Shown in pieces: positions 1-64,000 of a stretch of DNA of 64,000 bases. This DNA comes from Selaginella moellendorffii (Eukaryota; Plantae; Lycopodiophyta), in the NCBI RefSeq assembly GCF_000143415.4, contig NW_003314270.1:2225048-2289047 (forward strand). The letters run 5' to 3'. The translations under genes were made by a program, and so were the position numbers. Under the pieces are notes generated by a model. That model was not told where the DNA came from. It worked only from the letters and a program-made list of their open reading frames with translations, and did no database searches. How positions within the stretch are numbered: the first letter of the stretch is position 1; every line of letters begins with the position of its first letter.

Positions 1-3000
1 GAAGTAGCTCATCTGTTGGCGTGTGTAGGCCAATAAGACTTGCAACTGGATCCATGAGTGGGACGCCTTTGCCTCGACCAGGAGAAATGAATTTCCGGAT
101 AGAAGGCAGTCGATCCACTTCGGTATCAGATGCCTCGCTCTCGGAAAGAGTCTCTGTCTCAGCAGCTTTAACGGTTTCTTTCACTGCCTTCGGTGAGCCC
201 GGCTTCTTCAGATCAAGACGCAACGGAGGTGGCTTGGGAAGGTCCGAAGATTTTTCTTCCACTACTTTGCCTCTTCCAAGTCCATGCAATACAGTTGGAG
301 GTTCGGGCGTCGGAGCTTCTGCAACTTTTTCTTTCTTCAATTTTACTTCCAGCTTCAACGGCGCAGCTTTTGAAACACCAGGTCTGCTTCCTTCCGTTTC
401 TGCTGGTTCATCTTGTACTTTCACAGCTCCAGGTGTGGTTTCTTCCTTCATTCTTACGGGAACAACCGAAGGCTTTTTCAACTTAAGCTCCAGTTTAGCA
501 CGTCCAGGTTCGTCTTTGGTTTCAGGCGCAGCCTCGAGTTTTGCAGAAGCCGGCTCTTCCGTCACTGTTGGAGGTTTCCTCAGCTTCAGGTCTAACTTTG
601 GAGGTTCTTCCTTCTTTTCTGCAGGTTTCTTCAGCTGAAGATCCAACTTTGGAGGAGGCTCCGTCACAGTTGAAGGTTTCTTTGGCGTGAGATTCAGCTT
701 TGGAGTAGACTCTTCAGCCACCGCTGCAGGTGTCTTCGGCTTAACTTCAGTCTTCTCAGGCTTTGGCACTGACGCTGCCACATCTTTACTCTTAGCCGCC
801 ACTGCAACCTTCGCCTCAACTTGCGATTTGATATCGGTCTTTGCTCGTGCAGGTTTTGGAGACACCGTGTCCACAACCGCTGCTTTCTTCGTCTCTACAG
901 GCTTTGGTGGTGGTGGCGGTGGTTTCAACGCCTCAATTTTCACGGCTGGAACTTCAGGTGGCAGTTTCTTGGCGGCCGATGGCGCTTCTGGAACATGCGT
1001 CGAAGGTGGTTGGCCAATTGGCCTTTGCACCACTCCTGGTCTCAAAGGGAGTCCTGAAGGATATATCGGAACTGGTTGCGGTGGCGCTTGGAACTGAGCG
1101 TGTCCAGCCGGTCTAACTTGAGGAACACCTGCTGTAAACTGCGCTGGACTGTGGACGCTCATTGGTACTTGTTGATACGGCACCTGCGAAAACTGCTGGG
1201 GAGGTTGCCCTTGAACCTGCGTTTGAGGCCGCACTGCACTCGCCGCAGCTTTACCTTCCATAAGAGTTGCTCTATCACCTGCAGCTTTGAGTAACTCTGG
1301 TGACTGCTGCAGAAACTCAAGCGCCTTTGGCTGAAGCTCGAGTTTTGGTCGGGGAGCTTGGCCGACAGTTTGTGGCGCAGCTTGTCCAGTTGATGTCGGA
1401 ACTTGCGGCGCTGGAGTGGCAACTTGTGTAGCAGGATATTGCTGTGGTCTTGCAATAGCGACATTTTGTGGAGGTGGCGGCGGTGGGACTGCTGCTGGTG
1501 CATAAGGTGGAGGGGGATACTGATAGCCCGGAGGATAAGCCGGTTGATATCCAGGATAGCCCGGTGGATATCCTGGATACGTTTGGTATCCCGGATAAGC
1601 TTGCTGGTAGTATCCCGGATACCCCTGATATGCTTGTTGATATCCTGGATGATATACCGAAGGCTGACTTTGAGGATGATATCCGACTGGAGCCTGAGGA
1701 ACCGGCTGCATATTGACATATGGATTCGGTGGATAGTAAGCCGACGTTTGAGGCCATTGCTGTGTTGGCGGTGCCGCAGGCTGCTGTGGATTTAATGTGG
1801 CTGGAGCTTGTTGAGGCTGCTGGTATTGAGGAGCCTGGCCAATCTGATGCTGCATCCCAGGTGTCTGAAGAGGTGTTCCGTGACCGACACCATGCGATGG
1901 TACTGCGGGTGGTCTTGTCACTGGCTGCGCCGGGACTGCTGAGACTGTTGTTGCTGGTTGCCGAGCAGCGATTGGTGTTTCTGTTGCTGCTGTCATCAGT
2001 GCTCGCATCTCACTGTAAACCATATCCATGGCTGAGTAGTTTCCCAGTTGATTGTAGGCGTCCATCACAACTCTACAAGCCTGCATGGACACCGGCAGAT
2101 GGCCGGCTTTCATCCCTCTGTAAGCCATGCCCACCTCCTGGTAAAATCCCCGGTTGTACCACGAACTTATCAACGCTGCAAGAGTTTCTGAAGCCTGAGC
2201 TTTCTCCTGTACGCTCGGCTCTGGTTTCTGCTGCCCCCCCGTCCTGATCTCCCGCATCTCCGCGTAAATGTTATCCATCTTCTGGGAGTTTCCCAGCTGG
2301 ATGTTGGCGTTCAGAAGCGTTTGGCACGTCTGCATGGTCGTAGGAATGTGAGCAACTTGCATTGCTGCATGCACGTAGTCGATCTCGTAGTAGAGTCCTC
2401 GGCTGACGCAGGATTGGATCAACGCACCAAAAGCTTCCGAAGCCTCAAGACGGCTTGTAGGTTTCTGCGCAAGAAAATTATCAACATCAAAATTCAGGCT
2501 CTTAGGTGAAAGCAATTACCTTGGACGGGGGATACGCGGGCGTCTCCTGCTGAAAAACAAGAAATGAGCCAAGTTTCTCGTGCAAACTAACGGGCATACC
2601 TCCGAAGAAGGATCCGCAGGTGCCTGCTCAAGAAAAAGAAGAGAAAAACGCACAGAAAAGAAGTTATAACGGTAGTTCTTACACTACAAATGGAATTCTT
2701 ACCTGCGAAGGAGGTGGAGATTGGCCGCTCGTCACAACACCAATGATGCTGCTGACTGGTGCTGGAATCGCGGCCTTCGCGGCCTTCGCTGCCGTAGCTT
2801 TGGCCTGTGGAATTGCCGCAGCTGGACTGGATGTAGCCACATTTGCTTGTAGTGCTTGCCCTGTGGCATTTCTAGCAGCTGCGATCGGGGATTCACCCCT
2901 GCCTCGCCCGGAGCTCGACACAGGAGCTGTAGCTGGAGCTGCGATTCCACTGCCGTGACCTACACCGGGAGACGACGGCGCGGATTTTGGTGCCGGGGCT

Positions 3001-3119
3001 GCCGGTAGCGGCGATTGCTTGGACGGTGGAGCCGCGGCGGCTCTTCCTCTTCCTCGCCCGGGACTAGTGCAGTAGCAGCGTACCTTGAGAAGAACGCGCC
3101 GATCCAATGCGCCTCGCAT
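1..3119 (-). CDS. Long low-complexity protein with GRGRG/GRGK motifs, likely mitochondrial (resembles At1g53645-type 'hydroxyproline-rich' proteins); 3' end lies beyond the window
   Basis: ATG at 3119 (MRGALDRRVLLKVRCYCTSPGRGRGR, Arg-rich presequence-like). GT donor ~2702, two micro-exons ~2598-2623 and ~2519-2549, then an apparently continuous reading frame ~2464 to 1 (...EVDRLPSIRKFISPGRGKGVPLMDPVASL), absent from the ORF track because no stop is reached. Family assignment is from memory of motifs only. Confidence 0.6.
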
Positions 3120-3345
3120 TCTTCCTTCCTACATCGAGAGCTAAAACCCTAATAATTCTTGGGGGCATATTCCTTCTTCTAGTTCCCTGGTTCGATTCCA
3201 GTGAGCACCAGGCCACAAGAGCAGCCATTTGGCTGCTTTGGCGGTGCGTCATTTCCATTCAGCGAATGAGTGAGAGGGAGCCGCAAAGAAGGAGAAGAAA
3301 TAGCTGGATCTTAGGGTAAGCAGGTAGCATTCTAGTCTCGAACCA

Positions 3346-4627
3346 ATGGATCGGCCGATCGATCAACGCCAGCAGAAGCAGGGCAGTGAGGCCCTAATTC
3401 TCGTGGAGAAAAGAAGCGGGATCGCCACGATCACGCTCAATCGGCCCAAGGCGCTCAACGCCCTCACCAAGCCGATGCTGACGATCCTGGCCGGGATCTT
3501 CAGGCAGCTGGATAGCGATCCAGAGGTCAAAGTGATTATAATCACGGGGTCCGGGAGGGCATTCTGCTCTGGGGTGGTATGTTTCATTCATCGTTTGCTA
3601 GCTTGAGAGATTTTTCTTAGCTTAACTCTTGATAATTTCCTTAGAATTCTTGGTGTCTGAGATTTTCTATTCGAAAGGATCTCTTTGTTTCCTTTTCTTT
3701 TCTTTTTGTTTGCGTGTGGTTTCCTGAAAAAAACGCATTTGGTCTTTTGTGTTTTTTCTCTTGATGGACTGAAAGAAAGCATAGAAACGAATACCAAACG
3801 TCTTTTTTTCATTGTTTTTATATTTGGAGGGATGGCTTTAGAGATTTTGTAGTCCTTCTTTGCTCTTCTACACTTAGAGAGAATTCTAACGAAAGCTACT
3901 TGATACAGGATTTAACAGCTGCACAGGAAGTTTTTAAAGGTGATGTCAAAGACAAGTCAGCTGATCCCGTTGCACAGATGGAGCGATGCAAGAAACCGAT
4001 AATTGGCGCCATCAATGGGCTGGCTATAACTGCAGGCTTTGAGCTATCACTTGCATGTGATATGCTCTTTGCGAGCAGCAATGCAAAATTTATCGACACA
4101 CACAGCAAGTGAGTGTTAACTCAATTGCTTCTTCTTTTTTTTTTTTTTTTTTTTGATAATTCGTGTATTGATTTCAGGTTTGGAATCTTTCCGTCTTGGG
4201 GGCTCTCGCAAAAGCTGGCCCGTCTAATTGGTGTCAACCGAGCCCGTGAGGTGTCACTCACGGCTTTGCCATTGGAGGCCTCAACCGCCGAGCGTTGGGG
4301 GCTTGTCAACCGGGTGGTTTCTCCATCTGAGCTTATGGAGACGGCGCGAGCTGTGGCAGAAGCGATTGCCAGGAATGATGAGAAGATGGTGCTCCTTTAC
4401 AAGGCGATGATAAATGACGGGGTCAACGTCGCTCTCGGCAATGCGCTTGAGCTTGAAAAGGTTCGCTCATCTTTTAAAGTTCGAAAGTTTTTGTCGAGCC
4501 AAATCCAATTGTTCTTAACTTTCAGGAGAGAGCTCATGACTACTACTCCAAAATGAAGCCAGATCACTTCCAGGCCATGCAGAAATACATCACAGGCCGA
4601 TCATCGTCGAGGCAATCGAAGCTCTAG
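3346..4627 (+). CDS. ECHIA: Peroxisomal enoyl-CoA hydratase/isomerase (crotonase family), 4 exons
   Basis: IATITLNRPKALNAL, GRAFCSGVD, KPIIGAINGLAITAGFELSLACD, FGIFPSWGLSQKL; C-terminal PTS1 -SKL* (TCG AAG CTC TAG at 4616-4627). Confidence 0.92.
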
Positions 4628-4694
4628 AAATCGAACGTACATTTGATCTTGCTGAGATCTTTTATAAGGGAAGGAAATGCAATGGAGTTATCAC

Positions 4695-4885
4695 TCACAG
4701 TATGTCTCTTTGACACTGCTTGTGAGGACCATCCCACATGTGAGTGATAACCCAAAGCCTGCAGTTATAGCCAATCTGTTGATAGCACCAATTATCAGTT
4801 TCTCCATCTGTGCAACAGTTAGCTGGTTTGTCTTTTGACATCAGTTTCTTTATGTGAGTGCCTTTGAAAACTTCTTGCACAGCCT
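4695..4885 (-). pseudogene. Inverted degenerate copy of ECH exon 2
   Basis: Reverse complement reads gcaagaagttttcaaagg...gttgcacagatggag...gataattggtgctatc...ggctataactgcaggcttt, matching 3921-4060; CpG>TpG changes visible. Confidence 0.85.
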
Positions 4886-4913
4886 ATATGGAATCATTCT
4901 ATCTTTTGGCACA

Positions 4914-5200
4914 AAAGCTGGCCAGGAGGCCTAGACCATCGAGCACTCGGGCTCGTCAACTGGGTGATTTCTCCGTCTGAGCTTATGGAGCTGTGGTGGA
5001 AGTGATTGCCAAGAACGACAGTAGAATGGTGCTCCTCTACAAGGCGATGATCAACAACGGGATCAACCTCACTCGAGCTCGAGCTCGAAAAGGTTCGCGT
5101 GGCTTTTCTAGGTCCAAAATTTGAGGATTCTAAGCCATGCAGAAATACATCACGAATCGAAGCTCTAGAAATTGAAGGAATCATGCGTACATTTGATCTT
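4914..5200 (+). pseudogene. Deletion-riddled copy of ECH exons 3-4 and 3' UTR
   Basis: aaaagctggcc...gagcttatggag...ggtgctcctctacaaggcgatga...gccatgcagaaatacatcac...aatcgaagctctagaaat...cgtacatttgatctt, matching 4210-4650. Confidence 0.85.
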
Positions 5201-5221
5201 CCATTAAGCCAAACCTCACTT

Positions 5222-5900
5222 GCCTGGCTGCTATGGCATTTCCATTCAGCGAATGACCGCAAAGAAGGAGCTTAGGGTAAGAAGGTAGCATTCTAAATGA
5301 TCAACGCCAGTAGCAGCAGGGGAGTGACGCCTTAATTCACGATCGGCCAAAGGCGCTCAACGCCCTCACCAAGCCGAGCTGACGAGCTGGTTGGGATATC
5401 AACTGAAAGGGCATTTTGCTCTGGGGTGGTATGTTTCATTCATCGTTTGCTAGCTAACATCAAAAAACATGAAACCAAGACCAAAGTCTTCTCTCATGGT
5501 TTTGTGTTCCTCTCCTTGTGTTTTGCTTTTCGTATAGATTTCAGGTTTTTAATCTTTCCATCTTGCGGGCTCTCACAATAGCTGGCCAGTGGGTGTCAAC
5601 AGAACTCGCGATCACTCACGGCCTTGCCACTGGAGGCCTCGACCACCGAGCGATGGGGGCTCGTCAACCGGGTGGTTTCTCCATAAGAACGACGACAGAA
5701 TGGTACAAGGCGATGATCAACGACGGGGTTACAACCTCGCTCGAAAAGGTTCTCTTGGCTTCAGTTTTTTGTGAGCCATCATAACTTTTAGGAGAGAAAC
5801 TCCAAAATGAACTTCCAGGCCATGCAGAAATACATCACGGGCCGATCATCGTCGAGGCAATCGAAGCTCTAGAAATCGATGCGTACATTTGATCTTCCAG
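5222..5900 (+). pseudogene. Second compressed ECH copy (upstream region, exon 1, exons 3-4; exon 2 missing)
   Basis: Matches 3228-3600 and 4150-4650 with many short deletions; keeps intron-boundary sequence (gtatgtttcattcatcgtttgcta) and the SKL* codons. Confidence 0.85.
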
Positions 5901-6431
5901 GCGCGGGCTGAGATCTCTTAAAAGCGAATTCGTGTTTTCGCGGTTGGCCAAGAGAGTCGAGGTGAATGGCGCGCAAGCGAAAGGAAAAAAAGAAGAATAA
6001 ATCGTCACTGAAAAAGAGGGAGATGTTTAAGGAAAGTTGTCTGCCAGTGACTCACGATGGAGGGTCTTATCCCCCGTCAAACTTCACTATTCACAGAAGA
6101 ATCGAAATAGAAAATGCCACGTTGCGCTGCTGCATTTGTTGCACAGGTGTCCTCCACGTCACTCCATTGTTTTTATTGTTTTCTCTTTCGTCACCGCCCC
6201 TGCTTGTTTGGAATTTTAGGTCGCGAGGCGACCAAAGCGCGGCAAGCTATACTCGCGCTCACTGCCGATCCATCGCTCCCGATCGATCGCTTGCTTGCGA
6301 TCGTTTCTCCGTTTTCCTCATCTTTGTTTCCAAGTTTTCTCGCGATCGCTCACCTTCCGCTTTCTCGCGTGTTTCCGGTAGAGATATTTGGGAGATAATA
6401 TCGTGAGAAGGCGACTGGGAAAACGCTGTCA

Positions 6432-7286
6432 ATGGAGAGCAGCAGCAACATCACTGCAGCGGCGGCGGGCGGCGGCGGAGGAGCCGGAAGAGATGGAGGA
6501 GCTGGAGCTGGAGGCGCAAAAGCTGGAGGAGCAGCCGCGGGAGGATCAGGATCGTCGGGCGGAGGAGCGACGGCGTGCGCGGCGTGCAAGTTCCAGCGCC
6601 GGCGCTGCTCCCCGGAGTGCGTACTGGCGCCATACTTCCCAGTTGAAAACACGGCGTGCTTCATGAGCTGCAAGCGGCTGTTTGGCGTGAGCAACATGGT
6701 GCGCATCCTCACGGAAGGAGTCCAGCCGGCGCAAAAGGACGACACTATCAAGTCGCTCATTTTGGAGGCCGACGCCCGCCAGCGCGACCCCGTCTACGGC
6801 TCCGCCGGCATCATCACCACCCTCCGCGAAGAGGTCGCAAAGCTCCAGGAGGAGCTAGTCGTCGCAAAGGAGCAACTTAGCTTCCTTGTATCTCAGCTCC
6901 ACCAGCAACATCAGGAACATCAGCAGCAGCACCAGCAGCAGGAGCAACAGTTTTTTGTGTTTGATCCTCCGCAACAGCAGCACCCTCACGTAGTGCACCA
7001 GCCTCAAATGCAAGTTGTCCCTCACCACCCTCATTCGCAGCTGCTCGGCGACCACGCCCCCCCTCTAAACGTCATGGACTCGTCTTTGGCTCCTCCCGAA
7101 CAGCCCCCACTGCTTCTTTTCCAGCCGGGGTTTCTGCCCATGGATTTTGTCCAGCACCAGGCTGAGGAGGCTCCGCAGGTGAAGCAGGAGCGGCTTGATC
7201 CGGAGGAACAGCAGCTCGAGCAGGAGTTCGGTGGCAACTTTTTTCAGCCGGCTAACGGCGAGCACAGGTACATTTGCTACGTGTGA
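6432..7286 (+). CDS. LBD: LOB-domain (LBD/ASL) transcription factor, class I type
   Basis: CAACKFQRRRCSPEC (CX2CX6CX3C), LFGVSN, RDPVYG block, leucine zipper LREEVAKLQEEL, Q-rich C-terminus; single ORF of 284 aa. Confidence 0.93.
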   Translation: MESSSNITAAAAGGGGGAGRDGGAGAGGAKAGGAAAGGSGSSGGGATACAACKFQRRRCSPECVLAPYFPVENTACFMSCKRLFGVSNMVRILTEGVQPAQKDDTIKSLILEADARQRDPVYGSAGIITTLREEVAKLQEELVVAKEQLSFLVSQLHQQHQEHQQQHQQQEQQFFVFDPPQQQHPHVVHQPQMQVVPHHPHSQLLGDHAPPLNVMDSSLAPPEQPPLLLFQPGFLPMDFVQHQAEEAPQVKQERLDPEEQQLEQEFGGNFFQPANGEHRYICYV

Positions 7287-7851
7287 TGAGATATTTCGTC
7301 TTTGTACTAACCAGGTCCCTGAGAGTGAGAGAGAACATGTGACGCTAACTTCCCGCATTGTTCTCTGCATTTGTCCCATTTTGTCTCTCGTTTTTGTTGT
7401 CTATTGTTGTTGTATCATCGCTTTCTAATCCCTCTGATAAGTGCTTTATTCTCTCTGCGGATATGAGAACACATTTCATTAATCTCCAGTTCATTTTCTG
7501 AATCTCTTGTCTCTCGACTCACTCACGTCATGAACTTTGTTCTCGAGATCGGTCGCCGTTTGTCTCTATCCTGTTTCACGAGTTCATGCAAATCACCGTT
7601 CCATTGCATCTTGTCCTTGGAAGTTCTAAGCAGGAAAGATCAATGTTGCGAGTGATTAACTTAATGCTTTGTTGCTTTTGGCTAGACAGCAGCAGGAACA
7701 GCAGGAGCATCAGCAGCGCCACCAATGAGTGGTGTTTTTGGTTAAGGCGTCGTCGTTTGGTTCGGGGTTTGGTTATGGTTGATGAGATCGTGTTTTGCTT
7801 GTTTGCCAATGATCTCTATGGACGTGGTTTCGAATGAATGGGCTCGGAAGC

Positions 7852-7950
7852 AAGACACCGTCTCAACTGTGTCCAAAACCGCTTTCGTCTCTGCAGGCTT
7901 TGGTGGTGGTGGTTTGATTGCCTCAATATTCACGGCTGAAACTTCAGGTT
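7852..7950 (-). pseudogene. Displaced fragment of the gene at 1-3119
   Basis: gtgtccaaaaccgctttcgtctctgcaggctttggtggtggtggtttgattgcctcaatattcacggctgaaacttcaggt matches 867-959. Confidence 0.8.
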
Positions 7951-8023
7951 CTTGCTTCTGAAACATGAGTCGGTTCACTCTGAAGTGCTTCATTCTCTCG
8001 GCGGAAGAGAAGCACATTCCCGG

Positions 8024-8250
8024 GAGAACATTATTCTCCCAGTTCTTTTCGTGACTTTGTCTCTCGACACTCACGCCATCAACTTTGTTCTCGAGATCGA
8101 AAGCAGGAACTCGTGATTAACTTAATCAATTGTTCATTTTGGAGACAGTAGCAAGGAACTATTCGTGCTCTGTTATGTCGTTTGGTTAAGCTTGATGAGA
8201 TCATGTTTTTTGTTTGTTTGCATCTTGACCTCTATCGTGGTTTAGAATGA
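8024..8250 (+). repeat. Degenerate direct duplicate of 7465-7840 (LBD 3' flank)
   Basis: Shared blocks actcacg..atgaactttgttctcgagatcg, gtgattaacttaat, gatgagatc.tgtttt, ctctat..cgtggttt.gaatgaatgg. Confidence 0.75.
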
Positions 8251-8365
8251 ATGGAGTTCTGGCAAGTCAACAGTCTCTAGGATATTCCGTTACCGGATAG
8301 AACCATAATATTCATGAATATGCTGGATTTCAAATTGTTCCATTCTCCCTCTTTTTGTGCACGAT

Positions 8366-10917
8366 CTAAGCCAGATTTTTTCCCCCACTGCCGCTACAGA
8401 TGAGAGAAAACAATGCACAGCCGTGAGAGGGCACCAGCGCCGACAAACTCTCCACTTTATCTAGCTCGGTCCTGCTCCAAACTTCCTCCCCAGTGCATTG
8501 GGTGGTAGAGTCGTCCGCGTCCAGGCCTGGTTGGGTTTTTGGTGCCTCCGGACCTTGTGCTCCTCGAGCTTTCGTCGTTGCGAGCTTTAATCCGGGTTGA
8601 CGTTGTTGGAGCCCCGCCAAGCTATAAGTCACAGTCGTGGAGTTTTGGCCGAGATTAAAAAATGCAACGTAGTACTGGCCTGAAGAGACGTCTCCACTAA
8701 TTAACACCACCACGAGAAGTATTTAAGTACCTTTCAAACCGCGCGCGAGCCATATACGAATTGGTGCCACTTCCTTAACCTCCGCGCAAAACCCAGAGCT
8801 TGGGCTCAATAGTTTGCCATTTGGCAACAGTTGCCAAGCCTACAAGAGCTTGTGAATCTACGCTCACATGCAAGAGAGTAAAGCCTTGACTTACCTGACT
8901 ATTCTCCATGGTGCAAAACGAGAAACGCTTGCTTGCAAACATTCCAATGCTAGATGGAAGGTTCGGCTGCGAGTCCATGCAAAGCTCACCAAAGTCGGAG
9001 GTCCACAGCCGAATAGCACCTTTGGATTCAGTGTCACTAAGAGCCAAAGTTAGAAGAAACCATTGCGTATTGATCCATGCTTACGAGAGTGATGAATCAC
9101 TTAAGGAGGTCCAGTTGAAACACCCCGAGAGCACCGATGATCGAGATGATGTTGTTCTTGAAGCATTCCAGCAAATTCTTGCGTTTTGTTTCTTTTCCAA
9201 CGTCCAGTGTGTGTTACTGCTCAATTCATCGCAGCTAACCAAAGTTAGCAGTGGGACATCCTCAGTGCCCGGTAGTGTTCCAGCGTAATACTATGGAAAT
9301 CAATAATGCAGCGGTCAGTGGCACATATTTACAGAAGCTTACCTCTGTATTCTCAGTACTGTGGGTGTTTATTTCTAGAATAGTCGGGTTTGTGATCATG
9401 GCATAAGTAGCTTGGTCGATATTTCGCAGGTCACCACCATACATCAAGGGAGATTTTGCCATTGCCCAGAGCGTAAGCTGGCAGCAAGAAAAGGAGGAGT
9501 TTCATAAGTAACAAGGAACTCAATGTACGAGTTACTTGTGTTTTTTGCTCATCGAAAGATAGCCTACAAGAACGATATGGGCCATAAGGTGCACCTGAGA
9601 AAAAAAAAATTGAAGAACTTTGAAACTAACTATATGCTCAACTCTTTACCTCCATCAGTGAGCCAGCCTAACGGAAGCATGTCCAAGTCAGGCCAAGACT
9701 TCCCCCCTCCCAAGCCGGGTGCTCCAATCAAACCAGCAGCAGCAAAACTCCTAGAGCATTAACCACGACACGTTGTGAAATAACTAGAGAGAGCTTGGAA
9801 GTTTGTACTTTGCAACGTCAAAATGAGCAGCTACATCACCCCATCGGTCCCAGTCGTCGCCAGTGATCCGGTACATGTTAACGATACCGCTTACTGATGA
9901 AGCCAAGCTGGGAGTGGCTTGCACTCCAGGAGACAAAGAGTATACGATTGGTCGTCCAGTGTTTGTAATGGCCTATGAAAGATCCATAACCTTCCATCCG
10001 TGGATCCAACAAATGCAAGACACTTACCTCTGACACGGCTTGAATCTCCTCTAGATCGATGTTGTCAGCTCCGAAAACACAGTCATGTTTCACTGACAAG
10101 GCAAAGTGAATACACAAGCAAAGACTTCGGAAAAGCCATACCGAAATCGACTCCCCAGGAAGCATATTGATCATAAAGTGATTTTAGAAATGCTTTTCCA
10201 CCAGCACTGGTCGTGTTGATGCTGACAAAGCACTCTTGCATCCACGGACATGGCTGGCTTGTGAGAGCAATATCTTTCGCTCTCCATCCCTGCATTAACC
10301 ATGATCAAATACCCCCTTCAAAAAAAAGAACGATAGAAAAGATTACATACCTTGGCACCGAGAATCGGTGTGTTGTTAGCCACAGCAACCGTAGTAATCC
10401 CTCTCATAACGTGGATTCCAAACTTGAGTCCCATGGCGTGTACTTTGTCAGCAATTGGAGCGAAGCCTTTACCACCTGCCGTGGAAGGCCAGCGCTTGGG
10501 ATCTGGAACTGGTCGTCCCCACTCATCGATGAGATCATGGCCAGAAGATTGGACTGAGGCTCCCTTCTCCTGTTTACGATACCAGAGAAAATCGATGACG
10601 ACGTACTGCGAAACACACAAACTTCTCCTGTTTAGTTCCGAAGAAAAACACGGCATGGAAGTAAAAGAGTACTTCATAGCCGAAAGGAGCGAGAGTATTC
10701 GCGAGGATCTTCGCATTCTGCAAGAACTCCTCCTCCGAGACAATCCAGGAGAAGGAATCGTAAGAATTCCATCCCCGAGGAGGCGTGAGCGCTAGACCAG
10801 CTGTAGAAGCTGGTAGCAGCCTGTAAATGATCGATAGTAACCCAACCCAGCGATGGGTGCAAGCAGAGATTACCTCGTAGCGATGGCGAGGGAGAAGATC
10901 GCTAGGAGCCACGCCAT
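8366..10917 (-). CDS. GH27 alpha-galactosidase / beta-L-arabinopyranosidase-like secreted glycosidase, multi-exon
   Basis: Signal peptide MAWLLAIFSLAIATR, LALTPPRGWNSYDSF, YVVIDFLWY, GLKFGIHVMRG, YASWGVDF.KHDC, SWPDLDMLP, MAKSPLMYGGD, C-terminal YVAFFNL...VPSHGCALF. Confidence 0.9.
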
Positions 10918-12083
10918 ACGAGAATGCGAGGAGAACTAGATCCCTAGGGTTCCTTACCGTGCAGGGGAGCCTACATTTGACGTCTCCGGGACTCCAGAGT
11001 AGTCGTGATGATGATCCAAGAGAGCAAAACCTAGACAGGACGATCTCTGATCGACGGACTAGAGGGCAACACATGGCTGCTCACTATTGATCTGGATTGG
11101 CGCCAAAAATCCAAACAAAATTGGGTTTTTTTTTTTAGGGTTCTTGAAGTGGGTTTTGTGAATTTCTTTCTCGCAAAAGCCCTACATTCAGCAATCTGTT
11201 GATGTCTACCTCAGGAATTGGGGAATTTCCTTCTCTGGCGGCTGTAATCCAGGTTTTTGTTTTTTAGGGATGGAAGTTCACGTGAGATAGACAATTCTGC
11301 TGACATTTTCTGAGACAATTTTGCTGACAGTTTCTGGAAATTTTATGCTTCAAAGAAAGGTCCCCCAGAAAAAACTCTCTTACCACAATTTACTTTCGGC
11401 AGTGTCCAACCGGGTAATTCTCTTCTCTAGAAAGAAAAAGAAAGAAAAAAAAAAAACCAAGTGTTTTTTTCTATGGGGAATCGTTTTAGTTGCACAGGAT
11501 CTCTCAAACACGTCGCAAGCAAGAAGTGCCAGAAGAAGTATATATCCAAGTTAAAGCTGCTTAAATCCTCACTTGACATCACAAATCCTCCACAGGTGCT
11601 CTGACACTGGCGCATCTTTGAGCACCAACAAACAGTATGCTTTTAATTCCCCGATTTGCTGGGGGAGATCGCTGCGACAGAGGCGTCTCTTCCATCTCAC
11701 ATTTCTCCAATTCAAGCAAGCATCGATGCAGGGCCTTCCAACGTCACGTTTCCTTCAACCACGACTCACGAACCAAAACGATGACAGAGTTCTTCCAAGG
11801 TTTGACTTTTTTTCTCGTTTTTGTTCCCAACTGCGATTTGGCTGGAGCTAATCCTGCCAGTTGCAGAGATTGAGCAAGTCCTCACGGCGTTTCCGTACGC
11901 GTACTTTGGTTGTACGGGGGGAGGACTTATCGCCGCTTCATTTGAAGGTCCGTTTTCCGGTCGGACGAGCATCTTAGGGCGGCTGGAAGGAATGTGATCT
12001 GGTAGCATTCCTTGATGTGGGTCTTCAGGCTGGGACTAATCTGGCCAGCTGCGGGCCGCTAGCAGGGAAATCTCCTCAAGGCC

Positions 12084-13541
12084 ATGGCTGTTAATGGCGT
12101 GAGCCAGAGGGATATCCTCGCAGCACAGGATGAGGTGGACAGGCTCAGGAGCGCTCTGCAAGCAACTCGGCGGAGGCTGCAGGATACTACCCGTAAGTCT
12201 GTGATAATTGCTTGCCTCCTCTCTCAAAGTTCTGTTTTTTTTCTTCTTCTCGGTTTTGTTTTGTGAAGTTGCTGAGTATGCGAGGGCTCATGGCCGCGGA
12301 GACATTGGATTCGCAGCTGACAGGTTCAAATCGCGGAGGATGCTCTCGGGGCACACCGGCAAGGTTAGTGGCTCTTGCAAAGTTGCGATTTTTTTTTATG
12401 CTCTAGAGCTTTGGCTTCTTCAGGTGTATGCTCTGGACTGGTCGGAGAGGGACACTATCGTAAGTGCGTCGCAGGACGGGCGCTTGATAGTCTGGAACGC
12501 GATGACAAGCCAGAAGACGCACGCGATCAAGCTCCTGTGCCCTTGGGTGATGGCCTGCGCGTTCTCGCCGGATGGCGAGACCGTCGCGTGTGGAGGTCTG
12601 GACAACTTGGTTTCCATCTTTCGGTTGCGCTCCTTTGACAGCACTGGGAACCATGCCCCGTCGGCGGTGCTCACCGGTCACAAAGGCTACATCTCCTGCT
12701 GCCGCTACGTGCCGCGGAAAGCTCAAATCCTCACGAGCTCCGGTGATCACACTTGCATCTTGTGGGACGTGGAGGCACAGAGGCACATATCGCAGTTTGG
12801 TTCCGAGTCGTCCTCGGGTCACACGTCTGATGTCATGAGGTGAGCACTGCGTTCGACCCGCTTGCGAGTTCCGTAAGTTTGTTCTCCTTTTGCAGCTTGT
12901 CAATAAACAGCCAGGATCCTAACCAGTTTGTCACGGGCTCGTGTGACACAACCGCAAAGCTTTGGGACTCGCGAGCTCCAAGCCGGGCGGCGCAGTGCAC
13001 TTTCTTCAGCCACGCAGGAGATATCAACGCGGTGCAGTTCTTGCCGGACGGATGCCGCTTTGGGACGGGCTCCGAGGACGGGAAATGCAAGCTCTTCGAC
13101 ACGCGGTATGGCTATCAGCTCCAAGAGTACGTTACCTCCGGCACTCAAATCGTCACCTCCATAGCCTTCTCGCACTCCGGCCGCATACTCTTCGCTGGCT
13201 ATGGCAATCCAACCGGAGTCCAAAACGTTGCTCCAACGAGATGCTTGCTCTGGGACGTTCTTACAGCAACAGTAAGCTCGCTTGCTCCTTTCCTTTCTCG
13301 AGTGTTGCTTGACTGTTGTTTTTTTTGTTTGGTTTCTCTTTCAGGAGCTCCACGACATCGGAGAATCTCACTCTAGACAAGTGAGCTGCCTCGGTGTTGC
13401 TGCTGATGGAACCGCGCTGTGCACAGGGAGCTGGGACCATACTTTAAAGGTGGAATTTAAAGCTCTTTTTTTTTTCCATCGAAACTAGCTTACTCGATTT
13501 TGTTTCTCTCGCAGGTTTGGGCCTACTCAAGAACAGATTGA
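12084..13541 (+). CDS. AGB1: Heterotrimeric G-protein beta subunit (divergent AGB1-like), multi-exon
   Basis: N-terminal coiled coil, [70 protein letters not shown]. Confidence 0.88.
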
Positions 13542-13817
13542 CAAAAAAATAGCATAGCCGCAAAAAAATTAAACAACGGAAAGAATGAAAACACAGAATT
13601 TTAAGGTGTGTGTACATACCAGGAGAGGAAACTTATCTTTTTCTCTTGTGCTCGAGTTTTGTTGCTTTTCGCGGTATCACGAAATAAGATGGTAAGGTAG
13701 TATATTCTGGCAGACAAATAAGATATTCTGCCGAATTTTTGTTAGGGATATTCTGGTTGCTTTAGATGACAGTTGCAATTTTTGCTTCGTTCTGCCCTAA
13801 CTTCTAAGCTCGCAGCT

Positions 13818-15639
13818 ATGGAGGGCTTCATCGAGTACATGGATGAGGACGACACGCCCAGCAGGGGCATACTCCACTACAGGCCGATCGTGTCCTATGA
13901 TCCGTCGCAGCGATCCAAGATACGTGGGATTCGCAACAAGCAAATCCAAGACCAGGTATGCTCCCCGGAGGCAAAATCGCCAGAGTCCCCGCCATCGCCG
14001 GCCTACGAGACAGCCAGCGACACCGATCGGATCGATTCTCCCCCTCCCCCGCTCGCGATCGAGGATCGGCCGGCGACCGGGTCCTCGATCCGGAGCAAAA
14101 GTCCATCGTCGGGCAAGGATCCGTCCGAGTCGGGCGAGGAATCGTCCGAATCGCGCAGCAGGCTGAGAGCTCTCCTCTCGGCCAGGCAAAAGGCGGCTTT
14201 CAAGAAGCACATAGAGAGGTGTGGATCACCGCCGGGAAGGAAAGGAGCTGGGAGGCAATGCTGCAGGATCGTGAGGGACGACGCAGGGACGTACCTCTCG
14301 GGCAGGGTGGTCGAGGAGAGTGGCGACGCCGAGAGGATCATCTCGGACTCCGAGCACGCTCATCGATCGGACAGGTCCGCGAGGATGAGAGTGGATCTCT
14401 ACCGAGGGGACTCGCCGGTGTTTGATTACGAAGGTGGTGGAGGGGGAAGCCACGAGTTTGCCGAGGAGCCGAGGTCAGTGTCCTCGAGGATGGAAACCTT
14501 TCCGACGAGGAGGTCGCGAGGGAGATCCCATCCATCCTCCGAGAGGACGAGACCCGGCCATGCTGAGCTCGAGACGAGTCGCCCGTCTTACTCGAGGGTG
14601 GTGTTTCCACTCTCCGCCAAGAGCGTTGCGGAGCTCTTCCCGTCTGGAAGCCATCCTCCGGAGCCGGGCCCAAGCGATCCAGTCCGGTGTCCCCCGACCG
14701 CCAGTCGAGCTACGATCGGGAAGAAGAGCGGCTCGCGGAGGAAATCGTCCGTGAGCATTCCGGGCTTCGTTCCAAAGTCCGGTGCTCCCGAGAACGCTTG
14801 GAAGTCGGGGATTTGCGGCTGCTGGCGCGATCCGGAAAGCTGTAAGTCAGTTCTTTCTCCTTTTTGCAGAGAAGCTTGAGAGTGCTTTAGCCGTAGCGTG
14901 TAGCTCTTTAGAGACTGGTAGTCTAAGTGTTTGTTTTCTATTGACGCGTATGCGTTTTCCTTGGCCTTACAGATTGGAGTGGGGTCATGGAGCAGGTTGT
15001 GTAACTGGAATCGCTCCTTGCATAACCTTTGGACGCTTGGCCGAGACCGTGGACAACGATCTAAGATGTAAGCTCTTGAGTGTTTTTCCTTGCTTCTCGC
15101 TTTCTTACGCGAGTTTCGTTTTTTCAGCGTGCCTGTTTAACGGGCTCTTGTATTGCTTGCTCTGCGCTGCCGGGCTGTGTTGCTGCCTCTCGGCGCACTA
15201 CAGAACCAAGCTCCGGGAGAAGTACAAGCTGCCTGGATCGCGGAGCCAGGATTTTATCTCCCACTGCTTCTGCGAGTGCTGCTCGCTCGCGCAAGAGTTC
15301 CAGCAGCAGAAGGCCGAGAGCGTCAAGTCCACCGAGGTGGATCAAAGTCGGAGTAAGCAAAAACTCTTTTGCTGTTCCAATGGATGATTGTTTTGGTGGT
15401 TTTTTTCGCCAGGAACTCCAGAGCTCTTGACAATCGGAGGAAGTCCAGAGCTGTTGTTAACAGCAGGAAGTCCGACGGTAGTAACGAACACTGTGATACT
15501 ACAATCTCCACCATTTGTGAAGAAGAAGGGCGACATAGCCGAGAGCTCAGCGGCAGCGGCGGCGTCGAATCCTCCCTTAAAGCTGAGAAATGCTACTCCA
15601 GGTCCGGTGATCATGGAGAGACCACCATGGAGAAAATAA
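13818..15639 (+). CDS. PLAC8/CNR/PCR-family protein with long disordered N-terminal extension, 4 exons
   Basis: WKSGICGCWRDPESC, CVTGIAPCITFGRLAE, YRTKLREKYKLPGS, DFISHCFCECCSLAQE. Confidence 0.85.
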
Positions 15640-15853
15640 TGTTTGGGCCATGAACCATGAGTACGAATATGCCATGGTCCAGTTTTTGGTACGGTAATAA
15701 CGAAGGTTCTCGATGTTAATCTCTCTGGTGTGTTGTCGAAACCTAGTTCTTCGATCAGTGCGCTTGGCGATCTAGGCGAAAAAGGTACGTCTAGCTAGGC
15801 CTCTCAGCGATGGGGCAAAAATCCCTCTCTCTTGTCCCAGGTTTTGCAAGAGA

Positions 15854-17147
15854 ATGATGGCGGCAGCAGCAGCTGCTACTGTTGTAGCGCCCCCAAATGT
15901 GGTGCTGCGATCGTGTTCCTTGAGCTCGCGGGGAGCTGGCACCGCGGCGGCGTCTTACCCTCGCCTTCGTTTCAATCCTCTGGCTGTGACGCCGTCGCCG
16001 CAATTTCTCTCCAGGAGAAATATCATCGCCCGGCAGCAGCAATTCATATTTTCTTCTTCTTCCGTGGAGGATGCGGTGAGTGTTCTTTGAGAACAATTGT
16101 TACCATCTTCCAAGATTTTTCTTCTCCTTCTTCCCAGGCATCAGTGAACACTAAAGTCGACGATTCGTCCCAAGAGAAAATTTCCAGCGACGATCTCGAT
16201 ACATCGGTCAAGAACGTAGAAGTTGCAGCTAGAGACCTGGACGAGCAAGCCGAGAAGTCCAAGGCTGTGCTGGAGGAAGTGGTACAGAACCTCAAAGATG
16301 TTGGCAAGCTCCAGGACACTTCTAAGCAGGTGTATGCAGAGTCGGCAGAGAAAGCCATGGGTGTGCTCCGGGACACGACCGAGCAGCTCAGGGAGCAAGC
16401 CGAGAAGGCCAGGGCCGTGCTCCTAGCCACCGCCCAAGAGACCGCCGGCAAAGGCAAGGAAAATCTCACCATGCTCGCCGAGAGCTCTTCCGACCCGGTG
16501 CTCAAGGACATTGCCGAGACGGCTCTGAACGCTCATTTCGTAGAGACGAGCAAGAAGGCTGCCAAGATCCACGACTTTTGCCTGGGAATTCCTTACGGTA
16601 CGCTTGCATTGTATTCGGACAAATCTTTTTTGTTTCTAATTCTTTGGTTTTCTTTGGGTTTTCAGGGAGCATTCTCCTGGGAGGAGGCATTCTATGGTTT
16701 TTGTTGACTGGAAGTACTGCAGCGCTGCGTTTTGGAGTGTTTCTGGGAGCTGTAGTTTTGGCTCTGAGCATTACGAGCCTTAAAGTCTGGAAGCGCGGAG
16801 GATCGTCGGCATCATACATTTTCGGACAGGGAGGTATGCTTACTCTTTTGCAAACTCAAAGCTTCATCTCCATGTGTTGGTCGCTTTTGTTGCAGCTATC
16901 GCGTCGCTTTTAGTGATTAGAGAGTTGAGGAGATTCTCGGAGGTCCGGTTGTTCTTCCCCCACGCGGTCATGGCGTTGCTCAGGTAGAGTTATTCATTTA
17001 TTACTTTTAGTGGGCCTCCCATATGATTTTGTTTTGTTGGATCCTTGCAGTGCTGCAATGTTGGCATTTTACACTTACGTCTACGTCTCCGGAGGCAATC
17101 CTCCTCCAAAGAAGCTCAAACTGGAGCCATCCGGTAAGGCCGCATGA
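15854..17147 (+). CDS. FAX3: Plastid fatty-acid export protein (Tmemb_14 family, FAX3-like with amphipathic helical N-terminal region)
   Basis: Transit-peptide-like N-terminus, helical repeat EQLREQAEKARAVL, AKIHDFCLGIPYG, four TM segments, C-terminal GGNPPPKK. Confidence 0.8.
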
Positions 17148-17389
17148 GCTCAAAAACTCAAGAGGCCAGTTTTGTAGAGTGCAGCGCAGTTTTAGAAGAT
17201 ATAGCGATGGTAGATCTAGAGAAGAAAAATAAAATGGTTTGTTTAAAGATGTCTAAGTATGGTTTAAAATTTACAGATCTATTAAAGTTTTTTATAATTC
17301 TTTTTCTGGAGTATTGTTTATCTATTAATTTATTTTCTTAACTAAAACACTTGTTTAAACTGCGAAAGCTTAAAATCGTCAGTAGTAAA

Positions 17390-17520
17390 AAAATTGAACA
17401 CCCTAAACCATCCAGGGGTATGCAATTTGAACTTAGACTTTGGACTTTGTCAACTTCCCGTTTTATTCATTGCTAGCATCTTATACCAGTCCAGCTCGTC
17501 TTTTTAGCTAACCTGAATCT
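17390..17520 (+). repeat. Dispersed non-coding repeat, second copy at ~45060-45225
   Basis: aaaattgaacac.ctaaaccat...gtatgcaattt.aac.tagac...ggacttt..caactt...ttttattcattgctagcat shared by both sites. Confidence 0.7.
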
Positions 17521-18589
17521 GCCTCAACGGTCCTCCATGTAGCCATGCCTCGACACACTGACAACGTTGATGAGACGATTTAGGAAGAACTGGGGCTCTG
17601 TGAAGATTTCGAACACTTCCATATGATGGACAGTGCTTGGACACTTACTTGTGATTTAGAAGAATTCGTTCCTTGCACCTTTTCTAAAAAGAATAAGCAC
17701 TCCTTTGCCGCTTTGCTAAGTTCCTGATCTCTACTGTGCCTTATATGAAACACGGGCATCGAATCGGTCTAGCTACCCGCCAATTGGCGCGGATGAGCGA
17801 GGTGCAAGCAGTTCCAAGACCTTAAAGCCAACATTACTATTTATTCTTGGAAAATAAAAATTAACATTATTAATATTATTACTAGTGTTAACGATAATAT
17901 TCCCTCAAATAAGTAGCTTCGATAATCATACCATGTTTATGGAGTTTTTTAGCCAATTCGCAACATGTATCTGTATCAGGAACCATCAAGTTGCAAAATG
18001 CCACATAACAAAACCACCTCCGAATTTGACAACATGTATGTTTTTAGCATCTCCTTTAGGACTATGCCTAGCAACTGTTTGTGGTTGTCAACTTAAGAAG
18101 TTCTTTAGCATTCTCCCGCTTACCCCCAGACACCATCATAAAGACATTGTGCTAGTTGTTTATCATCCAGTTTGAGTAGGCCTCTCTTTATTACATCTGC
18201 GTAGGTAGACAGGTGGTTCTGCAGCCACGTCTGGATGTTCCTTAACCATTTCATGAAAGAGCCTCTCATTGGGTGACAGACGAAGAACATTCTCAAACAC
18301 ACAAATCTCGCATTTGTAGCCCAAACCCTTCATCATGTCCACGGCTTCCCAAAGCTTGCCCTCAAGAGGAGGAGCCCTTTCAAAAGGATACGAAAGTACT
18401 CTGGTGAAAGCCTCTTGATCACACGCCTGGTCAAGCGAGTCCAGAGCAAACCCAGCCTTCGGATCAAAAACCCTTCGTATCACGGTGTTTCTGCGCTTTT
18501 TTCCAATTAGCTTGTGGAAAACTGATACCTCTAAGTTTAAAATGATAAATTATAAATATGTTTATAATTATTGAGAAATTGGATGAATA

Positions 18590-19950
18590 GATAATATTAA
18601 ACTAAAAACAGCATTAAGCAAACCACGTCCAAACCGAGTGCAAGGTCATATCAAACACTATGTTAAACTGAGCAGCTAGAGCAGCCAAGTAAGAGAGTCA
18701 AGACCGTTATACAATAGGGAAGCCATATCTTGTAATAATTGTTTCATACAGCACCAAGGGCTGTAAGACATGATCGGGCATTGGAGGATTGGCTCAAACG
18801 TCTTGAGCAGCATTCCTTGAGCCTAGGAACGTCCTTCTCCCTCACCGTGAGCGAGAAGGCGCCCCAGTTGAGAGCATGCAGTCGTAGTAACGTCTACTGC
18901 AATCCCAACATTGTAGAATTGAATCAATGGCCAGTGTCACTTGCTCCCAGACTGCATCTTAGATCTTTTAGTGGTGAATCCTCCCATTACTCTAGAGTCT
19001 TGGTGCGAATGCTTGTGGTGTGAGCTGCATCCTCGTGCATTGTCCCTCCCTCTGGCGAAGCCCCGACATTCTAGCATGGGATCACGGTTGGTGCTGATAA
19101 TTAATTCCTGCGCAGCAGGTGTAGAATTTGCTTCTTGAAATGAGATGGTTGTTGGGATAAGGTTTTGCTATTAATAGTACACGCCTCAATGCACTTTATT
19201 CGTTGCCCCTTAGGATTGGAATCATTTAATTTTCAGGCTTTTAAATGTTGAAGAAATCACGAGAAAAGGGGGATGTTTCTCCAAAGAGTTGACTGACAGA
19301 GTAATTCAATACTTGAAGTAACCATTGCTCTAGCTACCTCTCCGCTGGGACAAGTAGAGAAAGTTTTCAAAATGAAAAGAGCAGTGTATCAAGGCAATGG
19401 TATCAAACTGATTGTGATCAACCCAGCAGTCGTGATGGGTCCAGCTCTTCAGCCATGTTAGATCTATAAACATAAGGGGCCTGGGACCCCCCACTGCTCT
19501 TATTATCACTTTCGTTATATATTATATATATCTTTTGGCGCTTAGTTGGAGGCATAAGAACTAGCTGTAAAAGAACTTCACTTGTTGAACTACCACCCTC
19601 ACATGGAATAGCTGGTCTACACAATGGAAGGATTGGTAGATTGAGTGCGGAAATGGAGGTGTTGGTTCCCCTTGGCTCAGTAGGGGTTGCTAGTCAATAG
19701 TCAATGAGGACATTGACATCTCTGAAGGGAGGGTGAGTGTAGCACATGTGATCATGGGATGAGATTTGAATATACTGTCACCGTAGATCCTTGGAACCTT
19801 GGGGGATAAATGGGGATAAAATAGCCACTAAGGGCTCTCTCATCAAGCAATTGCCCCTTTTCCAGTTGGCTTAAGGGGAGAGAGATAAGGTGCGCTACAA
19901 TACTTGTACTCATTTCGCCTTGAGTAGTCTTCTCAAGCACATCTTAGGCT
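18590..19950 (-). mobile_element. Possible degenerate retrotransposon remnant
   Basis: Minus strand ~18715-18750 translates YETIITRYGFPI, resembling the gypsy integrase I.R(Y/F)G.P motif; the surrounding sequence has only short broken ORFs. Confidence 0.3.
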
Positions 19951-20038
19951 CGTGCTTTCAAGGCCTCAATCTCTCTGACTGGCTAGTGCTCTGTGAATAC
20001 TTGCTGGTGTATAAATTCTCTACCCGTCTCAGCCAATA

Positions 20039-21792
20039 ATGGATGTCATCTCAGTTCTTCTTGTCGCACTCGTGCTTGCATTGTCTGTTCTATGGATGGT
20101 GTGCAGCTTCCTCATGCGCTACTATTGGGTGCCCAGTGCTCTCCGTGCAGTGATGGAGAAGCAAGGCATACGAGGCTCACCCAATCCTCCAAATCCCATC
20201 TTTGACGTTTTTGATGGGAAGCCTGACATGAAGGAGATCAGCCACGACATTCTGCCTCATGTTCTTCCCTGGGCCGCACAGAACATGAAATTCTATGGTG
20301 GGCATCAATTTAATTTCACAACATTATTAGTGTACTTTCAAATTCACTTTGATTTTCAGGGAACGTACACTTGAACTGGTGGCTGCGGGAGCCCCGGATT
20401 GTGATCTCAGAGCCCAAAATGATATGGGATCTGTTTATGAAGAAGCACAAGGATTTCGTCAAGTCCCACTTCATCAAACTCTTGTCTGATGATATCTTTC
20501 ATAAAGGCCTCTTCCTTGCAAATGGAGAAGCTTGGGCCAGGCAGAGACAGATTGTAGCACCCAGATACTACATTGACGAAGTTAAGGTGATATTGCATTA
20601 AGTAGTCAAAGTCTAAAGTTGACTAAACTCTATTGTACAGGCAATGGTTAGAGCTGTGAACAATGCAACAAGCCAAGTCATGGCAAAATGGGAAGCATTT
20701 GTGAAGGACAGTGGAGACGTGGAGAGGGAGCTGGATGTTCAAGTTGAGTTCATGTGCTTGAATGTGGATGTTGTAGCGAGGACAACATTGGGGTTGGAAG
20801 ACAATGACTTTCAAAACATTCTCAAGTATAACATCACATTGCTCAAGCTGCAAAATGATCAAGAAACCTGGAGCTGGTTACCATTTGCCAGGTACAGGTG
20901 GCTTAAGGAAATTGTACTTACTTACAGAAGATATTTTGGTGCAGGCTGATCCCTTTCGGTATAAACGTTGAGCGGTGGAAAGTACGGAAACAGCTGAATG
21001 ACCTTGTTCGCAAGCAAGTGAGAGAGCGAAGAAAGAAGATGACAGAAGGCAATAACATTGATTTTATTGGGAAACTCTTGGATAATCCAGATGTTAGGGA
21101 AGACGTGATTGTTGCCGAGTTGAAAACACTCTATGCTACAGGGTTTATCAGCTTGGCCCCACTTCTCTCATTCACAATGTTGATGCTGGCTCTCTATCCC
21201 AGTTGGCAAGAAAAGGCAAGACAAGAAGTTGACCAAGTTCTGGATGGAGAAGTTGTTAGTCCTAAAGATGTCACCAAGCTAATCACGGTAACCAGTTAAT
21301 CAGATTTTTCATTTGATCCACATAACTAAGCTTGCTGTATGGTTCTTGTTTGTGCAGATTGAGATGATTCTGCAAGAGACATTGAGGCTGTATCCCACAA
21401 TGCCGCTCATCCCAAGGGTGTGCATTAAAGACTCTATGCTGGGGGACGTGTTCATTCCCAAAGGACTGGGGGTGAGCGTTAATGTTGTTGCGCTTCATCA
21501 TGACCGAGATCTGTGGGGAGATGATGTAAATGAATTCAACCCATCCCGCTTCAAGAATGGTACTGCAACTGCAGCCAAGCATCCCATGGCGTTCATGCCA
21601 TTTGCCTATGGAGTTCGAACCTGCATTGGAAGGGCCTTCTCTGAGGTGCAGTGCAAAGTAATCATTGCTATCATCCTTCAGAGATTCGAGGTTAAATTGT
21701 CCCCAAATTACCGGCACCACCCAGTCATTACAGGACCCCTGATCCCAAAGAATGGCATGCCTGTCATACTCAAGCCAAGGCAGAACTTCTAA
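20039..21792 (+). CDS. Cytochrome P450, CYP72 clan, 5 exons
   Basis: N-terminal TM anchor, QGIRG.P, HDILPHVLP, GLFLANGEAWARQR, WQEKARQEV, ETLRLYP (ExxR), FNPSRF, heme motif FAYGVRTCIG. Confidence 0.92.
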
Positions 21793-22957
21793 GACAACAA
21801 ATTTTAAAATAAATTTGTCTAGATATAAAAACCTTTATTCATGTCCAAAAAGCAACACTCGGCATTTGCTCTGAGAATCGTGTTACACGGACGGAGGGGC
21901 AACAACATCGATTACCCTTCCATGTACATGTTGGTCAGGAGAATGTAGCCAGCTGAATCCATAGCGGCACTCATAGCAGCCCGCAACAGAAACCAGCACG
22001 AAGGGCATGTTGTTGAACAGATCCTTGGCAAAACAAGAAACCTCCCCATATTCTTGTCACTGAAATCTGTCCAGCCTTCTCGTAAGGATCATCATCTTGT
22101 GAACATCCGGCCACCCATTGTCGATGCAGTCAACGATGTGGGATCTTCTTGTACAGCAGAATACACTGGAATTGCCTGCAGAATACACCAGAATTGCCTG
22201 CAGAAGCTCCTTGCTCTTGTCTCCTCCTTGTAATGGTGCTCCACACTTGATCGCCAAGGGATAGTGATCTCGCAAGCCGAACATGCTCGGCCAGAAATTT
22301 TGAACTTGTGAAGCTGCCATAAGCCCCAGATGCCCATTGTGCGCAAATGCTCCCAGCCTGATCGTCCAGGCGATTTCATCCCACTGCAGCATCAGATTCA
22401 GCAGATATAGCTTGAGATTCCCAGCGGATACATTTGCCACATATTCCAAGAGACTACATCACTTCGAAGAAATCTCAAAGAACAGGGATTCAGTCCCCTT
22501 CTCGGCAAATGCCTGAAACATCATGGTAAGTAAGACCAGGCTTTGGCAAGGTATCGAATTGAACACACCATCCCAGCGACAGTGTGGACCTGAAAGGCAT
22601 GCAGGCACATACATGCTTTGTGTCAGTCACCTCAGAACCCAACTCCCACCCATGTGAGTGAGCTCACCCAGATTGCAGGTATAATTGTAGCTAATTAGTT
22701 AATTGTTGGCAAATGCGTGAAAGCTTGATATTTACAAGTCACTAGTGGCTCCACCCTGGGCAAGCTCCGCTATGAAGAATAATGAAAGCTACCTATGTGG
22801 AGCAGGCTGCCAGATCAGGTGTTCCAAGCATTTTCTGGACGAAGCTTGGGGTGAAATACAACCAGCAGCACACCAAAGATTCTAGAAAAGCTAGCAGGCA
22901 TGAGCTTGATGAGCTCGAGCTTTTGAGTCTACTGGCTTGTGAGCAAATAAGACTTCG

Positions 22958-23747
22958 TCACTTACAACCTGGGCCATCCTTTGGAACCGCAACCCAAGTC
23001 TCCCCGACGCTCGAGACCCGCCTTGCCGCCATGTCCACCACCGTCCTCTTGTCCTCGCAGCACAGCACAACAGTGCCATTGACATACACAGTCCCTGTCT
23101 TGGTGCCAGCATTCTTGGCATCACACAAACACATTGTGCGTTGTTTGCCACAATTATAGCCCAGCAATTGCCTATGCATATGGCTAAACACAACAAGCGC
23201 CACCCTGGATACATCCCGCTCCCGGACCATTTCGAGAGCCTGAGCATCTGGATCGCCATGATCTCCACCACCTTTGTCAAAATCCTTGCCGCATATGTCA
23301 CTGGGCTGAGAGCCCAGGCATGCTGGCCCGTTGTGGCCGAGGAACACGAGCGAGTGGCCCTTAGGTGCAAACAGGGCCAGGTGCATGATCTTTGCAGCGC
23401 TCTGCTCCATGTTGTCCATGCTGTAGGTGAGTCTTTGCGCCTGCACCTGATGTGATCGTCTCCCAGAGCTTCGAGTATCTAATCCACTTGTGCCCACCTC
23501 TTGGTGCTCTTCGACTTGGGCATGGGCTTGTGCGTGGCGGCGTAGCAGCAGTCGTGGTTGTTTAGGATCACTGCCTTGGGGCATTTCGAGCTTGCTTATC
23601 TTTTGCACAATCTAGACGTTCTCATCACCAAAAGTCGCTCACAAACAGCACTAAATCCGGCTTGAGAAGCTCCAGGGCTTGGGCATCCAACTGCAAGTCC
23701 CATGTGTCATGGACGTCTCCCACAATCACAATCCTGATCTTCCCCAT
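22958..23747 (-). pseudogene. Intronless calcineurin-like metallophosphoesterase (TIGR04168-like) pseudogene
   Basis: MGKIRIVIVGDVHDTW...PDLVLFV.DF, frameshift, GDENV*, KAVILNNHD, then GHNGP..LGS...DICGKD...GGDHGDPD and LVVFSHMH; frameshifts and an in-frame stop. Confidence 0.75.
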
Positions 23748-23848
23748 GTCTTGAATTGTAGGGTTTTGCTTCATTCAGACCTTTTTTACTTTAGAAAAAA
23801 ACGATGATATTACCTTACAAATCATGGAGTGAGAACTAGAACACGGTA

Positions 23849-26623
23849 TCACGCAGCGCAAAGTTGCTTCCTCATGGTTTGCATTTGGAGAGATAAGCGT
23901 GACTGCGATTGCTTCACGCTCTCCCTCCCGCAGCCACCATCGTGCTCTCGCTCTCGCATCTCCTCTTGCCTCTTGCGGGCCTCCTCTCCCGTGAAGAGCA
24001 CCAGCGACTCGCCTAGCATCTCGGCAATCTTGGACGCCATCTCCGCCGCCTGATGCCTCTCTGGGAACGCTGGCGCCGGGAAGTGCTGGCTGAGCCAAAG
24101 GTACATGGACAGCAGCTGGTGCCGCGTCTCCAAGTCGTAGATCCCCGCGTTGTCGCTGGCAGTCCTCTGCGGCATCCCCATGGACAGCCTCACCGGGATC
24201 TTCCTGCTGTAGGCCGACGCGAAGCGCTGGAGCGAGCCCATGGACTTTGGATCCCGGCTGTTCACCGGGGCAAAGCAGAAGTTGTACTCGTCTTCGAGGG
24301 ACAGCCCGCCGATGGCATCCAGCGCCGCCGCCACCTTCTTCAAGTTGTCGTTCTTGCACAGGAAGTACGTCCCGTCCAGCCGGCAGTGCTCCGAGAAGCG
24401 GTCCAGGAGCTGGGAGAAGGTGATGTCCGGGAGCTGGCTGGCGAAGAGCTCCAGCTGCTCGAAGACCGGGAAGAGGCCGGCGCTCGGCGCATCTTCGAAT
24501 GGCTGCTTCATGCACTCGACCAGGTAGGGGATGTCCGAGGCGTAGAGCGTCGTGACTTGTCCCTCGGGATACAAGCTTCCGCGCCTCCCGGCTCGTCCGG
24601 CGATCTGCTTCACCTGTGACGCTGGAACTGGAATGCGCTGCTCGCCGTTGAACTTGTCCAGGGAGTTGAAGATGACCCTCCGGATGTTGAGGTTGAGTCC
24701 CATTCCAATCGCGTCGCTTGCCACCAGCACGTCGTATCCACTGCTGGGATCGTTGAAGAGCTTGGCTTGCTGCGTTCTCGTCTCGGGTGGGAGAGCTCCA
24801 TAAACCACACAGCACTTGTGCTTGGTTCTCTGCTCGATTTCCAGCTTGACTTGGAAAATCTCCTTTCTGGAGAATGCCACCACGCAGTCCCCGGCCTCGA
24901 TGAAGTCGAAGTTGCCTTTGGCAGACGTCCGGTCGATGGTGAGCGGCTTGAACCTCTCGTAGTGATGCTCCACAAACTCGTCACACGTCGCGGCACACAA
25001 AGTTTTGTAGAGCTCCAGCGCGCTTGGATCGCCACAGAGGTGGACTTCATCGGCCCGCAGTGCTAGAAAAGCTCTAGTCCAGGCCCAGCCTCGAAACTCA
25101 TCTGCTGTCATCTGGACCTCGTCAATGACTGCCACTGACCAAGGCTTTGTGAGCACGGCCATCTCCACGGTGGAGGCAAGGTGAGTTGCAAAAGGAACTT
25201 CCCTCCTCTCCTGGCCAGTGTGAAGACTGCAATAAACTCCGGACATGTTGGACTTCTCGTAAATCTCCATGGCCAGGAGACGCAGCGGGCAGCAGTAGAT
25301 GCCAGTCTCAGCTTGCAAAAACCGTTGGAGAGCCGTGTAAGTCTTGCCACTGTTCGTCGGGCCGCAGTGGTATATCACCTTTCTCTTCATGGCCCTAGTG
25401 AATGGAAACCAGGCGTGTGGCTTTGTCAGGTCCGCGGACGTGACTAGCTCCCTGTATCTGGTTATCTCGTTCGAGAACTCGGAGATGCAAAACTCAGCAA
25501 ATATCGGGAAGAGGTACTCCTCAGCTTCATCACAAGGTCCCACTTTGAGTAGCACGTCCTTGAGAAGCACCGGACATTTCGCCGTGAAGAACTTCCGGAA
25601 CTTGCTGACAGCCTGTGGGAAGAACTTGGAGTTGATGTAGACGGCGAGAGCCTGCGTTTTTGCCCACCCTCTCTCGGCAAACCTGTCGAGAACCGCTCCA
25701 AGCCGGAGCTTCTCATCGGGAGTCAGTAGCAGCGGTGGCGACTTCACCATCGCCTGGAACAACGCAGTGGGGTCGGCAAACCCCTCGGGAACCATTTCTG
25801 GCAATGCTGGCTTCGCCACCTTCTTCTGTTTCTCCAGATCCAGCTCTTCTTCCTGGAACACATCTCCATCGTCGCCAACGGCTTGGAAGTACTTCCCCAA
25901 GTCCAGCTTCTCAGGCTGCTTGTTTGGTCTTCTTCCCGATCGTCTCGTTTCCACCTTCTTAGAAGCTGGCGGAGACTCAACAACGATCGAAAGAGCATTT
26001 GCTAGAGGAGGAGCTCCAAGGACTTTCTCCTCGAGAACTTTCTCTGCCAGAGGACCACCGAGAGTTGTTTGTTCGAGGGCTCTATCTGGTTGAGAAGCTT
26101 CTGTTGCTTTGTTTTGGGCCTCATTCTTAGTGTCTGTCGTGGAAGAAGTCTTGATATCTTTCTTCTTCGCTCCAAGAGCTTTCTTCTCGAGAACCATTGC
26201 TTCCTCATTCTTAGCTTTGATTGTGGAAGAAGCCCCGACATTTTCGTTTTTCGCTGTAACAGTTTTGAGATTCTTCGATTTCTTGTCTGCGGTAGATTTC
26301 ACCTCAGCAGTCTTGGCCTTAGATTTCGTCGCCTTGGCATTCTTCGTTGATGGAACCACCTCGGCATTCTTCGTTGAAATCGCCTCGGCATTCTCATGCA
26401 CTGCAGCAGCATCCTTCACCTTCTTTACGCGCTTAGGCCCAGCGCTCCCATTCCCAGTAACGACGGTGCAAAATCCTCGTCTCGCTGCTCGAATCTCCGA
26501 AGCGTCAAATGCAGGCCTGAATCCGACAGCCGCCGGATCAAACCACCTGTGAACAAACCGAGAGCCTTGGAGCTGCCGCTGAATCTGCGAGTGCCGCGAG
26601 AGGATCCGCCACAGGGCCTTCAT
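23849..26623 (-). CDS. SUV3: Mitochondrial SUV3-like ATP-dependent RNA helicase, intronless
   Basis: HCGPTNSGKTY (Walker A), PLRLLAMEI, VIDEVQM, DCVVAFSRK, YGALPPETR, VASDAIGMGLNL, QIAGRAGR; mitochondrial presequence-like start. Confidence 0.95.
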   Translation of the reverse strand: MKALWRILSRHSQIQRQLQGSRFVHRWFDPAAVGFRPAFDASEIRAARRGFCTVVTGNGSAGPKRVKKVKDAAAVHENAEAISTKNAEVVPSTKNAKATKSKAKTAEVKSTADKKSKNLKTVTAKNENVGASSTIKAKNEEAMVLEKKALGAKKKDIKTSSTTDTKNEAQNKATEASQPDRALEQTTLGGPLAEKVLEEKVLGAPPLANALSIVVESPPASKKVETRRSGRRPNKQPEKLDLGKYFQAVGDDGDVFQEEELDLEKQKKVAKPALPEMVPEGFADPTALFQAMVKSPPLLLTPDEKLRLGAVLDRFAERGWAKTQALAVYINSKFFPQAVSKFRKFFTAKCPVLLKDVLLKVGPCDEAEEYLFPIFAEFCISEFSNEITRYRELVTSADLTKPHAWFPFTRAMKRKVIYHCGPTNSGKTYTALQRFLQAETGIYCCPLRLLAMEIYEKSNMSGVYCSLHTGQERREVPFATHLASTVEMAVLTKPWSVAVIDEVQMTADEFRGWAWTRAFLALRADEVHLCGDPSALELYKTLCAATCDEFVEHHYERFKPLTIDRTSAKGNFDFIEAGDCVVAFSRKEIFQVKLEIEQRTKHKCCVVYGALPPETRTQQAKLFNDPSSGYDVLVASDAIGMGLNLNIRRVIFNSLDKFNGEQRIPVPASQVKQIAGRAGRRGSLYPEGQVTTLYASDIPYLVECMKQPFEDAPSAGLFPVFEQLELFASQLPDITFSQLLDRFSEHCRLDGTYFLCKNDNLKKVAAALDAIGGLSLEDEYNFCFAPVNSRDPKSMGSLQRFASAYSRKIPVRLSMGMPQRTASDNAGIYDLETRHQLLSMYLWLSQHFPAPAFPERHQAAEMASKIAEMLGESLVLFTGEEARKRQEEMREREHDGGCGRESVKQSQSRLSLQMQTMRKQLCAA

Positions 26624-26725
26624 CCACCAAGAGCCCTAATTGCAAGAACCCTAACTAAACCCCATCGCTTTACTTTAAAACAAAAGAAACTAGAAAAGCC
26701 TTTTAAAGCCATTTTATCTCGATGA

Positions 26726-29170
26726 ATGGCTATGGATCGATGCGGTTGGAAGAGCTCCATCGCCTCTACTGGTATGATCTTTAGCGCCTCCATATACCAC
26801 ACTCCTAGAGTCGTGAGAAATGCCGCTCCAGAGATTGATTCCACGCCCCAAACAGCAGGCGACGAGAGTAGTTCTTCTCTCTCGCAGCGAAGAGTTTCCC
26901 TCGTCACAAAGCCCACCAGAGCTCCTGTGCTTTCCGATAGCACCGCGAGTATTGTTACTCCAGAGTCTTCGCGAAGTAAAAGTCCGGATAGAAATTCCCA
27001 GCACGGTGTCTGGGACTTGGATTTAATGGATGTCCAGCAGCAGCCAGAGAATCCGAGGCCTGGAAGTAGCACCAATCTTTTCGTCGTCAAACCTCCACAC
27101 AAGGATCGAAAGACGAAGAAGAAAAGAATGGAAGAAGAAGTACCGCACAACAAGAAGATATCTTCGCAGGCGGCCATTGGACTTCTCAAACGCTCCGGCG
27201 AAGAAGCTGTGACTTATATGCAGGGCCTGGTCGGCCTCGTCAAGAATCGGCCCTTCCTGTGGGACGAGGCAGGTCAGCTTTGTCTTGAAACAAACGAAAG
27301 AACTCACCGTTTTGCTTTTTTTTCTTGTTTTTCGTTTTCCTCTCGTCCAGATTATGCAAGAACTTGAAGCTCGAGGATCGCGAATCAAAGCCTGCGAACT
27401 CTTTTCTTTCCTCGACAAGCAAAGCGAGTACAAGCTCCACGAGCAAAACTGCGTTTGCATCATCGGGATGCTGTCACGAGAAGGAAAGCTGGGATTAGCG
27501 AGGGAAGTTCTCGAGGAAATGAAAAAGAAGAAGCTCAAACTCAGTGCAGTACCTTACACGATGCTGATTCATGCGTAAGCTGTTTAAATCCACTTTCTCA
27601 AAACGTCTTTGTGTGATCGATGGTGGAATCAGGTACGTGAAGCACGGTCTCGTGGAAGACGCTTGCAGCTTGTTCTACCGGATGATGAAGGATGGCTGTG
27701 AGGCCACTGTAGTGACTTACACCGTCATTATACACGGCTACCTCCGGCAAAAATCCAAGCTCGACCATGCACTAAGGCTTCTTGAAGTGATGAAAGAGAG
27801 CGGCAAGAAACCCGATGAGATACTCTACAATTGCCTCGTAAATGGCCTGGTAAACAGCGGCCGACTGGAAGCGGCAGAAAAGATCCTGGACGACATGAAG
27901 CGAGACAAGGTGTCAGCCAACTTGGTCACGTACACAAACCTGATTAAAGAGTATGCGAACACTGGAAGGTTGCAAGACTGTCGAAAACTCTTCCAGGAGA
28001 TGAAAGATAAGGGAGAGTCTCCAAATTCCTGGACTTACAACGCGCTCATCCAGGGATACGGGAGGAAAGGCCTGTTCAAAGAAGCATTAGAGCTCTACGA
28101 CGAGATGGACGGAGTTGGCTGCGCGAAGGACGTGCATACTTACAACATCGCCATCGCAATGTATGGCAAGCGAGGCCTGCTCGAGGACATGGAACGCCTG
28201 CTAGACGAGATGGACACCAAAGGAGTTCCTCCTGATCAGGTAAGAAACTTAAAAGAGATAGAGGAACGGAAGAACTAATTAGAGCTTTTTACCAGGTAAC
28301 TTACAACACATTGCTCGACGTTTACGCGAAAAAGAGCTACTTCGTGAAGGCTCATGAAATCCTGAGAGAGATGACCGAGGCTGGATACAGGCCAAACATC
28401 TGGACTTACAACATCATGCTGAGCTCCGCTAGAAAGGAGCAAAGCGTCGCGGAAGCTACGCAGCTCTTCGAGAATCTCAAGTCGAAGGGAGTCGTTCCAA
28501 ACATCGTGACTTACAGTGCCATGCTCAGTCTCTACGGCCGTCACGGACTTTACACTGAAGCTGCGAAGTTATGGGACGAGATGATCGAGGCAGGATGCAT
28601 ACCGTGCATCATTGCCTACTCTGGACTGATCGAGAGCTACGGCCACCATGGAATGTATCAGGTACGTAACGAGTTCCTACAAGAAAAAGAATTTAGTTTC
28701 CAGTTGAAAGCGGAAGCAAAAGGGAAAGCTTACCTCCAGAACTTTGTTTGCAGGAAGCTCTTGCTTGTTTCCAGGACATGAGAAAGTCCGGCATCGTTCC
28801 AGACACCAAAATCTACACAGCTCTGATGGATGCTTACGGAAAAGCTGGCCGGTGCAGAGAGGCCGAACTCCTATACTTTGAAATGACCAAGGAAGGTTTC
28901 GTGCCAGACGGGATAACTTACGGCATCTTGGTTAGAGCGTTTGCCAATGCAGGCCGGCTTCGCGAGGGCCTCAAGTACCTCAAGATCATCCTCGAGTACG
29001 AGGAGCCAGAGAGTTACCTGTGCCAGAGGATCATCAGCCGGTACAAAAGCTTTTACGAGATGCATGCCGAGGAGTCGAGTGAGGAGGACGACGATGACGA
29101 CGAGGAGACTGAGATGGAGTCTAGTGAGGACGAAAGTAACGAAGGCGAGAAGCACCAAAACTCTCTGTAA
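26726..29170 (+). CDS. P-class pentatricopeptide repeat protein with acidic C-terminal tail, 5 exons
   Basis: Tandem 35-aa repeats (VVTYTVIIHGY, EILYNCLVNGL, SWTYNALIQGY, KIYTALMDAYGKAG); transit-peptide-like N-terminus; E/D-rich tail. Confidence 0.88.
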
Positions 29171-29206
29171 AGTTATATTAGAAGAAGAAAGAACACGAGA
29201 TCTTAC

Positions 29207-30943
29207 TCAGGAAGACGGCCCTGCTCCGGCTGCTGCTGGCATCTGAGCTTTAAGCTGCTCCGCGTCAGCCCGTCTTCCAGCTTTCAGGAGACCAGCACGG
29301 AGGATTCCGTAAGTCACACTGTCCGGCTTACAGTTGTTCTGGATCATCGTGTCCTTCAGCGAGAGCGCTTGGTCTGTTCGTCCGACGTCACACAGTCCCC
29401 CGATGAGGATTGTATAAGTATAGGTGTCTGGAACCAGGCCTTTTTTCTGGAGCTGCTCGTAGACTTGGAACGCTTCGCTTATGAGCTTGCGCTGGCAGAG
29501 AGCCGACATGAAACTGTTGAAGTGAACCAGCTCCGGAGACGCCAGCTCCCGAAAGACCTTTCTGGCATCGTCAAGTTTCCCGTGCTTGGAGAAGGTGCTT
29601 ATGAGCAAGTTGTGGAAGAAACTACCGAGATCAAGTCGAGCCCTGTGCTTCTCCAGAAATTCCTGAACAAGTTGAACGCATCCTTCTTTGCAAAGCCCAA
29701 TGAGTAACGGCATATATGACGCTCGGTCGGGTACGCAACCTCCTTTGGAGACCATCTCGTCAAACACGTCTACTGCAGCCTTGAAGTTACCATCCCTGCG
29801 AAGACTGTTTATGAGAACTGTGTAAGTCACGACGTCTGGATTATATCCAGAATCCGCCATTTCCTGTAGGAAGTCCCTGGCTTCATCAGTTTTCCCTTGC
29901 AGGCAGAGGCCGTTGATGAGACTGTTGTACGTGTACAGCGTGGGAGAACACCCATTCTTAACCATTGTCGTCGAAAGCTCAAAAGCCTCCTCCACCTTCC
30001 CTGCCTTGCACAACCCGTCGATAAGCTGATTGTAAACGATAGCTGGAGGTATACAGCCACGCTCAGCCATCACGTCCAGGACTGCCAAGGCCTCGGAGAA
30101 CTTGGAAAGCCTGAGGAAACCATCTACGAGGCGGCCGTATGTGAACGTCGTCGCTTCATACTTGCCTTCCAGCATCTTGTCGAGCACATTGCATGCTTGC
30201 TCCAGAAGCCCCTCTCTACACAGCAAGTCTATGGTCATGTTGTAATCGCTCTCCTTCTTCAGCAGGCTCCACACTGTCCAGGTCCCGTCGTCAGCAGCCT
30301 TCGACACGGCATCTTGCGATCCAGCTTGAGCGACCATCATCCTGAAAATCTTACTAGCAACTTCCGGCTTCTTCATGTCGTAACACGTCCGGATCAGATG
30401 GTTGACAACCGAGTGATTGAAGTTCTTGCTGCTAGTCATGTCCTGTACGATGCCAATGACTTCCTCGGAGTGGTTCTCCTTGAGCAGGCCCGAGACAATG
30501 GACGCGTATTCCTTCTTCTTAAGAGTGTAGCCACCGTCGTGCATCTCCTGGAGAACACCTCGAGCTCCCTTCCCCGCTAGCCTCTGAAGGAGTAGCCTGT
30601 AAGAGTGAAAGCTGTGCTTGGAGAACACCTCCTGCTTGGAAGCCCAGTTGAAGAAACGCAGAGCGACGCTACCATCTTTCACTTGCTCTAGCACCTTATT
30701 CACGGCCTTGTGTCCGACTGACCCCTTCCACTGCTGCATTACGTCGTCCAAAGCCTCCCCTTGCGGCCTCTCCTTCAAAGACTCCAAAATCATTCCCACA
30801 ACTGCTTCATCTAGCTCCTCCGGCGGATTTGCTACCTGTGCCTGAGCTACACTTGCCAGAGAGCGCGACCCATTTGCTCCAATGGACCGAAATGCCGCAA
30901 ACCGGAAGAAGGCGCTCTTCGCTCTCAGCATCGCAAGCACCAT
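29207..30943 (-). CDS. P-class PPR protein, likely mitochondrial, intronless
   Basis: ALRFFNWA, AIVYNQLIDGLCKAGKVEEA, LYTYNSLINGLC, VVTYTVLINSL, TYTYTILIGGLC. Confidence 0.93.
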   Translation of the reverse strand: MVLAMLRAKSAFFRFAAFRSIGANGSRSLASVAQAQVANPPEELDEAVVGMILESLKERPQGEALDDVMQQWKGSVGHKAVNKVLEQVKDGSVALRFFNWASKQEVFSKHSFHSYRLLLQRLAGKGARGVLQEMHDGGYTLKKKEYASIVSGLLKENHSEEVIGIVQDMTSSKNFNHSVVNHLIRTCYDMKKPEVASKIFRMMVAQAGSQDAVSKAADDGTWTVWSLLKKESDYNMTIDLLCREGLLEQACNVLDKMLEGKYEATTFTYGRLVDGFLRLSKFSEALAVLDVMAERGCIPPAIVYNQLIDGLCKAGKVEEAFELSTTMVKNGCSPTLYTYNSLINGLCLQGKTDEARDFLQEMADSGYNPDVVTYTVLINSLRRDGNFKAAVDVFDEMVSKGGCVPDRASYMPLLIGLCKEGCVQLVQEFLEKHRARLDLGSFFHNLLISTFSKHGKLDDARKVFRELASPELVHFNSFMSALCQRKLISEAFQVYEQLQKKGLVPDTYTYTILIGGLCDVGRTDQALSLKDTMIQNNCKPDSVTYGILRAGLLKAGRRADAEQLKAQMPAAAGAGPSS

Positions 30944-30963
30944 ACTACCCAGGGTTTTAGGGT

Positions 30964-31290
30964 TTAACGGCCATGGGTGGTGTTCATGAAACGTTCAACT
31001 CCTTGTATTTCGCTCGATCGTCTTCCTGAAGCTCCTTGTTCCCTTGTTGACATTTTCAGTCGATTCCACAGCCTGGAAAGCAAACAGACGTGCTTATGAA
31101 TGCTAAAACATGCACACACCTGTTGATACAAAAGCTCGATTTGTTGAGATTGCTGGAAGACGTAGGAAGAGAAGAGATGGTCCAAAGCCGACACCTCGAG
31201 CATTTTTCTTTTTTCTTTTTGTTCCTTACTATCCTGCTCAACCTTCTGGATGCAGCGAGAGAAAAAATCAAGAAAGTTCTTGAACATTGA
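30964..31290 (-). pseudogene. Degenerate copy of the SYP81 3' exons
   Basis: RKMLEVSALDHLFSSYVFQQSQQIELLYQQV matches 32756-33124; intron retained; frameshifted. Confidence 0.85.
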
Positions 31291-31469
31291 CGAGTAGCAG
31301 GGTAGCTCGGTTATGAGCAGGTTCGTTGGGGTGCTGTTGCCAGCCCCACGAACTCAACGCAATTCGACTGGGTCCTGGCCACCTGCATCTGGTGTGTTCA
31401 AACGTGCGCAGTTGTGACGGAGAAATTGAAGGAGATTTTCAGAAGTTAAATCCTTCTCCTCGACGATTA

Positions 31470-31581
31470 AAACTTTCAACAAGGGAAACAAGAAGCTCAG
31501 GAAGACGATCTAGCGGAACACAAGCAGTCGAACGTTTCTCCTTGACGATTCTTCCCGCTTTCGCTGCTCTTCCTCGTGGTA
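31470..31581 (+). pseudogene. Inverted copy of the SYP81 last exon
   Basis: caacaagggaaacaagaagctcaggaagacgatc...caagcagtcgaacgtttctcctt...tggtacaatggctaa is the reverse complement of 32756-32880. Confidence 0.85.
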
Positions 31582-32269
31582 CAATGGCTAAGAAGTCGCT
31601 GAAATAAATGATCTTTTATAGGAAGAAAAACAAAAACTTCAAAATTGAAATACATAAAAATTCCCCGATCCCACTACCCTCTGCCAGCAGCTTGTGCAAA
31701 TATGGGTTGTATACATAGGGGCCATCACACTCGTTGTAACATAAGAAATCTACCTCAGCCTCCAAAACATTATCAGCCAAGAATATAAACGTTTTGCTCG
31801 CAAGCTTGAAGACAGGCCCGAGCATTGATTACGTTAGGTTGTGATCCACTGTTTGGAGCGGGTGCGCGCTACAAATGAACGAGACGAGAGAGCTCAAATG
31901 CATTGCATGCATGTAGGAGTACAGTCCTTTGCTCCTTAGTTAGGCTCTGAGTGAACTGTAAACACTTCATACTGTTGGTTGCGCTGACTACATCAGAGTT
32001 GGCCATAAGAAACACCACCACACAAGTCTTATAGCATCCGTGTAGCCTTTTCATGGCCTATCTCCATCCGAGCTTAGGGGAAAACATAGTACCTGTTTGT
32101 GAAACTCACGTTGAAATGCAGAATCAGGGGGGAGTACTGATCGCATTTCTTGTCCTCATCCTAGTGCAGCCTACGTCAGTGAAATTACGAGGGAAAACAT
32201 AAGTTATCTGCAATTCCCAGCGTTTTAAGACATTGCCTGAAGGAACTAATAACGAGCGTAACCTGAAGC

Positions 32270-32745
32270 TTTCTTGTCGAGAACATTGCATGCTTGCTCT
32301 AGACACGCAGCAAGTCTATAGTCATGTTGTAATCACTCTCCTTCAGCAGGCTCAACAATGCCTAGGCCCCGTCGTCAACTGCCATTCTGGACGGCATCCT
32401 CTTTGTTTTGCAATCCAGCTTGAGCGACCATCATCTTGAAAATCTCAAGGCAAGCAACCTTGTCGTAACACGTTCGGATAAGATTACCGAGTGACTGAAG
32501 TTCTTGTTGCTCGTCATGTCCTGTACGATGCCTCTCGGTCCTTAAGCACGCCCGAGACAATGGACGCGTATTCCTTCTTTTTAAGAGTGTAGCCGTCGTC
32601 GTGCATCTCTTGCAGAACACCTCGAGCTTCCTTTCCCAAGCGAGGTGTTCCCTAAGCACAGCTTTCACTCTTACAGGTTACCCTTCAGAGGCTCGCGAGC
32701 TGAAGCCCAGTCGAAGAAACACAGAGCGATGCTACCATCTTTCAG
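32270..32745 (-). pseudogene. Degenerate copy of the PPR gene segment 30175-30680 with an internal micro-inversion
   Basis: Colinear match with deletions; 32641-32697 is the reverse complement of 30574-30632. Confidence 0.85.
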
Positions 32746-32755
32746 AAACTTATTG

Positions 32756-34024
32756 TTAGCCATTGTACCAGTCGAGGAAGAGCAGCGACAGCGGAAGGAT
32801 AGTCAAGAACATAAGGAGAAACGTTCGACTGCTCGTGTTCCGCTCGATCGTCTTCCTGAGCTCCTTGTTTCCCTTGTTGACATTTTCAGTCGCTTCAACG
32901 GCCTGGAAAGCGAATGGACGTGTTTTTGAATGCATCTTAGAACAAGCACAAACCTGCTGATACAAAAGCTCGATTTGTTGGGATTGCTGGAAGACGTACG
33001 AAGAGAAGAGATGGTTTAAAGCCGACACCTCGAGCATCTTTCTTTCAGTGTCTTCCGCTGTATCTAGAAGGTTGGACAGCTCTTCCTGGAAACAGAACAG
33101 GAACACTGAGAAAAAGGATATCAAATCTCTACCTGCAGAGCTCTAGTCTCGCTGTCAAGAACAATCTGTGCCTGGGAAGGCTGAAGTTCTTGAAGATTTT
33201 CCCTATTGAACGAAGTAGCAGCAGCGGTTCTGTTGGATAGCTCGGCTTCCAGCTGAGCAGTGGCAGATTGGAGGTGAGGCCTTCGTTTTGGTAGTGTTTT
33301 ATCCAGCGCCTTCTGAAACCTGGAAGCTCTTAAGGCATCAAATATGGTTGTCACTGCATGCAACTTCTCGCTGAGCATCAACACCTGAAAGAGCCATGCA
33401 TAAAACAACGAAAGTCTAAACCCTCTAGAGACTCTTACTATGCCGTGTTGGTGTGCATTCAAATCAGCGTTTACGGCTCCTTTCCAAAACGATTTTTTTC
33501 CACCCGCGATACTGTTCTTCAAGTCGTCAATTCGTTGCTTGCAAGCCTTGACAGATAACCCCACCTACAAAACGAAAGAAGAAAGAACATCACATTCCAA
33601 AAAAACAGGAACAAGCACAAAACTTCACCTCGTGTTCGATGTTGTCTCGTTCTTCCTCAGTACATCGTTGTCGATCCAGATAATCCTTTCGTCGCTCCAA
33701 AATAAACGATTCCATTGTCCGAATGTGACCAAGCTGCATGAAATCCAATCCGCACACCAGAATCACGAGCGCGACAAAGGAAAAACTCGAGCAGCGATTA
33801 CATACAATCTCCAATGCTGCTGCTGTGAAAGGCAGAAGCTCCAGTGTCCTGTGCATTATCAGAGATGAGGCGATCTTGACCTGGACCGGTCCGTAAGAAA
33901 CATCTCTGCAAAATCTAAGCGCTGGATCGCGAAACCTCACCTCATCACATTGTGGAATCGATGCCGCCGCTGCCCGCACGGCATCCCTAAACGCCTCGGT
34001 GCGATCACGTCGCGCCAGCGCCAT
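32756..34024 (-). CDS. SYP81: Syntaxin-81 (ER Qa-SNARE, syntaxin-18 type), multi-exon
   Basis: RDRTEAFRDAVR, RCTEEERDNIEHEV, AHQHGIV, DSETRALQ, MLEVSALNHLFS, GNKEL.K.I.RN.SSRTFLL, C-terminal TM ending LFLDWYNG. Confidence 0.92.
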
Positions 34025-34351
34025 TCCTCTGTTCCAAAAAACCCTAACAAAAGCCCATTCGTTTATTTGGTTCCTTTTATTCCTTCACTTATTTCCGCGT
34101 CAGAGAACTCAAGATCTTAGCTAGAGCTTCCAAGCGCCTCTGGGATTCCAGGACCTTCCAGCGAAATATCGCGAATTCCAGCCTTGGATCGAAGAATGCA
34201 GTCTGGATCCGGCAGCGCAGGCATTGCAGCGCGGGGATTGGTACAGGATTTGGCGTCGGCTCCAAGCTCCAGCACCGATTCCAGCAGTTAATGGCACGCA
34301 ATGAAGGGCAAATCCTCCGCCGTGGCGCTGGATTCATTCTCCTCACAGGCA

Positions 34352-36090
34352 ATGATCAAAGGGAGGGCGGCCGCGAGCGCTCTTACCCCAAAATTATGCG
34401 TCGCGGTCCTGTGCCTCGCGAGCTTCTTCATCGGATTCTTCTCTCCCAGCAGGTATTCCATCGATTTGTTTGAGATTTTCTCCTTTGCACAGTCTAGATC
34501 TGTGTGTGCTGTGCTTGCATTGGGCTGCATTGCTTGGGTGAATCGAGCGAAAGTGTTGTTTACTTTTTTTACTTCTGGCAGTGGTAGAAAAAGACAGTCA
34601 CAGGAAGGGTTATATTCCTTCTAGAGCTTGAATACGCAGAAAGGCGCCTGTGAAAGCTCGTGGTCACCCAGTGGAAGTGCTGCACACTACACGTTAAAAG
34701 CTTTGCTTCCACAGGATCTTAAGAACTTTTCTTTACTCCCATTAGATCTTCCTTCCGAGCGGTTCTCTTCCCAAAACTAATGTCAACATAGTTTTTTTTG
34801 TCTGTGCAGCAGATCAACGAGCCCAACAACGCTCTATAGAAGCGGGAGTGTTGGGAACGCTAGCATTAGGATCAAACAACGACCGAAAGCTCTCGTTGTG
34901 GTAGGAATAAACACTGCATTTACAAGCCGCAAGCGCAGAGACTCCGTGCGTGAGACGTGGATGCCCAGAGGCAAGTCAAGTTTTCTCTAAAGATTTTGGT
35001 TCCTTCTCCGTGGCTAAGTTTCTCTCGTACCAGGAGCGGAGCTCAAGAAACTGGAAAAGGAGAAAGGCATTGTTGTCAGATTTGTCGTTGGTCACAGGTA
35101 GGAACTTGTCTTGTGTTTCCTGTTTTCCTGATTATTTCGATCCTTAGTGCTACTCCAGGTGGAATTTTAGAGCGTACGATTGATGCTGAAGATGAGCTCT
35201 ACTCGGACTTTCTCCGGCTGGTACATGCTACAACCCTTCAACATAAAACCATTTCTGATTACTTGGAATTCCAGGATGATCATATCGAAGGCTATCGTGA
35301 ACTATCCGCCAAGACCAAAGCGTACTTTGCTACAGCCGTGTCGCTTTGGGATGCAGATTTCTACGTAAAAGTCGACGATGATGTTCATGTAAACTTGGGT
35401 AGGCCAGCTCTCGCTTTTCCTTAACAGCGTTTCACAGTTTTTGTGTGTCAGAAAAACTTGGGAAGACATTGGCACGTCACCGCTCGAAACCTGGTATTTA
35501 TATTGGTTGCATGAAACATGGAGCTGTTCTTTCCCAGAAGTAAGCTTTGCCGCATTTGCTAATCCATGATCCTGTTCGTTTTCCATGAACTCAGGGGTGG
35601 GAAGTACTACGAGCCCGAGTTTCGAAAGTTTGGAGGAGATGGGAATAGATACTTCCAGCACGCAACGGGACAACTCTATGGCATCTCTCAGGATCTGGCA
35701 GCATATATCTTGGCGAACAAGTAAATCTCCTGTTTATTTGTTTCCAGTCCAGATTCTCATTTGGTTTCTCCACAGGGACATTCTCCACAGATATGCAAAC
35801 GAGGATGTGTCACTGGGAGCTTGGCTCATCGGTTTAAACGTGAAGCACATCAATGACCGGAGCCTGTGCTGCGGAACTACAGGTGTGATCACTCGATCGT
35901 GTGAACTTCAACTTAAAAATCCCTCACAGATGAAGTTGGTTTGCCAGATTGCGAATCGAAGCTCCGAGCTGGAAATGCGTGCGTCGCTTCGTTCGATTGG
36001 TCGTGCAGTGGGATTTGTAGATCGGCCGCGAGAATGAGAGACGTCCATCGACGATGTGGAGAGCACAGCAACAGCACAGTAGCACGATAG
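34352..36090 (+). CDS. GT31 beta-1,3-galactosyltransferase, multi-exon
   Basis: N-terminal [85 protein letters not shown]. Confidence 0.92.
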
Positions 36091-36166
36091 CACGACTGTA
36101 TATTCTTGTAGTATATTCCGCTTCAATGTGACCAAGATTCTTGCGTGGAATATGCGATCGAAATTC

Positions 36167-36181
36167 TAGGGTTTAGGGTTT
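36167..36181 (+). promoter_or_regulatory. Tandem telo-box (TAGGGTT) upstream of Pescadillo
   Basis: tagggtttagggttt ~20 bp before the ATG; telo-boxes are known at plant ribosome-biogenesis promoters. Similar motifs at ~3145, ~30951 and ~34039. Confidence 0.6.
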
Positions 36182-36199
36182 GAGGGCGGGCGGAAGAGA

Positions 36200-36597
36200 A
36201 TGGTGCGTGTTTCGTCGCGATGCTCGAGCAATGTGCTCAGATCTTTCATCTTCGCAGGTGAAGCAGGTTAAGAACGCTGTCAAGGCGGCCAAGCGCAAGC
36301 TCCACACTGGCAGGCGCGGGAATCCGGGGAATGCAGCGAAATACATTACTCGGAACAAGGCGCTCAATCGGCTCCAAATCAAGCTCCCCGAATTCAGGTA
36401 TTTGGAGACGCTACTGGTTCTTATCTTGAAATCGTCAAATTTACACAGGCGGTTGTGCATTCTCAAGGGAATCCATCCCAGAGAACCAAAGAAAAAATTT
36501 GAAGGGCAGAACAAAACTTACTATCATGTCAAGGACATAAACTTCCTTCTGCACGAGCCACTCCTCGAGAAAAGCAGGTAATTCTTCCTATCCTTGG

Positions 36598-36634
<37 letters not shown>

Positions 36635-38812
36635 ATTTTGTGACACTACTTACAGGGAGATTCGTGCTTACGAGAAGAAAATTACCAAGGCCAGGGCCAA
36701 ATACAATGCAGACCTTGCGCATCGTTTGCAAAATAATCGGCCATCTTTCACACTTGATCATCTAGTCAAGGAGAGGTAAGAAGTAATTGTGTAATCTTCG
36801 TTAAAGATAGATATTTGTTGGTGTATCAGGTATCCTTCTTTCATTGATGCCGTTCGCGACTTGGAGGATCCTCTGACTATGATCCATTTGTTCGCTACTC
36901 TACCGGCTGACACAACCCATAGCGTTCCATTTGAGCGGGTCCATAGTTGTCGAAGGTATTAGACCATTCTTTTCCCTGAATCACGTAGTGATGTTTTGGT
37001 GGCAGGCTGAGTCTTGAATGGCAAGCATATGTTACGCGAACACACTCTTTACGGAAAATATTCGTCTCTGTAAAAGGGATCTACTATCAGGTGTGCTAAG
37101 TTTCAGTCTAAATTGATAGTGACCAATGGTTTTTTACTTTGCAGGTCGAAGTATCGGGCCAGAAGATCACGTACTTGACTCCACATGTTCTCAATCAGAT
37201 TCTTCCGGAGGACGTCGACTTTCGGGTGATGCTTACATTTGCCGAGTTTTATGAGGTACTTCTTGCTGTTTTCTGTTTTTTCTCCTATTGATCAGCTTAT
37301 CTTCTACAGACGCTTCTGGGTTTCGTCAATTTTAAACTTTACCATTCCCTGGGATTAAACTATCCTCCAGTTTTGGATCCTCGATTGGAGCAGGCTGCTG
37401 CAGGTTGTGAACTCTTACGTGAGTAAAATTTACGTTTAACGTCGTTTTGAACTTCCAGAACTCTATGCACTGATGAAGGACTTGGCTGGCGGAACTACAT
37501 CTGCCCCTCTCTTGGAAGATGCCTCGGCGAAAGAAGACGATGCTCCTGTTTCTGTGGATGAACAGCAAAGCCTAATGGAAGCAGAAAACAAAGAGAAGAG
37601 GATAGCGGAGTCTCAAGCAAGACTAGCGTCTTTGCAAGATAGACTGAAGCAAATAGAGAAGGAGAAGGAGAAGCCACAAGACGTTCCAGTGCAAGTCAAA
37701 ACTGAAGCTATGGACGTGGATGACGTTATCGAAGATGAGGATCTGGAAACACGGACCTGCAGGCGCTTGTTCCAAAATCTCACCTTCTTTTTGGGGAGAG
37801 AGGTAAACGATTGACTTCGTGTTTTTTCTTTCTTTTTCTAACGTTTGGACCTTCCAGGTTCCGAGGGAGTCGTTATTGTTTGTTATTCGTTCTTTCGGAG
37901 GTGCAGTATCCTGGGATGGAGATGGCGCCCCTTTTCCGGAAAATGACGAAGTCATTACACATCAGGTAACTTCATTCTCGTACGAGCTAGGCTGATCGTT
38001 TGTTCAATCACAGATTGTAGATCGCCCAACACAAGGACACAAATTTCTATCGAGGCATTATGTCCAGCCGCAATGGGTGTACGATTGTGCGAACAACAGG
38101 ATCCTGCTGCCAACGGAGCCTTATCTCCTTGGAAGGTGAGTGATACTGCTCTGGTGGCTCGCGTCACTGAATCTAGAATGCCAGGATTCCTCCGCCGCAC
38201 CTATCGCCGTTTGTGGATAACGAGGCGGAGGGACACGTTCCAGAGTACGCTGATACCATCAAAAGGCTGCGGCTTGCGGTGAACCAGCAGCTGGCGCCAC
38301 TGCCAGGAAGTGAATCCGGGATCGATGAAGGTGAACTTTTGGTTGCGGCTGCTGCTCGGCGTCGGGAAGATCTTGAAGCCGAAAAGGAACGCGAGGTAGG
38401 ACGTCTGGAAAACATTGCATTGTAAGCATTCTTGTGTGGTTTGCCTTTGCAGCTAGCTGCGATGGAGAAATCCTATGCCGAAGACTTGAGGAGAGAGCTG
38501 GCGGGGAAATCTTTCTCAGGAGAAGAGGAAGCTCTTGCGGATGTGCCAGAAAGTGAGGTCCTTCCGCCACCGAAAGAGGACGATCCCAAGGACATGGCGA
38601 AGATGATGTTGTCCAGGAACAAGAGAAATCTCTACCAAGCCATGGAGGTAAGACTTTTCTTCATTTTGTTTCTATGACAAGGCTACATTCTTGTGCTAAT
38701 GACCTTGCTGCTACAGATGAGCAACACCAAGAAGAAGGAAGGAGTGAAGCTGATCAAGGAAAGGAAGCGAAAGGCTGACGAGAAAGAAAGAAAGAAGACT
38801 AGAACAATGTAG
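36200..38812 (+). CDS. PES: Pescadillo homolog (BRCT-containing ribosome biogenesis factor), many exons
   Basis: [102 protein letters not shown]; first coding exon appears to be ATG only. Confidence 0.93.
36600..36629 (+). repeat. (CT)n microsatellite in a PES intron
   Basis: tctctctc... run. Confidence 0.9.
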
Positions 38813-39070
38813 ATCTACGAAGTATATTCACAAGAAGATTCCTTGGACAATATTTTAGGGCACTTCTTACCTGGACTGTGATCTAGCCGTCGAAGTCGTA
38901 TGACGGCCCCGATTGTATCTTAAGCTTAAGAAGTGTTTAGGGTGACTGTCAGTGTGCCAGGCCGCTATAAATCCAGGCGCGAGCGAAGCTCACTTCAAAG
39001 CTTAGCCGGATCATTCCCTCGCCACTCACAGTAGCTGCGATTCCTTTCTTTTTGCGAGCAGCGACCGGAT

Positions 39071-41126
39071 ATGGATCCACATTCTTACGCAGATTTCTCG
39101 CAGCTCCTCACCGACAGCATCGCGCTCGATCTCTTCCTCGACTTTGAAAGGCGGATCATCGTCGGCAGCGCCGATTTCACCCTGCGCCAGGCGTTCTCCG
39201 GGGATTTCGTCCTCGACACACGAGATCTGCTCGTCCGGGGCGCCTTCGATTCCTCCTCGCCGGCCAAGAAGCCACTGGCATTCGATATTTCGAGCGAGCG
39301 GCACCCGATCAAGGGCCAGCGCCTCGTGCTCCATCTCCCCTCGCCGACGAGCCGCTTCTTGATCCTCTTCACCACATCGCCGCAAGCGTCCGCCCTCCAG
39401 TGGCTTGATCCATCGCAGGCCTCCTCCGGGAAGCACCCCTTCGTCTACACGCATTGCCAAGCTCTCCACGCGCGCTCCATCTTTCCCTGCCAGGACACGC
39501 CCTCGGCGCGATTCAGGTTCTCGGCGAGGATCAACATCCCCCAGGAGATGCGCGCGGTGATGTCCGCCGCGCATGTGGAGCGGCTGGAAGCGATCGCTCC
39601 CGGGCGCGCGGTCGAGGTTTTCGAGATGGAGCAGCCAATCCCGCCCTATCTCTTCGCTCTCGCGGCGGGAGAGATCGCCTGCGAGGAGCTGGGAGCTCGA
39701 TCCAGGGTGTATGGCGAGCCGGGCATGGTGAAGGCGGCGGCGCAAGAGTTCGCGGCCACCGAGGGGATGATCGAACAGGCGGAGGCGCTGTTTGGGCCGT
39801 ATGACTGGGAGAGATTCGACATGCTGGTGTTGCCGCCAAGCTTTCCCTATGGAGGGATGGAGAACCCGAGGATGGTGTTCTTGACGCCGACGGTGATCGT
39901 TGGCGATCGGAGCGGCGTCTCGGTGGTGGCACACGAGCTCGCTCACAGCTGGACCGGGAATCTCATCACTAATGCCTCCGCCAACGATTTCTGGCTCAAC
40001 GAGGTGAGAATTCTCCCGCTTGCGTGATTCCAATTGTTTTGTTTAGATCATCTTTTTCTTTTCTTTTTGTTAATCTTGCCTGCCTCGAGCGGTCTTGTCT
40101 CTTTGATTGCTCGAGCATGCTTGGTACTACTGTTCTTGGTGTTTGATTGTAAATTATGATGAGGATGCTGACGTTAAAGAATGAATGGCGGTCTCTCAGG
40201 GATTCACCACCTATGCGGAAAGGCGGATCGTGGAAGTTTTGGACGGGAAGGAGCGGGTGGCCCTTCACTATGGGCTGGGATGGAACGGATGGGAAGAGGA
40301 GATCGAGCGATTCAAGGATAGGCCCGAGTTTACCAAGCTTAAGACCAACCAGGAGAATGTGGATCCCGACGAGGTATACTCCCAAGTTCCATACGAGAAA
40401 GGCTGCTTCTTTCTCAAGAGGCTCGAGGACGAGGTCAGTCGTCCGGCATTTGACGACTTTCTCGAACGCTACATCGCCAAGTTTCGCTTTACGTCGATCG
40501 ACACGGAGACGTTCCTGGTGTTTCTGAGAGATTACTTCCCGGGGATTGATGAGAAAGTGAACGTCGATAGATGGATTTACGAGCCAGGCATGCCTCCCGA
40601 CGCTCCGAAGCCAAAGTCTGGAATTCTGGAGAGAGTTTTGGGGATGGTGGCGGAATTCAAGTCCCAAAGCGAGAGTTACGATGAAGAAGCCTGGAAGAAG
40701 TACCTCGAGTCACTCAAGGAGGAAGTTTTGGGGTGGCAAGCTCTGGAGTGGCAAGTTTACCTCGAGAGCCTTCCAAAGAAAGTGGCGAGCGTGATGATAC
40801 TCCGTGATCTGGACTCGGTGTTTCATCTGTCGAGGAGTCCCAACTGGGATCTCCGGGTTGCGTTCCTGGTGATTGCGGCCAACTCGGGTTTCCAGGCTTG
40901 CTACAATGACATCGAGCAGGCGCTGATGATGGTGGGAAGAATGCGGTACCTTCGTCCTCTCTACAGTGGTCTGCTGGACAGCAAGGACGAAGCCGGCATG
41001 GACCTTGCAAAGAAAGTATTTGCAGAGGCTCGTCCGAAGTATCATCCGATTGCTCGCTCGGTGGTGGAGGGATTGATGAAGGCGAAGGACGGGAAGAGCA
41101 ATGATGGAAAGTTATATGAGCAGTGA
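39071..41126 (+). CDS. LKHA4: M1 aminopeptidase / leukotriene A4 hydrolase homolog, 2 exons
   Basis: MDPHSY, SFPYGGMENP (GxMEN), HELAHSWTGNL...FWLNEGFT (HExxH-x18-E), YSQVPYEKG, VGRMRYLRPLY. Confidence 0.94.
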
Positions 41127-41554
41127 CTGGGTATCGAGGACCTCAAAGGTAGGAATTATTTTTTCCAAAAGTTCTCGACAGCTTTCCGGGCCTGCTCACT
41201 GATGCTGATCCTCCTGCAGGTGTAGTGGAAGGAATTTCTCTGACCGGGAATGATCTGGTCCTCGGTCGAATAAGGTACAGGAGCCTAGACTCTAGATTAT
41301 CATTAGTTGTCTTATCGGCTTGCTTAAACAAGTGAAAAGCACTTCAGTCTGTGGGCTGAGTTTTTTAATCCGCATCTTACATTTTGCGCTATAATCTGGT
41401 TCTTTGCAGGCTTAAGTTTGCGAAGATCACATCTCCGAGGTATTTTTAGTGAAATGAAGAAAGCTTCTTCAAGAGTAAGAGAGCTTCTCGAGCTTGTTTA
41501 CGTGATCGCTGCCTTGATCCAGGAAAAATTCAAGTAATCCCAGAGGTGGGACGT

Positions 41555-42210
41555 TTATAAATCATCTTGGTCGAAGAACATGGCATCTATTGCGTCGGTA
41601 AGAATGAACTCCACTAAATCCTGGCATCCCTTGGTCATGTAGAGCCTAATCTGATTCTTTGCACTCCAGCCAGCAGTGAAAGCGGCCATACAAATCACGC
41701 ACGCTGCCGAGAAGGCCACCGTTTGGCCCAGCTCCTTGACTTCTATTCCCTTGAACACATTGTTGCCGGTCACAACCTCTAGTCCTAGAGCTATGGCGAA
41801 AGCTACCTGCAAAGACGAAGGAATCATCCGTGAGCAAAGGAGCTGCCTCGAAAGCCAAAAGGAGAGAAACGTACCATTGCAGCGCGGCCTGAGATCGTCT
41901 CAAAGTCTTGAGCTTGGGCCGTGGCTTGGACACTGGCAGCCAGTTGCTTGAGGAAAACAGACGAGGCGGCCGAGTCCCAAGCGCTTGATCCCATGGCTAT
42001 GGAGTCTCCCCCGTCTTGGCTGAACGCTCGCAGTGTGCAGAGTCTTGGAGGCTTTTCCTCCATTACTCTTGATCGAGTAGCAACTAGATCCTTTGCTTCA
42101 ACGATTTCATCTGTGTTTCTCCTGCTACTTGCTCTCACTCCCATTTTGCTCCTCCTGCTAAGCACTCCTCCGATACTAAAAGAGGAACCAGCAGCTCCTT
42201 TCGTGGCCAT
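41555..42210 (-). CDS. Stress-enhanced protein (SEP2-like, LHC-like superfamily), 2 exons
   Basis: Chlorophyll-binding-like motif DFETISGRAAMVAFAIALGLEVVTG, second TM segment, transit-peptide-like N-terminus. Confidence 0.7.
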
Positions 42211-42714
42211 GGAAACGCAAATCTTCGCTGCTGCTTGGAAGAGTCAGTGGCTGGAGAGAAGTTCTACCTCGCAGTGGAAGAAGTTCTACCTTGCAGCACG
42301 CACAAACTCGTTCCCTGAACCTTGGAGCTCTTTTCTAAGTTTCCCAGAAGGTTCTAAACCAAGATATCAACTTAACTATGGGCGAAGAGAAGAAGACCAC
42401 GTATCCGAATGACAAAGGACCTTGGAATAAAAGGGAGCGGTAGTAGAGCGGCAGCACACGAGATTCCCGTCACATCCCAGCAAGCTCTGGCAAGTTTCCT
42501 TTTGATTTCTCTCGTAAAAACTTGCGACTTTTCGTCCCCGATCAAAATCGTGTTGTTGCTGCTTCACTGACGCGTCTTGATTTCACTTTGCAGATCAGTC
42601 CAAGCCCCGGGTCGTTCTCAAGCAGCGAGAAAAATCCAGATTTCCGTCGCCAACTTTTCCTTTTTCCCTGCCTTGCCACCCTGCTCTCTGTTTTCCGAAA
42701 GATGGCCGGCTTTG

Positions 42715-43599
42715 CTAGTTACTGCCCCTGCTTCCTCGAGAGCCTTGAGGGAAGAGGAACTTCCCCTTGCGGCGGCTGCACCTCAAATCCAGCCCCAAGT
42801 CGTAGGCCACATTGAAGATGGAAACGCTGCTCAAGCTGAGCGACAGCGAGTTGTGCCTCCGGTACAAGAGCTGCTCGATATCCCCGGCCATCACCTCGAA
42901 GATCCCAAAGTCGGAGTCATTGGTGAGAATGGTGGTCTTGGGATACAGCATGGCCGACTGGACGACGAACAAGTAGTCCTTGACGCGGCTCTTGTGACTC
43001 TCCTTCATCGCCAGCCACTTCCCCTTGGGAGCTCGCCGGAAGAGCCCGATGAGCGAGTCCACCACCCGGTTGGCATCCTCGAGCCTCTCCTCGGACATGG
43101 TCGAGAAGGGGATCGCGCTCGACAGCCCAAACAGCGCGTACTCCTTCCAGGCCACCGGCGGAGCCGCGAGCTTGGCGCCCTTGAGGAGCTCTAGGAACCT
43201 CTCCCGGTCGGCCGTCACCTGCGATGGCTCCAGCCTGAGATCCTTGAAGAGGCAGGCGACGCTGGTGTCGAGGACGAAGGTGTCGCTCTCCCGCCTGGAT
43301 TCCAGCTGCCGGAGGAGCGGGCTGTTCATGGTGGGGATGGGCGGGGCCGCCCTCACGAACGCGACGCGCGTGCCGGCGGCGTTCTCGGTAGCCACCGACG
43401 GCTGCGCGCGCCGCCGGGGGCACTGGTTGGCGGCGGCGAAGGGGCGTACCTTGCGCGTGAGGATCCCCAGGCGCTTCTTCCGCTCGCGCTCCGCCTGGAG
43501 GAACTCGCGCTGGCCGGGCCACAGCTCCGTGCGGTGGAAGGACTCCTCGCGGCGCCGCTTGAACGCCGCCAGGCTCGCGGATCTCACCCGAGCCCGCAT
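42715..43599 (-). CDS. Hypothetical protein with a PIN (VapC-like) ribonuclease motif set, intronless
   Basis: 294-aa GC-rich ORF; FVLDTS, VAWKEY, VKDYLFVVQSA and ILTNDSDF occur in PIN order and spacing. Confidence 0.65.
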   Translation of the reverse strand: MRARVRSASLAAFKRRREESFHRTELWPGQREFLQAERERKKRLGILTRKVRPFAAANQCPRRRAQPSVATENAAGTRVAFVRAAPPIPTMNSPLLRQLESRRESDTFVLDTSVACLFKDLRLEPSQVTADRERFLELLKGAKLAAPPVAWKEYALFGLSSAIPFSTMSEERLEDANRVVDSLIGLFRRAPKGKWLAMKESHKSRVKDYLFVVQSAMLYPKTTILTNDSDFGIFEVMAGDIEQLLYRRHNSLSLSLSSVSIFNVAYDLGLDLRCSRRKGKFLFPQGSRGSRGSN

Positions 43600-43686
43600 T
43601 TCTACCGTTCTGCCCTAGGCTAGAAGAGATCGAAGAAAACTATAATAAATCCTGTACAAACAGCCAAATCCAATGGAGCAGCGCTG

Positions 43687-44226
43687 CTACTTATTGCCGG
43701 ATCTGGCAGCTAGCGCCGCCGCCTTGTCCTTGATCTCCTCCTGGGACGCGGTGATCATCCACACGGGATCTGGCACCGACGCCTCCGGGATCGCCCACCG
43801 ACGTGGCGAATTCTCCTCGAGGGGCTGGCCGATGAGAGCCAGATCCTCCCAAAACTCCCGCCCTCTGTCGAAATTCCGCTCGTAGCTGTCCATCTTGTAG
43901 TAGTGCTGCTGGTGTGGATCGAATTGCCCGCCCTGGGGATTGCCATCATGGATCCAGCCCCTCCGGAACCTGGCTCGGCATTTTCTTACCAGCTGCGTCC
44001 ATCGCGAAGGCCTCACGTAGGGCTTGGGCCCCGAGGCTCCCAATTGTGGATCCAAGGAGGACGAAGCGGACTGCGAGCGCGATCCCACGCCGATGTAGCT
44101 GGGGCCATGACTCTTCAACAGGGCTGCCTTGTCCGCGAGCCATCCACAGAGGAACCAGCTCTTGAGGAGCTCCAAGAAGCTCGGGGATTGAGCAGCCGCG
44201 GATTCGACCACTCCCTGCTTATCCAT
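43687..44226 (-). CDS. Small uncharacterised protein, paralog of 48239-48931
   Basis: 179-aa ORF with W...RK.R...HYYKMDSYERNFDRGREFWEDL; resembles plant 'YD..SY..NFD.G' small proteins. Confidence 0.65.
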   Translation of the reverse strand: MDKQGVVESAAAQSPSFLELLKSWFLCGWLADKAALLKSHGPSYIGVGSRSQSASSSLDPQLGASGPKPYVRPSRWTQLVRKCRARFRRGWIHDGNPQGGQFDPHQQHYYKMDSYERNFDRGREFWEDLALIGQPLEENSPRRWAIPEASVPDPVWMITASQEEIKDKAAALAARSGNK

Positions 44227-46639
44227 GGTGGTTGCCCTAGATACACCAGCCTCAGTTTTAAAGTTTAAAGGTCTAAAACCTGTTATTATAAGATTAGCAT
44301 TATCTTATAACTAGTAATTGCCCAGCCAATGCTGAGTAGTTGGCAAAGCCTTTCAAACTCACCAATATATTTTCATGACAGAATTGCTCACATCTCATAA
44401 TTTCTTTATTGATCCCTAGCTGCCTAAGAATCAATTTTCTTCACTCTAAGCCATTTAAAAAACTTCTTAACCTCTTTGACAAAGCCATTACCTCACTTGG
44501 AACCCAAAATCCCATCTTTGGGACCCTGGCATACTTTATGAGATATAGAAACCCAATGGTATGTATGCAATTGCACATTGACTTTTATATATTGTCAGCT
44601 TCTATGTTTATCCATTTTTTCCACCTCTTCCAAGATTGTGTTGGTATTTGTGAGCTTTGAGGCAGCTACAACCCTATGGTTGTCAATGTTGATTGCTCCT
44701 ATGAATTAGAAATGGAAAAGAGTTTGCAAACTAAGAAACATGATTTTAAATGGAAAAAAAACTGTAACTGATTAAATCTAGATGTTCATCTAGAGTGTCT
44801 GTTAAACACTGAACCCTTTAAAAAAACTAATACTATTTTTAAGTTTATTATAAGTTTTGATGATTGTTCACTTCTCCATGCTCTTACATCATGCTCCAAA
44901 AGTTAGTGGTGATTTCCTAGTTGTTTATACTTTTGGTTGTTTTATAGAGCACTGGACTTCCATAAATCCAGAGTGACACATGTTGTAGACTAAGGTAAAT
45001 TTGGGAGGCCCAGCCCATCAATTAGAGTGAGGGATAAGTATCAACCCACTTGAAAAATGAAAAATTGAACACTCTAAACCATGCAACATAACTATGAGTA
45101 TGTGAGACACAACTATACAGGTATGCAATTTAAACATAGACCTATGGACTTTACCAACTTCTTATTTTATTCATTGCTAGCATTTGATGCCAATGCCATT
45201 AGCTCATCTCTTTAGCCAACTTAACTCTGATTTTCAATCTGATCCCAGTTATCAGATTGATCCATGGCCATGCCATTATGTTCAAGATGATCCTCACCAT
45301 CTCACGCCTAGCATGTTGGCATAACATAAAGCTGGAGAGTGGCCAGCCATCAAGACACCTTCTCCCAGCATTCCAGCTATTGACACCTACATGGAGCTAT
45401 TGGCACAAAGTTTCTTCTTCCTGATTGTCACATTGAAACTGCAAGAAAAAGGAATTTGCATTCAATATCAACACCTGACTAACTTTCTTGGTCTTGATCT
45501 TGGAAGCTCTAGACTAATTCTTCAATTTCAAAAGTAGAAGTATCAGATTGTGATATATGATTGTGGGCAACCCTAAACTTTAAATGCCAATTCTTAGCAT
45601 AATCATCCTAGATGATGCTAAGAGTACACGTTAATTGGCCTGTCCTGAGTGCAATGTGATTTTCTCAAATTCCTAGACTAATATGTGTTTTCTCTAATCC
45701 ATGGCTTTCACCCACAACACCTAATGAGCTTCTTCTCTTCCAGCTAGCATGCTTGTTATTGATTGGCCATCCAAACATCAACATGATTTTTCCATAATAA
45801 TAATACATTTCCTCACGTCACTCCTTACACTCGAGGAACGTATATGTCCACCAAGGTCTTGGTAAGCTTTAAGGTAAACCATCAATGAAAGCTAGAGAAA
45901 TAATGTAGGCACTATTCTGATCATGAAGACATGCTCCCAATGGAGGTAGGAATGGTAGTCTTCAGCAATGAACAATTTATAGATGGTCATCTTTCTCCTT
46001 CTTGGCAATTCTCTTTTAGGACTACATGAAGCCATTGTCAGCAGTGTCCTATCAATGGGTAACTATAGTCATAGTTTTCAGTTGCATTAAGCATTGCCAG
46101 TATTTTACAGGTTGCTTGGACTTAAAGATGAAGTTTTTCTCATAGATGTTTGTTCTTCGGCTAATTTAGCATGAGCTATTTGCCTTGCGGCATATAGAGG
46201 GTCATGCCTCCTAACTTGCCAAAGCTGCCAATGTGATCGATTGCCTTCTAGAATGCCTTAGTGTTAAGCATGATCCCATTGCTCACTCCCCCAAAATCGG
46301 CAATGGAGAAAACACATGGCCATGCCCTCAATAGCTTTGGGACCAACCTATTCTTCATGCTGTTGCATCCCTAAGCAATCATCCAATAGGAACAGCAATG
46401 GCAATGCATTCTTCAAGGTCCTTTCTTTGTTTGATGATCAACACTTTGCATATGATATATGTCTTAGTGCTTTCTTCTCTTGCCCCACATAGTTTGGTTG
46501 CCTTCCATTAGCTGAGAGCAAACATCAACACAATTATTTGTTAAGATGTGGTTAAAAATATAACCCTTTTTACCCCCCATTGGACAGCTGCAATTGGCTA
46601 GATCCAACAGCCCGGAAGTTTGGCACTCCCTCCTTATTA

Positions 46640-47950
46640 TTGTAGGTTTTTATATAGACAGTTATTTATCTTAGACTAATAATATATATGAATATTTAGA
46701 GATAAGAATGTATTTTTTTACATAAATTTGTTTCTTATACTTTTATTTAAATTAAAGCATATTAATGAATCCACTTATAATAAGTCTAAACACTAATATT
46801 TAAAATTTTTTATTAAGCAATTTAAGTTAAGAACAAATGCTTTTTGAAATTAATGAAGTTTTTTATTAAATATTAAACTTATAGAGGTTTAGTTTAATAA
46901 AAATATTATAGAAAGTTAATCATAAATTTAAAAGAAATTATCCTTGCTTTTTTAATATTATGTAGTGTACAAAAGTCTTTTGATAAAATATGATTCTAAT
47001 AACATTTATCAGTTTTTAAGCACTTTGAAGTTTTAACAAGAATATTATTAAATAAAATTAAAACAATTAAATTCAATTAAATTCATTTATTTAAGATTAT
47101 TTTACTTTAAATTCACAAAATTCAGTTTTTGTCCAAAATTGAATGTGAACATTGTAAGAATCTAATTCTATTATTGCAAATGAGTGATAAATTTAAGGTT
47201 TAGAGGTACAAGTTTTCTTCTATTTTTTTATAATGATGTTGTTAAACTTTGAAAAACTTTAAATATGAGATTTTATAATAAAATTATTAAACTTAAATAT
47301 ATTAAACATTTCCTTCATAATGATGAACTACCAACATTTTAAATATGTAACATATTTTTTATTTTTATTAGCTCAATAATAATTTTAAAAATTTGAAAAT
47401 TCTTTATAAGTATATATAGTTTTATACTTTTAAAATGATAGTATGAGTGTATAGCTCAAAATCATAGATTTGACATATAACAATAATATAAGATGAAATT
47501 AATTGATTCGACAATGTGATAGAATTTTTTTTAAAAAAATCCTTACAATTGCAAAATGAAATTTTTTTAATATACCACTTAAGTTGCAAACTTCACTCAT
47601 TGATAAATATACAATTTGGCTTTAAGGATATAAATAATTTATGAATTGTTTTCACCTATAAAAGGTGTAAATTATTTTTCTATTTAGTGTTTTTCTTGAC
47701 TATTATTTACCTTTTAAAACTGCATAAGAAGTGTTATTTTTCAGTTGATTAACCAAAATTTATATACTTGTCTTTCAGTGTCTATCGCTATTAACTTTAA
47801 TCTCTACTAATCTCTGAGTATTTACTGGACAATTGCTATTTCTTATTATAATAGATTGCTTGTATAATCTAAGAATATGCTTTACAAATTTGTGAATATT
47901 TTAATATTATTCTTCTTGGAATACTAAATGAATAATGATTTTTAATAGGA
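46640..47950. other. Very AT-rich non-coding island, probably transposon-derived
   Basis: Sharp compositional drop, no ORF of 60 aa or more; preceded by ~2.3 kb of decayed CpG-poor sequence (44300-46600). Confidence 0.45.
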
Positions 47951-48238
47951 AAGCGAAGTCTTCCTAGGGGTGCAAGCTACAAATTTCAGTACTGGCACCC
48001 AAAGGATTTTTCTTGTGCGGCATTCAATGCCCATCAGAGTTGACAATGAAATCCTTGCATCCACGCAGCAGTGCGTGACGAATCTCCATCATGGTTGCCA
48101 GATGAATGATTCAATCCAATCCATCAGCCATTGTTAAAAGTCTCAGAAAAATCACAACTAACTCCAGATTCCAAATTCTGTGATGGAAAGATCAAAGCAC
48201 CTAGCCTCACAAATAAAAAGAAAAGAAAGAATGATCAA

Positions 48239-48931
48239 TCAACCAAGATGACAATGCTCGTTTCTCTGCCAAACCATGTCATCTCCATTGCGGTCCTGCT
48301 CCTGCTCTTGGTGAAGATCGACCCAGCAATGGCCGTGCTGCTGCTGGATCATCGCAGAAGAAGAGTAGCAATGCATCCGATTGCTGACGGATCCGGGCGA
48401 GCAAAATGGGGATATGTCGAGAAAGGGAAGATCCGCCCAGTACTCCCTGCCCCGATCGAAGTTCCTCTCGTAGCTCTCCGTCTTGTAGTGGTGGAGCGGC
48501 GGCTGTGGATCTACGCACATTGAGTCGTAACACGACGATTGGATCTTCCTGGCCTCGGCCCGCCACTTACGAATCGCCTGCTTCCACTTTGGCGGCCTCT
48601 CGTAGCCGCTGCCGTGGTGGTGATGGTCCTTGGAGGAGCTGTTCTTGGCGTTCTTGGCGTCCTTGCTCCGCCTTCTCCTCAGACCGCCGAGGCAATCGAG
48701 AATCCAGCTCTTGCAATCGAGAGCAATCACCTGCTGCTGCTGCTGCTGCTGATGCCGCGGGCGCTGCTCGTCGATAGTCTTGTCGGCGCTAGGATTCTTG
48801 GCGCCCTCTTCTTGCAATGTGGATGCCGAGGTGGGCCAAGACGCTAGAGACGAGGGCGAGAGCACATTGTAGGCATTCTCCACGAATCCCATAGCTCGAT
48901 CGATTGATTCTTGATGCGCTCCGAGCATCAA
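48239..48931 (-). CDS. Small uncharacterised protein, paralog of 43687-44226
   Basis: KSWILDCL, YERPPKWKQAIRKWR, HHYKTESYERNFDRGREYWADL; the first ATG in the ORF is near the 5' end, start codon uncertain. Confidence 0.65.
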   Translation of the reverse strand: MMLGAHQESIDRAMGFVENAYNVLSPSSLASWPTSASTLQEEGAKNPSADKTIDEQRPRHQQQQQQQVIALDCKSWILDCLGGLRRRRSKDAKNAKNSSSKDHHHHGSGYERPPKWKQAIRKWRAEARKIQSSCYDSMCVDPQPPLHHYKTESYERNFDRGREYWADLPFLDISPFCSPGSVSNRMHCYSSSAMIQQQHGHCWVDLHQEQEQDRNGDDMVWQRNEHCHLG

Positions 48932-49393
48932 GAATCCATAACAGCTAAAACTCCTACCAAAACCCTAGATATGGAGGAGCGAGCGAGCGAGAAAGAGAGA
49001 GAAAAAGGTGAGGTTTGTGTGAAACGGTCGCGCAAACGGGAAAATTAGACAGCCGTCAGATCTGGTCAAAGATGACCACCGGCGGTTGCGCGCTCGATTC
49101 CTGGGGAGTAACTTTAGGGTAGCCATGGGGATCTCTGGTTCGATTCCCAGGCAATGCAGCGGCCCACCACGTTAGGCGTTCTATTCTCGCGAGTGACAAG
49201 GCCATGGATATGCATCATCCATTGGGCGTACAGTATATATGTGTCAGCTTGTCAAGATCTTGGCTGCTAGGGTTTGCTAGCGCTCTATGGTAAGGCGGCG
49301 GCTGTGAGGAGATCTCGAGCTCGCGAATCGCCTCGCGCGGTGCACCTCGGCTGCCCTGCATTGTACAGATAGGTGAAGGATCTCGCGGCAGCG

Positions 49394-51637
49394 ATGGCGG
49401 AGACGGCGGGATTTCTCACAGATGAGCAGCGCAAGCTGATGAAATCGGCGTCGCTGACCCGCGAGAGCTCCGCGGAGCTGCTGTCGCCGAGGGCGGCGTC
49501 GGGGAAGCACCACGAGAGGAAATCGCATTCGGGGAAGAATGGGCGACCTAAAAAGGGTATGCTTTCCTTGTAGCTTGCATTTTTCCTCGGTAGGCAATAA
49601 CTTAGAACTGTGTTTTGGCATGTAGGTGGCAGTGGTGGCAAGGGGACTTGGGGATCCGTCATGGAAGATGGTAGCAAGAGGGTTCTTATTGATCGAAACG
49701 ATCCTAACTATGACAGTGGAGAGGTATGCTGATAAAAAGTCTCTTTTTCTCAAGTCCTTACCAAAAAAAACGTTCTTTTCTTGCAGGAACCATACCATCT
49801 GATCGGTGCTCACGTCGCTCAGTCGTTACAAGTGTACAAAGAGAAGGTTGTATATATAGTGGAGGAATATTTTGCTACTGGCAACGTCGCGGACGCGGCC
49901 ACAGATTTGCGAGACCTCGGCTCGCCGAGCTACCATCACTACTTCGTCAAGAAGCTCATTTCCATGGCGCTGGACAGGCACGACAGGGAGAAGGAGATGG
50001 CGTCGGTTCTACTGTCGGCCCTCTACGCCGACGTGATGGAGCCGGACCAGTTAGCCAAGGGATTTACCAAACTACTCGAGTCGGCGGACGACTTGGCGCT
50101 TGACATTCCGGATGCTACCGACGTCCTGGCACTTTTTCTTGCTCGAGCAGTGGTGGACGACATTCTCCCGCCGGCATTCTTGTCCAAGACGCAGGCTGTG
50201 TTACCGGACGGCTCCAAGGGCCTCGAGGTTCTCCAAAACGCCGAGAAGAGCTACCTCAACGCGCCGCTGCATGCAGAGGTCGTCGAGCGACGCTGGGGTG
50301 GCAGTACCCAGACCACCGTCGAGGAAGTGAAGCGGAAGATCACCGACCTGCTGAAGGAGTACGTGGAGAGCGGGGACCAGGCCGAGGCCCGCCGCTGCAT
50401 CCGAGAGCTCAACGTGCCTTTCTTCCACCACGAGGTGGTCAAGAAGGCCCTGACTCTGGTGATTGAGAAGAAGAGTGCCGAGGCCGGGATCGTGTCCCTC
50501 CTCCAGGAGTGCGCCGACGAGGGTCTCATCTCCTCCAACCAGATGTCCAAAGGCTTCTCCCGCGTTTTCGACGCGCTGGAGGACCTCTCGCTGGACGTCC
50601 CGCAGGCCCGTGAGATTCTCGAGGACCTCGCAGCCAAGGCCATGTCCGCTGGCTGGCTCAGCTCCTCGTTCGTCACTCCCGCTGCTGCTTCTGCTGCTGC
50701 TGCTGCCGCCGCTGCTTCCAACGACGATGGTGCTGCAGCAAACGGTGACACCGCCGTCGACGATGCTCATGTCTTCAAGCAGAAGGCCACCGGGATCATC
50801 CAGGAGTACTTTTTGTCCGACGACATAGCGGAGGTGGTGCGGAGCCTCGAGGACCTGGCAGCCCCGGACTTCAACGCGGTGTTCGTCAAGAAGCTCATCA
50901 CCCTGGCAATGGACAGGAAGAACCGGGAGAAGGAGATGGCGTCGGTGCTCCTGTCGGCTCTCTACGCGGAGGTGATCCCGGTGGGGCAGATTGGAAAGGC
51001 GTTCACGATGCTGCTCGAGTCGGCCGAGGACACGGCCCTGGACATCCCGGACGCCGCCAACCAGCTCGCTTACTTCCTTGACCGTGCGGTGGTGGACGAC
51101 ATACTCCCGCCGCTCTACCTGGAGGAGATCAACGAGCAGCTGCCGGAGGGGTCTCTGGGAAAAGAGATCGTGCACTCGGCCGAGTCCATCCTGGCGGCGC
51201 GGCACGCCGGGGAGCGGATCCTGCGCTGCTGGGGCGGCGGCACGGGCCGCGCGGTGCTGGACGACGCCAAGGACAAGATTGCCAAGCTGCTCGAGGAGTT
51301 TGAGAGCGGCGGCGACATGGGGGAGGCGTGCCAGTGCGTGCGCGACCTGGCCATGCCATACTTCCACCACGAGGTGGTGAAGCGCGCGCTGGTGATGGCC
51401 ATGGAGAGGAAGAGCGCGCGGCCGCTGTGCTTCCTCCGTGAGTGCTCCAGCGAGGGCCTCATCACGACGAGCCAGATGGTGAAGGGATTCGGCAGGGTGG
51501 CGGACTATATCGACGACCTCGCGCTCGACATCCCCGACGCCAAGAGTAAGTTCCAGGGGTTCGTGGACGAGGCCAAGGCACAGGGCTGGCTCTCCAGTGC
51601 CTTTGGAGGCGCTGCGCAAGCCAATGGTAGTGCCTAA
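49394..51637 (+). CDS. MRF: MA3-domain translation regulatory factor (PDCD4-like MRF), 3 exons
   Basis: MAETAGFLTDEQR, PKKGGSGGKGTWG, DRNDPNYDSGEEPY, four MA3 repeats (FVKKLISMA, FFHHEVVKKAL, LALDIPDA). Confidence 0.94.
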
Positions 51638-52949
51638 GTGGTGCGCACTCCCTCTCTCGTTTTTTTTTTCCTGAAATTATATGCTGGTATCTTTGACTTT
51701 TAGTCCACTCTAGTAAACGGTCAGCTCAGCTCCTTTTTGGCCCTTTTGACCGTCCGTACGGATGACCGGTGGGCCATGACGCACCGCCGGGCCGTTTAAA
51801 AACACACGGAAACGCATGGCGACAAAACAAACGATTTGGAAAATGGGGGGAATATGAAGAAGTGGGAGCCGTACGGACGGACACGGCAACGGCCCGTCAG
51901 AGGCCCGCGATCCCACCGTCAAAGCCGGTGCGATCTGGGCCGACCAAAATTCCCTGCGTTGGGCGGAAAGAAGTCGATCTCTCTTCCTTCCAAGTTCCAA
52001 GTGAAGTGTCTGTTGTCTGTGACTTACATGGTTCTCTGTGCGCTGTGTACTAAGTTCCTCGCACTGCTACTGCGCGCTGTGCTCGCTGGATTGGATCGAT
52101 CGCCCCCTTTCCTATCCATTTACCCATTGGGTCCGGGGGATCGCATAGCACAGCACGCGACGCGAGGAGGAGAGAGAGGAGGGAAGGGGGAATTGACGAA
52201 GACGAAGGGGGGAATCCAGGCTTGCACGCTTGGTGGGCGATGACGAGTGCTTGATGGGCTCGATTCTTCGGCTGCTGTGCGTGGTGGGTTCTTCGCAAAT
52301 TCCAGGGATTTGCTCCGTTTGTCACGCAGGGGTCGATCAGTGAGGGGAAAGAGGAAGAGTGTTTTGGAAGAGGAAAAGAAGGGCCGTTTCTTATCGTCAC
52401 ATTGTCGTTTGTGGGGCACGCCACGGCACTTTGGTTCTTCTTCACCTTCCTTCTTTCTTCTTTTCTCGCGTCGCCCCCACTGTGGATGATTGACGACTGC
52501 TTCGTCGTCGTCATCTAGGAGCGCTCTAGTCGCGGCTGAGACTGTCTCGTCTTTAAATTGCTCCCCCTCCTCTTTGCTTCGCCCCTTCTTCTTGTTGTTG
52601 TTCCTTTCTCCTCTTCTCCGTCCTCTCATCTTCTTCAAACCTTCTGCCCCTGTCGGAGCGAAGAGATCCCAGAAGCAACGTGCCGCAGCTTCTCAATCGC
52701 TTCACGTGCTTGACTTTGTACAATCGGTCCAATCCTAGCTACCTGCTGCTCTTCCACGAACAAGTCGTCCTCGATACTGCCAAATCCCAGGGTCGAATTC
52801 AAGTCCAAAACGTCCTCGAGAGGATGGCGTGGCGACTAAGTGGAGGGTAAGCGCCCTCCTCTTCCTTTCTCTCTCCAAAGCGTGTCCATGGGTAGCTGAT
52901 CGGATCGATCGTCTTTCCTTGCGATCGAAGCATAAGAGCATTAGAGGGA

Positions 52950-54488
52950 ATGGAAGTTCTTCAGTACAGGTGCTCCTCCGAGAGAGACCGGCAAATCGAG
53001 GAGGCGGCCAGGTCGGGGCTGGCAAACGTCCAGGAGCTCCTCCAGTTCCTGGCCGACCGGCAGCGCCACCGCAAAGACGATGGCGATTCCTCCTCCGCGT
53101 CCTCTCTCAAGCTGGGCTTGAATCCAGAGGGCAGCGCCGCGGCCTCGTCGGCCATCGCAAGCTTTCGAAGGGTGTCGAGCTTGCTGGGAAGAACCAAAGG
53201 CCATGCAAGGTTCCGAAAGGGGCCCAAGGGACAGACATCGTCTCTGGCGGGATACGAGCATGCATTCGTGGACTCCTCCAGCGCCGCCGGCCACTACCGC
53301 CCGATGAAGCAGCAAATCCATCCCGATGAAATCCACCATCGCCATCTCTCCCAGCAGCATCAAGCTGGCGGACCATCCTCGTCCACGGATTTGAGCCTCC
53401 GGCAGCAAAACGCTCTGGCTGTGGCAATGCACAGGAGAGCGGTGGAGGAAGAGAGGCACAGATTGATCCAGCAGCAGCAGCAGCAGCAGGCCGAGATGAT
53501 GTTCCAGGCCAAGAAGAACCAGGTATTCAACCTGGAGAATTCGATGGGATCGCGCTCGTATATGTCGTCGCTAAGCATGCAGCAGGATCATCACCACCAC
53601 CTCCACCACCATCCTCACGCAATCAGCAACAACAACGCCGTTACCAACAATGCCACGACAAGCAGCGGTGACGTAAAAGCTGGCTCGTTATTTGGGCTGC
53701 TCCCACCGATGAGCCAGAGCAATGGCTCCAACGTTTCCAGGAGGAAGTGCGTGGGAAAGCATGAGGAGCTCGGTATCAAGTGTGCAACGCTCAAGTGCCA
53801 TTGCTCCAAACGGCGGTAATGTGGTTTTTCTCCGTTCGTTTACGATGCTTGTCCTCTTAAACGAAACCATTCTTTTCCTTCGCAACAGGAAGCTGAGGGT
53901 GAAGAGGACCATCACAGTTCCTGCAATCAGCAACAAGCTGGCCGATATTCCTCCGGACGATTACTCTTGGCGAAAGTATGGACAAAAGCCAATCAAGGGC
54001 TCTCCGCACCCAAGGTATGTATATATGTATTGGTTTGTTGGTCAGTCGCTTCTTGTTATGTTTTCGTACTGCCACTACTCGTTTGTTGCCATGCTAGAAA
54101 CTTTTCTACAAGTCTTTCGTGCTCGAGTTTTTCTATCAACTGGGTTCGACTTTTCTCCCAAGCTTTAAAATTTTTTCTTTTCAGGGGCTATTACAAGTGC
54201 AGCAGCATGAGGGGATGCCCGGCCCGGAAGCACGTCGAGCGATCCCTGGAAGACCCTTCAATGTTGATCGTGACTTATGAAGGGGAGCACAATCACACGA
54301 GAAACAACAATAGCAACAACACCACCACCACCACCACCAACAATAACAACGCTAACATCAACACCATCGCCACCACCACCACCACAACCACATCCAACTA
54401 CAACAACAGCAACAATGGGATTGTCAGTGCTAATGGGGCTGGTGTTGCCAGTGCTGCCGCTGCTCCTAGTTTGGTGGCTCACTCCTGA
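52950..54488 (+). CDS. WRKY: WRKY transcription factor, group IId, 3 exons
   Basis: C-motif/CaM-binding region [18 protein letters not shown], Zn cluster [30 protein letters not shown]...YEGEHNH. Confidence 0.95.
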
Positions 54489-55085
54489 TTCTTTTCTTTT
54501 TCGTTCGGTTTTTCCTCCTTGATTTTGCCTGCTTAGGTGATTAGCTCGTACTGATTTGAAAACTTGTCTAAGCTGCTCAAGGACAAGGAATGACAACTAA
54601 CCTCCTGTCTCTTTGGCATCCCATCTGTGTCGTGCCTCATGTCTCTCTGGGAATACACGATGTTTATCATAATACGAACTGTAATCAGGTTAAGAGTGAA
54701 AATGACAAAATTGTTTTTATTGACAGATCCGTCGGCCATACTACCACCTCTTGGTTTGCCAAAGCAAGCTTTCCTGTGTCAAAAGGAAAAACTTAATACC
54801 ATAACACGAGTAGCTTCTGCACCAAGAAATATGATATGTAAAGCTGGATTGTAGAAATATATCACAAAGTTGGACGAATGTGGTAAATGAAATTCCATAT
54901 ACTAAACATCAAGTCAACCAATCAAAACGAGAAATATTGTTCTCCCTGATCCTAATACTTTCCTTATTTTTATAATTTAAAGAAATGATTATGATTATAA
55001 TTTTATTTTATCATAATTAGATAAATCAATAATTAATATAAAAATTTATAAAAATATTAACACCATTTCTTAGTATACCATATGG

Positions 55086-55245
55086 TGTGAGTGCTTGGAA
55101 TATGGAAAGGGAATACAGAAATGTGCATATCAATTAGCCCAAAAACCCTAATTTATATACAGGAGCAAGTGGATTGAAACTAATCCGACGGCTACCAAAA
55201 TCCCCTACGCTAATATTAGTATACGGTATTGTAGCCGTACACTTG
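55086..55245 (-). mobile_element. Larger part of the short (~169 bp) 3' LTR of the host Ty3/gypsy element, split by the nested insertion
   Basis: Begins tgtgag at 55086; the remaining 9 bp gccctcaca at 63145-63153 abut the host PPT; TGTGAG/CTCACA terminal inverted repeat; TATATAAA on the minus strand ~55151-55158. Confidence 0.75.
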
Positions 55246-57126
55246 TGTAAGCGACTAAATTTTCCATTCTACTTTAGTCACTTAACCACACCTCCGACCA
55301 CTTGGAGAAGTCTCATTCACAACCTCCATAAGTCCAATCCAGGACTTGGGACTTGCTAGCCCCGAGAATGGCATCCATGCCACTCAACATTTGCACTTGG
55401 TCCAAGTGCTCCACGTGTCCGATCCCATGACCGACACTCAAAGGTACCACCGACATAGCAGCCTGTTACGCTAAGGCCATGCCCAATCACCTTTGCCACA
55501 CTGGTAGTCCAATACCACTTGCATCACAGTCTTGGCTCCCCAAGACTAGGCAAACCATCCGTGAGTGGTCATCTCAGATCCACTCCTTAGCATCCTTAGG
55601 ATGCCCACCGACAAGGGGAATAGCCTTCCCCAATATCCCTTTGTCAGTCCCCACTAAGTCCCTTTCTGCCCCTGGCCGTGTTTGCCAACACTGCCACTGG
55701 ACCGAGACCCACAGGCCCGACCACTAAGTCCCACGGTCCTCTGGGACTTCCTCACCACACGACTGTGTCCTTGGTCACTACCCCAGAGGACTGCTCCTCT
55801 TCCTTTCCACAGTCTGGGCCTTTGGGACAACATTTCGGAACACTGTGGCCTTATGCGAGCCACCTAGGTACTCTCCTCGCCTTCTGCCCTTGGGTGCTCT
55901 AGCCATGAGCTTAGAGCGGGTTCCGTTGAGCCACACCCGGTATCCAAGTAGGTAGTGCCACCCACACTTGGACTGGGAGCATCGGCCAGTCGATCTCCCG
56001 GGGGAACTAGAGCCGGCTCTTGAACACATCACCAAGCTACCCCGCTTGTCGGTCTGTGTTCACTCTAGTCTTGGACTTCCCAGTGGGCAGCTCATCACCC
56101 AACACTGGGTCTGGCCTTCCTGGGCCAAACTGGCCTTTCCTGGCCAAACTGGCTCCACTGCAGTCCTCCCCCTACTATACTTTTGGGGCTCACCAAACCC
56201 CCCAGGGTCTGGGAGATGAACGCTTTGGGTTTTCACCCTCTCAGGCTCCGGACTCGGACTCGGACTCGGACTCGGACTCGGACTCGGACTCGGACTCGGA
56301 TTCGGACTCGGACTCGGGCTCGGGCTCGGTCTCGGCCTCGGGCTCGGTCTCGGTCTCGGTCCCGGTCTCGGTCTCAGTCTCGGTCTCGGTCCCGGTCTCG
56401 GTCCCGGTCTCGGTCCCGGTCTCGGTCTCGACTTCAGACTCCATCTCGGACTCCATCTCGGACTCCATCTCGGACTCCATCTCGGACTCCATCTCGGGTC
56501 CATCTCGGACTCCATCTCGGACTCCATCTCGGGTCCATCTCGGACTCCATTTCGGGTCCATCTCGGGTCCACCTTGGACTCCATCTCGGACTCCATCTCG
56601 GACTCCATCTCGGGTCCATCTCAGACTCCACTTCGGACTCCAACTCGGGTCCACCTCGGACTCCATCTCGGACTCCATCTCGGACTCCATCTCGGACTCC
56701 ATCTCGGACTCCACTTCGGACTCCAACTCGGGTCCATCTCGGGTCCACCTCGGACTCCACTTCGGACTCCAACTCGGGTCCATCTCGGACTCCACTTCGG
56801 ACTCCCACTCGAGTCCATCTCGGACTCCACTTCGGACTCCAACTCGAGTCCATCTCGGACTCCACTTCGGACTCCAACTTGAGTCCATTTCGGACACTCC
56901 CACGTGTCATGTGTTGGTCCTTTTGGGTCCCTTTTTGGAGCCTCGCCTTTTGCTCGCTTCGTGCTCGTTCCTCGAGCACTTCGTTGGGAGTTCCACTCCC
57001 GCTCTTGACTTTTCAAGTCGGAGCTTTTGGTCCAAACGTGTTACGCTCGTTTGGCTCTCGTTTCGGCCACTACCATGTGGTGCCCTTCCGGCTCCACTTT
57101 GGGGCCTAGGGATTTTGTGTCTCACA
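55246..57126 (-). repeat. 3' LTR (1881 bp)
   Basis: tgtaagcgac...tgtctcaca; direct repeat of 61231-63139. Confidence 0.95.
56247..56895. repeat. Compound tandem array inside the LTR (6-mer GGACTC/GGTCTC grading into 12-mer CTCGGACTCCAT)
   Basis: Directly visible; produces the spurious SD/RT/ESEM repeat ORFs. Confidence 0.95.
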
Positions 57127-57140
57127 ACTCCACCACCTAT
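57127..57140 (-). promoter_or_regulatory. Polypurine tract of the nested element
   Basis: ATAGGTGGTGGAGT on the minus strand immediately before the 3' LTR. Confidence 0.8.
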
Positions 57141-60100
57141 AGACGAAGTTCGATGTCCTCATCGAACGGTAAACCATTTTGTAAAGTAACACTCGTATGT
57201 GTTACCATTTCCATCCTTGGCACCTAGCCAATATTTGTCAATGGTTTGACATTGAAGGCTCACCATGCCTTTTGCATATGCCTCAATGGTTTGACACCAA
57301 AGGCTCACCATGCCTTGCTTATCCTCTAAGGAGGGTAGTCTCCCCAACTTAGAGACTGATTGGACCACAAGGAGTGGTTCTCTCCTTTTATTGGTTTAGT
57401 TCTCGCTAAACCTCTTAGAGACCCTTCTCTAAGTCAATCCCACTACTCCTTCTCGAGTAGTCTCAATTTCCATCGATATAACCTTTGCACTTTGGAACTT
57501 TGAATTTTGACTTCTTGGAGTCAATTTCCTAGGTGTCTCCAACACCTTGCCTTGCACCTTTTGTGCAACTCCACTTCCCATCCTAGGAAGTTCTCTACTC
57601 GAGGGCACCATCATCCTCTCTTCTATTTCGTGCCAAAGTTCCAGTTATCATACTTTGTGTTAGGGCTGTTCATCGCCCTATCATTTGGCTACCTTACCGC
57701 TCCCTCCCTTGGAGCTTCCACTTTTGCCAAATCGGAGCAATTCGGAATCCCTCCTTGGAAACACACTTCCTTTCCCGCAACTTGTTAGCGTCCAACACAT
57801 TAGTGTTCCTCGCCTAACTTTGTCACTTGGATTCCTTCCAAGGGATTCCACGGCCCTATCTTGGCCATTCATCTTTTGCTCCTATCCGTTGATTGTTGCA
57901 CCAAGCAACATCGAATCTCTACCTCCCTCCTTGAGGTATTGTTTCGGTTCCATAGCAAAGACTCTTCTTTGCCAAGTCCGGAGGATGTTCACCCCTAGTA
58001 CGTCTCTTTAGCATCTTCTGCTATGGGCTCTATCCATGGCCCAACTTCGTGACCCTCCCATGGGTCTTTTATAAAGACTACTTTCCTCGGACTCACTATG
58101 CCATCGCACGGACATAGTTTATTTCCCTTAGGTGCTCTTCCCACTTGGTTATCACGACCAAGCCACACCACCTTAAACAGTTCAATTTCAACATTTTGAA
58201 CCAGGAACTTCATTCATTAGCCAACCAAGGACCTTGTCCTTTTCTGGCCATAAGATCACCTAGTGATCTCACCTTGGCACCTTAACAGAGTTGCCAAGAG
58301 GTACTTGGTTTTCTAGACCTCCAAGTTGTTGACTATAACCCCGGGGGCATCCCCCACACTTGGCGGTGCACCCAAGCTAGCCCTTACGGCCAAGGGTTCA
58401 TAGCAACTGAGATTAGGTGTCCCCATCTCACTCACCACGACCTTGGTGCCACTTGCACCAAAGTGTTCAAGTTAGATATGCTGAGCTTTCACACTAAGCA
58501 ATCTAACCGTGCATCACGACTCCGAGGCATCCCTCGCTTGGCGGTGTGCCCAAACCAGTCTCCCCACTGAGAGTCCATGACCACCGAAATATGAGTGTCC
58601 TCATATTCCAAACCATCACCACGCCCTAGTGATTTGGGACTCGAACCCAAGCACTAGAGGGTCGGGACTCGAACCCAACCTCCGTATATGCATCTACGGA
58701 CGGCATCACACTAGATGCCTGGCGTGACTCCCCACGCCGGTGCACCAACCTATTTTTAAAGCGCGCTACAGATCACAGCTTAGGAACCTAGTTCCTCCAC
58801 ACTGCCAAGTCCTCTCACTTGACATGTCTGTGATCATGCATGGACTCCTCCATGCTCGGCCCCATGGCCCACCCATTTTGAAGTTATCACCTTCAACTAG
58901 GGTCTTTGTTCCCCCGACGTGCCAATCTCACTTGGCAAGTCCTCCGACCATTGTAACATGGTTCCTGCATAAGCGTGAAAGTCCTTGACCATCGACTTTC
59001 GTTCAAAGCCCTCTCTTTGAACACTCGGGAACTACTTCCCTAACCTTGATAACCTTGCCTCATGGCAAGCTTCAAGACCACGCTTCTGCTGCGCCACTCT
59101 GATTTCGCGCGTTCCATGAACCATTTACACTTGGCGTTTCTAGGTACTACGTTACCTAGAATCGTCTTTGGGAACCTTGAAGGAACTCTGTCCCTCAGCT
59201 TGCTAAGGCCTCCCCTTTCGCAAGCTTTATAGTTGCCATATAGTCTAACATGGACCATTCCATATTTTAGACTCTCCATGGCATCACGGTTGCTAGCGGC
59301 AACACCCTCGAGCCCCCACTTGATTCTCCACTCCCAGCTGGCATAACCAACCTTGGTTATGCCCTTTGATTCCTACAGTTTGGTTCTATCCCCTTACTTC
59401 TTGCTTTTTGGCTTCACACCTTTCCTTTGGTCATTCTCCTCCAGACCAGGAGGATAGCTTTGCACTTTCTATCATGCTTTAGCAAGTATTCTTAGGGATG
59501 AACCTACCCAATAGCCTAGGGAGTGGTTCCTCAATCCGGGTATGCTCACCTTATAATCCCACACACTGGGATTACATTGTTGCTTATGGGCCTTTACATG
59601 CCCATCACTAGCCTTGCCAAAATTCCATTTTTGGCTTTGTCCAACTTGGGTAGACAGTCCTCTCCTGTCTCCGCAACCTTGAACATTTGGATAGCACTTT
59701 CTATCCATCATTCGCTAGGGACTTAGTCCCTTGGGCTTTATCCATTGCCCTCGTGACATCAAACACCACCTTCTGGTGTTCTAGAGTGTTTGGGTGTCCC
59801 AATGATGGCTTTCTTGACAATGAGTATTTCCTTTTATGACATTGACTTACTATATCGCAACACAAGCACCTTATCCCCCGTAAGGGTATATCCAACTTCC
59901 TTATGCTATTAAGAAGTCTTGGGTAGCTACCTTCTACCCGTTTAACCAGTTATTTTGCACCTCTTGCTTAGTTGCCTCATAGTTGTCAAGTCCTACAACT
60001 CATTGCTTGGTGCTTTCACACCTCCATCATTATCTGGGTCACCACACTCCAACTGCATGCTCTGCAGCTTAGGCTATGCTATTCCCATTTCCATTGGGAT

Positions 60101-61215
60101 TCCTTTGGCAAGGGGTTCTCATGAACCCACCAACATAGCCTCAAGGTATCACACCTTAGCACATTTGGTGTCTCCACACCATCGGCTCCACGAGCCTACC
60201 TCTATGACATTTCCCCTTCGTGTCTAAGTCTTTGCCAAGACCAACACCGCTCTTTCTCATGCCAACCATCCGTTAGCACTGCACCATAGAGGTCACACAC
60301 AACTTTATGTCAAAGTTGTTTTCTTCTGGGAACACCTTTCCCATAACTTTAGCATGGCATATTTTGCCATCGATGAGATACCCTCTGTTCTCATCCTTGG
60401 ATCCTATAATCCCCCCCCATCCTTTGTGGGGTATAACACACCTCAGTCCAAATGCTTCCATCAGTCCTTTTAGGACCATCTGTTGACTCTACTTGAGTCA
60501 TCCAGCAGTTTTGGACTTGGTTAATCCATAGACCCGTAAGGTCCTACTTGTGAGGCACTAGCTCACTGGAATACACTTCTTGCATTCCTGTCCTACTCAA
60601 AAGGACTATTTTCACAAGTGTTATTCCGACACTTGATTTTGTTCTCTGGGGGCAACCTTTGCCCCTTAGGATTACTTGTCCATGTGATGAGAACACCAAC
60701 TCATCCACTTAATACACCCCCAACACCTGGGGTTGTTCCAGCATTTATTAGAGGTAGCCCCGGCTACCTTTTCAAGGACTTGAGTCCTCTTCCGTATTTG
60801 ACCTCCCACGGTCATTACTTCTGGTCTCACATTCATGAGCACCAACCTTAACTATATGAGGAAAATCTTGTGACTCCTTTATTGCTTTGGAGTCTTTATC
60901 TTTCCCGTGATCCCAACTGTAGTTGTTTACCACAACTACACTAGCCAGTTTGCTAAGTCAAACGCTCATCTGGATCACATCCCCAACTCTTTGAGGAAAA
61001 CCATATATTGTTCCCAAGATCCGAAAGTCGTTCCCTTATTGGCCCCCTTTTTTTTTTATCCACCACATCACGCCCAAGTTCATGCATGAACTCGAGTGGA
61101 GAGCCATGTCCTCTCGACGTGCTACTCCTCAAGGATAGGACCACTCCTAGGACCTTCCGATGCCAATATCAATGGTGATATACTTGAGCGCCAATAAAAG
61201 TCGGACTAAGGAACA

Positions 61216-61227
61216 GCTCCGATACCA
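61216..61227 (-). promoter_or_regulatory. Primer-binding site complementary to tRNA-iMet
   Basis: TGGTATCGGAGC on the minus strand, 3 nt from the 5' LTR (canonical TGGTATCAGAGC). Confidence 0.88.
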
Positions 61228-61230
61228 AAT

Positions 61231-63139
61231 TGTAAGCGACTAAATTTTCCATTCTACTTTAGTCACTTAACCACACCTCCGACCACTTGGAGGAGTCTCA
61301 TTCACAACCTCCATAAGTCCAATCCAGGACTTGGGACTTGCTAGCCCCGAGAATGGCATCCATGCCACTCAACATTTGCACTTGGTCCAAGTGCTCCACG
61401 TGTCCGATCCCATGACCGACACTCAAAGGTACCACCGACATAGCAGCCTGTTACGCTAAGGCCATGCCCAATCACCTTTGCCACACTGGTAGTCCAATAC
61501 CACTTGCATCACAGTCTTGGCTCCCCAAGACTAGGCAAACCATCCGTGAGTGGTCATCTCAGATCCACTCCTTAGCATCCTTAGGATGCCCACCGACAAG
61601 GGGAATAGCCTTCCCCAATATCCCTTTGTCAGTCCCCACTAAGTCCCTTTCTGCCCCTGGCCGTGTTTGCCAACACTGCCACTGGACCGAGACCCACAGG
61701 CCCGACCACTAAGTCCCACGGTCCTCTGGGACTTCCTCACCACACGACTGTGTCCTTGGTCACTACCCCAGAGGACTGCTCCTCTTCCTTTCCACAGTCT
61801 GGGCCTTTGGGACAACATTTCGGAACACTGTGGCCTTATGCGAGCCACCTAGGTACTCTCCTCGCCTTCTGCCCTTGGGTGCTCTAGCCATGAGCTTAGA
61901 GCGGGTTCCGTTGAGCCACACCCGGTATCCAAGTAGGTAGTGCCACCCACACTTGGACTGGGAGCATCGGCCAGTCGATCTCCCGGGGGAACTAGAGCCG
62001 GCTCTTGAACACATCACCAAGCTACCCCGCTTGTCGGTCTGTGTTCACTCTAGTCTTGGACTTCCCAGTGGGCAGCTCATCACCCAACACTGGGTCTGGC
62101 CTTCCTGGGCCAAACTGGCCTTTCCTGGCCAAACTGGCTCCACTGCAGTCCTCCCCCTACTATACTTTTGGGGCTCACCAAACCCCCCAGGGTCTGGGAG
62201 ATGAACGCTTTGGGCTTTCACCCTCTCAGGCTCCGGACTCGGACTCGGACTCGGACTCGGACTCGGACTCGGACTCGGACTCGGACTCGGATTCGGACTC
62301 GGACTCGGGCTCGGGCTCGGTCTCGGCCTCGGGCTCGGTCTCGGTCTCGGTCCCGGTCTCGGTCTCCGTCTCGGTCTCGGTCCCGGTCTCGGTCCCGGTC
62401 TCGGTCTCGGTCTCGGTCTCGACTTCGGACTCCATCTCGGACTCCATCTCGGACTCCATCTCGGACTCCATCTCGGGTCCATCTCGGGTCCATCTCGGAC
62501 TCCATCTCGGACTCCATCTCGGGTCCATCTCGGACTCCATCTCGGACTCCATTTCGGGTCCATCTCGGGTCCACCTTGGACTCCATCTCGGACTCCATCT
62601 CGGACTCCATCTCGGGTCCATCTCGGACTCCACTTCGGACTCCAACTCGGGTCCATCTCGGGTCCACCTCGGACTCCATCTCGGACTCCATCTCGGACTC
62701 CATCTCGGACTCCATCTCGGACTCCACTTCGGACTCCAACTCGGGTCCATCTCGGGTCCACCTCGGACTCCACTTCGGACTCCAACTCGGGTCCATCTCG
62801 GACTCCACTTCGGACTCCCACTCGAGTCCATCTCGGACTCCACTTCGGACTCCAACTCGAGTCCATCTCGGACTCCACTTCGGACTCCAACTCGAGTCCA
62901 TTTCGGACACTCCCACGTGTCATGTGTTGGTCCTTTTGGGTCCCTTTTTGGAGCCTCGCCTTTTGCTCGCTTCGTGCTCGTTCCTCGAGCACTTCGTTGG
63001 GAGTTCCACTCCCGCTCTTGACTTTTCAAGTCGGAGCTTTTGGTCCAAACGTGTTACGCTCGTTTGGCTCTCGCTTCGGCCACTACCATGTGGTGCCCTT
63101 CCGGCTCCACTTTGGGGCCTAGGGATTTTGTGTCTCACA
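61231..63139 (-). repeat. 5' LTR (1909 bp), with tandem array at ~62232-62908
   Basis: Direct repeat of 55246-57126. Confidence 0.95.
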
Positions 63140-63153
63140 ACTTGGCCCTCACA

Positions 63154-63167
63154 TCATCCCCCCTAAT
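63154..63167 (-). promoter_or_regulatory. Polypurine tract of the host Ty3/gypsy element
   Basis: ATTAGGGGGGATGA immediately before TGTGAG on the minus strand. Confidence 0.8.
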
Positions 63168-63254
63168 GGAAGACCATCAGGGTTCTCTTGTAGACGGGTC
63201 GGGATCTGGAGGAACATCAGGAGGAGGCATCGGCGGATTTGTAGATGGTATTAA

Positions 63255-64000
63255 CTACTCCTGATCCCTTTGTATGAAGCGTTTCAACCGTTGCACATGC
63301 ACAATCTCTGGAGGATCGGCCTGCTGGACGTCATGCCGAACCTTATAAACTTGTGGTCCAACTTGCCGCAACACCCAATACGGTCCTTTCCACTGTGCAA
63401 GGAGCCCCTTAGACAAACCACGTACCGTAAGATGGGGAAAACGGACTAATACCAAATCATCCACTTTGTACTCCGCAGGTGGACGATGATGGGAGTTGTA
63501 GCACCGTTGTTGTCCCACTTGTACGCGGCCTAAGTGTTCGGCAGACTCCGCTCGGACAAGTGGAAGAATGCTTGTCAAATATTGATCCCATGACCTAGCA
63601 TCTGCAACTCGTGGCAATTGCGAAGGTAAACCCAGCTCCATTGGTAATATTGGATCATGACCATATAGGAGTTTATATGGTGAAGCACCAATAGAACTCT
63701 GCACCCCAGTGACATATGCATACCGAAGAGACGACAAATAACCATCCCAATCCGAATGCTGAAAGTTCACATACTTCGCAATCATCCCCTTGAACGTCTG
63801 AACGAGTTGTTCCACCAGACCGTTTGATTGTGGATGATAAGCACTCGTGAAAGTGTGGCGAATCCCCAACCGAGACATCAAAACATGAAACGCCTCAGCC
63901 ATAAAAGCGGGACCATTATCCGAAAGAATCCGCTCTGGACAAGAATGCTGGAACACCACTCGATTGAGGAGGAAGTATCCAACAGCAGTTGCAGAGGCAC
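63255..64000 (-). mobile_element. Ty3/gypsy integrase C-terminal part (host element continues beyond the window)
   Basis: PERILSDNGPAF, YHPQSNGLVE, SPYKLLYG, WKGPY (GPY/F motif), VHVQRLK; no chromodomain before the stop. Confidence 0.92.

Follow-up and report, generated by a model that had tools for sequence, protein, structure and literature searches.

Coding status of two adjacent reading frames

The locus lies in nuclear DNA of Selaginella moellendorffii, within a stretch of 64,000 nucleotides (the window), and comprises two co-oriented open reading frames on the reverse strand: ORF1, which encodes 179 aa (43687-44226), and ORF2, which encodes 294 aa (42715-43599; ATG start, stop codon included, from the ORF listing of the window). 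Between the end of ORF1 and the ORF2 ATG lie exactly 87 nt, the gap to a co-oriented small frame that the initial annotation had pointed out, and the two ATG codons are 627 nt apart and thus in the same frame. The features of the two frames are listed here by their coordinates in the window.

43687-44226, reverse strand: ORF1, 179 aa, in the same frame as ORF2; ATG context ACCACCATGG
43600-43686, reverse strand: non-coding spacer of 87 nt between ORF1 and ORF2, with a second in-frame TAG at 43615-43617
42715-43599, reverse strand: ORF2, orphan protein with a candidate PIN-like domain (ORF listing, codon GC, haplotype pN/pS)
43315-43599, reverse strand: basic N-terminal extension of ORF2, aa 1-95, with abundant Arg, Lys and Ala (pI 12.0, GC3 0.958)
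42814-43302, reverse strand: candidate PIN-like domain, aa 100-262 (ESM features and three-motif signature; no Pfam or PHROGs match)
43261-43278, reverse strand: motif FVLDTS, aa 108-113 (D111), candidate S1 strand and first catalytic Asp
43138-43158, reverse strand: motif PVAWKEY, aa 148-154 (E153), candidate acidic residue after S2, an uncertain assignment
42952-42984, reverse strand: motif VKDYLFVVQSA, aa 206-216 (D208), candidate Asp at the N-terminus of helix H4
42907-42930, reverse strand: motif ILTNDSDF, aa 224-231 (T226, D228, D230, F231), candidate S4 strand and Thr-x-Asp-x-Asp-Phe

The GC content of ORF2 by codon position was 0.59/0.48/0.905. This GC3 of 0.905 compares to values of ~0.5 or lower in the flanks and is typical of GC3-rich host genes, such as the 618-aa gene at 49781-51637 (GC3 of 0.81). 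Between two haplotypes, ORF2 carried 7 synonymous and 3 nonsynonymous differences, corresponding to a pN/pS of 0.14 (binomial p = 0.003), whereas the two alternative frames over the same stretch gave ratios of 1.5 to 3.5. ORF2 was intact in both haplotypes, with neither an indel nor a stop codon, and the flanking DNA contained indels. Its ESM recognition value was 2674, where a mark of 2300 is reached by 91% of real families. ORF2 is clearly a real coding gene of the plant nuclear genome. For ORF1, GC3 was 0.76 and haplotype pN/pS was 0.20. Scanning the locus for Rfam families and repeats returned nothing relevant.

The protein encoded by ORF2 begins with the basic N-terminus described in the initial annotation, and all four motifs quoted there are found downstream of it at the positions listed above. 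The leader may have a role in targeting or RNA binding, and two helices within it (aa 5-21 and 28-49) had the highest scores in an AlphaFold2 model that was poor elsewhere.

Relatives of ORF2 and evidence on a PIN-like fold

An exhaustive phmmer (HMMER) search of ORF2 against 1.84 billion representative proteins recovered its own gene only, as did a word-index protein search with the whole protein; the same word-index search with the domain alone was blank at E <= 10. We found no prokaryotic relative in GTDB genomes, plasmids (tblastn, E <= 10) or ~15 billion proteins. Pfam searches at E <= 10 with the whole protein and with the domain gave no PIN family and a single spurious HAD match in the leader, ORF2 was unmatched in NCBIfam, PADLOC and PHROGs, so that none of these four profile libraries sees a PIN domain, and PDB sequences, queried by phmmer at E <= 10, likewise yielded nothing. 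A literature search on the locus tag of the public gene model, SELMODRAFT_405471, and on plant VapC found nothing. As judged by these searches, ORF2 is a lineage-restricted orphan whose relatives are undetectable outside its own gene. This outcome agrees with the remark of the initial annotation that the protein does not resemble the standard eukaryotic PIN proteins, no family of which was matched, and no characterized plant protein was matched either.

In the definition of the PIN superfamily by Matelska et al. 2017 (PMC5499597), one Asp follows strand S1, a second opens helix H4 and a third follows strand S4, with Glu also allowed at the latter two positions, and another acidic residue usually lies past S2. 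With E153 taken as a candidate for the last of these, the acidic motifs of ORF2 fit this definition, with 42 residues from D111 to E153, 55 from E153 to D208 and 20 from D208 to D228, and the PIN-like order and spacing proposed in the initial annotation hold at the level of motifs. In terms of the PIN clan (CL0280), TFVL-D111-TS would provide the Asp of a putative S1 strand, D208-YLFVVQSA the acidic N-terminus of H4, and TTILT-N-D228-S-D230-F, 20 residues past D208, the acidic residue after S4, all of these being motif-level assignments. Two residues are candidates for the fourth acidic position: E153 (PVAWKEY), which has VapC-like spacing, and E136 (FLELLKG), which stood opposite VapC E42 in the first hhalign alignment.

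Among the closest known systems are the VapC PIN toxins (PF01850, VapC group of the PIN-like superfamily), such as MvpA/VapC from Shigella and PSLT106 from Salmonella pSLT, in which D7/E42/D98/E119 would correspond to D111/E153/D208/D228-D230 of ORF2, and D98 is 21 residues from E119 compared to 20 residues between D208 and D228. Both proteins have LDT[SN] in the first strand, D-x-x-hydrophobic at the start of the helix and T-x-[DN]-x-[DE]-F after the fourth strand, and their domains are similar in size. At individual motifs, hhalign pairs FVLDTS of ORF2 with the MLDTN motif of VapC; the D208 motif, which falls in a helix (203-218) of the low-confidence model, fits the pattern D-x-x-hydrophobic-hydrophobic-x-x-small (compare DQMIAGHA in VapC); and ILTNDSDF is comparable to VVTNNxREF, which is invariant in VapC alignment A1. 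There is, however, no significant sequence or profile similarity between VapC and ORF2, and ORF2 differs from VapC in being a eukaryotic nuclear gene with GC3-rich host codons, in its 95-aa basic N-terminal extension and in a C-terminal tail of ~30 aa past the candidate domain.

We expressed these features as a loose three-motif signature, consisting of an S1 strand that ends in D-[TSA]-[SN], an H4 helix starting with D, and an S4 strand with T-x-[DN]-x(1,2)-[DE]-F behind it, at PIN-like spacing; the signature is partly post hoc because it was composed after ORF2 had been seen. It matched ORF2 and 92 of 107 real VapC proteins, and no match arose when ORF2 residues 96-294 were shuffled 200,000 times; in a six-frame translation of the whole window, it matched ORF2 only. 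Its expected frequency is 2-3e-7 per protein. At the sequence level, the combination of motifs in ORF2 exceeds chance.

By ESM features, aa 100-262 scored 0.93 to the DUF4411 cluster and 0.92 to the PIN and VapC clusters, up from 0.90 for the whole protein, although 4-10% of shuffled proteins also attain 0.90-0.93. The neighbor sets listed all belong to the PIN clan (PIN, PIN_3, DUF4411, VapC, DUF5615 and DUF6190), at shared-feature counts of 130-147, where members of a true family typically have 170. The signature and the ESM result are not independent because ESM features may read the same short motifs. The nearest cluster, both for whole ORF2 and for the domain, was DUF4411 (PF14367), an uncharacterized prokaryotic PIN-like family with members of ~200 aa, which we treat as a lead. 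DUF4411 proteins have four conserved acidic residues and are only distantly related to archetypal PIN domains (PMC5499597). ORF2 differs from them in that the Pfam model was unmatched even at E <= 10, and in context, as the bacterial and archaeal DUF4411 genes are often paired with HTH and DUF955 genes and ORF2 is not. With the eukaryotic PIN proteins (SMG5/6, NOB1, Fcf1/Utp23/Utp24, Rrp44/Dis3, SWT1 and NYN/PRORP), ORF2 would have in common a presumed fold class and metal-dependent RNase chemistry; the Pfam models of these proteins did not match ORF2, and while the proteins themselves are found throughout eukaryotes, the searches for ORF2 gave no relative beyond its own gene.

Comparison with PIN profiles, a check suggested in the initial annotation, did not favor a PIN domain: in addition to the blank Pfam search, hhalign against VapC was not significant. 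The hhalign profile was made from PSLT106 (the mvpA homologue of pSLT) and relatives, 80 from GTDB and 44 from IMG/VR, with 107 MvpA-type VapC proteins used. Against this profile, which covers one subfamily, ORF2 aligned over the first strand only (score 17.2, probability 1%), a result equaled by 3 of 100 shuffles, and global mode against the same profile returned nothing. An alignment for structure prediction cannot be built because ORF2 has no relatives; run without one, AlphaFold2 gave all-helical guesses with a pLDDT of 36.7 for the full-length protein and 36.0 for aa 100-262.

The blank profile tests and a pLDDT of 36 are in keeping with ORF2 being a real orphan protein with a non-PIN fold, its motifs and language-model neighbors reflecting coincidence or convergence on short patterns. 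The frequency of ESM scores near 0.9 among shuffled proteins, the low shared-feature counts and the chance that ESM reads the same motifs point in the same direction. A coincidence of this kind is nevertheless hard to reconcile with the rarity of the signature, both in expectation and among the shuffles, and the ESM score rose rather than fell once the flanks were trimmed. Weighing both sides, we consider a non-PIN fold unlikely, albeit an alternative to be taken seriously.

Transcription of the locus and the public gene model

Both ORFs were covered by genome-colinear, joint-free contigs from four probable RNA runs belonging to four studies (contig X1, 42349-44320; X5, to 44234; X13, to 44185; X9, to 44141), and both haplotype alleles appeared among these RNA-like contigs. 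Coverage ended around 44320, and depth was zero in all four runs over 44388-44900, which served as an internal silent control. A further run, labeled as a different organism, contained half of the 31-mers of the locus. The RNA label of the runs is a guess, and contigs give neither strand nor rare isoforms; they can also merge overlapping transcripts and show no transcript ends, and a single transcript is therefore unproven by them. On the evidence of the contigs from these four probable RNA runs, ORF2 is transcribed, which supplies the expression named in the initial annotation.

The public gene model, SELMODRAFT_405471, has three exons and encodes 471 aa; it fuses ORF1 to ORF2 via a predicted intron, with ORF2 as the last exon, and ORF2 is 99% identical to its residues 178-471. 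We mapped its intron positions over from the other haplotype, whose joined exons reproduce the public protein.

42300-44320, reverse strand: stretch with unspliced colinear contigs, which extend ~162 nt past 42300 (strand taken from the coding frames, not from reads)
43615-43764, reverse strand: intron 2 of SELMODRAFT_405471, which would fuse ORF1 to ORF2; absent from the contigs
44237-44515, reverse strand: intron 1 (44237-44471) and 5' mini-exon (44472-44515) of SELMODRAFT_405471, both unsupported

The predicted introns and the 5' exon are unsupported because the contigs show no splice and nothing upstream of ~44320; contig X1 is unspliced to 44320, that is, within predicted intron 1. The term intronless, as used in the initial annotation, thus suits ORF2 itself and the RNA-like contigs, but the public annotation has ORF2 as the last of three exons. 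Other ways of fusing ORF1 to ORF2 were also considered. An 89-nt GT-AG intron (43602-43690) was rejected, as its length is not a multiple of three and the frame is shifted, and use of the remaining acceptors close by would either break the frame or retain the second TAG.

If the public model were correct, the 150-nt intron at 43615-43764 would join the two frames into one protein of 471 aa that carries the PIN-like domain C-terminally. Such a fusion would make sense of the common frame of ORF1 and ORF2, of the GT-AG pair at 43764/43615, which is the only nearby in-frame path past both stops, and of a gap of 87 nt that is shorter than an ordinary eukaryotic intergenic region; a rare spliced isoform would, moreover, be dropped by contigs. 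No joint was present, however, in any of the four runs from four studies, and the 87-nt spacer was kept in 4/4 RNA-like contigs. The 26 ORF1 codons that intron 2 would remove look coding, being GC3-rich and free of haplotype differences, unlike the spacer, which has 4 differences in 87 nt compared to 0 over the 78 nt of ORF1 just before it. The first exon and first intron of the public model are contradicted as well, and we regard the fused gene as improbable.

Bicistronic nuclear genes of green algae resemble the present locus in having two coding ORFs, a short spacer and one apparently unspliced transcript (here judged from contigs). In the algal loci, ORF1 has a weak start context and few AUGs precede ORF2, which allows leaky scanning (PMC11291117). 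In contrast, the ORF1 start context here is strong (ACCACCATGG) and nine further AUGs lie between the ORF1 and ORF2 start codons, a departure from the algal pattern of weak context and AUG depletion. A scanning ribosome should translate ORF2 poorly from such a position, behind a 179-aa ORF.

This arrangement, together with its unlikeness to the green-algal loci (PMC11291117), would be natural for a relic frame in the 3' part of an ORF1 transcript, untranslated or no longer translated. Unless the loss were very recent, though, the GC3 bias, the pN/pS of 0.14 and the freedom from haplotype indels would be unexpected in an untranslated frame, and we give this reading a low probability.

Still less probable is a eukaryotic toxin-antidote-like module, in which the ORF1 product would neutralize a PIN nuclease in the manner of VapB and VapC. 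Co-orientation, the 87-nt gap and one unspliced contig lend the locus an operon-like look, and the initial annotation had remarked on its superficial similarity to an antitoxin-toxin pair. ORF1, however, matched no family in Pfam, NCBIfam or PADLOC, where neither an antitoxin-like domain nor a DNA-binding domain of the VapB kind (AbrB, RHH, Phd/YefM or HTH) was found, and a word-index protein search gave no relative. A paralog of ORF1 within the window, 4 kb away at 48239-48931, has no PIN partner. Adjacency is what speaks for the pairing.

Proposed nature and origin of ORF2

The initial annotation had also raised horizontal acquisition, and a recent transfer of a bacterial or archaeal vapC-like gene, which would suit the prokaryotic style of the motifs (LDTS in strand one and T-x-D-x-D-F behind strand four), the exclusively prokaryotic ESM neighbors and the lack of an intron in ORF2, is the least probable reading of all, given that searches of GTDB genomes, plasmids and 15 billion proteins turned up no prokaryotic relative, that GC3 in ORF2 is in line with that of host genes, and that the neighbors of ORF2 on its 4.1-Mb scaffold are ordinary plant genes. 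ORF2 could still stem from an ancient transfer after which it diverged rapidly.

We favor, at a probability of about 0.58, the reading that ORF2 is a transcribed, lineage-restricted gene for a protein with a basic leader and a very divergent PIN-like domain of the VapC group, forming its own cistron behind ORF1. The product would consist of an N-terminal extension of ~95 aa, which may supply targeting or RNA binding, and a nuclease domain of ~160 aa. By analogy with PIN domains, D111, E153 (or E136), D208 and D228/D230 would cluster at the C-terminal edge of a parallel beta-sheet, where they would bind Mg2+ or Mn2+ and cut single-stranded RNA. ORF2 would be a cistron in its own right rather than an exon fused to ORF1, with the RNA left unspliced between them. 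As the second frame on unspliced RNA, 87 nt past ORF1, it would need an internal transcription start, reinitiation or another non-standard route to be translated.

Two consequences concern the locus itself. The evidence assembled here corrects the public model SELMODRAFT_405471, and it makes the locus a vascular-plant candidate for dicistronic expression, outside the leaky-scanning rules of green algae. A bolder and quite doubtful proposal is that Selaginella has lineage-specific, very fast-evolving VapC-like PIN nucleases and that ORF2 is expressed from an operon-like dicistronic transcript with a controlling upstream partner; if this were true, the pair would be a plant counterpart of a toxin-antidote or defense module, unlike anything known in sequence.

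For the PIN family, the meaning of the favored reading depends on the fold. Should the fold not be PIN, ORF2 would be an ordinary orphan gene. If both the PIN fold and the activity are real, ORF2 would be a stand-alone VapC-style nuclease in the nuclear genome of a land plant, with no detectable relatives among ~15 billion proteins, and PIN nucleases would be able to arise, or to diverge past recognition, inside one plant lineage.

Coding evidence for ORF2 and its upstream neighbour

ORF2, the candidate PIN-like open reading frame, begins with an ATG, and the four motifs quoted by the initial annotation are all present in it. Residues 1–95, previously described as a basic N-terminus, are strongly basic (pI 12.0), and the small co-oriented ORF reported 87 bp away is ORF1, whose stop lies 87 nt upstream of ORF2. 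The earlier observation was thus confirmed, and its interpretation was partly supported, as described below. ORF1 and ORF2 share a reading frame. Two in-frame TAG codons lie between them, one being the stop of ORF1 and the other located at 43615–43617.

43687–44226, minus strand: ORF1, 179 aa
42715–43599, minus strand: ORF2, 294 aa
Within ORF2: FVLDTS (D111)
Within ORF2: PVAWKEY (E153)
Within ORF2: VKDYLFVVQSA (D208)
Within ORF2: ILTNDSDF (T226, D228, D230, F231)

FLELLK occurs in both ORF2 (aa 135–140) and ORF1 (aa 16–21), where it is encoded by a 25-nt direct repeat (43177–43201 and 44158–44182; 84% identity) that is probably a chance occurrence.

The sole database relative of ORF2 is SELMODRAFT_405471, a 471-aa Selaginella moellendorffii gene model on the 4.1-Mb scaffold GL377569.1, with 99% identity across the full ORF2. 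Because the corresponding stretch of this scaffold is 97.7% identical to window positions 32699–44858, it is the second haplotype of this locus.

ORF2 is a gene, a conclusion on which three results agree. GC content by codon position was 0.59/0.48/0.905 in ORF2, and GC3 was 0.76 in ORF1 and 0.81 in a clear host gene at 49781–51637, compared to ~0.5 in the 3′ flank and ~0.32 in the 5′ flank. Between haplotypes, ORF2 carries 10 substitutions, 7 synonymous and 3 nonsynonymous, giving a pN/pS of 0.14 compared to 1.5 and 3.5 for the other two frames (binomial p = 0.003); the ratio for ORF1 was 0.20 (p = 0.012). Neither haplotype contains an indel or stop within ORF1 or ORF2, whereas the flanks contain several indels.

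Transcription and gene structure

The public three-exon prediction for SELMODRAFT_405471 joins ORF1 to ORF2 and includes these features:

44472–44515, minus strand: 5′ mini-exon
44237–44471, minus strand: intron 1
43615–43764, minus strand: intron 2

Intron 2 would excise the last 26 codons of ORF1, its stop, and the spacer, fusing the two ORFs. We placed contigs from four runs (X1, X5, X9, and X13), each from a different study, on positions 42300–44900. Labelling these runs as RNA is a guess, albeit a probable one, because each contains 21–33 Mb of contigs and the S. moellendorffii genome is roughly 200 Mb. In all four runs, one colinear contig spans ORF2, the spacer, and ORF1; no splice joints were found across 42300–44900, the upstream contig ends fall at 44141–44320, and depth is zero over 44388–44900, an interval that acts as a silent control within the locus. 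The two haplotypes are each represented, with X13 matching the other haplotype and X1 mostly matching the window. These contigs therefore lend no support to the predicted 5′ exon or to either predicted intron. Moreover, the 78 nt of ORF1 inside predicted intron 2 are GC3-rich and identical between haplotypes, whereas the 87-nt spacer has four haplotype differences. We conclude that translation of ORF1 terminates at the ORF1 stop codon and that ORF2 forms a cistron of its own, a dicistronic-looking arrangement that conflicts with the public model, which probably fuses two separate coding regions.

A single continuous contig is not proof of one mRNA, because the contigs carry no information on strand, transcript ends, or rare isoforms and extend ~162 nt past 42300, towards the next gene. 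That gene (41555–42210, minus strand), a 195-aa public model without a Pfam family, starts ~500 nt past the ORF2 stop, and the RNA-like contigs continue into it unbroken, indicating overlap or read-through between adjacent transcripts at this point.

In green-algal bicistronic genes, a weak-context, AUG-poor layout allows leaky scanning (PMC11291117), whereas the layout of this locus is the opposite, with an ORF1 start context of ACCACCATGG and nine AUGs ahead of the ORF2 start. The simplest guess is that ORF2 would be translated via an internal start site.

Genomic setting and origin

Haplotype colinearity stops at 44858 (position 9644 of the GL377569.1 stretch, L001), ~540 nt upstream of the point where transcription apparently begins. 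Beyond it, the window enters an AT-rich block (GC 0.27 at 46001–48000) that the other haplotype lacks throughout its 9.6 kb of upstream sequence, a structural difference between the haplotypes beside the promoter. Repeated sequence at 56250–63140, with strongly negative GC skew (−0.15 to −0.25 over 54–64 kb), has many matches of 75–84% identity to the upstream region of the other haplotype (L001:2821–3577) and probably represents a family of tandem or dispersed repeats. The host gene at 49781–51637 (plus strand) is an intronless 618-aa ORF, with two internal repeats carrying DRHDREKEMASVLLSALY-like segments and, judged by eye, a likeness to MA3-domain translation regulators. Half of the 31-letter words of the locus are present in a further run, X16, whose label names a different organism; this run either comes from a very close relative or is simply labelled differently, and could supply an ortholog or second accession.

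Horizontal acquisition had been proposed for ORF2, and an ancient transfer, after which the gene diverged rapidly, is conceivable. An antitoxin–toxin-like pair had also been suggested, and ORF1 does adjoin ORF2. However, ORF1 has no recognisable domain, and a word search of proteins found no relatives of it. Its paralog in the window, a 230-aa ORF (48239–48931, minus strand; 46% identity over 79 aa, E = 4e-13) that shares the core SYERNFDRGRE followed by [FY]W, has neither a Pfam family nor an adjoining PIN-like ORF. ORF1 is thus one member of a small local family, and the pairing is doubtful. Nothing supports a recent transfer, because no donor-like sequence was found and the gene has host-like codon usage and lies among plant genes (M1 peptidase, Pescadillo, galactosyltransferase, and syntaxin-18 adjoin SELMODRAFT_405471).

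The candidate PIN-like domain

An exhaustive phmmer search of 1.84 billion representatives of ~15 billion proteins returned only ORF2's own gene, the candidate domain alone had no protein match at E ≤ 10, and searches of GTDB genomes and plasmids gave no match and of Pfam, NCBIfam, PADLOC, PHROGs, and PDB sequences nothing relevant. At this level ORF2 is an orphan, and the searches say no more. Because there are no relatives, AlphaFold2 was run without an alignment, and both models were poor (pLDDT 36.7 and 36.0).

For a profile test, we started from the mvpA homologue PSLT106 (Salmonella pSLT) and collected from GTDB and IMG/VR a set of 107 distinct relatives, the most distant at 37% identity. 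With hhalign, only the first-strand motif of ORF2 aligned to the 107-sequence VapC set, with a score of 17.2 that was equalled by 3 of 100 shuffles, and global mode found nothing against the same profile. Given these non-significant results, ORF2 is not a member of the MvpA-type VapC subfamily.

The PIN-like superfamily is defined by an Asp after S1, an Asp/Glu at H4's N-terminus, an Asp/Glu following S4, and one further acidic residue, in most cases following S2 (PMC5499597), a definition that ORF2 fits at the motif level, with E153 or E136 as candidates for this last residue. Its acidic residues are spaced by 42, 55, and 20 residues, compared to 35, 56, and 21 in VapC. A loose three-motif regular expression matched ORF2, 92 of the 107 real VapC proteins, none of 200,000 shuffles, and, when the window was translated in six frames, only ORF2. 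The rate expected for it, 2–3e-7 per protein, is somewhat optimistic, because the expression was composed after ORF2 was known. By protein-language-model features, the nearest clusters all belong to the PIN clan (DUF4411, PIN, PIN_3, VapC, DUF5615, and DUF6190). The top score was 0.90, rising to 0.93 once ORF2 was trimmed to aa 100–262, although 4–10% of shuffled proteins also attain 0.9, and the model may be reading the same short motifs as the expression.

For the proposed VapC/PIN-like ribonuclease, then, motif order and spacing and the language-model neighbours stand in favour, and the profile libraries and hhalign against one VapC subfamily stand against. Weighing these lines, ORF2 quite likely holds a true PIN-like domain. 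We assign a probability of about 0.58 to the whole explanation, a real, separately encoded, lineage-restricted protein with a basic leader and a divergent VapC-group PIN-like domain. The most fitting classification of ORF2 is as a candidate variant of the PIN-like superfamily that is lineage-restricted and falls in no defined family.
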